From IMG/VR virus record IMGVR_UViG_3300025151_000004, positions 1 to 55,851 of that record: a DNA stretch of 55,851 nucleotides. The stretch is one strand, 5' to 3'. The notes below the pieces were generated by a model. That model was not told the origin of the DNA and did not search any database. It saw only the letters and a list, made by a program, of their open reading frames with translations. The first letter of the stretch is position 1, and each line of letters opens with the position of its first letter. Both the position numbers and the translations under genes were made by a program. Source of the stretch: a virus (lineage: Duplodnaviria; Caudoviricetes). This document shows positions 1-55,851 of the stretch, one piece after another.

Positions 1-41
1 AGAATCATTCGCATTGAGAATGCAACTAAGAATCATTCGCA
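1..41. repeat. 41-nt terminal direct repeat (left copy); probably circular assembly overlap
   Basis: 1-41 is identical to 55811-55851. Confidence 0.9.
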
Positions 42-101
42 ACCCATAGGTAAGGTCTCGCCCGGACACCGTGAGGCATCCGGGCTGACCCTTGGGTGAG
101 G

Positions 102-389
102 CTACTTGACGAAAGCGAGCTTGACTGGTGCGGCTTCCTTAGCCGGTGCCTTGGTTGGTCGGTCTTTCTTCGCAGTCACATGCTTGATCACGAGTTTCTG
201 CTGGTAGCCGATGGACACCCGTACATCGGTGCCTTTCGGCAACCCGATGATCTCGCCTTTGACGGCTCCCCGGATGTTGATCCACTTCCCATCCAGGATA
301 TCCCCTTTCTTGTACTTTTCTTCGAGGGGATCGCCTTCGATGAAACTATCCAGAGGAACATCCAAAACAATCTGCACATTCTTGGTCAT
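102..389 (-). CDS. hypothetical protein, Lys/Ala/Pro-rich C-terminus
   Basis: 95 aa ORF with GGAGGT RBS (complement of 396-401) upstream of ATG. Confidence 0.75.
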   Translation of the reverse strand: MTKNVQIVLDVPLDSFIEGDPLEEKYKKGDILDGKWINIRGAVKGEIIGLPKGTDVRVSIGYQQKLVIKHVTAKKDRPTKAPAKEAAPVKLAFVK

Positions 390-470
390 TGTTAGACCTC
401 CTGTTTCCCGGTCGCCTGATTACGTCCGGTCCGGCTAGTATACTCGATCCGGATCCACCTCCGAATGTTT

Positions 471-503
471 TTTTTGCATGGCTGGTATGCGTCAAATGCA
501 TGG
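471..503 (-). promoter_or_regulatory. 33-bp promoter/operator-like element (TTGACG plus GCAT..ATGC dyad), inverted copy of 55018-55050
   Basis: 30/33 identity to reverse complement of 55018-55050; faces gene 102-389. Confidence 0.6.
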
Positions 504-540
504 CTAATTCTCTTGACTGTGACATTTTTGCAACTACCTC

Positions 541-676
541 GTTCACCTTTTGTTCCTCTAGGTTTGTTCCCCATTTGTTCACCATTTGTTCCTCTAGGTT
601 TGTTCCCGGTTTGTTCCCGGTTTGTTCTCTTAGGTTTGTTCTCGGTTTGTTCTCTAGGTCTGTTCTTCCTTTGTTC
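541..676 (+). promoter_or_regulatory. left arm of LexA (alphaproteobacterial SOS box) array
   Basis: GTTC at 541,552,566,577,588,602,613,624,638,649,662,673; seven pairs have exact GTTC-N7-GTTC spacing. Confidence 0.7.
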
Positions 677-761
677 TTCTAGTATATATATATATAAATA
701 GAATACGGGCGTGCGGGCGGGCGAGGGCTAACGAATGAACATGCCAACGATACAATTCCCG

Positions 762-906
762 GAACAAAACGTGAACAAAACCAGAACAAAACGTGAACAA
801 ACCCGGAACAAACCATGAACAAGCTTATGAGAACATTACGTGAACAAATGATGAACAAGCTTATGGGAACAATCCGGGAACAAACAGGGAATATACCTAT
901 GAGAAC
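762..906 (+). promoter_or_regulatory. right arm of LexA box array (inverted relative to left arm)
   Basis: GAAC at 762,773,784,795,806,817,831,842,853,867,878,903; eight pairs have exact GAAC-N7-GAAC spacing. Confidence 0.7.
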
Positions 907-910
907 AAAC

Positions 911-951
911 AGGGGTCGCCCTGTGATGACTAGGGGTCGCCCTGTGATGAC
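911..951. repeat. tandem duplication of 20-bp AGGGGTCGCCCTGTGATGAC
   Basis: identical copies at 911-930 and 932-951. Confidence 0.9.
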
Positions 952-1230
952 CGGGAGAAAGCCGGAACAAGAGGGTTAACTCTTGGTTTATATAAATATC
1001 TTTCTAAGAGGAATTAAAACCCCCAATTCATCCCATAAAATCCCATTAAAACCCATGATCAAACACAGTCATAAAGTAAGTGATCACTTTACTTATCCAA
1101 AATTATAATAGGTTAATAAGAGGCAATACCCGTATAGGCCCAGAAATCGGCCAAAAAAGTTTCCGCTTGACTGTGACATTTCGGCCACACCGGGCCAAAA
1201 AACGGCGGAATCCTGCGGGTTTTTGCGGCG

Positions 1231-1259
1231 TTGACACCGGCGAGTTTTTGCGTCAGGGT
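1231..1259 (+). promoter_or_regulatory. putative early promoter
   Basis: TTGACA at 1231-1236 upstream of first + strand gene; -10 element is poor. Confidence 0.4.
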
Positions 1260-1304
1260 TGGATCAGTTCCGGTTCAACCCCTTGTACATATGGAGATTA
1301 GATC

Positions 1305-1535
1305 ATGGCAGCATATACGTATGTTAATGGCATTCGGATAACCTCCCTTTTTAACATCCAAAACAGGGAGGAAGGCTATTATGTACGGAAAGACGATACA
1401 GAAGTTTTTTGTACTGATTTCGACGAAGCATTGAAGTTAGCCAATATTATCGCTTTCCACAAAGACATGTTATATAAAGAACGTGAGAAAGCCTTTCTTA
1501 CCTCTGTCATTAGAAAAAGTGAGGAATCGTCATGA
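1305..1535 (+). CDS. hypothetical early protein
   Basis: GGAGA RBS, ATGA coupling to next gene. Confidence 0.75.
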   Translation: MAAYTYVNGIRITSLFNIQNREEGYYVRKDDTEVFCTDFDEALKLANIIAFHKDMLYKEREKAFLTSVIRKSEESS

Positions 1536-1774
1536 AATTTAGGATCATCTTTAATTGTGAATCATGTGATGGAACCGGGGAGGAAATAATTATAGGCGGC
1601 GACATAGATCAGAATGGTCCGTATATTGTTGAAGAGGTTCTCAAATGCAGGGAATGCGGCGGACATGGGGAGGGTGGCATGTATACAGTCACTGATCTCT
1701 ACGAGAATGTCGATGATGTGGAACGGGATTATCCCGAGTATAGAGCCATCATCCCTTTGGAGAATTCATTATGA
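1532..1774 (+). CDS. small zinc-finger protein (DnaJ-type CxxCxGxG pair)
   Basis: CESCDGTG and CRECGGHG motifs; GAGGA RBS. Confidence 0.75.
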   Translation: MKFRIIFNCESCDGTGEEIIIGGDIDQNGPYIVEEVLKCRECGGHGEGGMYTVTDLYENVDDVERDYPEYRAIIPLENSL

Positions 1775-2226
1775 CGGAGACATGGGTGAAAGAGTATATT
1801 GAAACGGTATCCGCAGCGCCTTATGACGAAGATGAGGCCAGTACATTTATCAATGATATGCACACCTACTATGAAGAGGAGAAGCCTATGAAAAACATGT
1901 ATTGGAAAACACAGATGAGCGTTGATAAACCTAAGACAAACACCATTCTGTCTATCATTATGCAAGACTGGCAAGGTTTAACCTACAAAACAGGTGAGCT
2001 TGTAGATGTTACGGTTACCGATATGGTAGAGCTATTGGGCGATCCTAATAGTAAGGATGACCCTGACAAGGTTAAAAACGGCTATTCATGGCGGCTCTTT
2101 GTTGATGAAAATCCTGTAGGAATATGGGATTGGAAGGGCTCGTCTGACCAAGATACTTGGTCGTTCTATGGCCATCCTGCTGATGTCGCCAAGTTATTCG
2201 GCGAAGATCATGTAAGGGCTAGATGA
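1771..2226 (+). CDS. hypothetical protein
   Basis: 151 aa, translationally coupled to upstream gene. Confidence 0.7.
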   Translation: MTETWVKEYIETVSAAPYDEDEASTFINDMHTYYEEEKPMKNMYWKTQMSVDKPKTNTILSIIMQDWQGLTYKTGELVDVTVTDMVELLGDPNSKDDPDKVKNGYSWRLFVDENPVGIWDWKGSSDQDTWSFYGHPADVAKLFGEDHVRAR

Positions 2227-2227
2227 G

Positions 2228-2377
2228 ATGGGGAGAGTAAAGGCTTGGCTAATGAGTATGGAAGATGATGCATGTGTGCTGACCCTAAAAGAATTTATAG
2301 AGAAATGGGGCAGGGCACACGCCACAATATGGTTTGAACAAAATGAAAAGATGGAGAATGAAAATGTCGTACATTGA
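2228..2377 (+). CDS. small hypothetical protein (MGRVKAWLMSMEDDA...), not in ORF track
   Basis: 49 aa ORF read manually, fills gap between neighbours. Confidence 0.6.
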   Translation: MGRVKAWLMSMEDDACVLTLKEFIEKWGRAHATIWFEQNEKMENENVVH

Positions 2378-3248
2378 TTTAGAATTTGAGCCTATTGAAA
2401 CCGAACTTTATACCTCAACCGGCGATGTCTGCCCTAATCACAAGGCACTCGTACATCCAAATGGCCATGTACTAGGCGTTGTCGGTCGGAGTTATAGGGT
2501 AATCTCCAATGAAGAACTTTTTGATAACATGTATCAAGCTATAGAGTCATCTATGAGTGACAAAGCTATTGCTACGATGGAAGTTATTGACAGCCAAGTT
2601 AGGAATTACGCCAAGACTTATAGAGAAATCCGATTTCCTGAAATCTCTAGGTCTATCGAAACGAGGACACACAAGACAGATGTGGGTTTCCGCATCATCG
2701 AGGAGAACTCATTTGATGGTTCAGGATCAGTCAGGGTTCTGCTAGGTTCGATAGACTACCATTGCACTAACGGAATGATCCATGGCCAGTATGATGTGTT
2801 TAAGAAAACCCACAAGGGGCACGCCCCTATTCCGAGTTTCGAAGGTATCTTCGTAAAGGCCCTAGAACAATATACGGACAAGATGGACTTATACCAGAAG
2901 TGGGCGTCTAAGTCTCTTACTGACTCCGCTGTCCATAACTTTGTATCAACTTTATTCCCGACGACGAAAAAGAATAGCAATGATCCGAAGTTTATCACCA
3001 CTAAACCTTACTCGCTTATGGGTGATAATTTAATCAGGCAATACGAAAACGAGACATTTGTCCGGGGCAACAATGTTTGGGCAATGTATTCGGCCATGAC
3101 ATTCTACGCATCTCATGACAGTGAGATTTTCCCGCTTAACAAGATGTCCAAAGATCAGGACAACGACCAAGAACGATTGTCTCGACGTAGCGACAAGGTT
3201 ACTTCTTGGCTAAACTCAGACGCATGGTCTGAACTAATCGCAGCGTGA
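2364..3248 (+). CDS. DUF932/DUF945-family phage protein
   Basis: LGVVG..Y..I.N, NSFDGSGS and CTNGMI motifs; start moved to ATG 2364 after GGAGA RBS. Confidence 0.75.
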   Translation: MSYIDLEFEPIETELYTSTGDVCPNHKALVHPNGHVLGVVGRSYRVISNEELFDNMYQAIESSMSDKAIATMEVIDSQVRNYAKTYREIRFPEISRSIETRTHKTDVGFRIIEENSFDGSGSVRVLLGSIDYHCTNGMIHGQYDVFKKTHKGHAPIPSFEGIFVKALEQYTDKMDLYQKWASKSLTDSAVHNFVSTLFPTTKKNSNDPKFITTKPYSLMGDNLIRQYENETFVRGNNVWAMYSAMTFYASHDSEIFPLNKMSKDQDNDQERLSRRSDKVTSWLNSDAWSELIAA

Positions 3249-3256
3249 CAATCAAT

Positions 3257-3284
3257 GGGGTTCCGGATTATATTCTGGAACCCC
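3257..3284 (+). other. intergenic GC-rich hairpin, same family as 55397-55753 copies
   Basis: GGGGTTCCGGA-TTATAT-TCTGGAACCCC. Confidence 0.7.
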
Positions 3285-3305
3285 GTCTTTCATGGAGAAA
3301 AACGA

Positions 3306-3383
3306 ATGACTTTTCTAGATATCTGGATGCTTGTTGTGGCTCTAAGCTTTGCTTTCTTTGTCATTTATATAGCTGGAAGCTAA
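3306..3383 (+). CDS. 25-aa hydrophobic membrane micropeptide (MTFLDIWMLVVALSFAFFVIYIAGS)
   Basis: GGAG RBS at 3294; one TM segment; not in ORF track. Confidence 0.6.
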   Translation: MTFLDIWMLVVALSFAFFVIYIAGS

Positions 3384-3398
3384 TAAAGGATAAGACAG

Positions 3399-4040
3399 AT
3401 GACAACTCTGAAACTACTCAAAGAGAATATAGGCTCTGATCTAGGCAAGCCTAGTAAAATGCCGGGTTATTCATGGGGTATCTCTGCTGATCTATGTATA
3501 ACTGGCGGCACATTGATCAAACTAGAGGGATCAGTGTGTGAGAACTGTTATGCTATGAAGGGGAACTATAGATACCCAAGTGTAACTAAATCCCATGCGA
3601 ACAGGATTGCCGCATATAATAAAGATAATATTATCTGGCGGGAAGGCATGGTTGAGCTACTGCGTAAACGCATCCCCGATGATGCCCCTATTGTAGATAA
3701 GTACTTCCGTATCTTTGACGCCGGAGATATCCAAAGCGAACAGATGCTGATTGATTGGATATTTGTGGCCGAACAATTACCCGATATTAAATTTTGGCTA
3801 CCCACAAAAGAATATCGGATCATTCGTAAGTTCAAGGGCGATATCCCAGATAACTTAATCATCCGAGTATCAAGCCCGAATATAAATCAGGAGCCGTTAA
3901 ACTTTGCCCATACTTCCACGGTCCATGAGGAATCCCCATTTGGATTTGAGTGTGAGGCATATACCCGAGACCATAAGTGTGGATCATGTCGTGCCTGTTG
4001 GAATAAAGAAATTCCGAACGTGAGTTATCCAGAACAGTAA
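3399..4040 (+). CDS. Gp88-like Cys-rich phage protein
   Basis: SKMPGYSW, C..C..CYA, FRIFDAGD, WLPTKE, CGSCRACW motifs. Confidence 0.7.
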   Translation: MTTLKLLKENIGSDLGKPSKMPGYSWGISADLCITGGTLIKLEGSVCENCYAMKGNYRYPSVTKSHANRIAAYNKDNIIWREGMVELLRKRIPDDAPIVDKYFRIFDAGDIQSEQMLIDWIFVAEQLPDIKFWLPTKEYRIIRKFKGDIPDNLIIRVSSPNINQEPLNFAHTSTVHEESPFGFECEAYTRDHKCGSCRACWNKEIPNVSYPEQ

Positions 4041-4137
4041 ACAGGGAAGGGCATGGGGTAGCCTCTAAGCACATGAGTGCTACCCCCATAGCCCAGAGAC
4101 CCTAAAACGCACCCACGATCAAATTTGAGGGGTTACC

Positions 4138-4536
4138 GTGGCTTTCTATCTTTTAGACACCAATCAAACCCATGTTATTACCGAAAAGCTAATCAATGTG
4201 GCCGAACATAGGTCAGCTAGGATTAAATCATCAAGACATGCCGCCGCCGTAACACGAAGGGGCGTCATCATATCGACCGGATGGAATAAACTTAAGTCAC
4301 ACCCTATGCAGGCAAGGTTTGCATCAGATGCTGGTAAACCTGAGAAGATATTCCTGCACGCAGAGACGGACGCCATAATCAAAACCATAAATAAACACGG
4401 CCCAGAAATATTATCAGGGTGTGAGATGTATATTATTAGGCTTACAAAAAATGGACGGCTTGCTAAATCTAAGCCTTGCATTAGTTGCCTTGGTTTGCTA
4501 AATCATTTTCAGATCAATCATGTATATCATACTTGA
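4138..4536 (+). CDS. cytidine/dCMP deaminase-fold protein
   Basis: HAE and PCxxC zinc-binding motifs. Confidence 0.8.
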   Translation: MAFYLLDTNQTHVITEKLINVAEHRSARIKSSRHAAAVTRRGVIISTGWNKLKSHPMQARFASDAGKPEKIFLHAETDAIIKTINKHGPEILSGCEMYIIRLTKNGRLAKSKPCISCLGLLNHFQINHVYHT

Positions 4537-4571
4537 ACTAGCCAATGAACTAGCCAATGAAAAGGAAATAA

Positions 4572-5234
4572 ATGACTCTTAATAAACTCCCAATAGTAGG
4601 TCTTTCCCATATCGCCCATATGTATGGGAAGACACCAGAAGAAACCATCCTGTACTATGCCCGTGTATCCAACCCTAAGAATCAATCCAAGGATAATCCA
4701 AAGTTACTCACCTATCTAATCGAGAATGAACATTGGTCTCCATTTGAGATGGTCTCCATGTGTTTAGACATTGAGACAACACGGGACATAGCACGACAGA
4801 TACTCAGGCATAGATCATTCTCATTCCAAGAATTTTCACAAAGATATTCAGAAGTAGACTTGAACTGGAACAGGAGATCGGCCCGGTTACAAGACAAAGA
4901 GAATAGACAGAACTCCCATGAGTTAGACCCTGACCTCCATGAACATCGGACATTATCCCAAGAGTGGGAATGGAAACAGTTTGATGTGATAGAGGCATCA
5001 GAGAGGGCATATAGGTGGGCTCTTGAAAAAGGAATAGCAAAAGAGCAAGCCCGTGCCATCCTCCCTGAAGGACTAATATCAACCCGACTGTATATGCATG
5101 GGACAATCAGAAGCTGGATTCATTACACCGATCTGAGAACCAAACCTGAGACACAAAAAGAACACCGGGCTGTCGCCCTTGAATGTCAGAGAATTCTTTT
5201 TGAAGTTTGTCCTAGTTTAAACAAGGAGTACTAA
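4572..5234 (+). CDS. thyX: FAD-dependent thymidylate synthase
   Basis: HWSPFE and QILRHRSFSFQEFSQRY signature. Confidence 0.95.
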   Translation: MTLNKLPIVGLSHIAHMYGKTPEETILYYARVSNPKNQSKDNPKLLTYLIENEHWSPFEMVSMCLDIETTRDIARQILRHRSFSFQEFSQRYSEVDLNWNRRSARLQDKENRQNSHELDPDLHEHRTLSQEWEWKQFDVIEASERAYRWALEKGIAKEQARAILPEGLISTRLYMHGTIRSWIHYTDLRTKPETQKEHRAVALECQRILFEVCPSLNKEY

Positions 5235-5260
5235 GAGTGACTAAGAGTGACTAAGAGTGA
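5231..5260. repeat. 10-bp tandem repeat (CTAAGAGTGA)x3
   Basis: direct reading. Confidence 0.9.
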
Positions 5261-5349
5261 CTAGGAATAAACCAATAATAAACAAGGATTAGCTAAGTCT
5301 TAGCTAGAGTCCTAGGATATACCCTAGTACCTCCCGGCCTCCTGACCCC

Positions 5350-5420
5350 AACCTAGCACACCGAAACCCCGGTGTCAACCCCAGAATTTCCTTGACACCG
5401 GGGTGAGGTCGGGGTAGAAC
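5350..5420. promoter_or_regulatory. back-to-back sigma70-type promoters
   Basis: + strand TTGACA(5392)-17 nt-TAGAAC; - strand TTGACA(5378)-17 nt-TAGGTT; inverted repeat ACCCCGGTGTCAA/TTGACACCGGGGT. Confidence 0.6.
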
Positions 5421-5437
5421 CCCCAGACGAGACCAAT

Positions 5438-5514
5438 GGACGCTTAGCTCAGTTGGATAGAGCAACAGCCTTCTAAGCTGTGGGTCAGTGGTTCGAGTCC
5501 ACTAGCGTCCACCA
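5438..5514 (+). tRNA. tRNA-Arg (anticodon TCT)
   Basis: 77-nt cloverleaf, ACAGC-CT-TCT-AA-GCTGT anticodon arm, GGTTCGAGTCC T-arm, encoded CCA. Confidence 0.95.
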
Positions 5515-5562
5515 TATAATACAAACCATTACCGGAAGATTTCTGTAACTAAGGAGTATAAA

Positions 5563-5820
5563 ATGGAAAAAGTAAGAAGGACTGAATTAAAATATGACGA
5601 TGAGTTGGGGATAGACGTTACTATCCCTTACGAAACATGTGATTATATTGTATCTGAAACTATTAAAAGAAGTTTGAGAGATGAAATTTGGCTTAGAAAG
5701 AGGGGCTCAGCATATACCATGAAGAGACCAACATATACGGCCTTATTGCGTAGCCTTCAGTGGTACACCAATGATGTAGATTACAATCTGTTTAAAGCGG
5801 AGATCGAAGATGCAAGCTGA
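5563..5820 (+). CDS. hypothetical protein
   Basis: AAGGAG RBS, 85 aa. Confidence 0.75.
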   Translation: MEKVRRTELKYDDELGIDVTIPYETCDYIVSETIKRSLRDEIWLRKRGSAYTMKRPTYTALLRSLQWYTNDVDYNLFKAEIEDAS

Positions 5821-6067
5821 ATTAGACAGCTTAGAAAAAAACATCATGAAGACATGGACTATACTGGAGGATCTCCATTCTGTACTTGAAAACACAGATG
5901 AGAACGGAAACTATACTGGGCAGATAGCTAACACAACATCATCAACTCTTATCAAATCAATCGTGGTTCTATATGCGGTACATTTTGAAGACCTCTTTAA
6001 ATCATATGAGAAAATGGTTGATACTGTCAATTCTATTGAATGGACCCCGCCAACTGAAAAACACTGA
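5810..6067 (+). CDS. hypothetical protein
   Basis: GGAG RBS, overlaps upstream stop. Confidence 0.7.
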   Translation: MQAELDSLEKNIMKTWTILEDLHSVLENTDENGNYTGQIANTTSSTLIKSIVVLYAVHFEDLFKSYEKMVDTVNSIEWTPPTEKH

Positions 6068-6078
6068 GGATAGACAAC

Positions 6079-6849
6079 ATGTTAAAAGTGCTTGACTTAT
6101 TCAGTGGGATAGGAGGATTTAGTCTTGGACTCGAAAAAACAGGGGGCTTTAAAACCACCGCCTTCTGCGAAATCAACCAGTATGCCTGCGCAGTCTTGCG
6201 AAAGCACTGGCCCGATGTCCCCCTCTATGAAGACGTCAGAGAACTTACCTCTGACCGACTCAAAGCAGACGGAGTTACCGTTGATGTCATCTGCGGGGGA
6301 TTCCCCTGCCAAGACATCAGCACCGCAGGAAAAGGCGCAGGCCTTGCCGGAGAGCGAAGCGGGCTCTGGTCAGAAATCGCCCGTCTTGTTAGCGAACTAC
6401 GACCTAGATACGTCCTTGTGGAGAACGTCTCAGCGCTGCGTACTCGGGGGTTATCAAGAGTTCTCGGAGACCTTTCCGAGATCGGGTATGATGCAGAATG
6501 GCATTGCATACCAGCTTCCTACATTGGCGCACCGCACCAAAGGGACCGGATATGGATTATGGCCTACAGCAGCAGCACGGGACTGGAAGGATACACCGGG
6601 GATGGCGAGGACTGCGGTGAACCCGGACGGTTCGGTACGAAAGCGGGTGGACCAGTTAGCAAGGGCAGTCTACTCTGCGGAGGACTCCCAAAAGGGAGAT
6701 GGCCATCTGAACCCGACGTGGGTCGAGTGGCTCATGGGATACCCAACAGAGTGGACCGCCTTAAGTGCCTCGGAAATGCCCTCGTCCCGCAAATCCCCGA
6801 AATGATTGGACATGCAATAATCCACCAACTGGAACAGACTAATGCCTGA
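6079..6849 (+). CDS. DNA (cytosine-5) methyltransferase, main chain lacking motif IX
   Basis: DLFSGIGG (I), GFPCQD (IV), ENV (VI), QRDRIW (VIII), LGNALVP (X). Confidence 0.92.
   Translation: MLKVLDLFSGIGGFSLGLEKTGGFKTTAFCEINQYACAVLRKHWPDVPLYEDVRELTSDRLKADGVTVDVICGGFPCQDISTAGKGAGLAGERSGLWSEIARLVSELRPRYVLVENVSALRTRGLSRVLGDLSEIGYDAEWHCIPASYIGAPHQRDRIWIMAYSSSTGLEGYTGDGEDCGEPGRFGTKAGGPVSKGSLLCGGLPKGRWPSEPDVGRVAHGIPNRVDRLKCLGNALVPQIPEMIGHAIIHQLEQTNA
6125..6805 (+). CDS. overlapping-frame C5-MTase partner chain carrying motif IX
   Basis: 226-codon nested ORF in +1 frame ending HLNPTWVEWLMGYPTEWT; true start uncertain. Confidence 0.65.
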   Translation: MDSKKQGALKPPPSAKSTSMPAQSCESTGPMSPSMKTSENLPLTDSKQTELPLMSSAGDSPAKTSAPQEKAQALPESEAGSGQKSPVLLANYDLDTSLWRTSQRCVLGGYQEFSETFPRSGMMQNGIAYQLPTLAHRTKGTGYGLWPTAAARDWKDTPGMARTAVNPDGSVRKRVDQLARAVYSAEDSQKGDGHLNPTWVEWLMGYPTEWTALSASEMPSSRKSPK

Positions 6850-8566
6850 AGCTACATCATCTAGGTTTCTCAGACACACCTCATGTGAAGCATGTGGTAG
6901 CAGTGATGCTAATGCAGTGTACGAAGACACCTATTCTAATGGATCTCAGGCGAACAGAACATACTGTTTCTCCTGTGAAAAAACGGATATGAATATGAAC
7001 CTAGACAACACAAATACCTATACCCATACTTCCTCTCCCTCCTACTCCACAGCCAGTAATGGCAATGGTCATGGCGGAAGAAAGGAATTCTCCGATATAC
7101 CTGATCGTAAGATTACCAAGGACACAGCAAAAACTTTTGGTGTACTTGTATCCAAGGATACAAATGGTGAGATTACATCCCATGCCTATCCTTATTATGA
7201 CAAAGACGGGCAGGAGATTGTAGCCTACAAGAAACGCATTTGCCTTGATAACCAAGGTAATGCTCAAAAGAATTTCACCATCCTTAATAATACAAAAAAA
7301 GCTGGATCATCCTTTGATCAAGCTTCGCTCTTTGGTCAGAACCTCTTCCCGCCTAGAGGTAAATTCATCACGATCACAGAGGGTGAGCTAGACTGTCTTG
7401 CAACCTATCAAATGCTGGGTAGCAAATGGCCTGTGGTCTCTCTTCGAACCGGCGCACAGGGTGCAGAGAAGGATATCAGGAAGAACCTAGATTTCTTTAA
7501 TTCATATGAAAAGATTGTCCTCTGTCTTGACAATGATGAGCCCGGTAAAAAGTCGGCTCAGAAATTATCAGAGATCTTTGAGATCGGTAAGTGTCTTATC
7601 ATGCCGATGTCCCGCAAAGATCCCTGCGAATACCTACAGAACAATGACACCACCACGTTTACCCGTGAATGGTGGAGGGCTAAACCGGTATCACCCGATG
7701 GCATTATTTCCGGTGAAGATATCTGGGAACTTGTATCAACTGAGCCTGAGAATAACTCCATCTCCTATCCATGGGAAGATCTGAATAAACTAACCTACGG
7801 AATCAGGCGTGGTGAGCTTGTTACAATTACAGCAGGATCAGGGATTGGTAAGAGTGCCATCCTCAGAGAAGTGATCTACCACATAATTCGAAACACAGAA
7901 TCCCGTATTGGGGCGCTGTTCATGGAGGAGAGTGTACGACGAACAGCCCAAGGCATTATGTCGATTGATGCCAATAAGCAATTCCACCTACCTAATACCG
8001 TGTACACACAAGAAGAATTAAAATCATCTTTTGATAACACAGTAGGCTGCGGTCGAGTCTTTCTCTATGACCACTTCGGATCATCTGAGATTGATAACAT
8101 AGTTAACCGCATCCGGTATATGGCCAAGGGTCTGGAGTGTGAGTATATATTCTTAGATCATATCTCCATCGTGGTCTCCTCACAGGAAAATGGAGACGAG
8201 AGAAAAGCCCTTGACGAAATTATGACCAAGCTTAGAATGCTTGTGCAGGAAACAAACATCGGGCTCTTTGTGGTATCCCACCTGAAGCGTCCACAAAATG
8301 GAGGAGGTCATGAACTTGGAGGGGTTACTACCCTTGCACAGTTAAGGGGATCGGCGGGTATAGCCCAGCTATCAGATATTGTTCTGGGACTCGAACGTAA
8401 CTCACAGGATGATGATCCCACCATCCGAAACACAACCATCGTAAGGGTTCTAAAAAATAGATTCTCTGGTGAGACCGGACCTACATCACGACTACTCTGG
8501 AATAAAGAGACAGGCCGTCTCAATGAGACCTTTGAAGAACTCGAACAATTAGAGGAGACATTTTAA
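6842..8566 (+). CDS. T7 gp4-like DNA primase-helicase
   Basis: N-terminal Zn finger, TOPRIM (ITEGELD, LDND), Walker A AGSGIGKS, DHIS, LRGS, KNRFSG. Confidence 0.95.
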   Translation: MPEATSSRFLRHTSCEACGSSDANAVYEDTYSNGSQANRTYCFSCEKTDMNMNLDNTNTYTHTSSPSYSTASNGNGHGGRKEFSDIPDRKITKDTAKTFGVLVSKDTNGEITSHAYPYYDKDGQEIVAYKKRICLDNQGNAQKNFTILNNTKKAGSSFDQASLFGQNLFPPRGKFITITEGELDCLATYQMLGSKWPVVSLRTGAQGAEKDIRKNLDFFNSYEKIVLCLDNDEPGKKSAQKLSEIFEIGKCLIMPMSRKDPCEYLQNNDTTTFTREWWRAKPVSPDGIISGEDIWELVSTEPENNSISYPWEDLNKLTYGIRRGELVTITAGSGIGKSAILREVIYHIIRNTESRIGALFMEESVRRTAQGIMSIDANKQFHLPNTVYTQEELKSSFDNTVGCGRVFLYDHFGSSEIDNIVNRIRYMAKGLECEYIFLDHISIVVSSQENGDERKALDEIMTKLRMLVQETNIGLFVVSHLKRPQNGGGHELGGVTTLAQLRGSAGIAQLSDIVLGLERNSQDDDPTIRNTTIVRVLKNRFSGETGPTSRLLWNKETGRLNETFEELEQLEETF

Positions 8567-8568
8567 AA

Positions 8569-9585
8569 ATGGTACAGGTAAATAAGAAAGCAATTGTAAC
8601 CGGAGTGCGTGGCCAAGATGGGTACTATCTAACAGAATTACTCCTTAAAAAAGGATACATAGTTACAGGGGTAACCAGAAGACGGAGCGATAAAACAGAA
8701 CCCCTCAGTCATGAGATGAAATACTTCCCTCATTATAAAGAGGTAGAAGGAGACATCTGTGATCCATCATTTATAATGAGCCTACTACAAGTTACAAAAC
8801 CAGATGAGTTCTATAATCTCGCTGCCCAATCCCATGTTGGTCATTCATTCAAATGTCCTGATACAACCTTCGAGACAAACGCTACAGCAGTCTTGAATAT
8901 ACTTGAAGCGATTAGACTAACATCGCCTATGACTAAATTTTATCAGGCGTCAACATCTGAAATGTACGGTACAGTAAAGGAAGGGATAGCGACTGAGCTA
9001 ACCCCGCTAAAGCCCTTCTCACCCTATGGTGTAGCCAAGACAGCAGCACATAATCTTGTGTCAGTTTATAGAGATTCCTATGATATCTGGGCTTGTTCTG
9101 GAATCCTCTTCAATCATGAGAGTGAGCGAAGGGGTCATGATTTTGTAACCAGAAAAATTACATCTTGGATTGCCTCAAATATTTCTAAGATTGAAACAGA
9201 CCATCTTGACACGAAGCTCTTGCTTGGTAATATCAATTCAGTGAGGGATTGGGGATACGCCCCTGATTATGTTTATGGGATGTGGCTCATGCTTCAAGCC
9301 CAATCCCCCGATGATTATGTTTTGGCAACTGGGGAAACATACTCTATTAAAGATTTATTAAACGTGGCCTTTAATTATATCGGCGTCACTGATTGGACCC
9401 CATATGTAAAGCACAGCACTCCAGAAAACATACGACCAAAGGATGTGACTAGATTATGTGGATCACCTCGAAAGGCAAAGGAGTTACTCAATTGGGAACC
9501 GAAGGTTTCATTTCGGGAAATGATAGGAAGGATGATAGACCATGACATTGCCCAATTCAATAAGCCGCCACATACTAGACATTGA
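8569..9585 (+). CDS. gmd: GDP-mannose 4,6-dehydratase
   Basis: TGVRGQDG, YNLAAQSHV, YQASTSE, SPYGVAK, GILFNHES, FVTRKI, RDWGYA. Confidence 0.93.
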   Translation: MVQVNKKAIVTGVRGQDGYYLTELLLKKGYIVTGVTRRRSDKTEPLSHEMKYFPHYKEVEGDICDPSFIMSLLQVTKPDEFYNLAAQSHVGHSFKCPDTTFETNATAVLNILEAIRLTSPMTKFYQASTSEMYGTVKEGIATELTPLKPFSPYGVAKTAAHNLVSVYRDSYDIWACSGILFNHESERRGHDFVTRKITSWIASNISKIETDHLDTKLLLGNINSVRDWGYAPDYVYGMWLMLQAQSPDDYVLATGETYSIKDLLNVAFNYIGVTDWTPYVKHSTPENIRPKDVTRLCGSPRKAKELLNWEPKVSFREMIGRMIDHDIAQFNKPPHTRH

Positions 9586-11245
9586 AACTGACAGTCTTAA
9601 CCCTTCTAAAATATATTGCATCATAACAAAGAAGATAATTGAATGCCCCTATAATAATCAGATTACCTTTGATGATCATGAAGTATATACTTTTGAAGGG
9701 TCTCTTCAGCACCCATCCTTAAACGACTTCAGGAAAAAATATCGTTATGATTCTGAAACTATTTTTGTAGGTCATAACTTAATAGCGTTTGATATGCCTG
9801 TGATTAATAAACTTTTAAGGATGGATATTAAACTATCACAGATTGAAGACACCCTTCTCCTGTCACAGTTAGCTGAGCCCAGACGTGAAGGGGGACACTC
9901 CCTTAAAAACTGGGGCAACATTCTTAACTCAGAAAAGATTATGTTCAATGATTTTGAATCGGGCCTTTCTGAAAAGATGCTGACCTATTGTAAGCAAGAC
10001 GTAGACCTGACGGGTAAAGTCTGGATGGCCCTTCAGAATAAAGAAATCCCGGAAAATGTTATCGAGACAGAGAAGAAAGTAAGACACATTATACATGAGC
10101 AGGAAAGGAATGGGTTCTGCCTTGACATGCCAAAGGTCATGGAGTTTTCATCTTATCTTAACGATAATGTAGGTAAGATAGAGAAAGAACTTCAGGATAT
10201 ATTCGAGCCGACTACGATTCATCTGAAGACGAAGACTAAAGTTATCCCCTTCAATCCGGGTTCACGCCACCAGATTGCTGACAGACTCATCTCCCAATTT
10301 GGATGGGAACCTCAGAAGTTTACCCCCACCGGTAAGCCAATGGTTGATGAGAAAATTCTTCAGGAGATAAATTCTTTTGAGTCTTTAAAGTTGGTTGAAT
10401 ACCTCACCCTACAAAAAAGACATGCTCAGGTTCTTTCGTGGATAAAGGCCGTTGATAGTGACAACACTGTACATGGACGTGTACACACGCTTGGGACTGT
10501 TACAGGTAGGATGACCCATTCAAATCCAAACATGGCACAGGTGCCCTCTGTACGTGCACCCTATGGCAAGGAATGTAGAGAGGTATGGGTGCCACGTAAT
10601 ACATCGGAGAATGTGCTATTCGGCTGTGATGCAAAGTCCCTCGAACTAAGATGCCTAGCCCATTATATGGATGATGCTGATTTTACAAATGAAGTTATCT
10701 ATGGTGATATCCATACCTTCAATCAGCAGAAAGCTAAGCTCAAGACACGAGATCAGGCAAAGACTTTTATCTATGCCTTAATCTACGGGGCAGGTCCTGC
10801 CAAGATAGGCACCATCGTTGGTGGTGGTGTTAATGAGGGGAAGCAGCTTATAGATAATTTTATGACTTCAATGCCTAAGCTTCAACGGTTGAAGCAACGT
10901 GTTGACAGGGTTGTTCAGACAAGGTTTATACCCGGTATCGACGGTCGTAAAGTTCCAGTTGAGTATCCACATACTGGGCTTAACTATCTTCTCCAAGGGG
11001 CCGGGGCTATTATCTGCAAGCACTGGCTGATACAGATGTACGACCTTGCCCATGATCAATCTATTAGGGCCTTCCCTGTTGCTAACATTCATGACGAAAT
11101 GCAGTGGGAAGTTAATAAAAAAGATGTTGACAAACTAACGGAGGTAGCGCATAAAGCAATCAGTAACGTGAAAAGTATTTTAGAGTTTCGTTGTGATTTG
11201 GGTTGTGATGTGAAGACTGGAAAAAATTGGGCTGAGACTCATTGA
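9542..11245 (+). CDS. polA: family A DNA polymerase with 3'-5' exonuclease (T7-like)
   Basis: DIET exo I, DAKSLELR motif A, AKTFIYALIYG motif B (Tyr at the 762-equivalent), IHDE motif C. Confidence 0.95.
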   Translation: MTLPNSISRHILDIETDSLNPSKIYCIITKKIIECPYNNQITFDDHEVYTFEGSLQHPSLNDFRKKYRYDSETIFVGHNLIAFDMPVINKLLRMDIKLSQIEDTLLLSQLAEPRREGGHSLKNWGNILNSEKIMFNDFESGLSEKMLTYCKQDVDLTGKVWMALQNKEIPENVIETEKKVRHIIHEQERNGFCLDMPKVMEFSSYLNDNVGKIEKELQDIFEPTTIHLKTKTKVIPFNPGSRHQIADRLISQFGWEPQKFTPTGKPMVDEKILQEINSFESLKLVEYLTLQKRHAQVLSWIKAVDSDNTVHGRVHTLGTVTGRMTHSNPNMAQVPSVRAPYGKECREVWVPRNTSENVLFGCDAKSLELRCLAHYMDDADFTNEVIYGDIHTFNQQKAKLKTRDQAKTFIYALIYGAGPAKIGTIVGGGVNEGKQLIDNFMTSMPKLQRLKQRVDRVVQTRFIPGIDGRKVPVEYPHTGLNYLLQGAGAIICKHWLIQMYDLAHDQSIRAFPVANIHDEMQWEVNKKDVDKLTEVAHKAISNVKSILEFRCDLGCDVKTGKNWAETH

Positions 11246-11313
11246 TATCCAACTCGACACGCCTATATCCAAATCCTGACAAATATACACACATACACAT
11301 GAGGAAATAAAGA

Positions 11314-11829
11314 ATGCCACAAGCAGAAAAAAAGTCTGAGCGATTTGTTTTGGCCGGTAAGATGTACTATGGCCACCTACACCCTGAGTATCCTGATACA
11401 GCCTATACCCCCCGATGGGGCATGGCTCTTTCTGTAGATTCTGATATGCAGAATGTAGCCACCTCGAATGGAATGGCACTAAAGGACGCTACAAGTATTA
11501 TGGATAACCCCTATGTGAACCTTCATAAGAATGTGAAGAAGGCAAATGGGGAAGACAACGTGGCTCCGGTAGTACTGGATTCAAAGAAGAATCTTATCCC
11601 ATCGGATGTACTCAGCCGTCTAGGCTGGGGCTCAGATGTTAAAGTTTTGGTATCCAAATTTTGGATGTCTAAGTGGAAGAAGTGGGGCTACGTCATCGAC
11701 AAGGTTCAGATTATTAATCTTGTTGAATATACAAATGATGACGGGCTTAGTGAAGAAGACGGCTTTGATTCAAGGCCCGTTGATAATTCGCCATCCAATA
11801 CTAATCCGGATGACGACCTTCCATTCTAA
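11314..11829 (+). CDS. single-stranded DNA-binding protein (gp2.5-like)
   Basis: position after polymerase, GSDVKV and VQIINLVEY segments, acidic tail ending DDDLPF. Confidence 0.75.
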   Translation: MPQAEKKSERFVLAGKMYYGHLHPEYPDTAYTPRWGMALSVDSDMQNVATSNGMALKDATSIMDNPYVNLHKNVKKANGEDNVAPVVLDSKKNLIPSDVLSRLGWGSDVKVLVSKFWMSKWKKWGYVIDKVQIINLVEYTNDDGLSEEDGFDSRPVDNSPSNTNPDDDLPF

Positions 11830-11842
11830 TCGGAGAGAGTAG

Positions 11843-12685
11843 ATGACTGTATCTAATATCGTAGAAGATTTAAGGCGGACCATCGAATCTGGTGAGTCTT
11901 CTCCTTCTGCAAAAGACCTTGATATCTTCCTCGATGAAGTAAGAGATGCAGTTATCTCCCTCTTTGATAGGAGGGATTCAAGTGATAAAGGCGAGAACAG
12001 TATCCTCCGATTCTCTGCACTTGGGAAGAAAAACAGACAGTTGTGGTACCGGGCACATTTAGAAGATGCCTCAGACCATTCCCTTCCATATGATACACAA
12101 TTAAAATTTACATATGGACATATCCTTGAATCCCTCCTCCTTCTTCTTGTTAAGACTGCCGGATACGACGTTAGTCATATTCAGCAAGAATATGAGATGG
12201 ACGGAGTTAAAGGACATATCGACTGTAAAATTAATGGAATCATAGTTGATTGTAAAAGTGCCTCTGACTACGGGTTCCAGAAATTTAAGAAGGGTGATCT
12301 ATTGGACGATCCTTTCGGATATATGCACCAGCTTGCAGCCTACGTTCAGGCTGATGGTACGCAATCAGAAGGGGGATTCCTTGTCATCAATAAAACTACG
12401 GGCGAAGTATGCTACATGAACGTCCACGATTTAGAGTTACCTAATGCCAGAAATAGAATCGCAGAAGTTAAAGAAATCATCACCTCCAAAGAACCCCCGG
12501 AAAGATGTTATGCCCCCGCCACCGCAAAAAAGGATGGGAAGCAGTACCTCAAAACGGGGTGCGTCTACTGCGACTTCAAAGAAACGTGCTGGGAAGAAAC
12601 AAACGGTGGCCAAGGGCTTATCAAAGAAACAGGCCCGTATGGCAAAACTCGCTGGTACACAGACGCCGTGGGTCATTCATTCTAA
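11843..12685 (+). CDS. PD-(D/E)XK / Cas4-like exonuclease
   Basis: GHID..IVDCKS, Y.HQL..Y, C-terminal CVYC..K..CW. Confidence 0.8.
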   Translation: MTVSNIVEDLRRTIESGESSPSAKDLDIFLDEVRDAVISLFDRRDSSDKGENSILRFSALGKKNRQLWYRAHLEDASDHSLPYDTQLKFTYGHILESLLLLLVKTAGYDVSHIQQEYEMDGVKGHIDCKINGIIVDCKSASDYGFQKFKKGDLLDDPFGYMHQLAAYVQADGTQSEGGFLVINKTTGEVCYMNVHDLELPNARNRIAEVKEIITSKEPPERCYAPATAKKDGKQYLKTGCVYCDFKETCWEETNGGQGLIKETGPYGKTRWYTDAVGHSF

Positions 12686-13115
12686 GGAACAGGGTGATCC
12701 AGACCCAGACTGGTATTTTGGATTTTTGTATTTAATCTATAATAAAAAGAATGGTAGAAAATATATAGGGAAGAAACAATACAAAAGATACTCGAAGGGT
12801 AAACCAATTGGGCACACTGATTGGAAATCGTACACAGGTTCTTCTAAATATCTAAACCAAGATATTAACAAGATGGGCCTCAGTAATTTTAAATTTGTTA
12901 TGATCCGTCAATTTGAAACACGGGGTGGCCTTACATACTATGAGGCGAATGCCCAACATAAAATGGATGTGATGACATCTCGGATTGACGGCCTTGAAGA
13001 AAGAGAGTATTACAACGCTAACATCATGGGGATAAAGTTTGTTACTAAAGAAGTAGTCCCCAACATCAATCAACTACTAGAGGAAATTATAAATGTCTAC
13101 TGCAACACAGATTAA
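12639..13115 (+). CDS. GIY-YIG family endonuclease
   Basis: GFLYLI..KYIGKK, Y.GSS, YYNANI; start uncertain (frame is open from 12444). Confidence 0.75.
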   Translation: MAKLAGTQTPWVIHSKEQGDPDPDWYFGFLYLIYNKKNGRKYIGKKQYKRYSKGKPIGHTDWKSYTGSSKYLNQDINKMGLSNFKFVMIRQFETRGGLTYYEANAQHKMDVMTSRIDGLEEREYYNANIMGIKFVTKEVVPNINQLLEEIINVYCNTD

Positions 13116-13329
13116 TACCATTCAAGATCACCTTACCAACGTAGGTCATATCTCAGCACGGGAAGCTATGCTAGATTACGGCATCGTATCATTACGAGAT
13201 GCTATCTACCGTCTACGTCGGAAGGGATTTACGATTATCTCAGAAGAACGTATTAACCCTGCTACCAATAAAAAGTACATTCGTTATTGGACAACGAAAC
13301 AATATCGACAGGCTCGTAGGGTTTCTTGA
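13093..13329 (+). CDS. winged helix-turn-helix DNA-binding protein
   Basis: ISAREAM..YGI..L...IY.LR..GF.I pattern; GAGGA RBS. Confidence 0.75.
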   Translation: MSTATQINTIQDHLTNVGHISAREAMLDYGIVSLRDAIYRLRRKGFTIISEERINPATNKKYIRYWTTKQYRQARRVS

Positions 13330-13706
13330 TAGACTTTGAACCCAATGAGACAGAAGATAAAGATCTCGATTATGTCTCTTTGAATATGCTCAGGGTTTCA
13401 GACCATGATTGGAGCCCTGAGCAAATTCTCTGGCTGGCTGTTATAGCTCAAGCCCTCTTAGATGCGACCAAAGAACCACGGGAGACAGACTCTGCTGCTC
13501 TGATAGAATATAGAAGATCAGCTACACGATGGCTTACGACAGTATCAGCATGTGTTACTTCCAAAGATATGGAAGAGGTCTGTGAACTTGCCGGTATTTC
13601 TCCCACTAGTATAAGAACCCTTTCGTCTAATATAATATATGAGGGGCGTCCTTTTGAAAGATTTAGAATAAACGCCCTCTTGGATTATGCAACAAGGGAG
13701 TTATAA
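13326..13706 (+). CDS. conserved hypothetical phage protein
   Basis: EQILWLAVIAQALLDA..VCELAG pattern; coupled to upstream gene. Confidence 0.7.
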   Translation: MIDFEPNETEDKDLDYVSLNMLRVSDHDWSPEQILWLAVIAQALLDATKEPRETDSAALIEYRRSATRWLTTVSACVTSKDMEEVCELAGISPTSIRTLSSNIIYEGRPFERFRINALLDYATREL

Positions 13707-13708
13707 AA

Positions 13709-13939
13709 ATGGATGTAGGTTTATGGGTTGTGTTTGTTGTTTATGCCTTTTCAGCATCACCTGCGATGGATATGCCCCCTATGTACGTGGGTTCAGATCG
13801 AGAAGAGTGCGAATCAATTAGTGACTTTTTCAACTCTAATCTCATTGAAGGAGATGAATATAAAACATCAGTGTGCCTCCAAGTAGGTGACACATATAAC
13901 CCGGAAAAAGATTTTGTTCCTGAATTAGAAGTTATCTAA
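13709..13939 (+). CDS. hypothetical exported/membrane protein
   Basis: hydrophobic N-terminus, two Cys; GGGAG RBS. Confidence 0.65.
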   Translation: MDVGLWVVFVVYAFSASPAMDMPPMYVGSDREECESISDFFNSNLIEGDEYKTSVCLQVGDTYNPEKDFVPELEVI

Positions 13940-13962
13940 AACTAAGAAACTAGGAATTTAAA

Positions 13963-14253
13963 ATGGAAGATAATTTAAACTTTTCTAAGTTTATTAAAAA
14001 AGAATTTATACCTTATTTAGAAGACGATATGAATTGTGAAGATAAAGTAAACCACCCGAGCCACTATCAATCAGGGGGTCTTGAGGTTATTGATATTATC
14101 GAAACCAAGCTTTCTTCAGATCAGCTAAAAGGATATTACCTTGGTAACATCTTAAAATATGTTTTTAGACATGAATATAAAGACGGTATTACTGATCTGA
14201 AGAAAGCCCGTTGGTACTTAGATAGATTGATAACCTATAATGAAAAAACCTGA
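13963..14253 (+). CDS. DUF3310 / T7 gp1.7-like nucleotide kinase domain protein
   Basis: VNHPSHY, GNILKY, DLKKARWYL. Confidence 0.85.
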   Translation: MEDNLNFSKFIKKEFIPYLEDDMNCEDKVNHPSHYQSGGLEVIDIIETKLSSDQLKGYYLGNILKYVFRHEYKDGITDLKKARWYLDRLITYNEKT

Positions 14254-14488
14254 TATACGAAAAATAATATGGAACGATGCCCGTGGAGGCTGCTCCAACT
14301 GGACATTGTATGACCCGGATGATTATGTACCTCCTGCGGTCACTACAATAGGTCAGGTATTTAAAGAAACAAAAGATTACATTGTACTACTATCCTCTTT
14401 CTATGAGGATGAACCCGGTGTGGTACACCACCATAACGGCGTTCTTATTTTAAAAAAGACTATCATTGAACAAAGCACATTAACATAA
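14240..14488 (+). CDS. hypothetical protein
   Basis: 82 aa with IIWNDA motif, overlaps upstream stop. Confidence 0.65.
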   Translation: MKKPDIRKIIWNDARGGCSNWTLYDPDDYVPPAVTTIGQVFKETKDYIVLLSSFYEDEPGVVHHHNGVLILKKTIIEQSTLT

Positions 14489-14505
14489 AGAAACGGAGAG
14501 GTAAG

Positions 14506-14916
14506 ATGAATATCGACGACTACCAAAGCAGTGCAGCAAAAACAGCCGTGTATCCTGATACAGCAAAGTACCACTACCCAGCGATGGGATTAGCCGGAGA
14601 AGCTGGAGAGGTTACTAACAAGTTAAAGAAGGTTATGCGTGGCGACACTACACTAGATGATATTAAAGAGGATGTTCTGCATGAAATTGGAGACGTACTA
14701 TGGTATATCGCAGCACTCTGTAATGATTTAGAAACACCGATGTCCACGGTGGCTCAGCTAAATTTAGATAAACTCAACGGACGTCTGGAAAGGAATGTTC
14801 TTGGCGGTAAAAAAATGAGAGATAAAATGCTGGAACAGCAGGCAGTCATTGACCATTTAAAGGCCAAGACAGAGAAGCTAGAGGAACAAATCAGTTTCTC
14901 TTTGCGTCTCCCCTAA
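14506..14916 (+). CDS. mazG: MazG-like nucleotide pyrophosphohydrolase
   Basis: GLAGEAGEV and EIGDVLWY motifs. Confidence 0.88.
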   Translation: MNIDDYQSSAAKTAVYPDTAKYHYPAMGLAGEAGEVTNKLKKVMRGDTTLDDIKEDVLHEIGDVLWYIAALCNDLETPMSTVAQLNLDKLNGRLERNVLGGKKMRDKMLEQQAVIDHLKAKTEKLEEQISFSLRLP

Positions 14917-14946
14917 AACCTATTATACAATCAAGGTTCACGACAA

Positions 14947-15147
14947 ATGTCAGATCGAAAAATCCCTGATTATCTCACTTCTTGGAAAGATAGCGTACAT
15001 CTTGCTAACCGTATCCGAAAATATTGGGCACGGAGAGGCGTGACTGTGAATGTTGTTGTTGAGAAATTTATGATGGGAAGTGCTGGGCCTTACTACCAGA
15101 TAAGATCTGATCTTTTTATGAAAGGATCCCAAGATGAAGACAAATAA
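14947..15147 (+). CDS. hypothetical protein
   Basis: 66 aa, overlaps RNR start. Confidence 0.55.
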   Translation: MSDRKIPDYLTSWKDSVHLANRIRKYWARRGVTVNVVVEKFMMGSAGPYYQIRSDLFMKGSQDEDK

Positions 15148-17077
15148 TTATCTACCAACCCTCTATCAACAATACATTCACCTGTCACGTTACTCACGAT
15201 GGGTTAAAGAAGAAGAGCGCCGTGAGACATTTGATGAAACGGTGTCACGATATTTTGATTTCTTCACCGACCACATTGGTGCCAATGTTCTTACAAAAGA
15301 ACTAAGAGCATATTTAGAAGAAAAGGTTTTATCACTCGGGGTGATGCCATCAATGCGCTGCTTGATGACAGCAGGCCCTGCATTGAAGCGGGAGAACATT
15401 GCCGGCTACAACTGCTCGTATGTTCCTATTGATCACCCCAGAGCTTTTGATGAAACTCTGTATATTCTTATGAATGGAACAGGTGTTGGGTTCTCAGTTG
15501 AGAAAGACTTTGTAAACAAACTTCCTATTGTTTCAGACCACATGGAAGACTCAGATTCTATCATCCATGTCGCTGATTCTAAGGAAGGTTGGGCTCGTGG
15601 TCTTCGTGAGTTAATTGGTGCACTCTATCAAGGTTCTATCCCTAAGTGGGATCTTAGCGATGTGCGTCCTGCTGGAACCCTTCTAAAAGTTTTTGGTGGA
15701 CGGGCTTCAGGTCCGGTCCCTCTTGATAATCTTTTTCGGTTCACTGTAGAAATTTTTAAACAGTCTATTGGTAGAAAGCTGAGTCCTATCGAATGCCATG
15801 ACTTGATGTGCAAGATTGGTGAGAGCGTTGTCGTTGGCGGTGTCCGGCGTTCAGCGTTGATTTCTCTGTCAGACTTGGATGACGTGAGTATGCGTCAAGC
15901 CAAGGGCACCCCCTACTGGTGGAAGACCCATCCACATCGAGGACTGTCGAACAACTCTGTCTGTTACAAGAACACCCCCGGCTCATCCGATATATTCACA
16001 GATATTGGTGAATTTATGGATGAGTGGAATTCTCTTTATCAGTCGAGAAGTGGTGAGCGTGGTATCTTTAATCGTGAAGCAGCAAAGATGCATGTGGAAA
16101 AGAATGGACGCCGTGACTCAAACCATGATTTCGGAACAAACCCCTGCTCTGAAATTATTCTTAGACCAAATCAATTTTGTAATTTAACAGAAGTCGTATG
16201 TCGTCCCACAGATACTGAAGAAGACCTTATGGATAAGGTTAAGGCCGCAACCATTCTGGGTACCTTACAATCAACCCTGACAAATTTTAAGTATCTCCGA
16301 AAAATCTGGACTAACAATACAGAAGAAGAAAGGCTTCTAGGTGTATCTCTAACAGGAATCTTAGACTGCCCTCTTCTAACTTGGGAAAATAATAATCTGG
16401 AGAAGCTTCTGAATGACCTACGCAACCATGCAATTAATGTTAATCACGAGTTCGCTAATAAGCTGGGTATCAACCCAAGCACGGCTATTACTTGCGTTAA
16501 ACCTAGTGGTACTGTTTCTCAGCTTGTGGATAGCTCTAGCGGTATTCATGCTCGTCATAACCCCCATTATGTACGTAATGTACGTTCTGATATCAAAGAT
16601 CCTCTTACTAATTTCATGGTTGAGAAAGGATTCCCGCATGAGCTAGAGATAAGCCACGATCCTAGTAATCCATCACAGAATATGGTCTTTTCCTTTCCGA
16701 TGGAATCACCACCAACGACAGTCTGCCGCAATGATATGAGTTCTATTGAGCAGCTTGAATTCTGGAAAATCTATGCGACAGCGTGGTGTGAACACAAACC
16801 CTCTGTAACAATCTCCATGAAGGATAGCGAGTGGCTCCATACTGGTGCGTGGGTCTATGACAATTTTAATTTATGTTCGGGTATTTCATTCCTACCTACG
16901 GCGGACCATATCTATGAGCAAGCCCCTTACATTGATATTGACAAAGAACAATATAAGGAATTATCTATGACTATGCCGAAAGAAATTAACTGGGAAGATC
17001 TTTCTTTGTTTGAAAAAGAAGATAACACCAAGGCTTCTCAAGAGCTTGCATGTACTGCTGGTGTCTGCGAAATCTAA
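15134..17077 (+). CDS. nrdJ: class II (adenosylcobalamin-dependent) ribonucleotide reductase
   Basis: NCSY, VGGVRRSA, TNPCSEI, CNLTEV, VKPSGT, C-terminal CTAGVCEI; no small subunit gene seen. Confidence 0.9.
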   Translation: MKTNNYLPTLYQQYIHLSRYSRWVKEEERRETFDETVSRYFDFFTDHIGANVLTKELRAYLEEKVLSLGVMPSMRCLMTAGPALKRENIAGYNCSYVPIDHPRAFDETLYILMNGTGVGFSVEKDFVNKLPIVSDHMEDSDSIIHVADSKEGWARGLRELIGALYQGSIPKWDLSDVRPAGTLLKVFGGRASGPVPLDNLFRFTVEIFKQSIGRKLSPIECHDLMCKIGESVVVGGVRRSALISLSDLDDVSMRQAKGTPYWWKTHPHRGLSNNSVCYKNTPGSSDIFTDIGEFMDEWNSLYQSRSGERGIFNREAAKMHVEKNGRRDSNHDFGTNPCSEIILRPNQFCNLTEVVCRPTDTEEDLMDKVKAATILGTLQSTLTNFKYLRKIWTNNTEEERLLGVSLTGILDCPLLTWENNNLEKLLNDLRNHAINVNHEFANKLGINPSTAITCVKPSGTVSQLVDSSSGIHARHNPHYVRNVRSDIKDPLTNFMVEKGFPHELEISHDPSNPSQNMVFSFPMESPPTTVCRNDMSSIEQLEFWKIYATAWCEHKPSVTISMKDSEWLHTGAWVYDNFNLCSGISFLPTADHIYEQAPYIDIDKEQYKELSMTMPKEINWEDLSLFEKEDNTKASQELACTAGVCEI

Positions 17078-17529
17078 TGACAGAGGTAAGAAAGGCTTTC
17101 TCACGTTCTTTATATAATAAAAGCGATAAGACAGCGAAGAATATTATTAGAGAATACCTGATCAAATCTGAAGGACATTCCTTATTAAATGATGTAGAGA
17201 ACTATTATGCTGATCTACAAACATCTAAGGAAGGTAAAGATTATTATCACGAAGCTGAGATGAAATACTCATGGCGTGGCGATTGGCCAACACACTGGGA
17301 TGAGATCAGGATTCCTTCTCGAAAGAAAAGACTGCTCGAAAAGTATTCAAACGAAAGACTTACTTTCTATGTTATCTCAGGAGACGAAAAAAGATTCTGG
17401 AAAATCAGTTCTGATGCTCTAAGAAAAGCCCCTATCAAGGAAGCCAGTAATAGATACATTGACAAAGGGGAAACCTTTTTCCATATATCAGTAAGCAATG
17501 CTGATCTGATTAGTATTAGTACTGATTAA
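17077..17529 (+). CDS. hypothetical protein, possible PD-(D/E)XK fold
   Basis: TAATG coupling to nrdJ; D..EAEMK pattern. Confidence 0.65.
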   Translation: MTEVRKAFSRSLYNKSDKTAKNIIREYLIKSEGHSLLNDVENYYADLQTSKEGKDYYHEAEMKYSWRGDWPTHWDEIRIPSRKKRLLEKYSNERLTFYVISGDEKRFWKISSDALRKAPIKEASNRYIDKGETFFHISVSNADLISISTD

Positions 17530-17548
17530 CTATAAGGAGAAACCTATA

Positions 17549-17791
17549 ATGGATGAGCAAGAAGAAAAGATTAAAAAGCTTGAGGAAGAGATTAATCAAA
17601 AGCAGGAAGAACTAAGGGCTTTGACTAAATCTGAAAGTGACAAGGCATACGAGAGTTATATGGCTGCTCACGAGAACTGCCAAGAATTATGGTCTAAGTA
17701 CATTGATGTTCTTTACAAAGACAAAAAGGCAGAATTCAGACCATCTTTAAGAATGTCATTCCACACACGTCCGCTAACTTTAAACTGGTAA
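17549..17791 (+). CDS. coiled-coil hypothetical protein
   Basis: AAGGAG RBS, heptad-rich N-terminus. Confidence 0.7.
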   Translation: MDEQEEKIKKLEEEINQKQEELRALTKSESDKAYESYMAAHENCQELWSKYIDVLYKDKKAEFRPSLRMSFHTRPLTLNW

Positions 17792-17795
17792 AACA

Positions 17796-18575
17796 ATGAA
17801 CGATAAAGGGTTTACCCCTACGACTATCTATGTCGGTTACGATAACCGTGAAGACGTAGCGTATCAGGTATGTAGATCATCTCTCTTAACCAATTCTACT
17901 TCACTTAGATCAGAAGATATTATCCCCCTTAAGCATCAAGACCTCCGAGCCAACAAAGTATTCTGGAGAGGGTGGCGTATTGACCACAGCGGTCAGTACT
18001 GGGATGATATTGATGGCCGTCCTTTCTCAACAGAGTTTTCCTTTACCCGTTTTCTTGTGCCAGAACTGGCTCGTAGACAGGGTATAACAGAAGGACCGGT
18101 TATTTTTGTTGATTGTGATTTCCTGTTTATAGATGATATCCAGCAGTTAATCATGAATCACTTTGATCCATCCAAGGCGGTGCAGGTGGTTAAGCACGAC
18201 TTCAAACCAACCAGTACCGTAAAGATGGATAACAAAATCCAAATTACATATTTCATGAAGCTTTGGTCATCTCTTATGATCTTTAACATGGGACACCCAG
18301 AGAATAATAAGCTGGATTTAGCCACAGCAAACACGGCTTCCGGCTCTTTTCTACACGGGTTCGGATGGTTATCTTCCCCCGATCTTATTGGAGATATACC
18401 ACCGGAGTGGAATTTTATCGGGGATGAAAGTGAAAATGTAAAACCTTCTGCTGTTCATTATACAGAGGGTGGACCATGGTTTAGGGATTACAAAAATTGT
18501 CCCTTTTCGAAGGAATGGTATGAGCAATTAAATATTGCCTTTGAAGAAGACCACTATAAAGTTTTGGAATGGTAG
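17796..18575 (+). CDS. GT-A glycosyltransferase (GT8/CDI-like)
   Basis: YVGYD, STEFSFTRFLVP, DCD motif, WSSLM, HYTEGGPWF. Confidence 0.85.
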   Translation: MNDKGFTPTTIYVGYDNREDVAYQVCRSSLLTNSTSLRSEDIIPLKHQDLRANKVFWRGWRIDHSGQYWDDIDGRPFSTEFSFTRFLVPELARRQGITEGPVIFVDCDFLFIDDIQQLIMNHFDPSKAVQVVKHDFKPTSTVKMDNKIQITYFMKLWSSLMIFNMGHPENNKLDLATANTASGSFLHGFGWLSSPDLIGDIPPEWNFIGDESENVKPSAVHYTEGGPWFRDYKNCPFSKEWYEQLNIAFEEDHYKVLEW

Positions 18576-18581
18576 AATTAA

Positions 18582-20840
18582 ATGACTGCATCTTATAAAA
18601 TTGATTTAACGGCTAACATCACAGTCTTGACATCCTTTAAAGTTGATGACTATGCAACATACGCTAGAAGGTTTTTTGAATCATGGGCAAAATTCTGGCC
18701 TAAGAACATTAAGCTAACGGCGTACTACAATGGTGGGAAGCTTCCCAAAGATGTCGTTAGAGCTAGGAATATTTCTTACGTATCTTTGGACAAGAATGTT
18801 GACCTAAATTCTTTTAAGGAAAGAAACTCCCAGTTTAATGGCGGCTCTCCCTATAATTACCGTATGGATGCTATTAAGTTTTCCCATAAAGTTTTTGCTA
18901 TTTGCGATCATGTAAAACATATGGCGTCTAAGGGGGACATGGGATGGTTAGTCTGGATTGATGCTGATGTCTTGACAACTAAAAAGATTGATAGTAATTT
19001 TCTAAATCTTATTTTCCCTGACAGTTCAGATATTGTACACTTAGGTAGACAGGGTATCATTGATTATTCAGAGACGGGTTTTCTAGGTTTCAACCTTACG
19101 TATGATAAGGCCCATACCTTTCTACGAGACTGGCGCACTCTCTACACCACGAATGAAATCCTTGGTCTACGAGAGTGGACAGATGCTTTTGCCTTTGAAC
19201 GTCTCCTCAACCTGCATAAGAACCATGGAATTACGGCACACAATCTATCACCTCATGCAGCTTCTCTCGAAGCTTTTGATTACTCTCCCCTCACAGAGTA
19301 TTTTATTCACTTCAAAGGTGGGAGAAAAAGCATTCTCAATGCTCCGTATGAACCCGGTCCTGCTCGTTATAAGGACATTGAGAAATTCATCGAACACTAC
19401 GGAAGCACAAAACTTCTCGAAGTTGGAACATGGAACGGAAAGAGAGCCCTCCGCCTCATTACGGCTGCGCTTCAAAATTCTGATTCTGTCCATTATGTTG
19501 GACTGGACGTATTTGAAGATGGTAATGAAGAACTGGACCAAGAAGAAGGGAATGTAAAGCAGAGGACATATCTGCATAACGTCAAGTCTCTTCTTAATAC
19601 GTTCTCAAAGGATGCTCTCCTTGAAGAGAAGAAGGTATCCTTCGAGCTTATCAAAGGTAACTCACGGGAAACCCTACCTGATATCATGTCACGGTATTCC
19701 CCCGACTTTGCATACATTGACGGCGGTCATTCAATTGAAACCATCCGATCAGATTACGAGAACCTGAAGGATGTGCCCGTTATTGTGTTTGATGATTATT
19801 ATCGCCCCGATGGCGAAGATAATATGTTTGATATTACCAAGTACGGTTGCAATCAAATCGTCAATCACGAATTACCTGAAGGGCATCAGAAGGGCGTCAT
19901 CCCCTCAAGGGATGGGGTTCAGGGTGGGGGTATTACATGCCTTGCCTATGTATGTCACCCATCAATGCCGGAGGCACCAGACTTTGAAAACGTGACGGTA
20001 CCCATCAAGGTGCAGCCACGGGATTGTGTACCTGATGAGTATATCCACAACAACATCAAGGCTAACCACCTCAATATGGATAAGTGGATTACCAGAAGAT
20101 ACCATTGGAACACGGAAGAAGTGGTCTGTGTTTCAGCAGGCCCCACGATTAAACAGGATCTTGAAAACATCCGTGCCAGATACGAACAGGGGCACAAGGT
20201 TGTATGTGTCAAGCACTCTCATAATTTCCTAATTGAGAATGACATTATACCGTGGGGTTGTATCATTCTTGATCCACGAGATCTTGATGGTATTTCAACT
20301 CATGGGGTTAAGAGACGAGACCTTCTTGAGAATCCTAATATGTCTACCTATTATTTTGTAGCAAGTATGACAGACCCTTCTGTTACATATCATCTAAAGA
20401 AGAAGGGGGCTAAGATCATAGGCTGGGATGCTTATTCTAATGCTGTAGCATCCTTTGAGCATGTAAACGATAGGATGATGATTACGGGAGGTACCTGCGC
20501 TGCTATGCGGGCTATTGCTTTAATGCACACTCTTGGATTTAGAACCTTTCATCTGTTTGGTTATGACGCCAGCATGGATCCTGAAGGCACCTATGACTTG
20601 ACAGAGAAGGACGATAATGATCGTCAGAAGTATTTACAAGTTACAGTCGGTGAAGATAGCTTCATCACCACTGGTGAGCTATTAGCAATGGGTCAAGACA
20701 TGGAACAGTTCTTCCAGAGGGACGATGATGCCGAGTACCACGTATACGGTAAGGGCGGTATGGGCTATGCTCTATGGCAGATTGAAAAAGAAAAGAGAAA
20801 CACAGATACGTATAAATCATTTCTTGAAATTGGAGTATAA
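18582..20840 (+). CDS. three-domain glycosyltransferase + SAM methyltransferase + Maf/DUF115-like protein
   Basis: WIDADV and HFKG (GT-A); LEVGTWNG and IDGGHS (class I MTase); SAGPTI, GGTC..LGFRTFHLFGYD (DUF115-like). Confidence 0.75.
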   Translation: MTASYKIDLTANITVLTSFKVDDYATYARRFFESWAKFWPKNIKLTAYYNGGKLPKDVVRARNISYVSLDKNVDLNSFKERNSQFNGGSPYNYRMDAIKFSHKVFAICDHVKHMASKGDMGWLVWIDADVLTTKKIDSNFLNLIFPDSSDIVHLGRQGIIDYSETGFLGFNLTYDKAHTFLRDWRTLYTTNEILGLREWTDAFAFERLLNLHKNHGITAHNLSPHAASLEAFDYSPLTEYFIHFKGGRKSILNAPYEPGPARYKDIEKFIEHYGSTKLLEVGTWNGKRALRLITAALQNSDSVHYVGLDVFEDGNEELDQEEGNVKQRTYLHNVKSLLNTFSKDALLEEKKVSFELIKGNSRETLPDIMSRYSPDFAYIDGGHSIETIRSDYENLKDVPVIVFDDYYRPDGEDNMFDITKYGCNQIVNHELPEGHQKGVIPSRDGVQGGGITCLAYVCHPSMPEAPDFENVTVPIKVQPRDCVPDEYIHNNIKANHLNMDKWITRRYHWNTEEVVCVSAGPTIKQDLENIRARYEQGHKVVCVKHSHNFLIENDIIPWGCIILDPRDLDGISTHGVKRRDLLENPNMSTYYFVASMTDPSVTYHLKKKGAKIIGWDAYSNAVASFEHVNDRMMITGGTCAAMRAIALMHTLGFRTFHLFGYDASMDPEGTYDLTEKDDNDRQKYLQVTVGEDSFITTGELLAMGQDMEQFFQRDDDAEYHVYGKGGMGYALWQIEKEKRNTDTYKSFLEIGV

Positions 20841-20842
20841 AA

Positions 20843-21112
20843 ATGAGTGTTATTAATTTCCCCGGTGGGTCTATTACGGAAAGCCCTGCTTCACAAGAAG
20901 ATAAACTTAACAGTATCCGAAATGATATCTCTAAATTAGAAGAGTATGTTGAAGAAGCTCAAGACTATGTTGATGGTGTACTAATGATCAGTTTTTCTAA
21001 TAATGAGTGTCGTCATTGGATTTCTCCGGGGTTGTCCGTAGGCGATGTATACTTTATGCTTGGTCGTATCCAGAATGCTCTGCTTGAGTACGCAGACAAT
21101 GTTACAGAATAG
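20843..21112 (+). CDS. hypothetical protein
   Basis: GGAG RBS, VINFP N-terminus. Confidence 0.7.
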   Translation: MSVINFPGGSITESPASQEDKLNSIRNDISKLEEYVEEAQDYVDGVLMISFSNNECRHWISPGLSVGDVYFMLGRIQNALLEYADNVTE

Positions 21113-21126
21113 GAGGCATATAGCCC

Positions 21127-21345
21127 ATGGAAGAATTAGGACTAATTGAAAGAATTTGGGATACCCGTGATCTTGTTATTCAGATTATCGGTATGGTTGT
21201 GGTCGCAGCATCAATGTTGATTGCCGGGACAAAGACACCAGATCCAAATAGCATGTTAGGTCGCATTTATAAGGTTGTTGAATGGGCTGCTCTAAACTTT
21301 GGTAAGGCCAAAGAACAGGGCGATGCTGACGATAAACCAAAATAA
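21127..21345 (+). CDS. putative holin
   Basis: 72 aa, TM segment, TKTPD motif, charged C-terminus, precedes spanin pair; AGGAGG RBS. Confidence 0.55.
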   Translation: MEELGLIERIWDTRDLVIQIIGMVVVAASMLIAGTKTPDPNSMLGRIYKVVEWAALNFGKAKEQGDADDKPK

Positions 21346-21354
21346 TAATAACTA

Positions 21355-21567
21355 ATGTTATCACTTTTAGGGTCAGTCCTCGGTATAGTTGGTAAACTAG
21401 CTGGATTTCTTATGCCATACTTGGCTGGTAAGAAAGCAGCTAGGGCTGACTATGCCGAGGAGACCTTAAAGAAATCACAGGAAAAGAATGAAGTCCGCAC
21501 GGTTGTTAAGCGCATGTCTGCTTCTGACGCTACTAAGCGCCTGCTCGACAAATGGAGCCGGGATTGA
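21355..21567 (+). CDS. putative inner-membrane spanin (Rz-like)
   Basis: N-terminal hydrophobic anchor plus helical segment, overlapped by lipoprotein ORF. Confidence 0.6.
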   Translation: MLSLLGSVLGIVGKLAGFLMPYLAGKKAARADYAEETLKKSQEKNEVRTVVKRMSASDATKRLLDKWSRD

Positions 21568-21682
21568 TATCTGTTCCATCATGGAACCGATCCTCATATC
21601 ACATGATGATTCCCTGACGGAAGACACCGCCAAACAAATTTTAATTCATAATGAGTTTTATGATAGAGCCTGTGACGGCTGA
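21488..21682 (+). CDS. putative outer-membrane spanin lipoprotein (Rz1-like)
   Basis: signal peptide with lipobox LSAC, overlapping frame. Confidence 0.65.
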   Translation: MKSARLLSACLLLTLLSACSTNGAGIDICSIMEPILISHDDSLTEDTAKQILIHNEFYDRACDG

Positions 21683-24600
21683 TATCTAGGATTCCGTTCG
21701 AGTCTTTCTTGTTCTTGTCTTCTGATTGCAAGAGGTAGATCGTCAACTGGTACATCAATACCCTCTGCTCTTCTAAAGTCTTGCATAGCGGATCTCGTGA
21801 CAGAACCCATATCTATTCTAATAGGTTCTGAGGGGTTCTCAATGTTGTGCTGTCTGACTTCATCCATAATTGCCCGGATTTCCCCCTGAATTATTTCGAC
21901 TTCCTCAGAATCACCATTTGCATTAGCGATGTACAACTCAACAAAAATATTCTTTAGTGCATTCCTGTATGAACGTGACCGGGCATTATAGTTTTGCTCT
22001 GCCTTAATTTGTTGCCATGTTACATTACGGGCCTCAACGATTGATGTCGGTGTGAAGCCTGCGGCCTGTATGGCTATATCAAATAAATCAACCCCTCCAA
22101 AAGCCTCAACTGGTAATTCCCTACCACCCATGGTTACTCTACGGCTTCCCTGAGCGGCTAGTAGTATATTACGAAATACAGGTGGGAACATTTCTACAAC
22201 GGCTAAATCGTAGTCACCTGCGTTCACCCGCCTTTTTACATTAGTTACCTGTCCGATAATACCACCGGCAGGTCCGAAGAAATCTGGAAGAGATGCTTCT
22301 CTACCACCTGTTACAATTTGTACGAGACCTCGTGGTCCTTCAATACCAGTTCTTTTGCCCAACTCCACTCCAACCAAGGAGGGTAGACCACGATAAGCAA
22401 GGGCCAAAGCAACTTCTTGTGGCAACCCAAAATCATAAAGCATATCAGTGAGCATTGTCTCGGGATCTTCATCATCTCCCCAGATGTTATTAATCATGGA
22501 TACAATGTCACCAACTATGGCTACGGCAGGTACACCTATGATTCCGCCAGTGGTAACAAAAGCTAGGCCTGAGAGAAGGGCCATGCGTTTATAAATTTTA
22601 CGGGTTTCAGCATCCAGCTTAATTGGGTTACCATTCTCATCAAAACCACCGGCCCCTGTAAATCCATCCTTGAGAGCCTTGAAGAAATAACGCATGACCT
22701 GTGTCTGATATGGCAGAAACTGGGTTACAACCCCTGAGATTGGACCACGATTGTATCTGGGCCTGTCTGTCTTATCGAATTTAAACTGTGTCTTCTCCAC
22801 AGAGAACTGTATAAAGTTATCAAGATTAAATTCGCCGTACCTATTCTTACCCTCTGCGTCAAACATAAGTTTAGCTTTTGCGGGATCTTTCTTATATACT
22901 TCATAAGCAGCAATCGCCGTTGCGAAACGGTTGAACTGCTCCACCCAAGCGAAGGCAAAGCCTGACCCTCTTATACCAATCTCAACGCCCCGACCAATTT
23001 TTGAGTTTAACAACAAGGGTTGCTGTGATAGCTGACCCGAAACATCTGATAACTGAACAGGGGCCAAGATAGGCTGCGCTCGCTGTAGAGCTTCAAACAA
23101 TTGTTGATCCATGCCCGCAGGTTTTTTTCTCAAATCAAAAGGTTTGTTGGAAAAATCTAAGAACTGAAGACCCCTCGACATTCCCGCTTTTTTTGGATCA
23201 CTTAGTGGGAATTCTTTAGTCAACTTTAATGCTAGTTTAAAACCTTTTATAAGTGCGGCTGTACCCTCTGCTGGATTTTTCGCAATGCTCATAATGAAAG
23301 GCATCGTTGTATGCAAAAAAGAAGTAAGGTTGACCCCAGCAGATGACAGGTTACCACCAAGCCACCACGTAAACGCTATTCGTTTGGCAGTATCAGAATG
23401 CCTGTGTTGTTGTGAAACGTATCCATCTTCACCCCAAGTCTTTTGAGCTAGATCTTTGTAAGCCTGTGGTATCGTATTATCATTTTTTATGGCATCTAGC
23501 TCGTTATTTAGCCTTCTGTTTAAAGGCATTCTGGCAATCATGTTTGCCTGTGACGATACATGTTGATTAAAAGTTTGGCTCAGATTGGTAGATAGATTAT
23601 CTCTTGTTAAATCCCCCGGTATAGATTTTGAGTTTGGGATTAGGCGTTTACCAGCTTCAGTCGCAATTCTTCTTCCAAATGCTTTTCTAAACGCACTAAA
23701 ATTTTCAGACGCCTCAGTAGACGCAGCAGCATGATCCAATATATCCATAAGCGTATTAGAGGTTGCTGGACTTAGGTCTGCAACGAAATCATTAAAAGTT
23801 AATTCAAAAACACCCTTATTTCCCGTCGGAGTATAGTCAGGATTTTCTTCAAAGAATTTATTTCGTTTTTCTTCAGCATTTCGCTGCGCATCCTTAATAA
23901 ATTTAGGATCATCAACAACCTTAAAACCTACCCGCTCCACTCCGAAACGATCTGTAAATTTATACTTAAAACCAAACCTACCTTTTCTCATGGCAGGCAT
24001 ATAAAGGAGTTTGCGCTGCTTTTGAAGATCGTTGAAATGATCTCTAAATTCTCGGAGATCTTCAATTAAGGCGTTGTCGACATCCTCTATTCCTTCTAAA
24101 CTTTGGACCAGAGAATCAAACTTGTCCCCATCTCTTATATCTTCAAGGGTTATATAATCAGGGGGAAAAGTATCGCCTAACTGACTATTAATTTCATCAA
24201 TACCAGTAAGTAAGTAAGCCTCTACCTTTTGATCATAGATAAAATCGAAGACTTCTCTAAGTTTAAAAGCAGTATCAGCCAACTGTGTTCCAGAATCAAT
24301 TCGGAAAGTACCTAAGCCGGGAATTGGGTGCACAATGTCCTGATTAAAAAAGTCTTCAATTGTCACATCCTTTTCATCACTAAGAATCTTTTCAATTGTC
24401 TGTTCGTTTGTGATCCCAAGCTCTCGCAGAGCCGCCGCATCCAATGGAGTGTCTGGTTGTGTAGACGCCTCCATTATAGTCCGGGCAGCATGTAACAATC
24501 CATTAACCTGAGTTTTTTCTTGTGGAGTATGCCTCTCCAAAAAACCTGTGCTGAGCCTGTCCTCAACACCCACAATTACGTTGTTAAATCTCTCTTCTAT

Positions 24601-27309
24601 TTCTCGGGTGACTCGCCCAATATCTTTCAAGCCTGCATACTGTGATACAGCATTACCAAATGTATTTATATAAGCGCCTAGCGCAGCAGCCAGATCTTTA
24701 AACTGATTACCAAGTCCCTTTGGCATTCCCTTTTCTACAAACTTGGCAGCATCTTTCATCCTGTTTGCAACATAGGGTGCACTTTGTTCGGCGCTGGCAT
24801 AAATCTCGTCAAGATTCTTTGATTCAATTAAGTTTGGCTGACGTAGTTCAGATGGTCGTGCCAACTCACCGCCGATAAAAGCACGAAGAATTTGATCAAC
24901 ACTGGTATATTCATCAGCTATGTTTTTATCCTGTAGCCCTGAGACTAGGCTTTCAAGAGCCTTCTTGATTTTAGCAAGTATTCTCCTTACAAAACCCTTC
25001 TTCTTTAATCCTTTGATCGAGTCAATGCCTTCAGCATAGGCTTTGGCGGCAAGTTTAGCTTGGGCTTCTTTTTTCCTCATCTCCCCATCAGGGTATGCGG
25101 AAAGATCAATACCGTTAGCTTCAGCAAGTTCAGGAGTAAGCTGATCTTCCAAGATTTTTGACTCTGATTCTGTGAGGGCAAATCCTTGAATAATATGGAA
25201 AGCTTCTTCACCAACAAGTAAATTTGTCTCTGTTTCTCCGGGTTTGATTTTATTTTTATCAATCATAATAACTTTACCGGCAGGGATGGCGAAACCACCC
25301 ACAACAGAACCGCCCTCATCATTTTTTCCCCGAGAAACAAATTTGTTATATAAGTTATTTACAAACGTACCCTTACCATAACCAACATTAACATTATCAC
25401 CGGCTAACTTTTTTATATCATCGGTAATCTTATCTTGATTTTCTGAAGTCATCTGAGATGCAACCGTGTTCCGAAGTTTTTGAACACGTTCTTGTTTATC
25501 AGCTTCTACTAAACCAAGTTTTTCTACATATTTATCAACTCTGTTGTTAAAGTCAGTTCTTCTTTTTTGTTCAGCTTCGACTTTGGATACAACCTTATCT
25601 AATGCTTCTACATACTTTTTATTAACGGCTGCTCCATCCATAGGTTCTAAATTTCCGAATGCTGGGGAAACCGTTTGATCAGCAAAATCTTTACCCAAGA
25701 ACCGAGTAACCTGTCTCTTAATTTCAGTAGGAGACGACAGCGCAGATATTCCCGGAAGAACAGCTTTAATCCTTGTATCTAATCCTTTAAAACTATTGTC
25801 GATATCTTTATCAACATCTTTTGGTTTAGGAGCGCCTTCTATCGCCCGAGTTTGTTCTACTATCTCTGATTTTTTCTCTGCAAAACGAGTTGGTTCCTCT
25901 GCCTGTTCTCGTGCTGTTTCAAGCAGTTCTTCCCTTTTTATGGCACGGGCTTGATTTGCTCTAAATTTTTCAACAACAGTTTGAGCCTCTGCAACCTGTG
26001 TTTGAGCCGTTACAGGGTCTGCGGGAATAATACTCTCCGGTGGGAGTGTCTCTAGTATTCTCTCCCGTATTCCCTCTGGAAGTCCTTCAGGTAAAACAAT
26101 ACCTTCTGTAGTTGTCCCAGCTTCTGCATCAATTTCAATAGGGAGTACAGCAGCAGACCCGGAAAGGTGACGGACGACATTTCCCGGAAGATTAGCAACC
26201 TGTGCAGAAAGAGCCGGATCATTTATCTCTTCCTGAAGATTAACCTGAGCTTGTGCATCAATAGCCTGTTCATTTTGAGCAAATCTCTGCGCAGAACCTC
26301 TGGCACCTCTTACCTTAAATGCAGAAGTTATACCAGATAAAATAAAACCGGCTGATCCACCGTATAGACCCTGTTCAATAGCTGCGAAACTATCAATCCT
26401 TTTATCAGGATTATAAACATACCGCTCAATAAGATCTTGAGCTACTGCTTGAAAAGCTTCCTGTGATCCTTCAAGACCAGTATCAATAAGAACATCTTGA
26501 GCATATCTTTTTAGAGTGCCTACTTCTTGGCTGATGTTATTAAGCTGATTATAGTAGTCCGCCTCATCAATAATCCCATCATTGTAACGCCGTGTTAAAG
26601 CACCTAGCTTTCCACCTCCTGCGATGAGTCCAAACATTCTTCCCGGAACGGCTGCTTCCAGAGTACCCAAAGCAGCACTCATTAGCGTGGCCGCTCGAAC
26701 ATCTTCTGGAGAAGCCCCCGCTTCTATAGCCCTTTGATATCCCTCGTCACCTACGACAAGAGAACCAAGAAGTGCTGATGTACCTAAACCAAAAAGAGAC
26801 AGGGGGGCAGACAAAGGAGTTGTAGCTGTGATGGCAGCACCAGCGGCAACACCCGCCCCAGCGCCAGCTATGAAACCAAGCATAGATCCGACAGCTTCGC
26901 CAACTTTACCTAATTCTTCGTAATCACGTCCGGGTCTGGTGCTTGCATCTCGGGCGGCTCCCTCGATTATCTCGCTACCTAAATCATTAAAATAACCATC
27001 AAAAAGTTCAGAACCAATTAACTGTTCCGGGACATTCTCGAAACCCCGCACGGCACTCCCAAACGTACTCTCAACGCCACGGCGAACACCTGCAAAAGCT
27101 TCGCCGAGAAGACCACGGTCAATGGCGAACTGGGATGGGTCAGCCCGTTGAACCGCCAGATTTAGATTTGAATTAAATAATCTTTCAATGTTTGTTCCGG
27201 CATACTTAGGATTAAATTTACCACGGACTTCAGCAATGGCCTCTTCCATGGTGACATGATCCCCAAAGGTATAAGTCTTACCAAAAGCATCGAGGGTTAG
27301 TTCTGACAT
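21658..27309 (-). CDS. large internal virion (ejection) protein
   Basis: 1883 aa, last gene of structural arm, Gly/Ala hydrophobic segments, degenerate EEAFH zincin-like motif. Confidence 0.7.
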   Translation of the reverse strand: MSELTLDAFGKTYTFGDHVTMEEAIAEVRGKFNPKYAGTNIERLFNSNLNLAVQRADPSQFAIDRGLLGEAFAGVRRGVESTFGSAVRGFENVPEQLIGSELFDGYFNDLGSEIIEGAARDASTRPGRDYEELGKVGEAVGSMLGFIAGAGAGVAAGAAITATTPLSAPLSLFGLGTSALLGSLVVGDEGYQRAIEAGASPEDVRAATLMSAALGTLEAAVPGRMFGLIAGGGKLGALTRRYNDGIIDEADYYNQLNNISQEVGTLKRYAQDVLIDTGLEGSQEAFQAVAQDLIERYVYNPDKRIDSFAAIEQGLYGGSAGFILSGITSAFKVRGARGSAQRFAQNEQAIDAQAQVNLQEEINDPALSAQVANLPGNVVRHLSGSAAVLPIEIDAEAGTTTEGIVLPEGLPEGIRERILETLPPESIIPADPVTAQTQVAEAQTVVEKFRANQARAIKREELLETAREQAEEPTRFAEKKSEIVEQTRAIEGAPKPKDVDKDIDNSFKGLDTRIKAVLPGISALSSPTEIKRQVTRFLGKDFADQTVSPAFGNLEPMDGAAVNKKYVEALDKVVSKVEAEQKRRTDFNNRVDKYVEKLGLVEADKQERVQKLRNTVASQMTSENQDKITDDIKKLAGDNVNVGYGKGTFVNNLYNKFVSRGKNDEGGSVVGGFAIPAGKVIMIDKNKIKPGETETNLLVGEEAFHIIQGFALTESESKILEDQLTPELAEANGIDLSAYPDGEMRKKEAQAKLAAKAYAEGIDSIKGLKKKGFVRRILAKIKKALESLVSGLQDKNIADEYTSVDQILRAFIGGELARPSELRQPNLIESKNLDEIYASAEQSAPYVANRMKDAAKFVEKGMPKGLGNQFKDLAAALGAYINTFGNAVSQYAGLKDIGRVTREIEERFNNVIVGVEDRLSTGFLERHTPQEKTQVNGLLHAARTIMEASTQPDTPLDAAALRELGITNEQTIEKILSDEKDVTIEDFFNQDIVHPIPGLGTFRIDSGTQLADTAFKLREVFDFIYDQKVEAYLLTGIDEINSQLGDTFPPDYITLEDIRDGDKFDSLVQSLEGIEDVDNALIEDLREFRDHFNDLQKQRKLLYMPAMRKGRFGFKYKFTDRFGVERVGFKVVDDPKFIKDAQRNAEEKRNKFFEENPDYTPTGNKGVFELTFNDFVADLSPATSNTLMDILDHAAASTEASENFSAFRKAFGRRIATEAGKRLIPNSKSIPGDLTRDNLSTNLSQTFNQHVSSQANMIARMPLNRRLNNELDAIKNDNTIPQAYKDLAQKTWGEDGYVSQQHRHSDTAKRIAFTWWLGGNLSSAGVNLTSFLHTTMPFIMSIAKNPAEGTAALIKGFKLALKLTKEFPLSDPKKAGMSRGLQFLDFSNKPFDLRKKPAGMDQQLFEALQRAQPILAPVQLSDVSGQLSQQPLLLNSKIGRGVEIGIRGSGFAFAWVEQFNRFATAIAAYEVYKKDPAKAKLMFDAEGKNRYGEFNLDNFIQFSVEKTQFKFDKTDRPRYNRGPISGVVTQFLPYQTQVMRYFFKALKDGFTGAGGFDENGNPIKLDAETRKIYKRMALLSGLAFVTTGGIIGVPAVAIVGDIVSMINNIWGDDEDPETMLTDMLYDFGLPQEVALALAYRGLPSLVGVELGKRTGIEGPRGLVQIVTGGREASLPDFFGPAGGIIGQVTNVKRRVNAGDYDLAVVEMFPPVFRNILLAAQGSRRVTMGGRELPVEAFGGVDLFDIAIQAAGFTPTSIVEARNVTWQQIKAEQNYNARSRSYRNALKNIFVELYIANANGDSEEVEIIQGEIRAIMDEVRQHNIENPSEPIRIDMGSVTRSAMQDFRRAEGIDVPVDDLPLAIRRQEQERLERNPRYQPSQALS

Positions 27310-27324
27310 AGTTTCTTTCTACAG

Positions 27325-29154
27325 TTAATCTTGTGCGGCATCGGCTGGAATTGAAAGACCTGAGCCGCCTAATCCCAGCATACTCCGAAATATGTCTCGA
27401 CGGCTTATAAGAAGCTGTAGCTCATTGTCTAGGTCTTCTTGAGTTCGGCCCGTTACTGAGCCCCCCAATTCCATGAAACTCTCAAGCTCGTCAATAGTAG
27501 CGTCTATATCATCATCAATAATGCTGAGTTGATCTTCTAATTGCTCCCGACTAAGGGCTGCCATAGCAGACATGAAGTCCTGCTCATTAGCTGTTTCAAG
27601 AATATCAAGCTGTCTGCCTTCCAGATCCAAGGCCAGTTGTTTAAGGGCTTCTTCTCTACGTAGTGCGTCCTCTTCCTTCTTGGCCTGAAGGGCTGTGAGT
27701 CCGCCCGCACTGGCTGATCCTAACACGGATGCACCGGGTTGTGCCGCCGCCTGCATCATGGCAAGACCGGCTGTTATGAGGTCTTCATAATCAAAGCCTC
27801 TATCTTCTACTTCAGCCGCCACGCCGTCGTCAGCACCGTCATCAGCACCGTCATCTGTATCTGGTTCTGGTTCGGTCACGTCTTCATCTGCGGCCATAAT
27901 TTCAGCCAGAAGAGGCGTCATTGCTGCATCAGGATCAGATCTGGGTCCGGGCACATCCGATGCTGCCATTGATTCTCTTATTTCTTCTTTCCTCTCTAGT
28001 GTTTCACCCAGAGGAAAATACGATAACAGTTCATAAACTTGGGTAGTAATATTTTCATCGTCACCAAAGCCAGATTCAAGCTGTGAAGTAAGAAAATCTA
28101 GCAGCACCTGCGAACTACTTTGTCCGTCTGCTGCTGCGGCATTTATAGCGAGAAGTTGTTCTACTCCCTCTTTTAGACTAACACCATCGGGAGAACCATC
28201 CTGATACTTTAAGTCATCAGAAACCTCACCGCCATCTTTTAAAAACATACCGGCCAGCATTCCTCCGGGTCCAAACGCACCACCTGATCCAAGCATGCCA
28301 AGGCCTGTCAAGCCTAGACCACCTATCTGTCCCGCTACGGATGGGGGCTGACCAAAGGTGGATGATAGGGTTGCTCCGGGGACCGTGGCACCACCTAGAA
28401 GACTCTGTAAGCCAGATGCCTGTGCCAGCGGATACTGGCGTTGTGTGAGGAAGTCCTGATATGCAATGTCAAGGGCACCCTGACGTTCAGCACGTTCTCT
28501 CTCACCAGCAAGTTCAGCCTCTTTGAGTCCTGTGGTTAGAGTCTGCTGTAGCCCGCTACCCAAGGCTGCTAACTGTGGAGCCGCTTTGGCTGCTGCACTC
28601 CTATCGGCGACAAGCTGGGCTAGGGCACTCTCATAGGCCCGCTGTGATCCCGTGGCCTGAATGTCTGCCAGATTCTTCTGAATGTTTCTCTCTGCTTCTG
28701 CTTGCTGAAGGCCCTGACGTGAACCACCAAAAGCACCTGCCCTTGTTGCCTGAGAAGCCAGTTCTTTACGCTGGATGTCCCCCTGTCTCCGGGCTTCTTT
28801 CAGGGCAACGTCAGTGACAGCCTGTTGGAACGGGGACATGAATGGGGTAATATCCGCCCCGGCTAACTGGGTTGCACCAAGTCTGGCCTGTTCCAAAGCT
28901 TCGGTATAAGAGGGTGCCGCAATAGATGCGAGGCCGCTAAACCCTTCACGGGCTTCACGCTGTGATGGGCCAGCAAGGGCCTGACGTGGACCACCATAAG
29001 GCTGATATTCTTCAAAAGCTGCCTCACCTGCACGTAAAAGATTAGCCTGCTGAAGACGGTTATACCAATCAGGATAATTCGTCGTGGCTGTTGTTCTTTG
29101 CTGCTCTTGAGAGGCAGACCCTCCTGTGCCAAAAAGGCTATCTAAAAATCCCAT
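27325..29154 (-). CDS. internal virion / DNA pilot-like protein
   Basis: MGFLDSLFG start, Gln/Ala-rich helices, AGAFGGSR motif, acidic C-half. Confidence 0.65.
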   Translation of the reverse strand: MGFLDSLFGTGGSASQEQQRTTATTNYPDWYNRLQQANLLRAGEAAFEEYQPYGGPRQALAGPSQREAREGFSGLASIAAPSYTEALEQARLGATQLAGADITPFMSPFQQAVTDVALKEARRQGDIQRKELASQATRAGAFGGSRQGLQQAEAERNIQKNLADIQATGSQRAYESALAQLVADRSAAAKAAPQLAALGSGLQQTLTTGLKEAELAGERERAERQGALDIAYQDFLTQRQYPLAQASGLQSLLGGATVPGATLSSTFGQPPSVAGQIGGLGLTGLGMLGSGGAFGPGGMLAGMFLKDGGEVSDDLKYQDGSPDGVSLKEGVEQLLAINAAAADGQSSSQVLLDFLTSQLESGFGDDENITTQVYELLSYFPLGETLERKEEIRESMAASDVPGPRSDPDAAMTPLLAEIMAADEDVTEPEPDTDDGADDGADDGVAAEVEDRGFDYEDLITAGLAMMQAAAQPGASVLGSASAGGLTALQAKKEEDALRREEALKQLALDLEGRQLDILETANEQDFMSAMAALSREQLEDQLSIIDDDIDATIDELESFMELGGSVTGRTQEDLDNELQLLISRRDIFRSMLGLGGSGLSIPADAAQD

Positions 29155-31238
29155 TATTTCTTCCTTTTCAAACTCTCAACGAGTTCATAGATAATATCTT
29201 GTCCAGCTTTGTTCGCATCGCCTTCACGGGCACCTGTCATGAGTCCAAGATTTGTTATAGCATCACGGGGGATAACGTATTCCTTGTTTGAAACACGGGC
29301 TGGAACAGAGTTAAAGGGGTTCTGGAGATTGTCCATCTTGCCTGCGATTCCACCACCACCGGCATAGACACGGGTATTGATAGCGTCATCACGGGGACCA
29401 CCGGGACCACGGATCATACCATCATAGTTCCGGTTTCCCGTTAATTTCTTGGATAGGCTTGCAAGGCCACCCTCATTACCCTTTACTGCATGGGCAGGAA
29501 CAACGTGATCACCTTCGACCAAAGGGAGTGCGTCTGTGCGTCCACGGACTGAGCCACCGTCTTTCATGCCTGTCATTTCGGAGGGACGGCGGTTTTCATA
29601 AAGTTCATTAAGTTTATCCTCTGTCATGCTATTAACAATGTCATGGGATTGCCGTCCGGTGAGACCCATAGATCTAAGAATATTGTAAGCAAACGCTCGT
29701 GTAACCCCTGTACCTTCAGGGTAATTCGGAGACGTTGCATACAATTCCAAATAACGCTGATCTGCCCTGTCTTCGAGGCGTTTCTCATCTTCAGTAACAT
29801 CAATTTGTTCCTGATACTTTTGCAATAGTTGTTCAGTAATATGCTGTGGATACCAGTCCTCAAGAGGTACACCCATACCAAGGCGTTTCTCATCTTCAGA
29901 TAAGTTGGCACGATCTATGATCTTTGACATTTTTTGTTCTTTATAAGACTCTCCACCTTCTGTGGGAAATGCCTCTTCTTCCCCGATCATTCGAGTCCTC
30001 TGTGCAATCGAATCAATATCTAGGACTGAACCCCCGTCTTTCAGACCCAACGCCTCAAGATCAGCTTTTAAGTTTTCTGCCACACCGGGCGGACTAGGCT
30101 GAATGTTCGGGAAAGCCTCAGCCATAGCCCTCTCTGATAATTCTTGAGACTGCTCATTAAATAAAGCAAGCTCAGCAGGACTCATTCCATCTACAATTTT
30201 TTGGGCGTCTCGTGGGAAAAGACCCTGCGACCTAAAATATTCGTAGGGGGCTATTCGTAAGTTATCATTATTGTCACGATATTCCTGAACAATTACAGTA
30301 TCTAATTGAGTGTTCTCTTCCACAGAAGGAATACGACCAAGCTGTCCTAGGGAGGATGGTCTTTCTACTTCAATTTCAGGAGTAAGAGCTTCTGGAATAA
30401 TATTTATAGGCTCATTATTTCTTATATCCCCGATACGTGTAGGCATAGGGCGAAGGTTAACGCTACGGGGCTCACTTAGCCTATCCCCGATACGTGTAGG
30501 CATAGGGCGAAGGTTAACGCTACGGGGCTCACTTAGCCTATCCCCGATACGTGTAGGCATAGGAGGGTTAACGCCACGGGGCATCAGACCACCGGGTTGA
30601 AACTGTGCACCCTCACGCATGGCCATTGCTGGGGAAATAGCCCCTGCTTCACGAGCCATCTCCAGTCTTTCAGCCTGTTGTCCTGTGGGCTTATCCTCGA
30701 TAAGCATAAGATCTTTGAGCATGTTACCAAATTTTGCCACGTCAGTCTGAACCTCTGATTGACCGGGGCGATTAAAGCTTTCACCTGCACGGCCACCCTC
30801 GACAAATTTTTCAGGGGTTCTGGACATAAGACCAAGTTCTCTGATAATGCCGGATAGCCCACCCGGTGTGCCTGATAAATCTCCAAATTCTGGGAAGGAG
30901 GAACGATAACTAAACTGGCGCTGCTCGGGGGCAATGCCAAATCTGGAAAGGGCTTCTTGTGCTTCGATCCCACCAAGTGCAATCCTTTGAAGATCAGAGA
31001 AGTAATTCTGTAAATCAGCAGCTTCACGGAGGGCTGAAATTTCAGGGGCTGCGGCGGGGATTCCGGGAATCTTCTCTTCTTCCTCAATCCTATTTAATCG
31101 AGCCGCACCTTCGGGACCGCCTGATCTACCTGCGGTTACATCCCTTTGACCTCGCCGACCACGGGCTTTACCAACCGCACCATATGCGCCCATTCCTATG
31201 TTACCTACTCTACCTGAATCTGGTCCACCGCCGCTCAT
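29154..31238 (-). CDS. internal virion protein with repeats
   Basis: 694 aa; GPGGPRDD..ARVSNKEYVIP module; several KDGGSV motifs. Confidence 0.65.
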   Translation of the reverse strand: MSGGGPDSGRVGNIGMGAYGAVGKARGRRGQRDVTAGRSGGPEGAARLNRIEEEEKIPGIPAAAPEISALREAADLQNYFSDLQRIALGGIEAQEALSRFGIAPEQRQFSYRSSFPEFGDLSGTPGGLSGIIRELGLMSRTPEKFVEGGRAGESFNRPGQSEVQTDVAKFGNMLKDLMLIEDKPTGQQAERLEMAREAGAISPAMAMREGAQFQPGGLMPRGVNPPMPTRIGDRLSEPRSVNLRPMPTRIGDRLSEPRSVNLRPMPTRIGDIRNNEPINIIPEALTPEIEVERPSSLGQLGRIPSVEENTQLDTVIVQEYRDNNDNLRIAPYEYFRSQGLFPRDAQKIVDGMSPAELALFNEQSQELSERAMAEAFPNIQPSPPGVAENLKADLEALGLKDGGSVLDIDSIAQRTRMIGEEEAFPTEGGESYKEQKMSKIIDRANLSEDEKRLGMGVPLEDWYPQHITEQLLQKYQEQIDVTEDEKRLEDRADQRYLELYATSPNYPEGTGVTRAFAYNILRSMGLTGRQSHDIVNSMTEDKLNELYENRRPSEMTGMKDGGSVRGRTDALPLVEGDHVVPAHAVKGNEGGLASLSKKLTGNRNYDGMIRGPGGPRDDAINTRVYAGGGGIAGKMDNLQNPFNSVPARVSNKEYVIPRDAITNLGLMTGAREGDANKAGQDIIYELVESLKRKK
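30425..30563. repeat. 57-bp in-frame tandem repeat (2.4 copies)
   Basis: units start 30425, 30482, 30539; encodes PMPTRIGDRLSEPRSVNLR. Confidence 0.9.
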
Positions 31239-31257
31239 TAGTAAATTCCTCCGTTTA

Positions 31258-31545
31258 TCATCCTATAATACCTTTTAGTTTAAGATCCTGCAATAAAGTC
31301 CCCAGTGCATTAGCCACCACAGAGACCGATATTTGCCCAGCACTTACATCATATGTCCTATTCACAGATACATTTGAAAGAACATAGGGTTGCTGAGAAG
31401 CAGCTTGAATATTACTTTGGTTATCTCTTTGTTCCAGATTTCTTATAAGCTGCGACCACGCAGCCTTCATCTCAGGAGTTGACGTATTTGGTGCGCTCGG
31501 ATATCTTACAAAGAAATGACCTGATTTACCTACATCTATAGCCAT
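31258..31545 (-). CDS. small virion-associated protein
   Basis: 95 aa, coupled to upstream tail gene. Confidence 0.65.
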   Translation of the reverse strand: MAIDVGKSGHFFVRYPSAPNTSTPEMKAAWSQLIRNLEQRDNQSNIQAASQQPYVLSNVSVNRTYDVSAGQISVSVVANALGTLLQDLKLKGIIG

Positions 31546-33383
31546 TATCGTTTACCATCAGGAACCAGATCAAGTCTGAATGTGCCAAGTCTCCATGACG
31601 TACCCACGGCACTTGTAGATATTTTAAGGTTGGCCTGTCTCCCACGAAGTCTGATGTTCTGAAATCTTGTCGAGGCGCTCACAACAAAGGGGCCTTTTGA
31701 AACCGTGGTTGCTGTCGGATATTGTTTAGTCCCCATAAGGATATTCACCTCGGGATCATTGTTATTCCCACCGGGATCTGAGAGTTGGAAATCAGGGATA
31801 AACTTATCAGCAAAAAGAAGCTCATCACCATCACCCAAATCAAAGTCGGCGCTCTGGACAAATGATTCATAGCCGATAACTTGGTTATCTCCGATTACAG
31901 CATGGTATGTGTTCTCAGGCTCATTATTATAAAGATAGGAGTTTGTAGCGGAAACACCTGTGGTAATAATGCTATCAAAGATTCCCTCTCCGAAATCCCA
32001 TGTCGTCCAGTATGCTGATCCATAAACCCAATAGTTCTCCACCGGGCTGTAAGAAACATAACGATCACATTCTTCAGAATCGGAGGAGGGATATACCCAC
32101 GTCACCTCAGAAAATTCTGGATTGATTCCGCAGAATACCTTTTCTTTCTGTGAAAAATTAAAATCATTGAAAACATATTTCCTTACAGAAGAAGGAAGAA
32201 CCTGAACCGTACCATTGAATACAAAGAAATTACTGTCGCCCATCCAATAAAGAGACCCATTGAAATCCTTTGCAGCATGGGGTGAGATAGAACCACAGCG
32301 ATCACCAAGAATATCTGTGGAGAAGATATAGGGTTGACCTACATAAGCCATGCCATATAGGGCTGAATCTGTTAGGATAAGAACGCCGCCCCTAGAATAG
32401 ATGCCCTGTTGAATCTGGGTACCGCTTTGAATACGGAAGTCACCGGCTGCATTTGTCACAGTAGGTGTCCATACATCGTAATCTTCCTGATCAGACCATC
32501 TGATAAGCATGGGATCGAAATTACCGGTGATGTCGTTACAACCCATGGCAATCACATGGCGGGATTGTTCTGAAACAATGACACTATTAACGGAAACAGG
32601 GGCAGCAGAGACTAGGTAAGCTCGTGTGTCTGTACCTGATGTTGCATCCCAGAGATAAATAGATCCACCTCGTGGATTTGCTAAGAGATCTTCGCCGAAT
32701 GTATCGAAACTCCAGTTCCTCATATTAAGAATAATATTTGTTGTGGATGCGGGCGTACCATAGGTTCCTGTACCATATGATCCAGCACCCCAACCAAACC
32801 CGTTAGAATTATTCTGTGCACCTGATTTTAAAAGGAAATTAATACGAACATCACCAGTATTAGCTGAGGTAGCGGCTGCTGCCGAAGTGTATGCGAATGT
32901 AAAATGATTTGCGTCAGAAACTGTTGCGATTGTAAATGTTGAATTAAGAAAAACATTACCACCGATTGTCGCAGCCATGCTCGTAAATACAACCCGATCA
33001 CCTGCTGCACGGGTATGTCCAGTCAGTGAAACAGAGATATTTGAACTACCAGAAGTGGTACCTAGTTGATTTGTCAGAGGTGTGCTGGTTGTAATAGGGG
33101 TGATATCAGAAATGGCACCCCCTTGATAAATCTGTAAGGCATTATCAGTTCCCCATGCAATATAGTTTTTTCGATCTAGCCCTGACCATATCTCAATATC
33201 ACGGGGTGTTCCTTCAAGGGCAGTTGTTGATCTTTTGTTCCAACCTCTTATATTTTCAGGATTGCCGTTTCTAAAACGAATACGATTACCATCATACCAG
33301 CCACCCTCGGCTTCGTATTGTGTATCATCACGAAGAATGGTAGGGGCAAATTTAAAACGAGTTGTAATTGTATCTGTTGACAT
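31545..33383 (-). CDS. tail nozzle / tubular protein B-like (stabilisation) protein
   Basis: 612 aa beta-rich, IRWSDQED, C-terminal WRLG..RLD..PDGKR typical of podovirus nozzles. Confidence 0.7.
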   Translation of the reverse strand: MSTDTITTRFKFAPTILRDDTQYEAEGGWYDGNRIRFRNGNPENIRGWNKRSTTALEGTPRDIEIWSGLDRKNYIAWGTDNALQIYQGGAISDITPITTSTPLTNQLGTTSGSSNISVSLTGHTRAAGDRVVFTSMAATIGGNVFLNSTFTIATVSDANHFTFAYTSAAAATSANTGDVRINFLLKSGAQNNSNGFGWGAGSYGTGTYGTPASTTNIILNMRNWSFDTFGEDLLANPRGGSIYLWDATSGTDTRAYLVSAAPVSVNSVIVSEQSRHVIAMGCNDITGNFDPMLIRWSDQEDYDVWTPTVTNAAGDFRIQSGTQIQQGIYSRGGVLILTDSALYGMAYVGQPYIFSTDILGDRCGSISPHAAKDFNGSLYWMGDSNFFVFNGTVQVLPSSVRKYVFNDFNFSQKEKVFCGINPEFSEVTWVYPSSDSEECDRYVSYSPVENYWVYGSAYWTTWDFGEGIFDSIITTGVSATNSYLYNNEPENTYHAVIGDNQVIGYESFVQSADFDLGDGDELLFADKFIPDFQLSDPGGNNNDPEVNILMGTKQYPTATTVSKGPFVVSASTRFQNIRLRGRQANLKISTSAVGTSWRLGTFRLDLVPDGKR

Positions 33384-33394
33384 TTTATGTTATC

Positions 33395-33607
33395 TCATCG
33401 TGGAAAATAAAAAAAGACTTGAGAAATAAAGCCACCAAGAGTTGCTGAAAAGCCGGATATCATCATTAATGTTTTCCATCCTCCCTGCGCCTCTGAAAGA
33501 GTATTTAAAATTTTACGAGTATCCTTACGCACCTCACTTAGTTCTTTTTCAAGTAAAGCAATCCTAGCTTCCATGTTACCAAGTTCCCTATCTGTAAAAT
33601 TAACCAT
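33395..33607 (-). CDS. small coiled-coil protein with C-terminal TM segment
   Basis: 70 aa, heptads then hydrophobic tail. Confidence 0.65.
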   Translation of the reverse strand: MVNFTDRELGNMEARIALLEKELSEVRKDTRKILNTLSEAQGGWKTLMMISGFSATLGGFISQVFFYFPR

Positions 33608-34739
33608 TGATTGTTAACCATGATGCAAGAGTATAGCGAGTTCCAGAAATAATCTTCTCAACACTGTGCATAATAGATTCTCCTCTAAATACAATTAATT
33701 CCCCGGCATGTCCTCTTATTCCCATATTAATCTCTGGAAACATTAATTCGCCGCCTTTATAATCATCATTAAGGTATACTATAGCAGCAAAGTGTCTATT
33801 AGGAAATTCCTTGTATTTCCCCAAATCATCATGGACTAACATCTCATCCCCCTCATTCCATTTTACAATATTTGTATCCATAATTGAGAGATTTAATCCA
33901 GTCTCCTGTCGGGCAAATTGAACTATCCTTTCTTCTATAACCCCTTTATTTGAATCGAGGGCTGACCAGCAAACCCTGTTCTGCCACTGAGAAGTATCAT
34001 CGGGATTCTCGGCTACCCAATTTCTAATTAAAAAATCACATTCATCTTTATCTAAGAAAGATTCTTTAGAGTAGATGCCATTACTTTCAAGTATTTTGAA
34101 ACTATCTGAATAGTCTATAACAGGGGAAGACCGAACAAATCTTCGTGCTTTCTTAAAGTAGTCTTTGGTCCAGTCATCAGTTTTACCCCGTTTATCAGAA
34201 ATAACTTCTCTTTCATCCTTAACACTTTCTGGTTCAGGCATTTTATAAATCTTAGTATTCTCTATAGCCCCCGTATTAATGGGAATGATTCGGGCAAGCT
34301 GGGTTCCCTTGGGAATAGTGGTCTTCCCTTTGTTAACAACACGGATTGTCAGAAACCATGGATAGGATAACCAATCAGTCTCGATGATTGCGGACATTGT
34401 TTGAATATCGGTATTATCGGAGTTAGGTACTGGCATAACCATGAGGTTAATATTCTTATCAGTACGCCAAATATATCCGGGGTCTAGTGTAAAAGTACCC
34501 ATACCAAAATGGCTTTTAGCACCAGCGCCTTCAATGACTGTTAGATTATCTTGATAGACACCACCGTCCCATTCCACGACAACTGTCTCATTTAGAACAA
34601 GATCCCAGCCGACAGTATTAGCACATGTTAGTGGGGTACACTTATACGCATGTGGAATAAACCAATCTCTTGTTTTAGTTGCGGGTATTATATCTACTGA
34701 TTTAACTGAATCAGAAACTACCGGATAAACTTGTATCAT
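33600..34739 (-). CDS. DUF6065-like domain fused to 2OG-Fe(II) oxygenase (prolyl 4-hydroxylase-like)
   Basis: HAYKCTPLTCAN..GW N-domain; HDD, YLNDDYKGGEL.F, H.V..I.SG.RY C-domain. Confidence 0.8.
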   Translation of the reverse strand: MIQVYPVVSDSVKSVDIIPATKTRDWFIPHAYKCTPLTCANTVGWDLVLNETVVVEWDGGVYQDNLTVIEGAGAKSHFGMGTFTLDPGYIWRTDKNINLMVMPVPNSDNTDIQTMSAIIETDWLSYPWFLTIRVVNKGKTTIPKGTQLARIIPINTGAIENTKIYKMPEPESVKDEREVISDKRGKTDDWTKDYFKKARRFVRSSPVIDYSDSFKILESNGIYSKESFLDKDECDFLIRNWVAENPDDTSQWQNRVCWSALDSNKGVIEERIVQFARQETGLNLSIMDTNIVKWNEGDEMLVHDDLGKYKEFPNRHFAAIVYLNDDYKGGELMFPEINMGIRGHAGELIVFRGESIMHSVEKIISGTRYTLASWLTING

Positions 34740-35485
34740 ATTAATTTTACGACGTACCTATTTCCATAGTCTGGGGGATCAGAACGAATTGGGATATCTA
34801 AAATCATCTCATAATCTGATGATGGCAGTGTTGCAAAACTGTTTGTTTCTTCAACAAGACTTTTTGAAGCTATGATAACTTCTTTTCCAGACTCTTTCAA
34901 AAACTTCCCCAAATTCACATTGCCATCGGCAAAGTCATCATAGAAAACACGGGACATAATATAGGTATCATAGGACATATCAATAGATTCTTCTGTGGCC
35001 ATCTCTTGATAAAATAAGACATCATAATCAAATAATATAAAGTTACAGGCAGATATCATGGCTGATTCTTCCATGGGTTCATACACACAATTCACGCTTC
35101 CCAGAAGATGGGTAATAATTGTGGATGTTCCAGATCCACATCCTATATCACACACCCTCTTGTCTTTCCAGAAATCTGTTTGATCACCCTTGAGCCATGC
35201 ATACTTAATGATTTCCTCATTTGTCCATTCTGAATTGGGATCGGTGAAGGGAGGAGTAGGTTCCATATCTTTGTCCCAACCAAGATATGATAAACCTTGG
35301 ATAATACTGGGAAGGAGAGGTCGTCCCTGAACACATCGGATTCTTTCAAGGTCGTTATACAGGACATTAAGAACAGATTCTCGATTAACAGTTTCAGTTT
35401 CAAAGTAATCAGAGACCAGAGTTTTCCAATCAGGTAGAATAGTATTCTCTAAGACTGCTTCTAGTTTTTCAGCATATGTGGGCAT
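34736..35485 (-). CDS. class I SAM-dependent methyltransferase
   Basis: VCDIGCGSG motif I. Confidence 0.75.
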   Translation of the reverse strand: MPTYAEKLEAVLENTILPDWKTLVSDYFETETVNRESVLNVLYNDLERIRCVQGRPLLPSIIQGLSYLGWDKDMEPTPPFTDPNSEWTNEEIIKYAWLKGDQTDFWKDKRVCDIGCGSGTSTIITHLLGSVNCVYEPMEESAMISACNFILFDYDVLFYQEMATEESIDMSYDTYIMSRVFYDDFADGNVNLGKFLKESGKEVIIASKSLVEETNSFATLPSSDYEMILDIPIRSDPPDYGNRYVVKLI

Positions 35486-36132
35486 TACTTAAACACTCCT
35501 GTATAGTTTAGAGATTTTAGTATACTCTTATCTAGCTTGTCTTCTATAATACGGGACATAGCGGGTGTCATATTATACGACATATAGGGGCTCAGAGCCA
35601 TTTCTTTTCTTTCGGGCGTAAATTCAAAAGAGCCATAAACTTTAGATGGGATGTTATAAGATTCTAAAAACATAATATTATTTAATGTCTCTTCTGGGTT
35701 ACTGATAAGGTCGGTATACTTTACATATTTGATTGATGAATTAAAAGGGTTAGATAACCAAAAAGTAAAGAACCTGTTATAAAGATCGCAGATATTTTCT
35801 AAACTATATGCTTTATATTCTTCGATAATATCAGGAGTATCATGTAATGTTTTAGATGTGGCGCACCTTAGTTTTGTGTGCCCCTTCTCATAACCAACCT
35901 TGTAGTAGACACCAAGTTCCCATGATTGAGAGATAATACTATCAATCCACTTATAAGGTGATTTATGGATAATAACTCTGTCTATACCCCTGATATGTTT
36001 TGGAATATCATGGGGGACAAACTCATGTTTATATCTTGTGTACTTATTATTCTTATCAAGTATAGTCTGTAGATAATTAGTCCCAGATCTATAGAGACCG
36101 CATACTAAAACGGAAGTTTTATTCCCTGCCAT
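35485..36132 (-). CDS. sulfotransferase-like P-loop protein
   Basis: GLYRSGTNYL (5'-PSB-like), KSPYKWIDS (3'-PB-like), VKYTDL. Confidence 0.7.
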   Translation of the reverse strand: MAGNKTSVLVCGLYRSGTNYLQTILDKNNKYTRYKHEFVPHDIPKHIRGIDRVIIHKSPYKWIDSIISQSWELGVYYKVGYEKGHTKLRCATSKTLHDTPDIIEEYKAYSLENICDLYNRFFTFWLSNPFNSSIKYVKYTDLISNPEETLNNIMFLESYNIPSKVYGSFEFTPERKEMALSPYMSYNMTPAMSRIIEDKLDKSILKSLNYTGVFK

Positions 36133-36800
36133 TTAACATCTCGAATATCATCTGTCCTGCACCATTGAGAAATACCAACAAAACCATCAACTATGTATCC
36201 CCCACCAGACTGTATTAAGAGGCCGTAAATAATTTCTTCAGGATCTTGTTCAGAGTCCCACATTGCTTGGGTAGTCTCCCAACCATCTATCGTGGCAAAA
36301 TCATATTGTTCCCCATAAAGAAGGGGCATTGTGGCTTTACCAATATGCTCGTAATCATAAGGGCTCTCCCCCGGAAAGTTCTCCTCAGAAGATTCATCAT
36401 AACCCCTATCTTCCAGCAACCACCAGTTATAATTATAAACACCCCATCGTTCAACACCATTATTATCTCTGATCCATAAGTCATGATCATCGCTAAAACG
36501 AAGTGGTTTATAGGCTCCTTGTCTGTAGATACTCATCATACGCCTGCCCTTGGAAACTGGGACAGGTTTATTTTCTACAACATCCGCAATTTTTCCAGAC
36601 AGAGTATAGACAGGATCACCTACCTGTATATCCTTAATCTCCTTCCACTTATAATCAGCCATCAATACACAAGTGTCCCCCGCAAAACAAGTCATGGGTG
36701 GAGGCGGAGGTGGCGGGGGTGGAGGCGGAGGGGGCGGAGGAGGTGGCGGTGGTGGGGGTGGTGGTGTAAGAAGCCCTCCTACTAGGATAATGTCAGGCAT
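36105..36800 (-). CDS. polyproline (23 Pro) peptide fused to Hint (Hedgehog/intein) domain
   Basis: Pro13-35, then CFAGDT..IKDIQVGD block A, SDDH block B, YGL...YIVDG terminal strands; AAGGA RBS. Confidence 0.8.
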   Translation of the reverse strand: MPDIILVGGLLTPPPPPPPPPPPPPPPPPPPPPPPMTCFAGDTCVLMADYKWKEIKDIQVGDPVYTLSGKIADVVENKPVPVSKGRRMMSIYRQGAYKPLRFSDDHDLWIRDNNGVERWGVYNYNWWLLEDRGYDESSEENFPGESPYDYEHIGKATMPLLYGEQYDFATIDGWETTQAMWDSEQDPEEIIYGLLIQSGGGYIVDGFVGISQWCRTDDIRDVKWQGIKLPF

Positions 36801-36805
36801 ATCCT

Positions 36806-38317
36806 TTAATCATCTCTACCACGTCGATCAATCCAGCCAAATGTAGATACATTGAGGGTATTGGGATATGATCCCGAGAAGCTTCGTGCCCTTACCTGAC
36901 TAGATGTGTTAGTCCTCACTGGGGGAATAGCCCCTGCGATAACACCACGAGCGCCTGTGCCAGATGGGGCTGGATTATCGAAAGCAAGAGAATAAGTACC
37001 TGATCCTAAGTTTGGTTCAGTGACCGTGACATCCGCAGTATCCAGAGGGCTGATATATACACCAACACGATCATTGAAGCCGGTCCCGGAAACAATCGCA
37101 TTAATACCCAGAAGGGCCTCTGTCTTGATACCGGAAGGTGTGGAAAGACTAAGGGTCTTGGCGGATGCAGTAACAGTTGCCGCCGATACATCTACAACAG
37201 GGGTAAACCAATTAAAGTTATCACCTGTCTGAACAAAGTTCTTGACGGAGACATCCGCATCTGAATAGATGGAACCAATCCGTCTCTTCAAGGTATAGCC
37301 TGATGGCATTGTCGGCGAACTAAGATTGGTTGATGCCAATGTTGCAGCAGAAACACCTTCAGCCTTTGAGATTGCAAATACATGATACCATGTTGCAGAT
37401 GTCACTGTTCCGGTATCAAGAGCGTTCGCACCGGTTGATGCTAGGCTTAGAGCGGTGGCGGATGCAAGAGTAATATCGTAAGTGTTGGTGTCAGATCGTG
37501 CCTGACCCACAGCGATTGAAATTCCTGTGGAAGATACAGGGGTCATCCCATAACCGCTGAGATATGATCTGGGTGAGCCAAACGATGTAAAACTCAGGGT
37601 TCCAGATCCGTCTGTCTTAAGAACCTGTCCTGCAATGCCGTCATTACGTGGTAGGGTATAAGTCACATTAGCAGTGACTGTGGCGGGGGCTTGGAGAGCG
37701 ATGTAATGGGAAGAGTCTGCGTCTGCAAACCTTACTTCACTCTCAGCATTCATGGTGATGTTACTGGAGAAAGTAGCTGCGGCCATAGAGGCTGAACCGG
37801 AGACAACAAGGCCACCTGTGATTGACACAGTACCGGAAACTGCCATAGGTACCTTAACATCAATAAGAGAAGTTCCCACAGATACATTAATCTCAGATGA
37901 GGTTGATTTAATACCAGCCGTCTCTACATCTCGTACTGATACACCGTCACACACAACGCCGATAACCTGACCCTGTGGAACCACCCGGCCAGAACCTGTG
38001 GCTGTCTTCATGTTAACAGTAAAAGAACCAGAGGTAGAATTACGGATATCATAACCTTTGGAAAGGGCTGGAATTAGAACATTAACATTTCCAGTCAGAG
38101 TACCGGAAATATCAAGGAACGCACTACGAGACTGATCTGAAGATCCATCGGCTTGCGTCAGAGTAACATCAACGGATGAAACCGTGATCGTGGTATAGGC
38201 GGCGATAGAATCATCAACAAGATCAATGACATTATCATTAAGCACCGTACCCCATGTGTTTTCGTTTTCACCGGGGGTCTGCTTTTCAAGACGAATTCTG
38301 GTTGTATAAGTAGCCAT
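36806..38317 (-). CDS. tail fibre-like protein
   Basis: WG..LN N-terminus, TLP..DG..GQVLKTDGSGTLSF fibre motif, Ser/Thr-rich beta structure. Confidence 0.7.
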   Translation of the reverse strand: MATYTTRIRLEKQTPGENENTWGTVLNDNVIDLVDDSIAAYTTITVSSVDVTLTQADGSSDQSRSAFLDISGTLTGNVNVLIPALSKGYDIRNSTSGSFTVNMKTATGSGRVVPQGQVIGVVCDGVSVRDVETAGIKSTSSEINVSVGTSLIDVKVPMAVSGTVSITGGLVVSGSASMAAATFSSNITMNAESEVRFADADSSHYIALQAPATVTANVTYTLPRNDGIAGQVLKTDGSGTLSFTSFGSPRSYLSGYGMTPVSSTGISIAVGQARSDTNTYDITLASATALSLASTGANALDTGTVTSATWYHVFAISKAEGVSAATLASTNLSSPTMPSGYTLKRRIGSIYSDADVSVKNFVQTGDNFNWFTPVVDVSAATVTASAKTLSLSTPSGIKTEALLGINAIVSGTGFNDRVGVYISPLDTADVTVTEPNLGSGTYSLAFDNPAPSGTGARGVIAGAIPPVRTNTSSQVRARSFSGSYPNTLNVSTFGWIDRRGRDD

Positions 38318-38319
38318 TT

Positions 38320-38979
38320 CTAATTACTTCCTGTCAATGTGTTAGGACCGCCTGCTGGGCTTGCGGGCATAGCCATGCTATCTCTACGGGATCTACGTGC
38401 TTCATTATTCAGAGCCGCCATCTCTCTACCATAGAAAGATTCCCACAAATTAGCAGCCGTGGGATTTTTCATAAAGAGACTGGCTTCAACCATAGACCCA
38501 TAAAAAAGAGCATTGGAGCAAAACTGTGTAAAGTAGTTCTGTTCCTGTGATGAGGAGGCCAGAGCAGTCGGCTCGACTACATAAGAAATTTCAGCCGGGT
38601 AAGCTGATGCAGGTGCCGGAGCCACTAAGATTTCTGTGCCATAGTTAGCATAGTATCGTGGCTCGCCTACAGAGGTTCTGTCTGGCCAATAATCATTTAG
38701 ATATTCTTTTGTCTTCATCACAAGGTTAATACGAGAACCACTGCTTGTGATAGTAAGATTTTTAATAATAAGCGCATTATCAGGTTTCTGATAAATAGGG
38801 GTTGCCGTCACAAAATCTGTTGTGGCAAATGAAGTTAAACCCTGAAGGTCAATATCTCTTGTCAGTCTTCTTTCTGTACGAGAAATAAAATCAGGGATTG
38901 CATCAATAAACTCAGAACCTGTATTCTCAGCAGTTTCTTGAATAGATGATACAAGGGTTGTATAGGTTACAGTAGCCAT
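38320..38979 (-). CDS. head-tail adaptor / tail tubular protein A-like
   Basis: 219 aa, G.PRYYA, P.P...Y, ALFYGS patterns. Confidence 0.6.
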   Translation of the reverse strand: MATVTYTTLVSSIQETAENTGSEFIDAIPDFISRTERRLTRDIDLQGLTSFATTDFVTATPIYQKPDNALIIKNLTITSSGSRINLVMKTKEYLNDYWPDRTSVGEPRYYANYGTEILVAPAPASAYPAEISYVVEPTALASSSQEQNYFTQFCSNALFYGSMVEASLFMKNPTAANLWESFYGREMAALNNEARRSRRDSMAMPASPAGGPNTLTGSN

Positions 38980-39014
38980 ACGATGATCCTATCATATCTT
39001 AAATTAAAGGCCAA

Positions 39015-39506
39015 TTAAGCGGCTGATTTCCACACTGTAGAAATTTGAGGGACAGTTGTCCATGTAGTAGATACAGAGGAAACCCCATTCCATGTTGTAG
39101 ATACATCAGGAACAGGGAACCAGAAGAAAATACGACCTACTTCAAATCTACCTTCTACACCTGTAACATCAACAACCACGTCTCGACTAGTACTAATATC
39201 TCCAAGTTCAAATGTAGCCGATACACCGGTTACATCTATACTACGCCCAATTTGTGCAACTACAGTACCTAGTTCAAATGTGGCTGACACCCCTGTAACA
39301 GAAATATTTGATCCTGCGGTAATTCCGATATTACCAAGTTCAAAAGTAGCGGATACCCCTGTTACATTAATTGCAGTCGCCTGCTGGGCAATGATCGTCC
39401 CTAATTGAAAAGTTGCAGATACACCTGTGACAGTAACAGCCGCATTAATCGCTGTAATCGACGATGAAAAAGGTATCTGGGAAAAAGGAGCCGTGGAGAA
39501 TGTCAT
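39015..39506 (-). CDS. structural protein with VTGVSATFxLG repeats
   Basis: five ~23-aa repeats. Confidence 0.7.
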   Translation of the reverse strand: MTFSTAPFSQIPFSSSITAINAAVTVTGVSATFQLGTIIAQQATAINVTGVSATFELGNIGITAGSNISVTGVSATFELGTVVAQIGRSIDVTGVSATFELGDISTSRDVVVDVTGVEGRFEVGRIFFWFPVPDVSTTWNGVSSVSTTWTTVPQISTVWKSAA

Positions 39507-39509
39507 GGC

Positions 39510-41198
39510 TTATGCGCCACTAAAATTACTACGAGTACATTTAAAGGTGAATGAAAAGTTCCTGTCTGTTTCAGCAACTCCAGTTAATTTGAATAGAAGA
39601 GCATTACCAACGGCAACTGTGTTGCCTCCTGTGGCAGTGGCTATAGCTTTTGTAGTATTTACTGTAAGACCGTTCATCCCCGTCACCGTAGTTTCAGTTC
39701 CGGCAGCACTAGTTGCAATAATAACAGAAGCAGTAATCTCACCGGCTGAGAGTTTACTTGATAAGGTATTGACTGTGAAAGCGAATGGGGAGTCAACCAG
39801 AAGGAAGACTGGAGTAAAGCCAGAGTCAAGCTCATCTCCATACTGACCAGAGATTCCAAAAACTACATCAGTATCAACCGAGGTGGCAACAATGTTTGTC
39901 GCTGAGAGTGCAGGTGTGTGAACCTTTGTGGTTGCATGGATATTTGTAGCTGAGATAGTTGTGGCAGAGAGAGCCACAGTATGAATCTTTGTAGTTGCCG
40001 TAATGGTTGCAGCAATAATGTTCGTGGCCGATAGCGCCGGTGTATGTATATTTGATGTGGCTGTAACTGTGGCCGCTGTGAAGTTCGTAACAGAAAGCGT
40101 GGGTGTATGGATTGACGTGGCCGTCACAGTACCCGCTGTAATGTTCGTAGCTGACAAAGTTGGCGTATGGATGTTTGACGTTGCCGTTATTGTAGCAGCG
40201 ATGAAGTTCGTCACGGAGAGTGACGGAGTATGGATTGAGGTCGCTGTCACAGTTCCTGCGGTAATGTTGGTCGCAGATAGAGCAGCCGTATGAATCTTTG
40301 TCGTGGCAGTGATTGTGGCTGCGGTGATATTTGTAGCGGACAACGCAGGTGTATGGATGTTCGAGGTGGCAGTCACAGTCGCTGCTGTAAAGTTCGTCAC
40401 AGACAAGGACGGGGTATGAATCGAAGTGGCCGTCACAGACCCTGCTGCGATATTTGTTGCGGATAGTGTGGTAACAGAAAGAGCCGGGGTGTGTATCTTA
40501 GATGTTGCAGTAATTGTAGCTGCAATAAAGTCTGTCACGGACAGAGAAGGGGTATGAATTGACGTAGCCGTTACAGAACCTGCTGTAATATTTGTAGCTG
40601 ATAAAGCTGCGGTATGAATCTTGGTAGTCGCTGTGATCGTTGCCGCAGTAATATTTGTCGCTGAAAGAGACGGCGTATGGATATTTGATGTAGCCGTCAC
40701 CGTAGCTGCTGTGAAGTTTGTCACAGATAGGGACGGGGTATGAATTGAGGTAGCAGTTACAGTACCGGCTGTGATGTTTGTAGCCGACAGCGCCGGGGTA
40801 TGGATGTTTGATGTTGCGGTAACCGTGGCACCAGTGATGTTGGTGGCTGATACAGTCCCGGCAACTCCGATGTTGCCTGATGCATCAAGATAGACAGATT
40901 TACCGGCAGGATACCCGCAGAAGACAACCTTGGTCCCTGCGCCCAGATTTACCGCAGATCCACTATTAGATGATGCTAGGATTGTGTCACGGGATAGCGT
41001 GGTTCCTGATGAAGTATAAGTACCAAGACCTACTTCCCAGTCACCTGTTCCATCATCCGTAATCACATAATAAGTTGTATTGGTATTGCCAATCTGGGCA
41101 AACGTATCAAAACCATCATAGGAACCACTCAGCGTAATCGTGCCAGTGCCCGTTGTTGTTGTCTGTTGTTTTACTCTGTCTTTGACAACGAGAGCCAT
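39510..41198 (-). CDS. Thr/Ala/Ser-rich repetitive fibre protein
   Basis: DRVKQQTTTTGTG..WEVGLG virion-anchor domain followed by ~15 repeats of 20-21 aa. Confidence 0.75.
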   Translation of the reverse strand: MALVVKDRVKQQTTTTGTGTITLSGSYDGFDTFAQIGNTNTTYYVITDDGTGDWEVGLGTYTSSGTTLSRDTILASSNSGSAVNLGAGTKVVFCGYPAGKSVYLDASGNIGVAGTVSATNITGATVTATSNIHTPALSATNITAGTVTATSIHTPSLSVTNFTAATVTATSNIHTPSLSATNITAATITATTKIHTAALSATNITAGSVTATSIHTPSLSVTDFIAATITATSKIHTPALSVTTLSATNIAAGSVTATSIHTPSLSVTNFTAATVTATSNIHTPALSATNITAATITATTKIHTAALSATNITAGTVTATSIHTPSLSVTNFIAATITATSNIHTPTLSATNITAGTVTATSIHTPTLSVTNFTAATVTATSNIHTPALSATNIIAATITATTKIHTVALSATTISATNIHATTKVHTPALSATNIVATSVDTDVVFGISGQYGDELDSGFTPVFLLVDSPFAFTVNTLSSKLSAGEITASVIIATSAAGTETTVTGMNGLTVNTTKAIATATGGNTVAVGNALLFKLTGVAETDRNFSFTFKCTRSNFSGA

Positions 41199-41213
41199 GC
41201 TCGGACTCCCTTT

Positions 41214-41633
41214 TTATACAAGACGAATGATGGCTGTACTGGCCGCCGCAACTGGGAATTGAATCGTAAATGTACCATTTTCCACTTGCTTATTACCACC
41301 AAAATCTAAAACAGCAACGGCTGAATCAGATTTAGATGAGTTATAAATTAGCCCACCTCTTGTAGTAAAAGAGGCTGATGTCCACTGAGTGTTACTAACA
41401 TCAACAATTGCAACAGAACCATCTGTGGCTACTGTTACAATACTAAGAGTATTACCCCCTGCTGTGTATCCCGTACCACTAACTTCTGCTGAAGTGCTGT
41501 AAGCTGTGGTACCGCTGCTGAGTGAAGCAGCACTTGTAAAAAGAGCAAGTTTGAATGTGTTAGCATCAAAGTCCTGATCACCAAGAAGAACTTGTTTCTT
41601 AAATGAGATGCACATTCCTTGTGAGATAGCCAT
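41214..41633 (-). CDS. conserved virion structural protein
   Basis: SFK..L....F..DTFKLAL, EVSGTGYTAGG, VLDFG motifs. Confidence 0.7.
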   Translation of the reverse strand: MAISQGMCISFKKQVLLGDQDFDANTFKLALFTSAASLSSGTTAYSTSAEVSGTGYTAGGNTLSIVTVATDGSVAIVDVSNTQWTSASFTTRGGLIYNSSKSDSAVAVLDFGGNKQVENGTFTIQFPVAAASTAIIRLV

Positions 41634-41640
41634 TGTTATT

Positions 41641-41970
41641 TTAACTCCTAATAGTTACAGTACCACATTGAACTGTACCAGTGACATTACTTAAATATAC
41701 CACTTGGTTAAGATTTGAAACAAATGTGGTCATTGAAGGATTCCATGTTCTTGAATTAGGCGCAACCGAAACTTCAGGTCTGGCATCCCTCAAAATTCTA
41801 CGTGGTCCAATTCTGGGTGCTTTATTCTGGGGATGGTCTTTTAAATTAAAAGCACCATCAGATTCAGAAATATGAACAACAGCGCCTGTGCTTTCCTTTA
41901 CCCTTTGATCATAGGGCCACCTAAAGCCTGACTGATCACTAATAAACCATGGAGATTTTTTCCAACCCAT
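41641..41970 (-). CDS. conserved hypothetical structural-region protein
   Basis: ISDQSGFR and HPQ..L.DARP motifs. Confidence 0.65.
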   Translation of the reverse strand: MGWKKSPWFISDQSGFRWPYDQRVKESTGAVVHISESDGAFNLKDHPQNKAPRIGPRRILRDARPEVSVAPNSRTWNPSMTTFVSNLNQVVYLSNVTGTVQCGTVTIRS

Positions 41971-42642
41971 CTATACAACTCTCAAACGAGGCACTGCACG
42001 GAAAGAAGCTCTCTCCCTATCTTCTTCCATTGCGTTTTGCAATGCTTCTTCATAGACACCTTTTAGAAATGAGATACGATCTCCGGGGACACCGGGTCTT
42101 TTTATACCCATATGATAGGCCAAGCCATAAATTAAACAGGGGAGAAAACGAAAGGGAACATCCGCATCATCCACAGACTTGGTAAAGTCTTCGTATCTAC
42201 TCACATTCCAAAATCGGAAAACATCCGTGGAATTTTCTGGGGTAGGCCAGAGATAAACTGTAATGTCGTCTCTTTGTCTATGAACAGCATATTCAATAGG
42301 GCGTCCTGAAGCATCCTTGTTAGGAAGCTCTTCATATTCTTCCATGGAGATACGAGTAAGTTCAATATCATTACCATCACGCCGGACAGTCGCCTCCGTG
42401 ATATCTATGATTGACTGATCAAGAGTATAGGTAGCCGTGCCTTCTGTGACAGTCTGTGTGCCCAACCCTGTCTTCCATAGAAGGATTCCTCTATTCTGCC
42501 AGTCCGCAAGAATTAAATTTAAACTACGGCGAGCAGACTTTGGTTCTTTACCTAGATCAGCCTCGCCCCCAATCATATCTAGGGCCTCATCAATAATCTG
42601 ATCAATATCCATATTAAATGTAGTAGTGCCTGATGTTCCCAT
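41971..42642 (-). CDS. head-tail adaptor / tail tubular protein A-like
   Basis: ARRSLN....W.NRG, LWP.P, P.RFLP.L..GLAY. Confidence 0.65.
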   Translation of the reverse strand: MGTSGTTTFNMDIDQIIDEALDMIGGEADLGKEPKSARRSLNLILADWQNRGILLWKTGLGTQTVTEGTATYTLDQSIIDITEATVRRDGNDIELTRISMEEYEELPNKDASGRPIEYAVHRQRDDITVYLWPTPENSTDVFRFWNVSRYEDFTKSVDDADVPFRFLPCLIYGLAYHMGIKRPGVPGDRISFLKGVYEEALQNAMEEDRERASFRAVPRLRVV

Positions 42643-42644
42643 GA

Positions 42645-42902
42645 TTATGCCTTTCTAAACCTAGCTGTTTTTGCTGCAATACGCTTTGGTTGTTTTACCA
42701 CTTGTTTCCCTGCTTTTGTTCCTTTCCTCTTTGCCCGAGTAGTTGCAGCATACTCAGATGGACTAAGAGACTTAATAGCTTTCTCAGGAAGGTATCTTTC
42801 CCCTGTTGCTTTCGGACCCTGTGTAGAAGGCTTACCAGATTTTGTACGCCAGTTCTGATTAGTCCAGTTCTTTAAACTTCTTTGAGATTTTTTAAGGGGC
42901 AT
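42645..42902 (-). CDS. small basic protein (DUF5872-like C-part)
   Basis: SLKNWT.Q.WRTKSGK, ERYLP. Confidence 0.7.
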   Translation of the reverse strand: MPLKKSQRSLKNWTNQNWRTKSGKPSTQGPKATGERYLPEKAIKSLSPSEYAATTRAKRKGTKAGKQVVKQPKRIAAKTARFRKA

Positions 42903-43150
42903 TACTTATAACCCCCACCTTGTTTTTTATATTCTCTGGCTAGCATTTGCGCTTTCCGTGCGGACCACTGACCTGAGCTACCGCCCTTGTTTCCAGCTTT
43001 AATTTTTTCAAAAAGTTTCTTTCGCATCCCCGGTTTCGTATAATTACCTGCTTCATTCACACGGGAAACAGACCCGCCTTTTTTATAAGACGGCTTTTTC
43101 TTTTTCCCAGAAACTAATTGTTTTTTAATCATCCCTCTGGAGATAGCCAT
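42902..43150 (-). CDS. small basic protein (DUF5872-like N-part)
   Basis: NYTKP, GQWSARKAQ..A..YK..GGGY. Confidence 0.7.
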   Translation of the reverse strand: MAISRGMIKKQLVSGKKKKPSYKKGGSVSRVNEAGNYTKPGMRKKLFEKIKAGNKGGSSGQWSARKAQMLAREYKKQGGGYK

Positions 43151-43584
43151 TAGATAAATCTCCGGCCAATATATTCTTCCTCATCATCTTCTTCTACCAT
43201 GTTAACAATAGGTCCGCCCTTCATCCACGAACTACAAACATTTTTGGAAGAACAAATAAAATGAAATAGCTGGCAATAACCCAATTCAGGATTTTTAGTT
43301 TTATCTAAAATCTCGTTAACTTCCATACCCTCTTCAATACAATCAAGCATGTTAAGAGTCTGATTAAAGTAACCACAGTTACCACATTTTTTATCAGGAT
43401 CTGTTGAAGGACCATAATCATGTTCATGAATAGCTACCTGTTTATTTGTATTATTCATGACACCATCATGTGTTGCTACCGGACAGGTAACTGCAATCTC
43501 TTGTTCACCATACTCTTCAGGCGCACACTCTTCACAAGAACAATCAGAATCATGCCCATTTTCGATAACAACTGTAACCTTCAT
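43150..43584 (-). CDS. acidic Cys-rich protein, HiPIP-like Cys spacing
   Basis: CGNCGYF..GYCQLF..VCSSW. Confidence 0.65.
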   Translation of the reverse strand: MKVTVVIENGHDSDCSCEECAPEEYGEQEIAVTCPVATHDGVMNNTNKQVAIHEHDYGPSTDPDKKCGNCGYFNQTLNMLDCIEEGMEVNEILDKTKNPELGYCQLFHFICSSKNVCSSWMKGGPIVNMVEEDDEEEYIGRRFI

Positions 43585-43862
43585 TTACATCTCCATCTTC
43601 TTCTTGCTGCACAAATTCTTTTCTTAGGTGTCTTAGAGCAGTTTATATTGTGCATCTTCATCTGACCTTTTGATCTTGCACAATAACTCTTACGTCTTTT
43701 TGCTCTCGATGCGCTAGGTTTCTTTTCTGTAACAGCAGTTTGTAACTTCGATCCCGGATTAGCTCTCCGATATTTCTGAACACCCTTCTTTGTAAGACCT
43801 GCTCCCTTTGATGTTGAAAGCTTTTCTCCACGTTTTACTGATAGACTGGGCATCTTAGCCAT
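43581..43862 (-). CDS. small basic protein (DUF6321-like)
   Basis: GLT.KG...YR..NPGSKL, RRKSYCARS, RRW.C. Confidence 0.7.
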   Translation of the reverse strand: MAKMPSLSVKRGEKLSTSKGAGLTKKGVQKYRRANPGSKLQTAVTEKKPSASRAKRRKSYCARSKGQMKMHNINCSKTPKKRICAARRRWRCK

Positions 43863-43867
43863 CAGAT

Positions 43868-44155
43868 TTAACCGACTAAAACTGTGGCATGAACAGATGT
43901 TGGAACACTGATATAGAGACCATCGTTAAAACGAATACCGCTTTCTGGAACAAAAATATCATTGCTTCCGTTAGTCATTGTAGGAGCTTCCATAACAATA
44001 TTTCCATCTGTCTGGCCTCCTTCTCTAAGAGTTACTTTTCCTAAAGCTGCTGTCCCATTCCCAACAATATTTAAACCACGCAGTCTTCCTCCTGCATCAG
44101 TCAAGGTTGTTGAGGCGGTAACATAATACGCTTTTACATTAGTTGGCATAATCAC
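43868..44155 (-). CDS. small beta-rich structural protein
   Basis: 95 aa downstream of capsid gene, GIRF.DG motif. Confidence 0.65.
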   Translation of the reverse strand: MIMPTNVKAYYVTASTTLTDAGGRLRGLNIVGNGTAALGKVTLREGGQTDGNIVMEAPTMTNGSNDIFVPESGIRFNDGLYISVPTSVHATVLVG

Positions 44156-44202
44156 TGTCCTTCTTGATATGGGGAATACCCCGTAAAGTACCTAATTATA
44201 GA

Positions 44203-44237
44203 ATAAGAAAGGGGGGAACTCCAACTGAATTCCCCCC
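44203..44237 (-). terminator. intrinsic terminator after major capsid gene
   Basis: GGGGGGAATTC..GAGTTCCCCCC stem followed by TTTCTTATT on - strand. Confidence 0.65.
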
Positions 44238-44271
44238 GATCTCAAACTACAAGGTATTATCTAATAGAATA

Positions 44272-45177
44272 TTAGACGCCCTTGTTACCTCTCCACTGAC
44301 GCCAGTCACTCCAGCCGAAGCTATAACGCTCACGGGCCTTGAAGCGAAGGTTGCCGGTGTCAAAGTCTGGTTCCATCTTCGTGGCCAGAGGCGCTCTCAT
44401 GAACATCTTTGTACCATTTGGACAGTCGTTCCGCAGGAACCATGCGTCTGCGTCGGTGAAACGACGGTTGACAAAGTAACCATTTGGAACAAGGCCCAGA
44501 TTACGAACGGCGTTGATGTCGTTCAAATCTGTGTTGGACCTACCGGGAGATGCCAGAATACGATCAGCATCAAACTGACCATCTGGGGCAACATGAAGTG
44601 AGACTGGTGAAGCACCGATGAAGATACCACGATCATCCTTAATCTTATGAGTATTGATGATAGCAGTTTCGAGAGTGCCTTCTGCTAGATCAGCAGCAGT
44701 CTCTAGGTTTGACTGATTGCCATCGCCGACAGTTGGATGGGCGGCTGAGAACAGCACGACACCATCGCCACCGACATAGCCAGCAGTGAAACCATTGTTG
44801 TACACGTTAGCTGCCTTGACCTGCTTGGTCTGAGCCATTGCACGAGCAAGGGCACGGGCACGTACTTTAGAGAACGTGTCATAGAGATTGTCTTCCATCG
44901 CTTCTTCCGTAACGGCAAAAGCAAGAGCAACAGTCTCAGCGGTATAGCGAGCAGTCCATGATTCCTGAGCGGTATCATAAACAACTGCTGCACCTTCAGC
45001 TTTAGTTGGGGCTGCGCCAAAGCCAGTCATAAGCACTTCTTCCTCAAACGCTCGATCAGAATTTTCCATATCAAAAAGAGGACGATCCTCTTCATCAACG
45101 GCTGCATACTCCAGACCGAAAATTGCATTTAGACCGGGAAGAAGTTGCTTGGCAATATCTGCACGATTAATAGCCAT
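44272..45177 (-). CDS. major capsid protein
   Basis: LLPGLNA.FG.EY, S.RAFEEEV, EEA.EDNLY, DGV.LFS..HP, RFKARERYSFGWSD; GGAGG RBS. Confidence 0.85.
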   Translation of the reverse strand: MAINRADIAKQLLPGLNAIFGLEYAAVDEEDRPLFDMENSDRAFEEEVLMTGFGAAPTKAEGAAVVYDTAQESWTARYTAETVALAFAVTEEAMEDNLYDTFSKVRARALARAMAQTKQVKAANVYNNGFTAGYVGGDGVVLFSAAHPTVGDGNQSNLETAADLAEGTLETAIINTHKIKDDRGIFIGASPVSLHVAPDGQFDADRILASPGRSNTDLNDINAVRNLGLVPNGYFVNRRFTDADAWFLRNDCPNGTKMFMRAPLATKMEPDFDTGNLRFKARERYSFGWSDWRQWRGNKGV

Positions 45178-45190
45178 GTCTCAACCTCCC

Positions 45191-45769
45191 TTAGCTCTGT
45201 GCGGCTGAAGTGTACGAATCGACATGCTGTACGAGACGGACTTCAACTTTTGGGTTTGCATCGCCAAAGGCATTGTCAGGAACATTGCTGATCCCAATAA
45301 CCTGTAGCATTGCAGATGTGGAAGCACGGCCAGCAACCTTTAGACCAAAGCCAGAACGGCCAGTCAGGGTTGAGCCCGCACCGAGTGTAACAGTGTAGTT
45401 AATACCTACATCACCGAGGGTGACAGTGGCGTCAGCCTGAACGATGTAAGTGGATGCTGGGTCGTCATTGACGATAGCATATGGGGTTCCGTCAACAGAA
45501 GACGTGCTGGCTGGCCAGTACTTGCCAAAAATTGGCTGCTTGCTAACGGGATCAACATATTCGCAACCTTGGAAGGTTCCGAGAACATGATCAGTAGTAG
45601 TAGTGATGACCGCAATAGTCCCAGTTGAACCAAGCTTTACAACGTCACCAGAAAAGATGTTGCTTGCAAAAGCATTGGCAATGCGATAGCGGGTGGTGCC
45701 ACCTGAGTTAGCACCGGAGCCTCGCATTCTAGCAGGGACTAGGCCATTTAGACCTTTATTCAAAGCCAT
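45191..45769 (-). CDS. capsid-associated (decoration/minor head) protein
   Basis: between scaffold region and capsid; IF.GD.V, G.F.GCEY motifs. Confidence 0.65.
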   Translation of the reverse strand: MALNKGLNGLVPARMRGSGANSGGTTRYRIANAFASNIFSGDVVKLGSTGTIAVITTTTDHVLGTFQGCEYVDPVSKQPIFGKYWPASTSSVDGTPYAIVNDDPASTYIVQADATVTLGDVGINYTVTLGAGSTLTGRSGFGLKVAGRASTSAMLQVIGISNVPDNAFGDANPKVEVRLVQHVDSYTSAAQS

Positions 45770-45812
45770 TTGATTTCCTCCAATATAGCCTCGATGGGTT
45801 TATCTTACCCAC

Positions 45813-46304
45813 TTATGAATCAAAGTGAGCGGACTTACCCGTCCTTGCCCTTGATTTACTGGCATTAGTAATAGGAGCCCGTGAATCATTATCCCTCATG
45901 AGACTGTTATTTACAGCTTCATTAAGAATTCTTGTACGTTCAGCGGTCCTATGTATCCGTTCTTCTCTCAGTTCGTGTGGCATCTTTGCAAGGGCTACAT
46001 CCCCACGAATAATACAACCAGAGAGACGACCGGCGTCAAGACCTTTGAAATTTCGAGCCATATCTGGGCATTCTTCTTCCGTCACAAATTCCCAACCTTC
46101 GTTAAGGCGGACACCGATATTCTTGGTATCCTCTTCGCCTCTGACTGAAATCCTTACCCATTTAAGGGCAAATCCCATATCATCAAATGTTTCAATAACA
46201 TCATCTGGGATATCCAACCAATTGGGACGCTCATATGTATTCTGACGGGAATCCTTATCTCGCTCTTCATCAGATCTCGACTGTCTTTCAACTACTCGTG
46301 CCAT
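45813..46304 (-). CDS. conserved head-module protein
   Basis: WVR..EGWEFV..I..GD..LAK.P pattern. Confidence 0.65.
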   Translation of the reverse strand: MARVVERQSRSDEERDKDSRQNTYERPNWLDIPDDVIETFDDMGFALKWVRISVRGEEDTKNIGVRLNEGWEFVTEEECPDMARNFKGLDAGRLSGCIIRGDVALAKMPHELREERIHRTAERTRILNEAVNNSLMRDNDSRAPITNASKSRARTGKSAHFDS

Positions 46305-46323
46305 GTCTTATGTTTCTCCCACG

Positions 46324-47295
46324 CTATCTAATAGTGGTATAGTCGCCAGCAGATCGCTCTGCTTTTTTCTTTTCGGCGGCATACCGTTCAAGAGGAATTC
46401 CCCACTTCTTTGCAAGGCTGACATCATCTTGAGTCAGTCTAACTTTGTTGGAGGGTGCCTGTCTGCGTGATTGACCGGCGACCACTTGAGTAGGTTTTTC
46501 GTCACTACTAGGACGAAGTCTTGATGGGAGTTCCTTTGACAATCTCTTGTCTAACTCCTCATAAAAATCATCATCTCTTGGATCAAAGCCCTCTTCCTTG
46601 AGAGACTGATCCACTGCAAGGGCAATTGATGTACCAATTTTATCCTTGCCAAACCATTCATTTTTCTTCGCCCAATCAACAGCGCCTTCATCAAATTGAT
46701 TTGTTTGAGGCCTCTGGCTGACCGGAGCAGCTACTTCCCTTTCTACAGGAGAAGGTACTTCTCGGGTATTCATATTATCTGTTAATTCAATAATCTTCAA
46801 CTCAGCTTGTGCCTCAGCAAGATCACTTTGCGCTTTTACAAGACTTTCTTTATCACCCTCATCAAAAGCATGGGCAAAAGATGCCTGTGCAGCTTCTACT
46901 CTACGCTTTGTTTCTTCTTTCTTTGAATCAATAGATTGTCTCCGATAATCGGAAATATTCCTATCTTTATCAGAGAGAGTAGACTCAAGGTATTTAATCT
47001 TTTCAAGGGCTAAAGCAAGCTGTTCATCCCGCTCTTTACGTTGGGCTACAAGCTTACGAATTCGTTTCTCGGCCCCCTTTGTCTTAATACCATCAAGCTC
47101 TTTAATCTCTTCTTCTGGCTGAACTTCATTATCATCTTCAATAATGACTTCAGGTTCTGTAGAAACAACAGGAGTCTCTTCGGGCGCAGCCTCTGGCTGA
47201 CCCTCAATTTCAATCTCAGGCGCTTCAGTTTTTGGGGTGGGATTGGGATTTGATGTGTCGATGGTTTCCCAGCCATCATTATCATTATCAATCAT
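46324..47295 (-). CDS. scaffolding protein
   Basis: acidic N-terminus, KRI.KL coiled coil, WA..N.WFG, C-terminal AKK.G.PLE.YA. Confidence 0.7.
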   Translation of the reverse strand: MIDNDNDGWETIDTSNPNPTPKTEAPEIEIEGQPEAAPEETPVVSTEPEVIIEDDNEVQPEEEIKELDGIKTKGAEKRIRKLVAQRKERDEQLALALEKIKYLESTLSDKDRNISDYRRQSIDSKKEETKRRVEAAQASFAHAFDEGDKESLVKAQSDLAEAQAELKIIELTDNMNTREVPSPVEREVAAPVSQRPQTNQFDEGAVDWAKKNEWFGKDKIGTSIALAVDQSLKEEGFDPRDDDFYEELDKRLSKELPSRLRPSSDEKPTQVVAGQSRRQAPSNKVRLTQDDVSLAKKWGIPLERYAAEKKKAERSAGDYTTIR

Positions 47296-47337
47296 AATAT
47301 ATTTTTCTCCGTTGGTGGCGAATCAATCGAATTACGC

Positions 47338-47754
47338 CTAGTTAGAAAGATTAAACATAGGGTCCAGATTTGAAGGATCGTCTACGACCATGGTGATTTC
47401 ATCATCATAGCACATAATCAACCTTACACCCTTATATAAAAACTTAGCACCAGTGTGCTTACCGTAACAAACATAATCTCCCGGTTTACACCATGGTCCC
47501 TTTGGAAACTTGTTTTCGTCTTCATATGCAAGATCACCAACAGCAAGTACTCGACCTACTGTTGTTAGATACTTCATATCATCTTTAGCCTTATCAGGCA
47601 AAATAATACCGCCCTTGGTCTTGGACCGAATAGGTACAGGACGAATTAAAAGTCTATATCCGGGGATTTTGGGGAGGGGATCTGGATCGGGGACTTCAAC
47701 ATCAGAGATCCACTCGTCATTTAACTTGGCCCCACTCATTTCTGGCTCAAACAT
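47338..47754 (-). CDS. groES: GroES-like co-chaperonin
   Basis: KTKGGIILPD, G.VLAVG, GD.V.Y.K..G. Confidence 0.8.
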   Translation of the reverse strand: MFEPEMSGAKLNDEWISDVEVPDPDPLPKIPGYRLLIRPVPIRSKTKGGIILPDKAKDDMKYLTTVGRVLAVGDLAYEDENKFPKGPWCKPGDYVCYGKHTGAKFLYKGVRLIMCYDDEITMVVDDPSNLDPMFNLSN

Positions 47755-47758
47755 TTAT

Positions 47759-47950
47759 TTAAAAATCTTCCTCATCAACTAGGGTGAGTCTTCTCTCAAT
47801 ATCAGCGCACTTAGAAATTGTAAGTTCATAAGCATGAATCATTCCGACCATGCGCTGATACTCTGCATAAGTTTCGCACACACCTTGCGAAAGGCTCGAC
47901 TTGATACCATCAATCTCTTGCCGAACCTCTATAATGAGGTCTTCAAACAT
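47759..47950 (-). CDS. hypothetical protein
   Basis: 63 aa, Y..Y...VG.I pattern, precedes GroES. Confidence 0.65.
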   Translation of the reverse strand: MFEDLIIEVRQEIDGIKSSLSQGVCETYAEYQRMVGMIHAYELTISKCADIERRLTLVDEEDF

Positions 47951-47965
47951 AATAGATAAAAAGTA

Positions 47966-48166
47966 TTATCTTCGTGTCTTCTTAGCCGTATATGAAGACA
48001 GATTTGTCATGGTTGGCTTTACATTTGTGTCATAGTCACTTTTAGGGTCTCCCCGTAAAACAGCAACATGAGCCCGCTCTGTCCACTGTGAAGAGGGAAG
48101 AGTTGACCAGTCTTCCTTTTTTGGAATAGCTCCCGGTCCGTTGGGAATATTACCTTTCATTGCCAT
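47966..48166 (-). CDS. hypothetical protein
   Basis: 66 aa in operon context. Confidence 0.6.
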   Translation of the reverse strand: MAMKGNIPNGPGAIPKKEDWSTLPSSQWTERAHVAVLRGDPKSDYDTNVKPTMTNLSSYTAKKTRR

Positions 48167-48170
48167 CTTC

Positions 48171-48320
48171 TTACTTCCTTTTTATCTTTCGTGGTTTCTC
48201 GACTTGATAAAGTCGTCTCACCATTTTCTTAGCATTATCAATGGATGACGCCTGAGCGTGTTTCTTCCATCTTCCGCCTACCTTCTTTTGTACCACACTT
48301 CCAACATTACGCCAAGGCAT
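48171..48320 (-). CDS. 49-aa basic protein (MPWRNVGSVVQKK...), not in ORF track
   Basis: TAATG coupling to portal stop, fills gap. Confidence 0.6.
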   Translation of the reverse strand: MPWRNVGSVVQKKVGGRWKKHAQASSIDNAKKMVRRLYQVEKPRKIKRK

Positions 48321-51300
48321 TAGTCGATTCCATCAAGATCAACTAGAGAAAGACCCATTTCTTGCCTTAGTAAATTTGAATCGTTTTCACGACGGGATAG
48401 GTATTGTTCCTTTCCAGACTCTGGGTTTACAAAATTTTCTAATTCGTCAATTACATTTTCCCAGTCAGATCTGGATGCATGTTCTATAAAAGTAGGAGCG
48501 CCGGATGTTCCATATTGTCGTAAGACTGATTGAATCACGGTTCGTTGGTTAGGAGTTAAATCAATCCAACGTGTCGTCCCTTCGGGGTCCATTCCTTTGA
48601 TCAATTTCGAATCCCAGAGGTCTTGTAAATTATCGAATTCAAAAACAAAAAGTTTTCTGTCAATTTCATCGAACTCGTCCTGAGTAATTTCTATATTATT
48701 ATCCTTTAAGAAATCTTTAGCCTCTTGTCCCGTTTTCCCTAAAAACGGTTCCAGTTTCTTAATTAAATTTTCATTTAAGTTCAAGTTTCTGAGGCTTCCA
48801 ACAGTTTGTTTTCCGAGGTCAAGACCTGTGGAAAACGTAATACCAGAATCTCCCATGATAGAACCGTCTGCATTCTGAGGAATGTGACCTACAAGAATAC
48901 GAGGAGCGTTTTCTGCTTCCCCTATATAGGCTCGTGAAAACTCTATCTCATCTTGTGATATAATGTCTGAGAACAGAGGTTTTTCTTCAGGGAGTGGTGG
49001 AACTTCTGGCTCACTCTGGGGTGTGGGTAATAGAACTTTTACCGTAGATTCTACTTCTGGTTCCTGCATTGATGCTTTCAGACTCTCTACAAAATCAATA
49101 CCCATTCCTGCTTCTGCTGCCTTTGCATCAATATCTTCCTGTGACGGAGTGTACCGAGTCATCTGGTATGGGTTGTCCTCATAGCTTTTTTTGACCAAGT
49201 CAATAACATCATCAAAGTTTACTGCGCCGCCTTCTTTAAAGCCCTCCGCTGCACGCTTTTCTGAGATATCACGCATCTTGCTCAGACCATCAAGGATAAA
49301 TCTCTGAATCTGGATGTCTTTCTTATTGGTGGCTTCCTGTGAACGAATGGTATTCTCACCAATATCCTTGGCCGCTTCAATGTCCTGACCACGTTTCCGA
49401 AGATCAAGTTCCTGTTGTTTGAGGGCAAGATCGGCCAACTCTTTTGCGTTGTCCTGATTCATCCCCTTCTCTTTCAATTCAAGACTGCGGCTTTCAAGTG
49501 CAAGCTGCTGCTGTTCGAGAGTCTGGTACTGACCAAGCTGCTGGTTCGCATTCAGGATCTGCTGGGATGCTTCAGCCATAACCTCTGGCATGACATCCGG
49601 GCTGGAGCCCTGTAGGAAGCCGCCCATGGTCTCCTGATACTGCATCATCATGTGTTCCCGGATAGCTGCCTGTAGGAGCGGAACCATGCTCTGTAGTTGC
49701 TGGTTCTGTCCAAGGGAGGGGTCTTCGATGAATGAGGTGAAGACCGTGATATATGCAGCATGGTCCTGACCGGGGAATGCCGCAATGGGGAGACCCTTTG
49801 ATACAGAGATAATGTCAGAGACAGGATCCTGTGGTACGGGTTCTTGAGATGGGGCAAGGAACCGATTGGGATCAGCAATACCGGCAGCACTCAGGAGTGA
49901 CCGGTGGACTTCAGTCATATTATATGTACCCGGTGGGGTCTGTGCTGAAATCTGTAGGAGCATCTGGGCCTGTGCCAGACGATGTGCCTGTGATGGGATA
50001 TTGGGGTCAGAGACCGGGATAATATCAATTCTGCCATCAAAGTCAGTCCGCTTCACCGGGAGATCTTGGCCGGGGATTGGGATGATCAGGCGTTCTTCCG
50101 GGAGAATCTCATAATTCAACCGGGCAAGAATTCGTAGCTCATCCCGCTGGCTCTTATGAAGTCTCTTGTGGATGGCTGAGAAAAGCTTGGCTGATGCTTC
50201 GATCAGGGCCAAGGTGGTGCCGACTGGACCATAGTTTGTGGAATCAGCCACGACAGCATCAGTGGAATCGGCAAACTTCTGACCAGCACTGGTGACAACA
50301 CCGAGTAGCTGTAAGAGGGTCTGTGATGGCTCTTTGTATGGTAGTGGGACGATGGCCTTCTGGAGATCCATCCCTGTTGCTTCGACTTCCTTGAATTCAC
50401 CGGGGGAGATTGGATCATCACCGCCGACAATCCTGATACCACGGGCCTTGAAACCACCGGGCAGATTGGAGAACTGTCCGGCGTCAAGGAGGGACCGCAT
50501 GGCCAACGTGGCACTCATGGTGAGGTTCCCGAGGAAATGGATCAGGCCGAGACCGTAGAAACCAAAACCGGGGACGTACTTGTAGTGGGTGAAGAACATC
50601 TTCTTCTCACGGGTGAAGTCTCCTTCATTCCAGTTACGCCTGATGCTCAGGACTTTCCCGCTGTCCTTCTCAATGGTGACAATGTATGGCGATGGGATTT
50701 CATCCCCGTCAAGCTCAAGATACAGGTGCTGCTCAAGGAGCGTGTACTGTTTATCATATTCAGCGTTAAACTCAATACCCATGATTGAGTTAATCGTCTG
50801 GCTCATTGATGATGGTTCAAACTCTGATGGCTCAGACAGATCAATATCACGGTACATCCCGGACATGATCTGCTTCTGAAGCTCATGTGGGGTCATATAG
50901 ATGACGTGGGTGTACCGGTCTGCCCGCCGTAGATCAGTGGCGTTATACGAGACGTAGAATTGATCAACCGGTACAAACTCGGAGACGGGGCGATCAGATG
51001 CAGGATCATAGTAGATCTTCTTGAACGCTGAGCCTACAAGTGGAAGGTGGAAGAGCATTCTCTCGAACTCGTCAAAGTACTCCGGCATGACCTCAGTCAA
51101 TTGGTAGTTCATAAATGTTTGGACTCGGTATGACTGCTCTTCACTCTCTTGAGAGGGAATACCCACAATCTGGGCTTTTACTGGACCCTGTGGTGGGAAC
51201 AATTCCTCTGAAGCTTTTGATTGAAACTTGACAGCACTCTCAATCAGGAGGGGATGAACTGCTGTACAGGCACCTTCGAATGGCTCAGAAGCCGTAGTCA

Positions 51301-51547
51301 ATTTTAGACCAAGAAGCTCGAAGCCTTTTTCAAACATACTCTCCCATTCAGCCCGTGAATCTTTGTCGGCTTCATATGAATCAACGACCATAGATCCAAT
51401 ACGCTCAACCTCTTCTTCTGAGAGAAAATCTTCAGCCAGATTATCGTAGAATCCAATCTCAGGGATTGGCTCAAAAATCTGAGCTTCATCCGCTCCTTCA
51501 GGGAGGATAAAATCAAGAATGTTAAATTCTGTTTCCGGGAGTGCCAT
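48320..51547 (-). CDS. portal protein with C-terminal pesticin-like muramidase domain
   Basis: follows TerL; HPLL.E..V.FQ, GSAFKK.Y, GFYGLGL portal motifs; C-terminal GHIP..SGITFSTGLDLG..QYG..RR..D.NLL. Confidence 0.8.
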   Translation of the reverse strand: MALPETEFNILDFILPEGADEAQIFEPIPEIGFYDNLAEDFLSEEEVERIGSMVVDSYEADKDSRAEWESMFEKGFELLGLKLTTASEPFEGACTAVHPLLIESAVKFQSKASEELFPPQGPVKAQIVGIPSQESEEQSYRVQTFMNYQLTEVMPEYFDEFERMLFHLPLVGSAFKKIYYDPASDRPVSEFVPVDQFYVSYNATDLRRADRYTHVIYMTPHELQKQIMSGMYRDIDLSEPSEFEPSSMSQTINSIMGIEFNAEYDKQYTLLEQHLYLELDGDEIPSPYIVTIEKDSGKVLSIRRNWNEGDFTREKKMFFTHYKYVPGFGFYGLGLIHFLGNLTMSATLAMRSLLDAGQFSNLPGGFKARGIRIVGGDDPISPGEFKEVEATGMDLQKAIVPLPYKEPSQTLLQLLGVVTSAGQKFADSTDAVVADSTNYGPVGTTLALIEASAKLFSAIHKRLHKSQRDELRILARLNYEILPEERLIIPIPGQDLPVKRTDFDGRIDIIPVSDPNIPSQAHRLAQAQMLLQISAQTPPGTYNMTEVHRSLLSAAGIADPNRFLAPSQEPVPQDPVSDIISVSKGLPIAAFPGQDHAAYITVFTSFIEDPSLGQNQQLQSMVPLLQAAIREHMMMQYQETMGGFLQGSSPDVMPEVMAEASQQILNANQQLGQYQTLEQQQLALESRSLELKEKGMNQDNAKELADLALKQQELDLRKRGQDIEAAKDIGENTIRSQEATNKKDIQIQRFILDGLSKMRDISEKRAAEGFKEGGAVNFDDVIDLVKKSYEDNPYQMTRYTPSQEDIDAKAAEAGMGIDFVESLKASMQEPEVESTVKVLLPTPQSEPEVPPLPEEKPLFSDIISQDEIEFSRAYIGEAENAPRILVGHIPQNADGSIMGDSGITFSTGLDLGKQTVGSLRNLNLNENLIKKLEPFLGKTGQEAKDFLKDNNIEITQDEFDEIDRKLFVFEFDNLQDLWDSKLIKGMDPEGTTRWIDLTPNQRTVIQSVLRQYGTSGAPTFIEHASRSDWENVIDELENFVNPESGKEQYLSRRENDSNLLRQEMGLSLVDLDGID

Positions 51548-51570
51548 TGTTCATGTTTTCCAATATTGGG

Positions 51571-53097
51571 TTAAGCTGCTACTGAATTCCAGTAAGTCTT
51601 TTTACTTTTAGTATAAAACTTGTTATCAGTGTCTTGATTATAGGACGAATCATACGGATGTTCAAGTCTCCAAGATTCACGCATGTAGTGTATGGCCATA
51701 ACCATGGCATCTACTTGGTCATCATGGGCTGCATTCGGGAATGATGTGGATTCTAAAATGAGACTCTCACTCCATGGTTTCTCTTTTGGTAACCAGATTC
51801 TCCCGCTTTCCACAAGGGGTGACACGGCATTCACCCGGCTCACCTTGTCCCTGTCCGGGGTGTATTCCCTGATTGGCAGACCTGCCCTCCTCATGTCTTG
51901 GATGAGGCTCTGTCCTGATGCTTTCTTTTCAATGATGACAACATCAGGTGAATGTTCTTCATACATTTCTTGGGCCATCATCCTGAGTTCTGGGTATTCA
52001 AATTTACCCACGATATTACTCAGGAGAATGAGGTTACCGACGATATGCTCCTCCCCTGCGGAATCAACCTCCATGGTGGCAAAGATTCCCCATGTCTGGA
52101 TCACAGAATTATCTGCTGTACTCCGGGTGGAGAACGCAGTATCAAGGGTCTGTATGACAAAATCACAATCGGGTGGTTCATCATGATCCCATTCGATAAA
52201 CCAGTCTTTCTTCAGGATGCCGCCCTCGGCAGGTACCGGGTTCTGCATATACAGGGATTCCCAATATCTGGCCCCGTTATACTTCTTGATTTCAATCTCG
52301 TCTTTCTTTAAGACTTCGGTAGGTTTCCACTCTGGGAAATAGGATGAACCGACAGGGAGATTCAAGATGGAGGAGGATTCCTCATCAATCCATGCGGGGA
52401 TCTTGAGAACATTCCAGTCATCCTCCTCGGAATTTCTGAGGAGCCACCCGCAGATATCATCCTCGTGATACCGGGTGTTGATGATGATAATCCCCCCATT
52501 AGGCATAATTCTGGTCCTCAGACCAGCCGGATACCACTCCTTGATATACCTCCGGCCTGCCTCTGAGAAAGCATCTTCTTCAGACATGACATCATCAAGG
52601 ATGGCCACATGGGCACCACGACCGGCAATCTGGGATCTCACACCGGCTGCTACATAGACACCGCCCTGCTTTGTCTCCCATTTACCCGCAGCCCGGACAT
52701 CCTTTCTGAGGGAGACATTTGGGAAGACAACCGAGAATAATTCATTATTGACAATATCCCTGACTGACCGACCAAAGTCCGTGGCAAGCTGATCCGAGTG
52801 GGAGACACAAAGAATCTGGTTGGACGGGTGTAGACCCATGTGCCATGCCGGAAATATCTTGGAGCAGAGGAGTGACTTGGATGAACGAGGTGGGAGGAAG
52901 ACCATCTGTCTCTTGATCTCCCCCTCTGATACTTTCTGGAGGGTGTCACAGATAACCTCGATATGCCTCCCGACTACAAAGTCAGGGACAAGGATTGGGG
53001 CTATAGCCTTGGTAAACGTATAGAAATCACTCCGTGATTGAGACACCATCTTCTCAAGGAGTGCCTCCCTTAGTTTTTCTTTTTCATTTGTGGACAT
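51571..53097 (-). CDS. terL: terminase large subunit
   Basis: PPRSSKS Walker A, ILDD Walker B, TRYHEDD, LDTA, HDDQVDA nuclease motif. Confidence 0.93.
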   Translation of the reverse strand: MSTNEKEKLREALLEKMVSQSRSDFYTFTKAIAPILVPDFVVGRHIEVICDTLQKVSEGEIKRQMVFLPPRSSKSLLCSKIFPAWHMGLHPSNQILCVSHSDQLATDFGRSVRDIVNNELFSVVFPNVSLRKDVRAAGKWETKQGGVYVAAGVRSQIAGRGAHVAILDDVMSEEDAFSEAGRRYIKEWYPAGLRTRIMPNGGIIIINTRYHEDDICGWLLRNSEEDDWNVLKIPAWIDEESSSILNLPVGSSYFPEWKPTEVLKKDEIEIKKYNGARYWESLYMQNPVPAEGGILKKDWFIEWDHDEPPDCDFVIQTLDTAFSTRSTADNSVIQTWGIFATMEVDSAGEEHIVGNLILLSNIVGKFEYPELRMMAQEMYEEHSPDVVIIEKKASGQSLIQDMRRAGLPIREYTPDRDKVSRVNAVSPLVESGRIWLPKEKPWSESLILESTSFPNAAHDDQVDAMVMAIHYMRESWRLEHPYDSSYNQDTDNKFYTKSKKTYWNSVAA

Positions 53098-53110
53098 CGT
53101 TAGGTTAAGA

Positions 53111-53296
53111 CTATTTCGTTTCTTTTTCTACTTGGGCCATGATACAACCATTTCCTTCACAGACACATACATGTGACTTCATGTTATCCCTAGTCGTTTT
53201 AGGTTTTTCTTTGGGTTCTTTTCTATGAAGAAGACATTCCTCGAATTTAAACTCTGTTTCCATATTCGTTATCCCCCTACCCTGTATATGGTCCAA
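53111..53296 (-). CDS. hypothetical protein
   Basis: 61 aa; start uncertain. Confidence 0.45.
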   Translation of the reverse strand: MDHIQGRGITNMETEFKFEECLLHRKEPKEKPKTTRDNMKSHVCVCEGNGCIMAQVEKETK

Positions 53297-53303
53297 AGTT
53301 CCC

Positions 53304-53648
53304 CTAGTTTAACTTGGATCTGTCTGGAGAACTTTCATGGAATATTCTCATAAGTTCTGTATGTAATGTTAGTAATGTTAAAAACGTATCATAGATAAGA
53401 CCTCGTGCTGTATCATATTCTGGAGATCTATTCTGTAAAACCTTGGATAATGCAAAGACTTCTTTCGTTGCATTGACAGAGAGAAAAACATTGCTCATCA
53501 AAAGCATTCCCTCATCTGATAGAATATTTATATCTTGTTCACTATTACATTGACTTATATCTCTGAAACCAAAAGCATCATTGAACTCTTCTACGGAAAG
53601 GCTGTCTGTGAAATCAAAAGGAGTATCTGAATCATCAGAGATTATCAT
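53304..53648 (-). CDS. hypothetical protein
   Basis: 114 aa between TerS and TerL. Confidence 0.6.
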   Translation of the reverse strand: MIISDDSDTPFDFTDSLSVEEFNDAFGFRDISQCNSEQDINILSDEGMLLMSNVFLSVNATKEVFALSKVLQNRSPEYDTARGLIYDTFLTLLTLHTELMRIFHESSPDRSKLN

Positions 53649-53663
53649 AAATATTACACCCGG

Positions 53664-54575
53664 CTATGTTTTTCCACCATTGACAACTTTAAGCCCCACA
53701 ACATTTGCAAGCTTATCAATGTCACCATCAATATCATCGGTCTTCATCCCGTCAAGACTTCCAATGCGTTGCTCTGTTCTTTCAACGTACATACCAAGAT
53801 GCTTGGCAATATTCTCCATGCTCCGGGTTGCATTCGTGAAATCTTGTTCCGCAAGGGAATTCTTGTAGATCTCATCAAATCTGTCTAGTACTTTCTCAGC
53901 ATCCCATGCCATTTTTTCTTTTGCCTCATCTATAAGTTCAAGGATTCGTCTACTTATATGCGGGCGATCCTTCCAGACTGCCGCATGGTTTTCCCACCTT
54001 GGATAACTAATATCATACCCTGCCCGTATCCAAGCTTCAAGAGGATCCGCCGTGGAGACAAACTCAATACAATACTTCTCCTCACGCATGGTGAGTCCGT
54101 TGGATAGCTTGGTCCTTACCGGGTCTGAGTAGGAACCATCCTTGTTAAGCTTCGGCTTCCGGGGTTCAGTAAGGATATTATTCTTATTGGGACCGCCAGT
54201 ATAACCGGGTGATCTTGGATTGAACGTCTGATTCATGAGTTTATCATCATGTCGTTTGATATCCCGTTTAGTCTTTGGACCAAGTGGGGTAAAAGTTTGT
54301 GGGTATTTCTCTGAGACAGTTGTACCACCATGGCCCATCCGATAGTAGTATTCTTTCCTCAGTCTGCCAAGGAGACGGGGACAGTGACCCTTTGGATCAC
54401 TCGGATGCCCATGCATGGTCTGGGAGATATACTTGATTAAATCCCGGATTTCTTGCGTGGTTAAAGACTTGAATTCAAGCTGGAGTGGCCTGCTGTCTGG
54501 ATCAACGGCTACCTTGGCCCTACCCTTGGGGGTCTTACGCTTATTATTTATCGGACTTGTTGTTTCGGAGGTCAT
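53664..54575 (-). CDS. terS: terminase small subunit with long basic N-terminal extension
   Basis: LT.REEKYC.EF...EAWIRAGY HTH and E.IAKHLGM in C-half; start taken at ATG 54575. Confidence 0.65.
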   Translation of the reverse strand: MTSETTSPINNKRKTPKGRAKVAVDPDSRPLQLEFKSLTTQEIRDLIKYISQTMHGHPSDPKGHCPRLLGRLRKEYYYRMGHGGTTVSEKYPQTFTPLGPKTKRDIKRHDDKLMNQTFNPRSPGYTGGPNKNNILTEPRKPKLNKDGSYSDPVRTKLSNGLTMREEKYCIEFVSTADPLEAWIRAGYDISYPRWENHAAVWKDRPHISRRILELIDEAKEKMAWDAEKVLDRFDEIYKNSLAEQDFTNATRSMENIAKHLGMYVERTEQRIGSLDGMKTDDIDGDIDKLANVVGLKVVNGGKT

Positions 54576-54711
54576 TGAATAAATCAAATAATGTCTTTAC
54601 TTTTTCTTTCAAGATATCAATCTCGGAATGCATCTTTGCAAGAACAATCACAAGGGTTATGAAAGACAACCCTACAGGCCACAATGTTCCAATGTATTCC
54701 AAAAGCTCCAT
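54544..54711 (-). CDS. 55-aa membrane protein (MELLEYIGTLWPVGLSFITLVIVLAKM...), not in ORF track
   Basis: GGGAGG RBS, TM segment then coiled coil. Confidence 0.65.
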   Translation of the reverse strand: MELLEYIGTLWPVGLSFITLVIVLAKMHSEIDILKEKVKTLFDLFNDLRNNKSDK

Positions 54712-54959
54712 CTAGACCCCTCCCCTGCATATATTGATAATAACATCAGGGTCTGAACCTTGAAAATTTTATAGGGGGTATGGGTACCCTAAATAAAAAA
54801 TAAGGGGGTATTTTCAGATATACCAAGTCTGTTTTCTGGTAATTTTCAAGGGGTGTTATATTTACTATGATAAGCGCCGCCCGGTTTTTCCCCTCCCCCT
54901 CCGGGAATTAGTAAAGCAATTGCTTTCCAAATGTTCCCAGAAGAACAAAAGGCAAACGA

Positions 54960-54974
54960 TGAGAATCATTCTTA
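54960..54974. promoter_or_regulatory. Fur-like 7-1-7 box
   Basis: TGAGAAT-C-ATTCTTA versus TGATAAT-N-ATTATCA. Confidence 0.45.
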
Positions 54975-55017
54975 TTATCAAGGTCACGACCGCTGGTGCC
55001 ATGGCAGGATCACCGGA

Positions 55018-55050
55018 CCATGCGTTTGACGCATACCTGCTATGCAAAAA
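55018..55050 (+). promoter_or_regulatory. 33-bp promoter/operator-like element, inverted copy of 471-503
   Basis: TTGACG at 55026, GCATA-N5-TATGC dyad. Confidence 0.6.
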
Positions 55051-55161
55051 TAGCATGCAAATGTCTACCAGGTAGTCGATTTTCCTGTTGACCTCGGTCT
55101 TCCGCTGTGGTTCGCTGTGGACATCGGATCAATCAGGGTCCGACCAACGGAGTGAAAAACG

Positions 55162-55389
55162 ATGCATTACTCAGAAGGCGATAAATTGGTTGACCTGCTG
55201 CACGCCATCATCGACGAGCGTGTCGAGAATATCACTGAGAAGCTCGAGCTGCGGGTCAGCTTGATGGTGCAAGAAGCCCTAGCTTCGTATGAGCATGGTT
55301 TTGATATAAGTGATTACGAAGGAGAGATCAAAGACATGATCGAGGAGACCGTAACCGACTTGACTTTCACAGTCACAGTCGAAAGCTGA
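55162..55389 (+). CDS. acidic hypothetical protein
   Basis: 75 aa, GGAG RBS. Confidence 0.7.
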   Translation: MHYSEGDKLVDLLHAIIDERVENITEKLELRVSLMVQEALASYEHGFDISDYEGEIKDMIEETVTDLTFTVTVES

Positions 55390-55448
55390 TAACCACGGGG
55401 CTCCGGAGAGATCTGGAGCCCCACCTATCACCGAGGAGAACCAGAATA

Positions 55449-55565
55449 ATGAGTACAAAGAAATGGAAAATCATAGATAACCTTGTCCTTTGGGCAATGG
55501 TAGTCGGGTATGCCTTTATGTTTCTGTACATAGTGTGGTTCTTTATGGTCGAGATCTGCCTATAG
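55449..55565 (+). CDS. 38-aa membrane micropeptide (MSTKKWKIIDNLVLWAMVVGYAFMFLYIVWFFMVEICL)
   Basis: GAGGAG RBS; basic N-terminus plus TM; not in ORF track. Confidence 0.7.
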   Translation: MSTKKWKIIDNLVLWAMVVGYAFMFLYIVWFFMVEICL

Positions 55566-55626
55566 TAGATAAACCACGGGGCTCCGGAGAGATCTGGAGC
55601 CCCACCCACCACCGAGGAGAACGAAG

Positions 55627-55722
55627 ATGTACAAGGATAAGATATCGAATCACGTTGGCAGCATCTGCGTGATGCTGTGGGCAGCGGGACTACTGGTCTA
55701 CATCGAAATGATTAGAGCATAA
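55627..55722 (+). CDS. 31-aa membrane micropeptide (MYKDKISNHVGSICVMLWAAGLLVYIEMIRA)
   Basis: GAGGAG RBS; TM segment; not in ORF track. Confidence 0.7.
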   Translation: MYKDKISNHVGSICVMLWAAGLLVYIEMIRA

Positions 55723-55808
55723 ACAACGGGGCCTCGGAGAAATCCGGGGCTCCTCTCTTTTATATATTAGTCTTACAGACTAAATGAACATGCTAATGAA
55801 CTTGCTAA

Positions 55809-55851
55809 TGAGAATCATTCGCATTGAGAATGCAACTAAGAATCATTCGCA
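55809..55851. promoter_or_regulatory. two Fur-like 7-1-7 boxes spanning the right terminal repeat
   Basis: TGAGAAT-C-ATTCGCA (55809-55823) and TAAGAAT-C-ATTCGCA (55837-55851 = 27-41). Confidence 0.5.

What the first reader, a model, noticed from the sequence alone, without database searches (positions are those of the whole stretch)
541..906. Non-coding array of 15 perfect alphaproteobacterial LexA (SOS) boxes in two inverted arms
Seen: 12 GTTC tetramers (541-676) and 12 GAAC tetramers (762-906) spaced almost only 11 or 14 bp apart, with variable spacers, mirrored around an (AT)n tract at ~683-700; 7+8 pairs match GTTC-N7-GTTC/GAAC-N7-GAAC exactly. Known: that is the LexA operator of Alphaproteobacteria, normally present in one to a few copies per promoter. 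Inference: conserved half-sites and phasing with drifting spacers indicate selection for protein binding. In a phage with no recognisable integrase or repressor this could be a DNA decoy that titrates LexA as the genome replicates (RecA-independent SOS induction, division arrest), or a LexA-gated switch/origin controlling the divergent early genes.
Basis: partly seen in the sequence, partly recalled or inferred. Interest (0 to 1): 0.9.

Follow-up and report, generated by a model that had tools for sequence, protein, structure and literature searches.

The report
Phased heptamer array beside phage terminase
A marine phage carries about 24 copies of a 7-base word, one per DNA turn, in two mirrored arms; it is probably a docking site for the phage's own DNA-handling proteins, although it also reads as a string of perfect SOS-repressor sites.

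Summary
There are 12 GTTC (541-673) and 12 GAAC (762-903), spaced 11 or 14 bp. All 15 GTTC-N7-GTTC matches of the 55.8-kb genome lie here, against 1.74 expected.

The conserved unit is the heptamer TTTGTTC. It forms two inward-pointing arms around a (TA)7 tract and a GC block.

Contigs of four sequencing runs bridge the array unchanged. Relatives keep the heptamer, the phase and usually both arms, while copy number and centre vary.

Against a LexA purpose:
- A related lineage, HTVC027P-like with a homologous small terminase, has the same architecture built from a different word, GTGTCG.
- Such arrays sit 0.1-1.8 kb from terS in about a dozen lineages.

For a LexA purpose:
- GAACAAA-N4-GAACAAA is enriched in Alphaproteobacteria only (30 matches against 0 control).
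- The closest cultured relatives infect Alphaproteobacteria.
- The same 11-mer lies beside two unrelated TerS families.

Odds:
- Cis-acting protein-assembly site, most likely packaging initiation: 0.38.
- Replication origin: 0.25.
- Deliberate LexA co-option: 0.15.

Host, binder and genome ends are untested.

The parts
541..679 (+). Left arm: 12 copies of (T)TTGTTC reading towards the centre. Steps are 11 bp with 14-bp jumps, and there is a 36-bp higher-order unit.
680..761 (.). Centre: (TA)7 at 683-696 (AT-only to 700), a GC-rich block at 706-728, and one stray GAACA at 737. (TA)n length varies between runs.
762..909 (-). Right arm: 12 copies of GAACA(A)(A) on the + strand, which is TTTGTTC on the - strand reading towards the centre, plus a degenerate copy at 889.
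965..971 (-). Outlying single GAACAAG copy.
911..951 (+). Two exact 20-bp tandem repeats, each holding a short hairpin. The close relative L300 has four copies.
512..534 (+). Promoter-like element CTTGACTGTGACATTTTTGCAAC abutting the left arm. A second copy lies at 1166-1188. Related GTGACA..TGCAAC elements flank arrays in L014, L063, L109, L113 and L300.
   Evidence: function inferred
465..503 (-). Promoter-like element with TTGACG inside a small palindrome, facing ORF95. A copy at 55018-55056 (+) faces the small + strand genes.
   Evidence: function inferred
102..389 (-). ORF95, a 95-aa protein of no known family with a lysine/alanine/proline-rich tail. It lies next to the array in the window, L107/L129 and L006.
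53664..54587 (-). Small terminase gene. The Terminase_2 / phrog_51 domain covers residues 160-278 and there is a long basic N-terminal extension. Its start lies about 1.76 kb from the left arm across the record junction.
51571..53097 (-). Large terminase gene.
1..41 (+). 41-bp assembly overlap, equal to 55811-55851. It holds the copies of AGAATCATTCGCA, whose core is the palindrome GAATCATTC.
6842..8566 (+). T7 gp4-like primase-helicase, in the replication module downstream of the array.

Best explanation
The array is a cis-acting assembly site for an oligomeric DNA-binding protein. It offers one TTTGTTC word per helical turn, in two arms that face each other across an easily distorted centre. 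It sits at the junction between the packaging module and the early/replication module.

My preferred mechanism is packaging initiation, a pac-type site. Rings of the small terminase, or a terminase-associated factor, would load on each arm, one DNA-binding domain per 11-bp step. That would bend or wrap about 140 bp per arm and present the centre to the large terminase.

Shown:
- the anatomy of the array;
- its conservation in relatives;
- its linkage to terS;
- the same architecture with a different word in phages that have a homologous terS.

Inferred:
- the identity of the binder;
- the wrapping;
- cutting in the centre.

On this reading the match to LexA boxes is a by-product of a GTTC-containing word repeated every 11 bp. 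An alphaproteobacterial LexA would probably still bind it.
For: Word and phase are what is conserved.
- TTTGTTC and the 11-bp step persist in L107/L129 (12+11 to 13+12 TTGTTC-type copies), L300 (11+6), L006 (one arm, about 15), L035 (7 plus about 9), L071 (3 plus about 14) and L109/L113.
- Spacers, centre and copy number change between them.

The same architecture occurs with another word.
- 18 of 30 loci fetched through the GP88 neighbour carry GTGTCG x5, a centre of about 95 bp, then CGACAC x4-5.
- These arrays lie about 0.5 kb from a Terminase_2 terS.
- One HMM unites that terS with the window's TerS.
- That terS is 71% identical in DNA to the terS of Pelagibacter phage HTVC027P.

The replication modules of the two array families differ while TerS is shared.
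- The window has a T7-like primase-helicase. HTVC027P has an AEP primase and a UvrD-type helicase.

Arrays track terS.
- Distances to a Terminase_2-type terS are about 110-140 bp (L071), 170 (L113), 200 (L109), 320-480 (L050), 790 (L107) and 1.76-1.77 kb (window, L006).
- In 5 Sf6-type lineages the array lies 70-230 bp downstream of terS.
- Among 149 ORFs within 2.5 kb of arrays in 41 viral loci, the commonest Pfam families were Terminase_6N (11), Terminase_6C (8) and Sf6_terminase (6).

Geometry fits.
- Adjacent helix-turn-helix motifs on small-terminase rings lie about one DNA turn apart, and a wrap of about 100 bp has been proposed (PMC4737164, passages read).

No initiator was found.
- No Rep, HTH or RHH protein appeared among the early genes scanned.
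Against: - The same 11-mer (GAACAAA, then a variable base, then CGT or similar) lies beside two TerS families with no detectable homology (hhalign probability 0.06%). That is hard to reconcile with TerS reading the word.
- No robust covariation between TerS helix-3 residues and the word was found.
- In the window terS is 1.76 kb away, with ORF95 and three small genes between.
- In the lineages with about 60% TerL identity (L013, L070, L017, L090, L014) no terS was detected between array and terL.
- The SF6/SPP1 small-terminase DNA-binding domain was reported to bind pac DNA without preference for its repeats (PMC4737164).
- No raw reads were available, so no ends or cut sites are known.
- Cultured HTVC027P has no array.
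- Terminase neighbours may partly reflect that large non-coding regions of phages often precede the packaging genes. I ran no random-position control.
Confidence: 0.38

Rival explanations
1. Origin of bidirectional replication. Phased iterons in two opposed arms would load an initiator or the T7-like primase-helicase on either side of the (TA)7 unwinding element.
For: - Iterons stand next to an AT-only tract in the window, L300, L006 and L035.
- L006 has one arm plus an AT-rich stretch, the classical layout.
- The array heads the early module that carries ThyX, primase-helicase and PolA in the window. L044 and L023 also combine an array with these genes on one contig.
- Cumulative GC skew is lowest at the record ends and highest near 22 kb.
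Against: - No initiator gene was recognised.
- The skew switch coincides with the switch of gene strand, so it is confounded.
- L071 and L109/L113 have arms that abut with no AT-rich centre.
- In Sf6-type lineages the array lies between terS and terL.
- The GTGTCG lineage shares the architecture but has an unrelated replication module.
Confidence: 0.25
2. Deliberate co-option of host LexA. About 24 consensus alphaproteobacterial half-sites would hold LexA on the phage control region. This would work either as an SOS-gated deferment switch or as a sponge that lowers free LexA as the genome replicates.
For: - There are 15 exact boxes.
- GAACAAA-N4-GAACAAA occurs in 23 of 100 sampled alphaproteobacterial genomes (30 matches, 0 control). 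In Bacteroidia and Gammaproteobacteria it is at background.
- Three or four phased copies stand in promoter-like DNA of 6 alphaproteobacterial genomes. One is directly before a splB-like radical-SAM gene (my reading of the translation; no family search was run on it), and splB is a gene listed among SOS genes in PMC8565304.
- ORFs flanking 20 such sites include 2 Y-family polymerases and 1 S24 peptidase.
- The best cultured relatives infect SAR11 and Roseobacter.
- The identical 11-mer in lineages with unrelated TerS fits a shared host factor.
- The left arm starts 4-7 bp after a promoter-like element.
- Phages that exploit LexA, and virulent phi29 that uses many Spo0A sites, are precedents (PMC9437464, passages read).
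Against: - The host is unknown.
- The cultured alphaproteobacterial phages checked have no array: 5 whole records plus a 41-kb part of HTVC027P.
- The two-arm architecture recurs with GTGTCG, for which I found no host-operator signal.
- Linkage to terS and the inverted arms are not explained.
- 14-bp steps break the N7 register.
- In true lexA promoters only 1 of 14 half-sites has TTT before GTTC, whereas the array keeps it almost invariably.
- The array was flagged because it matched a known motif, so a chance match is not negligible.
- TTTGTTC triplets at this phase also occur in many other phyla.
Confidence: 0.15
3. Operator or centromere-like array for another regulator. This could be a phage protein or a host winged-helix response regulator that binds 11-bp direct repeats. 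It would silence the divergent promoters or serve partition in a carrier state.
For: - The array lies between divergent transcription units and abuts promoter-like elements.
- 11-bp direct repeats are the usual register of OmpR/PhoB-type regulators and of ParR-parC. This is recalled, not tested.
- A second repeated motif (GTGACA..TGCAAC) and the GAATCATTC palindromes show that other factors act in the same region.
Against: - No ParA, ParM, ParR, HTH or RHH gene was found.
- In the GTGTCG lineage the array lies inside a run of same-strand genes, not between divergent promoters.
- 24 sites is far more than known operators use.
Confidence: 0.1

Closest known systems
pac regions built of repeats around a cut site (SPP1/SF6 pacL-pacC-pacR; P1 pac as recalled)
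   Same: Sets of direct repeats lie on both sides of a central region, next to terS. The proposal is that DNA wraps round a small-terminase ring whose DNA-binding motifs are about one turn apart (PMC4737164, passages read).
   Different: The window has 12+12 near-identical heptamers in strict register, far more than the few boxes of SPP1. It lies 1.76 kb from terS. Cutting is not shown. The SF6 DNA-binding domain showed no preference for its repeats.
Alphaproteobacterial LexA operator (GTTC-N7-GTTC)
   Same: There are exact matches (15). The longer half-site GAACAAA is the form enriched in alphaproteobacterial genomes.
   Different: Chromosomal operators have 2-4 half-sites at a promoter. Here there are 24-25 in two inverted arms. 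The host and LexA binding are untested.
Iteron origins and opposed arrays of initiator sites (E. coli oriC low-affinity DnaA arrays at 11-bp register, recalled)
   Same: Two oppositely oriented arrays stand at one site per turn beside an AT-rich element.
   Different: No initiator gene was found. The AT-rich centre is missing in some relatives. The word is not a DnaA box.
T7 short-repeat array next to the terminal repeat
   Same: In T7 the heptamer CCTAAAG occurs 11 times in the first 700 bases (the hexamer CTAAAG starts at 18, 42, 61, 176-333). Steps are mostly 13 bp (with 24-26 and one 54) just inside the left end. It is a phased heptamer array at a packaging-relevant site in a phage with a related replisome.
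   Different: The T7 copies are all in one orientation. No CTTTAG was found at either end. The period is 13 bp, not 11. The physical ends of the window phage are unknown.
Host-regulator co-option by phages (GIL01 and others with LexA; phi29 with Spo0A)
   Same: Phage DNA carries binding sites for a host master regulator that gates the lytic cycle (PMC9437464, passages read).
   Different: Those phages use a few promoter-proximal sites. An array of two dozen has not turned up in my searches.

Membership tests
Alphaproteobacterial LexA operator | Direct repeat GTTC-N7-GTTC | tested here: met
   15 exact matches, all within 541-881; 1.74 expected.
Alphaproteobacterial LexA operator | Host is an alphaproteobacterium that has LexA | tested here: inconclusive
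   The best cultured relatives infect SAR11 and Roseobacter, at only 31-47% identity. Ralstonia, cyanobacterial and other phages are also among the hits. No direct host link.
Alphaproteobacterial LexA operator | One to a few boxes overlapping the promoter of a regulated gene | tested here: not met
   24-25 half-sites in two inverted arms. Chromosomal examples have 2-4. Only the first left-arm copies abut a promoter-like element.
Alphaproteobacterial LexA operator | Binding by LexA and release on RecA-stimulated cleavage | not testable with these tools
   Needs gel-shift or reporter assays.
pac site recognised with the small terminase | Lies in or near terS | tested here: met
   1.76 kb in the window. 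0.07-0.8 kb in L107, L109, L113, L071, L050, the GTGTCG lineage and 5 Sf6-type lineages.
pac site recognised with the small terminase | Site specificity follows the TerS DNA-binding domain | tested here: inconclusive
   For: a homologous TerS with a diverged sequence goes with a different word. Against: the same word stands beside an unrelated TerS family, and there is no clear residue signature.
pac site recognised with the small terminase | Packaging series starts here (cut site, permuted ends) | not testable with these tools
   Only assembled contigs of the runs were served.
Iteron-type replication origin | Phased direct repeats next to an AT-rich unwinding element | tested here: met
   (TA)7 at 683-696 between the arms. 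Absent in L071 and L109/L113.
Iteron-type replication origin | Cognate initiator gene nearby | tested here: not met
   No Rep or initiator family in Pfam, PHROGs or NCBIfam scans of the early genes.
ParR-parC type centromere | Partition ATPase or actin-like gene and an adaptor gene beside the repeats | tested here: not met
   None among the ORFs scanned.
Array of T7-type primase recognition sites | The word equals the recognition site of the phage's own primase | tested here: not met
   GTGTC fits the T7 rule (G/T)2GTC (abstract of PMC12839067). But the HTVC027P-type primase is an AEP, unrelated to T7's, and TTTGTTC does not fit the rule.

The most novel reading that the evidence does not exclude
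A virulent marine phage, and several unrelated uncultured phages, carry arrays of up to two dozen consensus alphaproteobacterial LexA half-sites. Host LexA would coat the phage control and packaging junction. The phage would thereby read the host's DNA-damage state, giving an SOS-gated deferment of the lytic programme. Alternatively, as the genome multiplies, the array would soak up LexA and switch on the SOS response without RecA.
Probability: 0.15. Interest if true: 0.85.

Novelty: new variant of a known kind. Interest (0 to 1): 0.55.

Why it matters
Phased word arrays of this size turn out to be a recurrent feature of uncultured marine phages. I found them beside terS in about a dozen lineages, with at least two different words.

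If they are packaging sites, they give a sequence-defined pac for phages that cannot yet be grown. They would also be a clean natural substrate for testing the idea that DNA wraps round the small-terminase ring.

If they are origins, they mark where T7-like replisomes start in these phages.

If LexA is the intended partner, this would be the first multi-site host-repressor array in a virulent phage. It would also be a new way for ocean viruses to sense sunlight-driven DNA damage in their hosts.

Either way, the word GAACAAA-N4-GAACAAA is a sharper search term for alphaproteobacterial SOS operators than GTTC-N7-GTTC.

Tried and rejected
Searches and tools that gave nothing:
- BLAST of the array against 50,697 cultured phage records found no match.
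- Megablast of window 1-20000 found only tRNA matches.
- ESM Atlas gave nothing usable for ORF95 or ORF 1771-2226.
- PDB sequence search with GP88 gave 0 hits.
- Paper searches for the words with 'iteron' or 'origin', for LexA decoys and for LexA with roseophages found nothing on such arrays. Supplements are closed and might hold motif tables.

Candidates dropped:
- GP88 as the binder. It has 7 invariant cysteines and conserved acidic motifs and looks like an enzyme.
- A His-Ala versus Arg-Ala signature in TerS helix 3 as covariation. It is not robust once L071 is added.
- Primase-site arrays. The HTVC027P primase is AEP type.

Uninformative or unsuitable controls:
- GTGTCG pairs in alphaproteobacterial genomes. 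They are common in GC-rich coding DNA and near absent in small genomes.
- Pfam around TTGTTC arrays in 36 bacterial loci (119 ORFs) gave SRP54, ParA-like, ThyA and others, and no terminase. This is not a proper control for the viral result.

Read data:
- Only assembled contigs were served, so no molecule ends can be seen.
- The higher depth of contig 12-1499 against downstream is explained by a strain branch at 1470-1514, not by a terminal repeat.

Not done:
- DNA curvature was not computed. The GTGTCG arrays lack A-tracts, so shape alone is not the common factor.
- Structure prediction, complex prediction and the large protein searches were not used.

Full report
WHAT THE WINDOW IS

The window is a complete IMG/VR virus record of 55,851 bases. 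Its first 41 bases repeat at its end, which is an assembly overlap.

Genes on the + strand from 1305 to 20840 form an early, nucleotide-metabolism and replication block. It holds DUF932, GP88, dCMP deaminase, ThyX, a C5 methylase, a T7 gp4-like primase-helicase, GDP-mannose dehydratase, PolA, an RNR-like protein and MazG.

Genes on the - strand from 54587 down to 21658 are the packaging and virion block. It holds TerS, TerL, an SU10-type portal with a lysozyme-like tail, and a capsid protein.

No integrase, repressor, RNA polymerase or replication initiator turned up among the roughly 50 ORFs scanned.

The array lies in the 0.9-kb non-coding gap between ORF95 (102-389, - strand) and the first early gene (1305). 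Counted across the record junction, it is about 1.76 kb upstream of terS.

The 25-bp step hides a degenerate copy at 889.

All 15 GTTC-N7-GTTC matches of the genome are inside the array. Shuffles gave a mean of 1.74 and a maximum of 5.

TTTGTTC is exact in 10 of 12 left copies. The three T before GTTC carry 1.6-2.0 bits, and a C two bases after the word is moderately kept.

There is a 36-bp higher-order unit (11+11+14), so the array grows by block duplication.

The arms point towards a centre made of (TA)7 and a GC-rich block.

No other phased array of this kind exists in the genome.

Contigs from 4 of 4 runs laid bridge the whole array with no difference, apart from one extra TA in one run. 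Two of these runs may be the source sample.

RELATIVES

Many are unrelated, and some are T-rich low-complexity DNA.

Contigs that share genes with the window carry the same structure:
- L107/L129/L072, with 76% primase-helicase identity, have about 13+13 copies around a different centre.
- L300, with 85% DUF932 identity, has 11+6 copies.
- L006 has one arm of about 15 copies plus an AT-rich stretch.
- The more distant L035 has 7 plus about 9 at strict 11-bp steps.
The word and the phase are what selection keeps. Spacers, centre and copy number drift.

A SECOND WORD WITH THE SAME ARCHITECTURE

I fetched 30 loci through the GP88 neighbour. Of these, 18 carry GTGTCG x5, a centre of about 95 bp, and CGACAC x4-5.

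These arrays lie about 0.5 kb from a Terminase_2 terS. That terS is united with the window's TerS by one HMM. It is 71% identical in DNA to the terS of Pelagibacter phage HTVC027P.

Between the two array families, BLAST found only GP88 in common within the flanks held. GP88 has 7 invariant cysteines and looks like an enzyme.

Their replication modules differ. The window has a T7-like gp4. HTVC027P has an AEP primase and a UvrD-type helicase.

So the two-arm design goes with the packaging genes, not with the replisome. It also does not need a GTTC word.

LINKAGE TO terS

TTGTTC arrays lie close to a Terminase_2-type terS in several lineages:
- about 110-140 bp in L071;
- 170 bp in L113;
- 200 bp in L109;
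- 320-480 bp in L050;
- 790 bp in L107;
- 1.76-1.77 kb in the window and L006.

In five lineages with an Sf6-type terS the array lies 70-230 bp downstream of terS. In L058 it sits between terS and terL.

Among 149 ORFs within 2.5 kb of arrays in 41 viral loci, terminase families were the commonest Pfam hits: Terminase_6N 11, Terminase_6C 8, Sf6_terminase 6 and Terminase_2 2. I ran no random-position control.

The awkward fact is that the two TerS families are unrelated by profile comparison (probability 0.06%). Yet both sit beside the same 11-mer. That fits a shared reader other than TerS, possibly a host protein.

THE LexA QUESTION, FOR AND AGAINST

Upstream of lexA in 5 of 5 alphaproteobacterial genomes I found 7 boxes, 1-2 per promoter. 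TTT precedes only 1 of 14 half-sites.

The longer pair GAACAAA-N4-GAACAAA is nevertheless clearly an alphaproteobacterial element:

| Class sampled | Genomes with a match | Matches | Reversed control |
|---|---|---|---|
| Alphaproteobacteria | 23 of 100 | 30 | 0 |
| Bacteroidia | 5 of 50 | 7 | 6 |
| Gammaproteobacteria | 3 of 50 | 4 | 2 |

The centre genomes, which I chose because they had the pattern, are left out of these counts.

Six alphaproteobacterial genomes hold 3-4 phased copies in promoter-like DNA. One stands directly before what I read from its translation as a splB-like radical-SAM gene (no family search was run on it). Two stand before a 28-aa hydrophobic ORF.

I scanned 29 ORFs flanking 20 further sites. 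Among them were 2 Y-family polymerases and 1 S24 peptidase.

So an alphaproteobacterial LexA would very probably bind the array. The nearest cultured phages do infect Alphaproteobacteria, though at only 31-47% identity and alongside Ralstonia and cyanophage hits.

Against design for LexA:
- the GTGTCG twin;
- the linkage to terS;
- the inverted arms;
- the 14-bp breaks in register;
- the absence of arrays in the cultured alphaproteobacterial phages checked, 5 whole records and a 41-kb part of HTVC027P;
- the occurrence of TTTGTTC triplets in many phyla;
- the fact that this array was picked out because it matched a known motif.

WEIGHING

I put a cis-acting assembly site for the phage's own DNA transactions first. 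Within that, packaging initiation gets 0.38 and a replication origin 0.25. The reason is that the architecture follows a homologous TerS across lineages whose replication genes differ, and it sits inside the terS-terL pair in others.

The geometry suits a small-terminase ring, with DNA-binding motifs about one turn apart and a wrap of about 100 bp (PMC4737164).

Deliberate LexA co-option keeps 0.15, and another regulator or a centromere-like role 0.10.

What is shown is the anatomy, the conservation, the neighbours and the motif statistics. The binder, any cutting or melting, and the host are inferred or unknown.

Noticed in passing
window 1-41 and 55790-55851; also L006:5290-5350, L072:355-385, L090:~7845, centre of L284:6040-6060: The 13-mer AGAATCATTCGCA, with palindromic core GAATCATTC, stands twice within the 41-bp overlap (1-13, 29-41 = 55811-55851) and once more just before it near 55798. 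Similar AGAAT..ATTCT palindromes recur near arrays in relatives and inside the centre of the GTGTCG arrays. It may be the site of a second, dimeric factor.
   Followed up: partly
window 512-534 and 1166-1188; 465-503(-) and 55018-55056(+): There are two pairs of duplicated promoter-like elements. To my recollection, untested, both resemble the Caulobacter-type housekeeping promoter layout, which would fit an alphaproteobacterial host.
   Followed up: no
window 911-951: An exact 20-bp tandem repeat (AGGGGTCGCCCTGTGATGAC x2) lies just outside the right arm. The close relative L300 has four copies.
   Followed up: no
window 55390-55760: Three small + strand ORFs (75, 38 and about 30 aa) are each followed by a near-identical GC-rich hairpin. 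They are missing in relative L107/L129.
   Followed up: no
window 48320-51547: The SU10-type portal protein is fused to a C-terminal Pesticin/lysozyme-like domain (1075 aa).
   Followed up: no
window 3399-4040 and alignment A1: The GP88-family protein has 7 invariant cysteines and conserved D-G-D and P-T-x-E motifs, so it looks like a metal- or cluster-binding enzyme. It is the only protein BLAST found shared between the TTTGTTC and GTGTCG array families within the flanks held.
   Followed up: partly
window 1470-1514: Contigs of several runs branch here, and the depth of 12-1499 is about 1.4-1.75 times that downstream. Co-occurring strains seem to share the array region but differ in the first early genes.
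   Followed up: partly
L162:998-1026 and L176:6196-6224 (alphaproteobacterial genomes): Three phased GAACAAA copies lie right after a TTGACA and before a conserved 28-aa hydrophobic ORF next to a lolD-like gene. This looks like an SOS-controlled small membrane peptide.
   Followed up: no
L070:5300-6650 and L013:160-1510: About 1.3 kb between the array and terL has no convincing ORF in any frame.
   Followed up: no
L130:2910-2994 and L127:3430-3545: Relatives with 71-76% primase-helicase identity carry another tandem array, with words AGCTA/AAGAC in 8 copies at about 11-bp steps, near ThyX. It is absent from the window.
   Followed up: no
G106 (the genome of locus L148): One Flavobacterium genome has 7 GAACAAA-N4-GAACAAA matches at 6 places and no reversed control. 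Its class as a whole is at background, so this may be a lineage-specific regulator site.
   Followed up: no

What the first reader, a model, noticed from the sequence alone, without database searches (positions are those of the whole stretch)
33600..36800. Polyproline-Hint precursor operon with sulfotransferase-like, methyltransferase and prolyl-hydroxylase-like enzymes
Seen: directly behind a tail fibre gene, four overlapping/coupled genes: 12-aa leader + 23 Pro + MT|CFAGDT Hint domain; sulfotransferase-like; SAM methyltransferase; DUF6065-like/2OG-Fe(II) oxygenase. Known: Hint domains cleave or ligate at the N-terminal Cys, P4H-type oxygenases hydroxylate Pro-rich peptides, and hydroxyproline is an acceptor for further modification in extensin-type proteins. 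Inference: a RiPP-like tailoring system in which a 37-aa polyproline peptide is hydroxylated, sulfated/methylated (perhaps glycosylated by the phage GTs) and released or ligated onto the virion. Substrate and matching enzyme in one operon is the striking part; I do not know of a described equivalent.
Basis: partly seen in the sequence, partly recalled or inferred. Interest (0 to 1): 0.88.

Follow-up and report, generated by a model that had tools for sequence, protein, structure and literature searches.

The report
Phage polyproline–Hint protein with tailoring enzymes
A marine phage carries, next to its tail-fibre gene, a small self-cleaving protein that starts with 23 prolines in a row, together with a prolyl-hydroxylase-like enzyme and two other modifying enzymes; the same partnership recurs in distant phages and appears to be undescribed.

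Summary
Four translationally coupled minus-strand genes lie between a tail-fibre gene and a virion structural gene. They encode a 231-aa protein (12-aa leader, 23 Pro, Met-Thr, then Cys38 starting a Hint domain), a sulfotransferase-like P-loop protein, a class-I methyltransferase-like protein and a DUF6065 + 2OG-Fe(II) oxygenase fusion.

- **The tract is translated.** Leader and polyproline are under strong purifying selection.
- **The Hint domain looks active.** Its catalytic residues are kept, and its fold is closest to a BIL domain.
- **The oxygenase looks like a prolyl hydroxylase.** Its active site is intact, and its best structural matches are prolyl hydroxylases, led by the Chlorella-virus enzyme.
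- **The association is conserved.** In divergent phages, including T4-like ones, this Hint subfamily ends 394–778-aa fibre-like proteins behind Pro-rich linkers. Sulfotransferase-like, DUF6065, methyltransferase and oxygenase genes lie beside them, sometimes in other fusions.
- **Controls differ.** Hint proteins with other linkers lack these enzymes. In bacterial MAGs, DUF6065 pairs with the oxygenase and sometimes sits beside polyproline proteins that have no Hint domain.

Best reading: the enzymes modify the proline tract, and the Hint domain then removes itself. A free RiPP is not shown. No chemistry was tested. I found no published description.

The parts
36806..38317 (-). Tail-fibre gene (503 aa) directly upstream. 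It is context and may be the structure the cassette serves.
   Evidence: It matches PHROG tail-fibre families (phrog_12796, 2.1e-10). Residues 1-244 are conserved in relatives, while the C-terminal half is exchanged.
36105..36800 (-). Polyproline-Hint protein, 231 aa.
   Evidence: ORF. Found in 12 viral contigs at 75-100% identity. AF2 model with mean pLDDT 83.8.
36765..36800 (-). Conserved 12-residue N-terminal peptide (MPDIILVGGLLT).
   Evidence: Identical in all relatives except one L-to-Q change in L011, despite many synonymous codon changes.
36696..36764 (-). Run of 23 proline codons that mixes all four CCN codons.
   Evidence: Relatives carry 18-23 Pro, with codon differences but no residue differences.
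36108..36689 (-). Hint (Hedgehog/intein/BIL-type) domain. It starts at Cys38 (codon 36687-36689) and runs to the C-terminus.
   Evidence: Among 76 homologues with the full domain, Cys1 is kept in 76, the block-B Ser/Thr in 74 and the His in 73. The best Foldseek match in the PDB is the BIL2 domain 6y75 (E 2.5e-8), followed by inteins and hedgehog 1at0.
35485..36132 (-). Sulfotransferase-like P-loop protein, 215 aa.
   Evidence: Sulfotransfer_3 1.7e-6, residues 8-41 only. The GLYRSG motif and K57/W62/S65 are invariant in 7 sequences down to 24% identity. Protein-atlas neighbours are named sulfotransferase, score 0.97.
34736..35485 (-). Class-I SAM methyltransferase-like protein, 249 aa.
   Evidence: Weak Pfam hits. 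The glycine-rich motif around D113-G117 and E136 are invariant in 5 relatives. A profile against the PDB finds METTL5 at 1e-3, then PRMT and PrmA.
34164..34703 (-). DUF6065 domain of the 379-aa fusion protein (residues 13-192).
   Evidence: PF19541 9e-32. The model is all-beta. R24, W26, H30, Y32, C34, N41, N106, E120, D122 and R184 are kept in 22-24 of the rows that hold the domain, and H77 in 20.
33603..34118 (-). P4H-like 2OG-Fe(II) oxygenase domain of the fusion protein (residues 208-379).

Best explanation
This is a conserved accessory cassette of the phage tail-fibre module.

The 231-aa protein is a substrate joined to a self-removing domain. It has a short conserved N-terminal strand, a rigid polyproline tract and a Hedgehog/BIL-type Hint domain, with nothing after the Hint domain.

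The neighbouring enzymes most likely modify the proline tract while it is still attached to the Hint domain. Always present is a prolyl-4-hydroxylase-type 2OG oxygenase, usually paired or fused with DUF6065, which is probably a second metal enzyme. A methyltransferase and a sulfotransferase-like protein are present in some lineages only.

The Hint domain then makes an N-to-S acyl shift at Thr37-Cys38 and detaches by hydrolysis or transfer. That leaves a polypeptide ending in a modified polyproline tail. In this phage the product is a 37-residue peptide. In relatives it is a fibre-like protein of a few hundred residues.

What is shown: the gene structure, purifying selection on the tract, conserved catalytic residues, the folds, and co-occurrence across distant lineages. 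What is inferred: the enzyme-substrate relation, the cleavage, the kind of modification, and whether the product stays on the virion.
For: 1. Selection on the tract. Leader and Pro run differ from relatives at 14-21 of 30 codons synonymously and at 0-1 non-synonymously.

2. Hint competence. Cys1 is kept in 76 of 76 homologues, the block-B Ser/Thr in 74 and the His in 73. In those 76 the domain ends 0-62 residues before the protein's C-terminus. The fold matches BIL2, inteins and hedgehog.

3. A Pro-rich linker before the Cys recurs across the subfamily, in short forms (P0012, P0020, P0022, P0035, L034/L058) and in long forms (L024, L025, L026/L027, L046, L047).

4. Co-occurrence. All 7 Pro-linker lineages with enough flank have a PF13640-type oxygenase beside the Hint gene: the window clade, L058, L024, L025, L026/27, L031/32 and L047. 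The sulfotransferase-like gene was found on 19 viral contigs; 18 also carry the Hint gene, and the 19th is cut at that point.

5. Variable fusions. DUF6065-2OG is fused in the window, and a PrmA-like methyltransferase is fused to DUF6065 in L027.

6. Controls. Among 50 viral loci with Hint domains of other linker types, 0 had the sulfotransferase-like gene, 0 the methyltransferase and 0 DUF6065; 5 had a 2OG hit, and one of those lies next to a collagen-like Gly-X-Y + Hint protein. The two cultured phages with non-Pro Hint proteins had none of these enzymes.

7. Evidence independent of Hint. In 16 bacterial MAG loci found with DUF6065, the same-type oxygenase is adjacent or fused in 12. Three loci hold an ORF with 9 or more consecutive Pro, against 1 of 50 control loci. 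One of the three is a phage tail-tip locus whose 221-aa fibre-like protein simply ends in a Pro-rich tail.

8. The oxygenase has its HxD...H...R/K residues intact in 20 of 20 sequences. Its top structural matches are prolyl hydroxylases.
Against: - No chemistry has been observed.
- T4-like marine phages carry many 2OG oxygenase genes. Some co-occurrence is therefore background, and 5 of 50 controls also had one.
- The enzyme set varies: no sulfotransferase-like gene in L058, and no detectable homologue of the window's methyltransferase in L024, L025 or L027.
- The lineages are few and were found with patterns taken from the family itself.
- The 3 of 16 against 1 of 50 polyproline enrichment rests on small numbers.
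- The sulfotransferase assignment rests on one P-loop motif and a language-model neighbourhood. Profile searches of solved structures found nothing.
- Why a 12-residue peptide would need a polyproline tail is unexplained.
Confidence: 0.5

Rival explanations
1. Hint-mediated ligation. The thioester at Thr37-Cys38 is resolved not by water but by a nucleophile on another virion protein or on the host surface. The (modified) polyproline peptide or fibre would then become covalently attached, as in BIL-mediated isopeptide conjugation or cholesterol transfer in Hedgehog.
For: - The closest solved fold is the Tetrahymena BIL2 domain. Passages read in PMC8616854 describe it as forming an isopeptide bond that conjugates the upstream domain to substrates without ATP.
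- Nothing follows the Hint domain, so classical splicing is excluded.
- The cassette sits inside the tail-fibre module.
Against: - No acceptor has been identified.
- The L112 fibre-like protein ends in a Pro-rich tail with no Hint domain at all. A free C-terminal tail therefore seems to be a sufficient product.
- No conserved extra domain that could bind a nucleophile was identified.
Confidence: 0.2
2. Spacer only. The polyproline tract is just a stiff linker in front of a C-terminal Hint domain. The four enzymes act on something else, such as host envelope, other virion proteins or small molecules. They lie here because tail-fibre-proximal regions collect accessory genes.
For: - Linkers in the wider family can also be Gly-rich or Cys-rich.
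- Marine T4-like phages hold many 2OG oxygenases.
- The enzyme set varies between lineages.
Against: - The sulfotransferase-like gene was found only on Hint-bearing contigs (18 of 19, the last truncated).
- The enzymes were absent from 50 control Hint loci, apart from 5 with a 2OG hit.
- DUF6065 + oxygenase pairs lie next to polyproline proteins in bacteria that have no Hint domain.
- Fusions link DUF6065 with both the oxygenase and a methyltransferase.
Confidence: 0.2
3. Free RiPP-like product. The 37-residue modified peptide is released as a diffusible bioactive molecule rather than as a virion component.
For: - Precursor and enzymes are adjacent and coupled.
- A conserved leader-like N-terminus exists.
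- Short forms recur in at least five further sequence clusters.
Against: - In relatives the same tract and Hint domain are the C-terminus of 394-778-aa fibre-like proteins that follow tail-fibre chaperone genes.
- The gene lies in the late structural block.
- No export or peptidase genes were seen in the cassette.
Confidence: 0.1
4. Non-catalytic Hint. The domain is a structural or receptor-binding tip that is never cleaved.
For: Hint models match only the N-terminal part and fall below Pfam thresholds. The domain carries family-specific conserved Trp and Gly positions.
Against: The nucleophile Cys is invariant and the block-B Ser/Thr and His are nearly so, across 76 homologues at about 20-40% identity. 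That pattern is hard to explain without catalysis.
Confidence: 0.05

Closest known systems
Hedgehog C-terminal autoprocessing domain and bacterial/ciliate BIL (intein-like) domains
   Same: - Same Hint fold.
- N-terminal Cys nucleophile and a block-B Ser/Thr-x-x-His motif.
- The domain lies C-terminal to the part it releases.
- The thioester can be resolved by water or another nucleophile. For BIL2 an isopeptide product is described in passages read in PMC8616854.
   Different: - No conserved C-terminal Asn and no downstream extein, so there is no splicing.
- No sterol-recognition region.
- The upstream part is a polyproline tract.
- The context is a phage tail-fibre module with dedicated modifying enzymes.
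- Scores are below Pfam thresholds for every Hint model.
PBCV-1 (Chlorella virus) prolyl 4-hydroxylase and its virus-encoded proline-rich substrates
   Same: - It is the best structural match of the window's oxygenase domain (5c5t).
- The virus encodes both the enzyme and Pro-rich proteins. The latter point is recalled from Eriksson et al. 1999, which I saw only as a citation in PMC9301287.
   Different: - That virus infects a eukaryotic alga, and its enzyme is not linked to a Hint domain, DUF6065, a sulfotransferase or a methyltransferase.
- Here the enzyme and its presumed substrate are adjacent genes, and the tract is pure proline.
RiPP biosynthetic gene clusters
   Same: A ribosomal precursor is encoded beside its tailoring enzymes, and a conserved non-core segment is later removed.
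   Different: - Removal would be autocatalytic, by a 194-residue follower domain rather than by a protease.
- No recognition (RRE) domain was detected.
- In relatives the 'core' is the tail of a large structural protein.
C-terminal intramolecular chaperone domains of phage tail spikes and fibres (Peptidase_S74 type)
   Same: Both are self-cleaving C-terminal domains of phage fibre proteins. One such gene lies two genes upstream of the Hint protein in L031.
   Different: The fold and chemistry are unrelated: a Ser-Lys type peptidase against a Cys thioester. The short form here has no fibre body to chaperone.

Membership tests
Hint (Hedgehog/intein/BIL) superfamily | Nucleophilic Cys/Ser as the first residue of the domain | tested here: met
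   Cys38 aligns with intein Cys1. Cys is kept in 76 of 76 full-domain homologues.
Hint (Hedgehog/intein/BIL) superfamily | Block-B Thr/Ser-x-x-His motif | tested here: met
   S103-D-D-H106 in the window protein. Ser/Thr is kept in 74 of 76 and His in 73 of 76.
Hint (Hedgehog/intein/BIL) superfamily | Hint fold | tested here: met
   AF2 model with pLDDT 83.8. Foldseek finds 6y75 BIL2 at E 2.5e-8, and many inteins and hedgehog 1at0 at 1e-4 to 1e-6.
Hint (Hedgehog/intein/BIL) superfamily | Score above a curated Pfam or NCBIfam threshold | tested here: not met
   Hom_end_hint scores 26.3 bits against a cut-off of 32.1. Vint, Hint and intein_Nterm are lower, and only residues 36-93 match. This is a divergent subfamily, so membership rests on fold and motifs.
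Intein (protein splicing) | C-terminal Asn/Gln plus a downstream nucleophile and C-extein | tested here: not met
   The protein ends with the domain. No conserved Asn appears among columns that are at least 60% conserved. In the 76 homologues, 0-62 residues follow the domain.
Hint autoprocessing | Actual self-cleavage | not testable with these tools
   Needs expression of wild type and the Cys38 mutant.
Prolyl 4-hydroxylase-type 2OG-Fe(II) oxygenase (PF13640) | Pfam score above the gathering threshold | tested here: met
   40.5 bits against 27, residues 293-375.
Prolyl 4-hydroxylase-type 2OG-Fe(II) oxygenase (PF13640) | His-x-Asp...His iron triad and a basic 2OG-binding residue ten positions after the distal His | tested here: met
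   H303, D305 and H358 are kept in 20 of 20 sequences; R368 is R in 16 and K in 4. The alignment to P3H1 places these residues on its own.
Prolyl 4-hydroxylase-type 2OG-Fe(II) oxygenase (PF13640) | Closest structures are peptidyl-prolyl hydroxylases | tested here: met
Prolyl 4-hydroxylase-type 2OG-Fe(II) oxygenase (PF13640) | Hydroxylation of peptidyl proline | not testable with these tools
   Needs an enzyme assay or mass spectrometry.
Sulfotransferase (PF13469/PF00685) | Pfam score above the threshold over the domain | tested here: inconclusive
   Sulfotransfer_3 scores 28.9 bits against 27 but covers only residues 8-41 of a 216-position model. Distant homologues hit other parts weakly (0.006-0.009).
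Sulfotransferase (PF13469/PF00685) | PAPS-binding loops (the 5'-phosphosulfate loop and the 3'-phosphate motif; motif definitions recalled, not from a call) | tested here: inconclusive
   GLYRSG is invariant, and K57, W62 and S65 are invariant in 7 sequences. The spacing fits what I recall, but no structure or reference alignment was available.
Sulfotransferase (PF13469/PF00685) | Sulfotransferase fold | not tested
   Both structure-prediction jobs went to other proteins. Profile searches of PDB sequences found nothing. Atlas neighbours are named sulfotransferase at 0.97.
Class-I SAM-dependent methyltransferase | Pfam threshold, and motif I plus the acidic residue after strand 2 | tested here: inconclusive
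   Pfam hits are below cut-off (14.9 bits against 27). The glycine-rich motif (D113, G115, G117) and E136 are invariant in 5 relatives. A PDB profile finds METTL5 at 1e-3 over residues 106-231.
DUF6065 (PF19541) | Pfam score above the threshold | tested here: met
   110.9 bits against 26.6. The family has no known function, and a search found no paper that names it.
RiPP | A small ribosomal precursor whose core becomes a free, modified peptide | tested here: inconclusive
   The precursor-like gene lies beside enzymes. However, homologous tracts are the tails of 394-778-aa proteins. The product is unknown.

The most novel reading that the evidence does not exclude
This would be a previously unrecognised class of phage post-translational machinery. 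A self-cleaving Hint 'follower' domain presents a polyproline tract to a dedicated enzyme set: a P4H-type oxygenase, the DUF6065 metalloenzyme, a methyltransferase and a sulfotransferase. It then converts the tract's C-terminus into a thioester. The thioester is either hydrolysed or used to graft a hydroxylated, possibly sulfated or methylated, polyproline rod onto the virion or the host surface. The result would be an extensin-like appendage made by bacteriophages, with DUF6065 as a new polyproline-modifying enzyme family shared with bacteria.
Probability: 0.3. Interest if true: 0.9.

Novelty: new variant of a known kind. Interest (0 to 1): 0.78.

Why it matters
- Hydroxyproline-rich or otherwise modified polyproline structures are known from plants, algae and one algal virus, not from bacteriophages.
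- The cassette would be a natural example of a self-removing Hint domain used as a handle for protein modification in a virion module.
- It gives DUF6065, a family of unknown function that also occurs in bacterial MAGs, a testable substrate: polyproline tracts.
- It offers an explanation for some of the many 2OG oxygenase genes in marine phage genomes, whose role one paper I read calls cryptic (PMC9301287, passages).
- A run of 23 consecutive prolines in a bacterial host is itself unusual. From general knowledge of EF-P, not from a call, such a run should depend on that factor for translation.
- Automatic gene calls skip the tract, so the feature is invisible in current annotations.

Tried and rejected
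1. Fusion with the tail fibre by frameshift or readthrough. In the window the two ORFs are in different frames, with no slippery site at the junction. I rejected fusion as a conserved mechanism. In L003, L007 and L011 one in-frame TAA plus one codon separates them; see Noticed in passing.

2. Internal start at Met36. Rejected because of purifying selection upstream and the GGGT variant.

3. Complex prediction of the 379-aa oxygenase with the 231-aa protein gave no verdict (score 0.01 against a mark of 0.32; controls were not run). This is no evidence either way.

4. The search for homologous proteins in 'longer' mode found no fused forms. The exhaustive profile search then found many, so the word-based miss was uninformative.

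5. Profile searches of solved structures found nothing for the sulfotransferase-like protein or for DUF6065 (one chance-level row).

6. The wide structural search covered only residues 208-379 of the fusion model, so the DUF6065 fold remains untested. I inferred 'all-beta' from the model's secondary structure only.

7. DNA search of cultured phages found no match. A protein search with the sulfotransferase-like protein found none. A protein search with the Hint protein found two phages.

8. Literature. The searches were:
   - 'Hint domain' + tail fiber + phage
   - DUF6065 (0 papers)
   - prolyl 4-hydroxylase + cyanophage
   - bacterial intein-like + phage
   - polyproline + Hint domain
   - BUBL + intein-like + ubiquitin-like
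   - Hint/autoprocessing/tail fibre
   - hydroxyproline/tail fiber/prolyl hydroxylase

   None returned a description of this arrangement. I read passages only of PMC3556154, PMC5259590, PMC9301287, PMC8616854 and bioRxiv 10.1101/2024.10.28.620165. Subscription journals are not covered, and supplements were closed.

9. Polyproline as a purely translational (EF-P) sensor was considered. I set it aside because long forms use mixed Pro/Ser/Thr linkers and because of the conserved enzyme linkage.

Full report
**1. What is there**

The minus strand between 36800 and 33600 holds four ORFs that touch or overlap.
- A 231-aa protein at 36800..36105.
- A 215-aa protein at 36132..35485.
- A 249-aa protein at 35485..34736.
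- A 379-aa protein at 34739..33600.

Upstream, 5 nt away, a 503-aa protein ends; it matches tail-fibre PHROGs. Downstream come a 70-aa protein and a 612-aa virion structural protein (phrog_3287, 7e-68).

The window looks like a whole phage genome of about 56 kb, of podovirus type. It encodes family-A DNA polymerase, primase-helicase, ribonucleotide reductase, portal and large terminase.

The first protein reads MPDIILVGGLLT, then 23 Pro, then Met-Thr, then Cys38 followed by a sequence that aligns with intein/Hint N-terminal models.

**2. The proline tract is translated and selected**

The 23 Pro codons mix all four CCN codons. Twelve viral contigs carry the gene at 75-100% identity. They hold 18-23 Pro and the same 12-residue leader, with one L-to-Q change.

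Over the first 30 codons the window differs from four relatives at 14, 21, 20 and 21 codons synonymously and at 0, 0, 0 and 1 non-synonymously. One relative has GGGT before the Cys, so no internal Met is available there.

Database gene calls nevertheless start after the tract (186 aa).

**3. The Hint domain**

A profile of the domain, taken from the Cys onward, was searched against 1.84 billion representative proteins. It gave 318 hits at E of 1e-3 or better.

In the 76 hits that hold the full domain:
- every domain begins with Cys;
- the domain lies at the C-terminus, with 0-62 residues after it in 75 of the 76 (195 in P0122);
- the part in front is 21-652 residues long;
- the residues just before the Cys are low-complexity, either polyPro or (S/T)P, Cys-x-Cys repeats, or polyGly.

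Conservation in these 76 is Cys1 in 76, the block-B Ser/Thr in 74 and the His in 73. No conserved C-terminal Asn was seen.

The AF2 model (mean pLDDT 83.8) matches the Tetrahymena BIL2 domain best (6y75, E 2.5e-8). Inteins and the hedgehog autoprocessing domain follow.

This is therefore a Hedgehog/BIL-type module that cleaves only at its N-terminus, not a splicing intein. Scores stay below Pfam thresholds, so it is a divergent subfamily.

Short forms like the window's recur: P0012, P0020, P0022, P0035 and L034/L058.

In two cultured phages the domain ends a 317-aa protein next to the fibre gene (Providencia PSTNGR1) and a 480-aa tail-fibre-like protein (Achromobacter 2-1). Neither has a Pro linker.

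**4. The enzymes**

*Oxygenase fusion (379 aa).*
- It is DUF6065 (9e-32) plus PF13640 (5.6e-10).
- A profile against solved structures finds prolyl 3-hydroxylase 1, the B. anthracis P4H and PiuC at 3e-4 to 4e-3.
- H303, D305 and H358 are present in 20 of 20 sequences that hold the domain. R368 is R in 16 and K in 4.

*DUF6065.* It is all-beta in the model. It has invariant or nearly invariant His, Glu, Asp, Asn and Arg residues. That pattern suggests an enzyme rather than a mere binding domain. Its fold could not be searched separately.

*The 215-aa protein.* It matches sulfotransferase models only over its P-loop. An alignment down to 24% identity keeps GLYRSG and K57, W62 and S65. Language-model neighbours are named sulfotransferases.

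*The 249-aa protein.* It has a class-I methyltransferase core: a weak Pfam hit, METTL5 at 1e-3 in a PDB profile search, and an invariant glycine-rich motif plus E136.

**5. Co-occurrence beyond close relatives**

All 12 contigs of the window's clade keep the four genes in order as far as the contig reaches. Meanwhile the C-terminal half of the tail fibre is exchanged.

A scan with a broader Hint alignment found further viral lineages, at 34-44% identity to the window's Hint protein. Their neighbours were named by Pfam.

| Locus | Hint protein | Neighbouring genes |
|---|---|---|
| L024 | 651 aa, with 13 Pro | Tail-assembly chaperone upstream; DUF6065; B12-radical-SAM; sulfotransferase-like; oxygenase; a second DUF6065; two more oxygenase-like genes |
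| L026/L027 (T4-like: neck and gp15 genes) | 778 aa, with 21 Pro | Fibre-assembly gene upstream; sulfotransferase-like; oxygenase; a PrmA-like methyltransferase fused to DUF6065; another oxygenase |
| L025 (161-kb T4-like contig) | 644 aa, with a (T/S)P linker | Chaperone upstream; two oxygenases; sulfotransferase-like |
| L031/L032 | 394 aa, Gly-rich then Pro/Ser | Fibre and S74-chaperone genes upstream; sulfotransferase-like; a 401-aa oxygenase |

From metagenome contigs:
- L058 has a short form with 24 Pro, then a methyltransferase, then DUF6065-oxygenase, with no sulfotransferase-like gene.
- L047 has a long form, then a methyltransferase-like gene, then an oxygenase.
- L046 is too short to judge.

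All 7 Pro-linker lineages with enough flank therefore carry a PF13640-type oxygenase.

A reciprocal scan with the sulfotransferase-like alignment returned 19 viral contigs. Eighteen also carry the Hint gene, and the nineteenth starts inside the cassette. That scan can only find sequences that share the family's own motifs.

**6. Controls**

A scan with Cys-repeat-type Hint proteins returned 51 viral loci. Setting aside the one that is the L025 contig leaves 50. Local HMM searches in these found the sulfotransferase-like gene in 0, the methyltransferase in 0 and DUF6065 in 0.

An oxygenase hit appeared in 5: L063, L102, L103, L104 and L106. In L063 it lies next to a collagen-like Gly-X-Y + Hint protein. 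L064 carries the same collagen-like Hint proteins, but its flank does not reach the oxygenase.

Many of these 50 loci are more distant Hint types, including tandem BIL-like pairs, so the control set is heterogeneous. The two cultured phages with non-Pro Hint proteins had none of the enzymes within 6 kb. Achromobacter phage 2-1 has a radical-SAM gene two genes downstream.

**7. Evidence independent of Hint**

A scan of one genome per prokaryote species with DUF6065 gave 16 MAG loci.
- A PF13640-type domain is adjacent or fused in 12, counting the clear hits at E 1e-18 or better. Two further loci have weak hits.
- No Hint, sulfotransferase-like or methyltransferase hits were found in any of them.
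- Three of the 16 loci hold an ORF with 9 or more consecutive Pro, against 1 of the 50 control loci, where the ORF is a 55-codon frame.

The three loci are:
- a TadE-like protein with 26 Pro (L110);
- a giant repeat surface protein with 21 Pro, directly upstream of a 600-aa DUF6065-oxygenase fusion (L123);
- a phage tail-tip protein followed by a 221-aa fibre-like protein that ends in a Pro-rich tail, then the oxygenase, then DUF6065 (L112).

The numbers are small, but they point the same way: the DUF6065 + oxygenase pair goes with polyproline tracts.

**8. Interpretation**

The simplest account is that the Pro tract is the substrate of the P4H-like oxygenase and its variable partners. The Hint domain would be a self-removing C-terminal module, and the mature product would end in a modified polyproline tail. 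L112, which encodes such a tail without any Hint domain, fits this end product.

Whether the thioester is hydrolysed or transferred is open. The closest solved fold, BIL2, is described as making isopeptide conjugates (passages of PMC8616854).

In this phage the fibre body is reduced to 12 invariant residues, and their role is unknown. They could dock the peptide to a conserved virion part or to an enzyme. The C-terminal half of the neighbouring fibre varies while the leader does not. That argues against docking on that half.

**9. Novelty**

The components belong to known superfamilies. The arrangement does not appear in any of the eight literature searches. It consists of a polyproline tract, a terminal Hint domain and a dedicated enzyme set in the phage tail module, with DUF6065 as a recurrent partner.

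The cassette is also absent from 50,697 cultured-phage records, apart from two non-Pro Hint proteins and generic oxygenase hits. UniProt names for structural look-alikes are only 'Hint domain containing protein'.

I rate it a new variant of known kinds, namely Hint autoprocessing and viral P4H with Pro-rich substrates.

Noticed in passing
L003, L007, L011 (for example L007:6798-8120): In relatives with a different, tail-collar-like fibre C-terminus, the fibre ORF and the polyPro-Hint ORF are in the same frame, separated only by one TAA and one Pro codon (...NYIIKT*PMPDIIL...). Stop-codon readthrough would make a fibre-polyPro-Hint fusion like the long forms. The last 12 fibre residues (QPTIILNYIIKT) also resemble the 12-residue leader (5 of 12 identical), which could mark a duplication or be chance. 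The three contigs share the same junction sequence, so they are not independent events.
   Followed up: partly
L014 (Achromobacter phage 2-1) 5083-8589; L024:8218-9786; many proteins: Many Hint-terminated fibre-like proteins have Cys-x-Cys repeat linkers before the Hint Cys instead of polyPro. Achromobacter phage 2-1 has a radical-SAM gene two genes downstream, and L024 has a B12-binding radical-SAM gene inside its cassette. This may be a parallel system that modifies Cys-rich linkers.
   Followed up: no
L063:3864-7258 and L064: Collagen-like (Gly-X-Y) proteins that end in Hint domains occur twice in tandem. In L063 a P4H-type oxygenase gene lies directly upstream.
   Followed up: no
window 8569-9585 (+) and 18582-20840 (+): The phage encodes a GDP-mannose 4,6-dehydratase (1.5e-106) and a 752-aa protein with Methyltransf_24 and MptE-like domains. 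I recall the MptE-like domain from flagellin-glycosylating Maf proteins; that link comes from no call.
   Followed up: no
window 33395-33607 (-): A 70-aa protein overlaps the end of the oxygenase gene by 8 nt. It is kept in all relatives at 70-100% identity. By eye its N-terminal half looks coiled-coil-like and its C-terminal stretch hydrophobic. It could be a lysis or assembly factor, or a fifth member of the cassette.
   Followed up: no
window 36806-38317 (-) compared with L003, L007, L011: Only residues 1-244 of the tail fibre are conserved in several relatives. The C-terminal half is swapped, as expected for host-range variation, while the downstream cassette stays constant.
   Followed up: partly
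window 36105-36800 (-); P0001-P0005: Automatic gene calls in public protein sets start this gene 38-46 codons too late (185-200 aa, against 224-231 aa), so the leader and proline tract are missing from the databases.
   Followed up: yes
L025:2195-5209: The 161-kb T4-like contig has a second, internal Hint domain (residues about 352-500) in a 1004-aa protein, two genes upstream of the fibre-Hint protein. A Pro/Ser/Asn-rich stretch precedes its Cys.
   Followed up: no
window 4572-5234, 6079-6849, 12444-13115, 21658-27309: Other genes seen: ThyX, a C5 cytosine DNA methyltransferase, a segE-like GIY-YIG endonuclease that overlaps the preceding ORF, and a 1883-aa protein whose C-terminal third matches a 3431-position PHROG of unknown function.
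   Followed up: no

Follow-up and report, generated by a model that had tools for sequence, protein, structure and literature searches.

Portals are regarded as conserved machines for the passage of DNA. In SU10, T7 and phiKMV-type phages the wall is opened at delivery by a glycan-cleaving domain on a separate ejection protein (SU10 gp20, T7 gp16, phiKMV-type gp42/gp36), which is stored in the head by the portal barrel and exits from there; the position of this hydrolase domain is modular among the head proteins, according to the accessible part of Hardies 2016. In the same part, lysozyme domains are assigned to tail proteins and to internal virion proteins but not to the portal, and the paper is cited, together with Fastrez 1996, for a remark on portals in the accessible text on polyvalent proteins (Iyer et al. 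2017, PMC5512222). These proteins, as described there, consist of 2–15 domains and join a head-assembly domain, portal or MuF, to a C-terminal enzymatic passenger that is presumed to be delivered; the effectors named (RNases, 2H phosphoesterases, InPase) are directed at the cytoplasm, and no exchange of cassettes is described in that text. The SU10 portal domains are described in PMC9509320, which is our basis for an inward-facing C-terminus. Finally, for pesticin (PF16754; PDB 4aqn, 4arq and others), which also has receptor-binding and translocation domains, the accessible part of PMC3390615 reports that alanine mutants of E178, T201 and D207 are inactive and that those of P187 and Q301 have 10-fold reduced activity.

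The window analysed here (55,851 nt, IMG/VR record IMGVR_UViG_3300025151_000004) is the complete genome of a marine phage, with direct terminal repeats and a completeness of 100. Its portal has the SU10_portal match and the long helical Gln/Glu-rich C-terminal region in common with portals of the SU10 and P22 type, but a further 290 aa follow beyond the barrel, and these hold a domain with the predicted fold and the essential residues of pesticin. Receptor-binding and translocation domains are absent; instead, the N-terminal 785 aa are portal. As in polyvalent proteins, defined in the accessible text of PMC5512222, a portal domain is combined with a C-terminal enzymatic passenger in a late-gene context, although here there is only one passenger and it is wall-targeted. 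In contrast to the SU10, T7 and phiKMV-type proteins, the portal itself acts as carrier here, and because it does not leave the capsid, a release step would be needed. The endolysins of lysis cassettes belong to the same enzyme families as the portal tails but are separate genes, whereas the fusion lies in the packaging/head module without an adjacent holin. The features of the locus are:

1..41 = 55811..55851, no strand: exact terminal overlap of 41 nt
51571..53097, (-) strand: large terminase, immediately upstream of the portal gene (phrog_38, E 1.7e-111)
48320..51547, (-) strand: portal-muramidase fusion ORF, 1075 codons plus stop in one frame
49193..51547, (-) strand: portal body, aa 1-785, with the SU10_portal Pfam match at aa 185-574 (49826-50995)
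49223..49630, (-) strand: Gln/Glu/Lys-rich predicted helical region, aa ~640-775 (low-confidence full-length model)
49178..49243, (-) strand: conserved junction GFKEGGAVNFDDVIDLVKKSYE (aa 769-790), which is the cassette's left edge and serves as left homology arm in exchange
48953..49192, (-) strand: hypervariable Pro/Glu/Ser-rich linker, aa 786-865
48323..48952, (-) strand: Pesticin-type (T4-lysozyme-like) muramidase domain, aa 866-1075, Pfam match at 48458-48892
48911-48913, 48836-48838 and 48818-48820, (-) strand: predicted catalytic residues E879, T904 and D910
within the same domain, (-) strand: further muramidase residues P890, Q1011 and R1052-R1053

A portal gene that continues into a muramidase

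The portal assignment of the N-terminal part rests on matches of its core to SU10_portal (PF23899; E 3.6e-13, 49.3 bits at a cut-off of 30, aa 185-574) and phrog_1216 (E 4.6e-42, aa 144-577), on 33-43% identity to portals of HTVC023P-type and related phages over aa ~12-740, and on its place in the head module directly downstream of the large terminase (TerL 51571-53097, portal 48320-51547, then GroES-like, scaffold-like and capsid genes). The initial annotation had read this ORF as a portal running on in frame, past a Gln-rich barrel and a Pro/Glu linker, into a pesticin-like muramidase, and this reading holds. The strings it quoted are present (GFKEGGAV, aa 769-776; E879; GHIP, 887-890; SGITFSTGLDLG, 901-912; QYG; RR, 1052-1053), its interval 48320-49260 corresponds to aa ~763-1075 plus the stop codon, and 10 Pro, 11 Glu and 8 Ser are found among the 80 residues of the linker. 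What it called a barrel corresponds to a Gln/Glu/Lys-rich stretch at aa ~653-767, within the region of aa ~640-775 listed above, predicted as helical by a full-length model with a pLDDT of 34, which is unusable in three dimensions and from which we only drew secondary structure. We presume, by analogy with SU10 and P22, that this helical region is the portal crown/barrel pointing into the head; as the model is unusable, the inward orientation of the fusion's C-terminus rests on this analogy.

The C-terminal domain matches the Pesticin family PF16754 with an E-value of 6.7e-27 (94.8 bits; cut-off 25.8), and a six-frame search of the DNA finds it again at 48458-48892 (99.1 bits) within a stop-free open frame of 1076. 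Its own AlphaFold model is confident (pLDDT 89.1, pTM 0.81), and the ten best Foldseek matches in the PDB are all pesticin (E 1.2e-7 to 1e-6, TM 0.64-0.69), followed by the lysozymes of P22 and T4. In a direct alignment T904, D910, P890 and Q1011 match residues that are essential for, or contribute to, pesticin activity. Among 42 Pesticin-type tails, equivalents of T201, D207, P187 and Q301 as well as the Arg pair are present in all, and so is the Glu, located nine residues before the conserved Pro in 30 of them and eleven before it in 12. The window belongs to the latter subtype: compared with pesticin (Pro-9), two residues are inserted between its catalytic Glu and the Pro. By these sequence and model data the fused domain is a Pesticin-type muramidase with a complete active site, predicted to be active.

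Stand-alone homologues of the domain occur in pelagiphages and vibriophages, where they are 27-34% identical to it, are annotated as lysozyme or pesticin-domain protein and are covered over only ~460-550 nt in tblastn. When the portal body was compared by phmmer with the 150 best of 1150 Pesticin-family representatives, no match at E <= 10 was obtained, and none of 10 proteins with a C-terminal Pesticin domain, taken from the 31 of at least 500 aa, had a portal match in Pfam.

The fusion is no artefact of assembly

Two genes could have been joined artificially through loss of a stop codon, through a frameshift or through chimeric assembly, and the initial annotation had proposed to check for the first of these by read mapping and to compare portal lengths in relatives. 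Contigs from four marine sequencing runs tile 48300-49700 free of insertions and deletions, which excludes a stop or frameshift between the domains. Moreover, five out of five alternative paths through the linker differ by multiples of three (-51, -102, -93, -48 and +39 nt; chance 0.004), and the frame is kept in all length variants of the linker, which spans 50-141 aa in relatives and contains repeats. The long fused form was found in every close relative examined. Using an alignment as query (the muramidase domain alone gave none), we found 26 loci on viral contigs; three are cut at the N-terminus by the contig edge, and the 23 complete portal ORFs all measure 920-1180 aa. The long form is likewise present in 52 of 52 proteins with portal bodies at least 82% identical, whose tails are Pesticin in 37 cases, SLT in 6 and without a Pfam match in 9, the last all belonging to a third module (type 3). 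With the frame kept in independent runs, in databases and in diverged sequences, the artefact explanation is refuted, its probability being practically nil, and the portal-muramidase fusion is genuine.

The muramidase is one allele of an exchangeable cassette

Comparison with a close relative (L007) reveals how the gene's C-terminal part evolves. The DNA of the two phages is ~97% identical up to codon 785 (position 49191) and ~96% identical from the stop codon onward, but the stretch in between cannot be aligned:

48321..49190, (-) strand: exchangeable cassette of linker and enzyme, the only stretch without DNA similarity to L007

The boundaries of the cassette in DNA are thus codon 785 and the stop codon. 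The portal cores of P0007 and L007 are 99.9% identical, yet their enzymes differ, and the cores of L016 and L019, which carry an SLT tail and a type-3 tail, respectively, are 99.5% identical. Overall, phages with 99-99.9% identical portal bodies may hold a Pesticin-type domain, an SLT lytic transglycosylase (confirmed with E 1e-22 to 3e-25) or the third module, and a GH24 lysozyme occupies the same slot in a sister lineage (GH24 tails in 22 proteins). On a tree of 26 tips the enzyme family switches eight times, compared with a mean of 10.6 after shuffling. Every tail that Pfam or phmmer could assign is a cleaver of glycan strands, and no other cargo was found among them. This shows the last ~290 codons to be one allelic version of a cassette that recombines between the conserved junction motif and the stop codon. 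The cassette identity of the enzyme is a new result, which could not be seen by the earlier reading of a single sequence, and it alters what the feature is: since the wall-cutting enzyme in this position differs among close relatives, the portal, the DNA gateway of the virus, doubles as a carrier of interchangeable enzymes.

These swaps also bear on the idea that the domain is enzymatically dead and plays a structural role in the head, e.g. as a spacer or plug at the tip of the barrel. The tethering site offers an enzyme no substrate, which speaks for such a role, but the pesticin-essential residues are conserved in 42 of 42 tails, the SLT tails retain their ES...GLMQ motif in 10 of 10 cases, and the domain is replaced by unrelated folds that have only the substrate in common, which argues for selection on catalysis. 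We therefore regard a purely structural role as very unlikely.

The type-3 module itself has no Pfam match (4 of 4 tails) and no PHROG match; its best hit among PDB sequences is unrelated (E 1.4), hhalign gives a probability of 1.7% against the Pesticin alignment, and tblastn finds no match in 50,697 phage records. Only three database homologues were retrieved, none of them annotated. Its neighbours in the Atlas are Phage_lysozyme/Pesticin clusters at 0.86-0.89, under the 0.9 line, and it contains the motif GGREG...D...T.(G/A)YG...RR, which we take to resemble lysozyme. These neighbours and the motif are what suggests that the type-3 module is a candidate lysozyme.

Other wall hydrolases and the lysis genes

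Three further features of the window are relevant to the role of the enzyme:

27325..29154, (-) strand: ejection-protein homologue, 609 aa, without a wall-hydrolase domain
21658..27309, (-) strand: giant virion/ejection-type protein, 1883 aa, last gene of the late operon, without a wall-hydrolase domain
21127..21567, (+) strand: pair of small proteins (72 aa and 70 aa) with a single TM each; no other holin-like candidates

No wall hydrolase was recognised by Pfam in the 72 other ORFs of the window, and six-frame searches of the window for SLT, GH24, Amidase_2, M15_4 and M23 gave no match. No lysozyme gene follows the gene of the 1883-aa protein, and no hydrolase gene lies beside the two single-TM genes. 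A canonical endolysin is a separate gene next to its holin; here the holin-like ORFs lie ~27 kb away from the fused muramidase. Among short-portal relatives (portals of 820-848 aa; 777-821 aa in the deposited HTVC023P, CRP-901 and DSL-LC04), a stand-alone GH24 lysozyme of 143-178 aa was found in 6 of 12 records but in 0 of 5 long-portal records (one-sided Fisher p = 0.075). In the two short-portal genomes that we examined for its position it closes the late operon, next to a 1-TM ORF, an arrangement that looks like a lysis cassette. However, two short-portal genomes that are at least 95% complete (G003 and G010) have no stand-alone GH24 match, G003 also having none to Pesticin or SLT while G010 was searched for GH24 only; 'none recognised' is therefore not equal to 'none'. 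In the unfused HTVC023P, CRP-901 and DSL-LC04, and also in G001, the families SLT, GH24, Amidase_2, M15_4 and M23 were not found, the single match of this five-family search being the SLT tail of G002. A metagenome scan for long-portal genomes of more than 25 kb in the clade of the window gave none. As to HTVC023P gp32 (245 aa), which abuts the portal gene, it shows no similarity to the fused tail from which it might have been split off (best E 1.3) and has no Pfam match.

Both the enzyme loaded in the head for entry and the endolysin missing from the lysis cassette, offered as alternatives by the initial annotation, are viable readings of the fusion. If the enzyme were an endolysin only, it would act late, from portal subunits outside the heads and through holin lesions, the copies in the virion would be inert passengers, and the fusion would be a frozen accident of genome streamlining. 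It is the sole recognisable wall hydrolase of a complete genome in which both holin-like genes have no enzyme partner, the stand-alone lysozyme of short-portal relatives and its place beside a 1-TM ORF in the two genomes examined point the same way, and the pelagiphage and vibriophage homologues bear the names of lysozymes or pesticin-domain proteins. Frequent non-orthologous replacement is also seen among the lysis-cassette endolysins of related lambdoid phages. On the other hand, the distribution between short and long portals is weak evidence at p = 0.075, and an endolysin-only role leaves unexplained why no unfused derivative occurs among 52 close relatives and 23 loci despite the extreme turnover of the linker, why a structural protein should have acquired at least four enzyme families, each of them at its inward-facing end, and why the ejection proteins are without the hydrolase domain usual in short-tailed phages. 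On balance we consider it possible but somewhat unlikely that the enzyme serves lysis alone.

Proposed function

Our preferred reading, to which we assign a probability of roughly 0.55, is that this cassette-borne fusion brings the enzyme into the virion on the portal, for penetration of the wall, and that the enzyme is probably also used at lysis. Solved portals of this kind have their C-terminal crown/barrel directed toward the head interior; by this geometry, twelve tethered enzyme copies would lie next to the ejection proteins in every virion. They would cut the wall when DNA is delivered by the short tail, their release most likely occurring via cleavage or threading of the flexible linker. 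The pool of unassembled fusion protein would probably supply the endolysin activity at lysis, since there is no other recognisable hydrolase and a small lysozyme encoded separately is often present in short-portal relatives. The presence of the enzyme in the virion would follow from its covalent link to an obligatory virion protein.

The packaged-entry reading faces a real difficulty in that twelve copies covalently attached at the portal's inner end cannot all get through a channel of ~3-5 nm. Furthermore, the linker of 80 aa (an estimated ~28 nm at most when extended) does not seem long enough to extend to the periplasm unless it is cleaved, and we recognised no protease or self-cleaving motif for the release of the tail. 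The fusion could also persist through a ratchet, not through selection for tethering: merely gaining a stop codon would shut off expression of an enzyme that the phage needs.

A free enzyme might instead arise if translation starts internally, within the linker, or if the protein is cut before it is assembled, leaving a portal of normal length in the virion. Many tails have a Met exactly at the boundary of the enzyme domain, in-frame ATGs occur in the window at codons 815 and 827, and the linker is long and looks disordered. However, Shine-Dalgarno-like motifs precede 0 of 16 boundary Mets compared with 17 of 34 real late-gene starts, in a crude scan that may miss the signals of the host; at the boundary a start codon is absent from the window, and the motifs at M815 and M827 are poor or absent. 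The separately initiated enzyme considered by the initial annotation thus gained no support. Nor is a conserved cleavage site visible in the linker, as the linker is not conserved. Altogether, a free enzyme made in either way appears improbable.

A stronger form of packaged entry, which we put forward tentatively as a possibility, would make the portal itself the delivery vehicle, with C-terminal tails that are freed by a cleavage we did not recognise or that thread through barrel and tail in front of the DNA, and with rapid exchange of the cassette as part of an arms race. In that case the wall-breaching activity, carried in other short-tailed phages by a separate ejection protein, would come from the portal, and the exchange among the four families would be driven by the wall chemistry of the host or by periplasmic inhibitors of lysozyme. 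If this is true, the portal tail would be a determinant of host range or counter-defence in very abundant marine phages.

Distribution and annotation of the portal family

This marine portal family has relatives among pelagiphages of the HTVC023P type and roseophages of the CRP-901 type. At least 8000 relatives of the portal body are present in the database at E <= 1e-50, and more than 600 viral-contig matches were obtained in each of two scans; in view of the size of this marine family, the trait may matter for how abundant ocean phages infect and lyse their hosts. A predicted hydrolase that faces inward and is often swapped poses a mechanical question for the portal, namely whether twelve tethered enzymes exit the head, and how. 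The fusion family also provides a natural test of how the wall-breaching function is distributed among the head proteins of short-tailed phages. In automatic annotation the fusions appear as 'GH24 family phage-related lysozyme', 'chaperonin GroES' or 'hypothetical protein', so that both the portal and the only recognisable lysis/entry enzyme are easily missed.

The portal ORF and its enzymatic tail

On the minus strand of the window, ORF 48320-51547 forms a single frame of 1075 codons, in which portal matches (Pfam SU10_portal at aa 185-574, 49.3 bits against a cut-off of 30; PHROG portal family at aa 144-577, E 4.6e-42) are followed by a Pfam Pesticin match at aa 886-1030 (94.8 bits against a cut-off of 25.8, E 6.7e-27). 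The initial annotation had read the portal as running in frame into a pesticin-like domain, and the profile search bears this out. In a six-frame search the fusion ORF is the sole Pesticin match of the genome, lying in a 1076-codon open frame without stops. A predicted model of aa 850-1075 (39 stand-alone homologues as input; pLDDT 89.1, pTM 0.81) has pesticin structures as all of its top ten PDB fold matches (E 1.2e-7 to 1e-6, TM 0.64-0.69), with P22, T4 and other phage lysozymes ranking after them, in agreement with the pesticin/T4-lysozyme-like fold proposed earlier. A PDB sequence search with the domain returned pesticin alone (8 distinct sequences, best E 3.1e-7).

Pesticin loses its activity in the mutants E178A, T201A and D207A, while P187A and Q301A keep ~10% (PMC3390615, excerpted text). 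The equivalents in the fusion ORF are E879, T904, D910, P890 and Q1011. All 42 unique Pesticin-type portal tails retain the T, D, P and Q as well as an Arg pair (R1052-R1053); the Glu lies at Pro-9, pesticin's own spacing, in 30 of them and at Pro-11 in 12, the window included, this subtype having a 2-residue insertion. Judged by these residues the active site is intact, and sequence and model together make it very probable that the tail is an active muramidase. Among the best-scoring Pesticin-family representatives, P0011 (1204 aa) and P0012 (860 aa) carry three and four tandem Pesticin domains per protein.

The region 48300-49700 is tiled, with no inserted or deleted letters, by contigs of four marine metagenome runs, one being a possible source of the window DNA and three coming from separate samples and studies. 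Branching of the assembly graph within the linker means that no single contig crosses the whole region. The five alternative paths through it, with joints whose sides are short (21-62 letters) and which may originate from related strains, all differ by multiples of three (-51, -102, -93, -48 and +39 nt; chance 0.004), showing that co-occurring variants vary in linker length yet keep the frame. A lost stop codon had been raised as a possibility; contigs of the four runs have neither stop nor frameshift across the junction. This tiling, together with linker length changes that are all multiples of three, rules out an artefact, and we regard the portal-muramidase fusion as virtually certain.

Linker and enzyme form an exchangeable cassette

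Searching regions with the tail brought up nine more proteins that have both Pfam domains: eight of 1045-1138 aa and one 847-aa fragment. Aligned with the window, their portal bodies are 84-99% identical and their enzymes 36-73%, and the linker spans 50 to 141 aa. From viral contigs we obtained 26 portal loci. In the 23 whose 3' end is complete, the ORFs all measure 920-1180 aa (three of these lose the N-terminus at a contig edge) and each carries one of three tails.

Tail kinds at the 23 portal loci with a complete 3' end
Pesticin-type: 7 loci; Pfam E 4.7e-24 to 3.6e-38 on 3 tested
SLT lytic transglycosylase: 6 loci; Pfam E 1.1e-22 to 2.7e-25 on 3 tested
Type 3: 10 loci; no family match

Nearly identical portal cores carry different tails: P0007 (Pesticin) and L007 (type 3) are 99.9% identical in the core, a 755-aa partial portal (L009) being contained in both, and identity is 99.5% between L016 (SLT) and L019 (type 3). 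By parsimony, family switches number 8 on 26 tips (shuffled mean 10.6, minimum 7), so that portal phylogeny and tail kind are almost independent. At the DNA level, L007 shares 96.9% identity with the window over portal gene nt 1-2357 and shows no detectable similarity to it from nt 2357 to 3227; identity then returns, at 96.1%, for a further 3.3 kb starting at nt 3228, the final base of the stop codon. The exchanged unit therefore corresponds to window 48321-49190, with the conserved motif GGxVNFDDVIxL at its left edge and the stop codon at its right.

The linkers contain repeats, e.g. SMFEAVQSLPEVKP, and also a second copy of the junction segment: the linkers of L014 and L016 hold a duplicate of this conserved segment (DDVIALINSYEMPRYTPSQEEIDAK...), and others hold 2-3 copies of SMFEA(V/M)QSLPEV(K/E)P. 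Repeat expansion lengthens the tether. It is flexible, fast-changing and always in frame, and the enzyme has repeatedly been swapped for unrelated folds with a common substrate, the glycan strands of peptidoglycan. The fusion characterises the clade, and we have little doubt that linker plus enzyme constitute an exchangeable cassette.

The type-3 tail has no match in Pfam, PHROG, PDB-sequence or profile-profile comparison, and a database search gave only three homologues, all unannotated, with none in deposited phages. Its nearest neighbours in a language-model Atlas are Phage_lysozyme and Pesticin clusters (0.86-0.89, under the Atlas level for more than a lead). The invariant motifs GGREG...H.D...FTL(G/A)YGV and G(L/M)LKRR resemble GH24 signatures, and we take a lysozyme-like module as no more than a lead.

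Distribution of tails and previous descriptions

A portal-body search (aa 150-650) gave at least 8000 proteins at E <= 1e-50, of which the best 120 were classified by tail.

Tails among the best 120 of at least 8000 portal-body matches, by identity to the window portal body
Identity >=82%, 52 proteins: all long form (one fragment); 37 Pesticin, 6 SLT, 9 without Pfam tail
Identity 62-67%, 68 proteins: 22 long (1055-1334 aa) with GH24 Phage_lysozyme, 5 long without Pfam match, 2 intermediate, 39 short (820-835 aa) and tail-less

By phmmer, all nine Pfam-negative tails of the first group are type 3, and four of the five long Pfam-negative proteins of the second match GH24 tails. Another viral-contig scan found short portals at 80 of 80 loci (807-848 aa where complete), and a more distant one covering 79 loci found 57 short, 20 long (7 GH24, 5 SLT, 8 without assigned family) and 2 running off the contig. 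Among the tails with no assigned family, those of L130, L132 and L134 show a GLLQIN-type motif, read by eye, that is suggestive of a transglycosylase; in that of P0241 an IGIAHN-type lysozyme-like motif was likewise read by eye, and L138, L140, L169 and L172 have short coiled-coil extensions alone. L126 matches the SLT queries weakly (E 1.3e-5). No tail with another kind of cargo was seen among those examined.

The nearest deposited phages, HTVC023P/HTVC027P (Pelagibacter), CRP-901/902 (Roseobacter), DSL-LC04 and Caulobacter phages, have portals 33-43% identical to that of the window. Both halves of the fusion occur at one place in 0 of 50,697 deposited phage genomes, and the window's portal is absent from the best 150 of 1150 representatives of the Pesticin family. 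The sequences themselves are not new, since databases already hold many under automatic names ('GH24 family phage-related lysozyme', 'chaperonin GroES', 'hypothetical protein'); what is new is their reading. 'Chaperonin GroES', the source name of several fusion clusters, is apparently a mis-transferred label; a GroES-like co-chaperonin gene (47338-47754) lies between the portal and scaffold-like genes, an arrangement common to HTVC023P and DSL-LC04. We found no description of a portal-wall hydrolase architecture in the literature on portal proteins, pesticin, virion-associated hydrolases and pelagiphages, as judged partly from titles and abstract openings, and lysozyme, endolysin and peptidoglycan go unmentioned in the main texts of the HTVC023P-type and CRP-901 papers. 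In the parts of Hardies available to us, lysozyme domains sit instead in internal virion and tail proteins. The fusion belongs with the known virion-linked wall hydrolases or portal-fused passengers.

Other wall hydrolases and lysis genes

The window spans a whole phage genome: positions 1-41 are repeated exactly at 55811-55851, and the record is classed as a virus with direct terminal repeats, completeness 100.

96-21567 (~0.1 to 21.6 kb), plus strand: replication and nucleotide metabolism block, with DNA polymerase A, DnaB-like helicase, ribonucleotide reductase, ThyX and others
21127-21345 and 21355-21567, plus strand: single-TM proteins at the end of this block, the sole holin-like candidates, with no enzyme adjoining
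21.7 to 55 kb, minus strand: packaging and virion block, with small/large terminase, portal, GroES-like, scaffold-like and capsid proteins, SU10-type adaptor, fibre-like proteins, ejection-protein homologue and giant 1883-aa protein

Pfam scans of the other 72 ORFs found no wall-hydrolase family (one scan covering the best 25 of 26 families, down to E 0.004), six-frame searches of the genome found no SLT, GH24, Amidase_2, Peptidase_M15_4 or Peptidase_M23, and by Pfam the ejection-protein homologue, a 694-aa protein and the 1883-aa protein lack a hydrolase domain. Among related genome records, a stand-alone GH24 frame of 143-178 aa is present in 6 of 12 with short portals (G004, G005, G006, G007, G014, G016) and in 0 of 5 with long portals (completeness: G000 100%, G001 95%, G008 61%, G009 45%, G002 37%); with a one-sided Fisher p of 0.075 and several records incomplete, this hints only weakly at a complementary distribution of portal tail and stand-alone lysozyme. 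In two short-portal records the late operon has a gene for a 161-aa GH24 lysozyme at its distal end.

10179-11053 of L115 (from G005): lysozyme gene region; next on the same strand is a 132-aa 1-TM protein
9234-9719 of L116 (from G004): lysozyme gene region; beside it, on the opposite strand, is a 70-aa 1-TM ORF

Both have the order ejection-protein homologue, giant protein, 339- or 265-aa protein and lysozyme, with a convergent ribonucleotide-reductase gene opposite. Lysozyme and 1-TM ORF are likely a lysis cassette that is missing from the window, where the giant protein is the last gene of the late operon. Stand-alone GH24 was also not found in two short-portal genomes of at least 95% completeness, G003 and G010 (Pesticin and SLT likewise negative in G003; the G010 search was for GH24), nor any of five wall-hydrolase families in HTVC023P, CRP-901 and DSL-LC04; because these searches too are negative, having no recognised hydrolase does not mean having none. 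The earlier suggestion that the domain serves as the endolysin missing from the lysis cassette is still viable: no other hydrolase is recognisable and the holin-like genes adjoin no enzyme. In CRP-901, an 858-aa 'LysM domain-containing protein' (a peptidoglycan-binding motif) is encoded three genes downstream of the unfused portal and might be that phage's wall-directed virion protein.

Possible roles of the tail

With a real fusion, an intact active site, no other recognisable hydrolase in the genome and comparable arrangements on record, we favour a packaged entry enzyme. The lysozyme domain of a phiKMV-like phage sits on a different ejection protein than in T7, the ejection proteins forming a stack on the portal barrel (bioRxiv 10.64898/2026.05.18.726046); fusions that join a portal or MuF domain to other effectors, which are presumed to be injected, have likewise been reported (PMC5512222). 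A hydrolase at the end of the portal barrel would be one more step of the same modular theme, and would place twelve copies where ejection proteins are stored. We put packaging of the tail on the portal at roughly 0.7. The packaged tail would serve at entry, for which we see about even odds; the unassembled portal pool would probably be active at lysis as well, a role that we rate equally and that does not exclude the first.

Release is the weak point of the packaged enzyme, since the portal remains behind in the capsid and its channel cannot take twelve tethers together; by our estimate the 80-aa linker seems too short, and neither a protease gene nor a conserved cleavage site for tail release was found. 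The main rival is that the fusion protein is simply the endolysin, the fusion persisting as a ratchet, and the lysis-gene comparison of short- and long-portal records fits this equally well. Separate synthesis of the enzyme by internal initiation, also considered in the initial annotation, finds no support: a Shine-Dalgarno-like motif precedes 0 of 16 domain-boundary Mets as against 17 of 34 true late-gene starts, and in the window the boundary lacks a start codon, the only ATGs (codons 815 and 827) being in poor context.

Further features of the genome

Several repeats were noted outside the portal gene.

30425-30538, minus strand: exact 57-nt tandem duplication (2 identical copies), in frame (19 codons), within the 694-aa virion protein gene 29154-31238
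39961-40770, minus strand: four diverged ~300-nt direct repeats (61-75% identity) within the 562-aa protein gene 39510-41198
55391-55441 and 55572-55622: 51-nt repeat, 96% identical, with the GC-rich palindrome GGGGCTCCGGAGAGATCTGGAGCCCC, close to the genome end

The four direct repeats suggest that the 562-aa protein is internally repetitive and fibre-like, and the 51-nt repeat could be a terminator or a site for packaging or regulation. Within the structural operon, 33600-36800 holds unusual genes: one for a DUF6065 + 2OG-Fe(II) oxygenase protein of 379 aa, one for a protein of 215 aa whose N-terminus is sulfotransferase-like, and one for a protein of 231 aa that matches a Hint domain weakly (E 8.8e-6, below cut-off). 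A match to GDP-mannose 4,6-dehydratase/epimerase (E 1.5e-106) comes from one of 35 plus-strand ORFs that were searched as a set, and the plus-strand block also encodes C-5 cytosine methylase, ThyX, dCMP deaminase and MazG; the window thus carries sugar- and nucleotide-modifying auxiliary genes.
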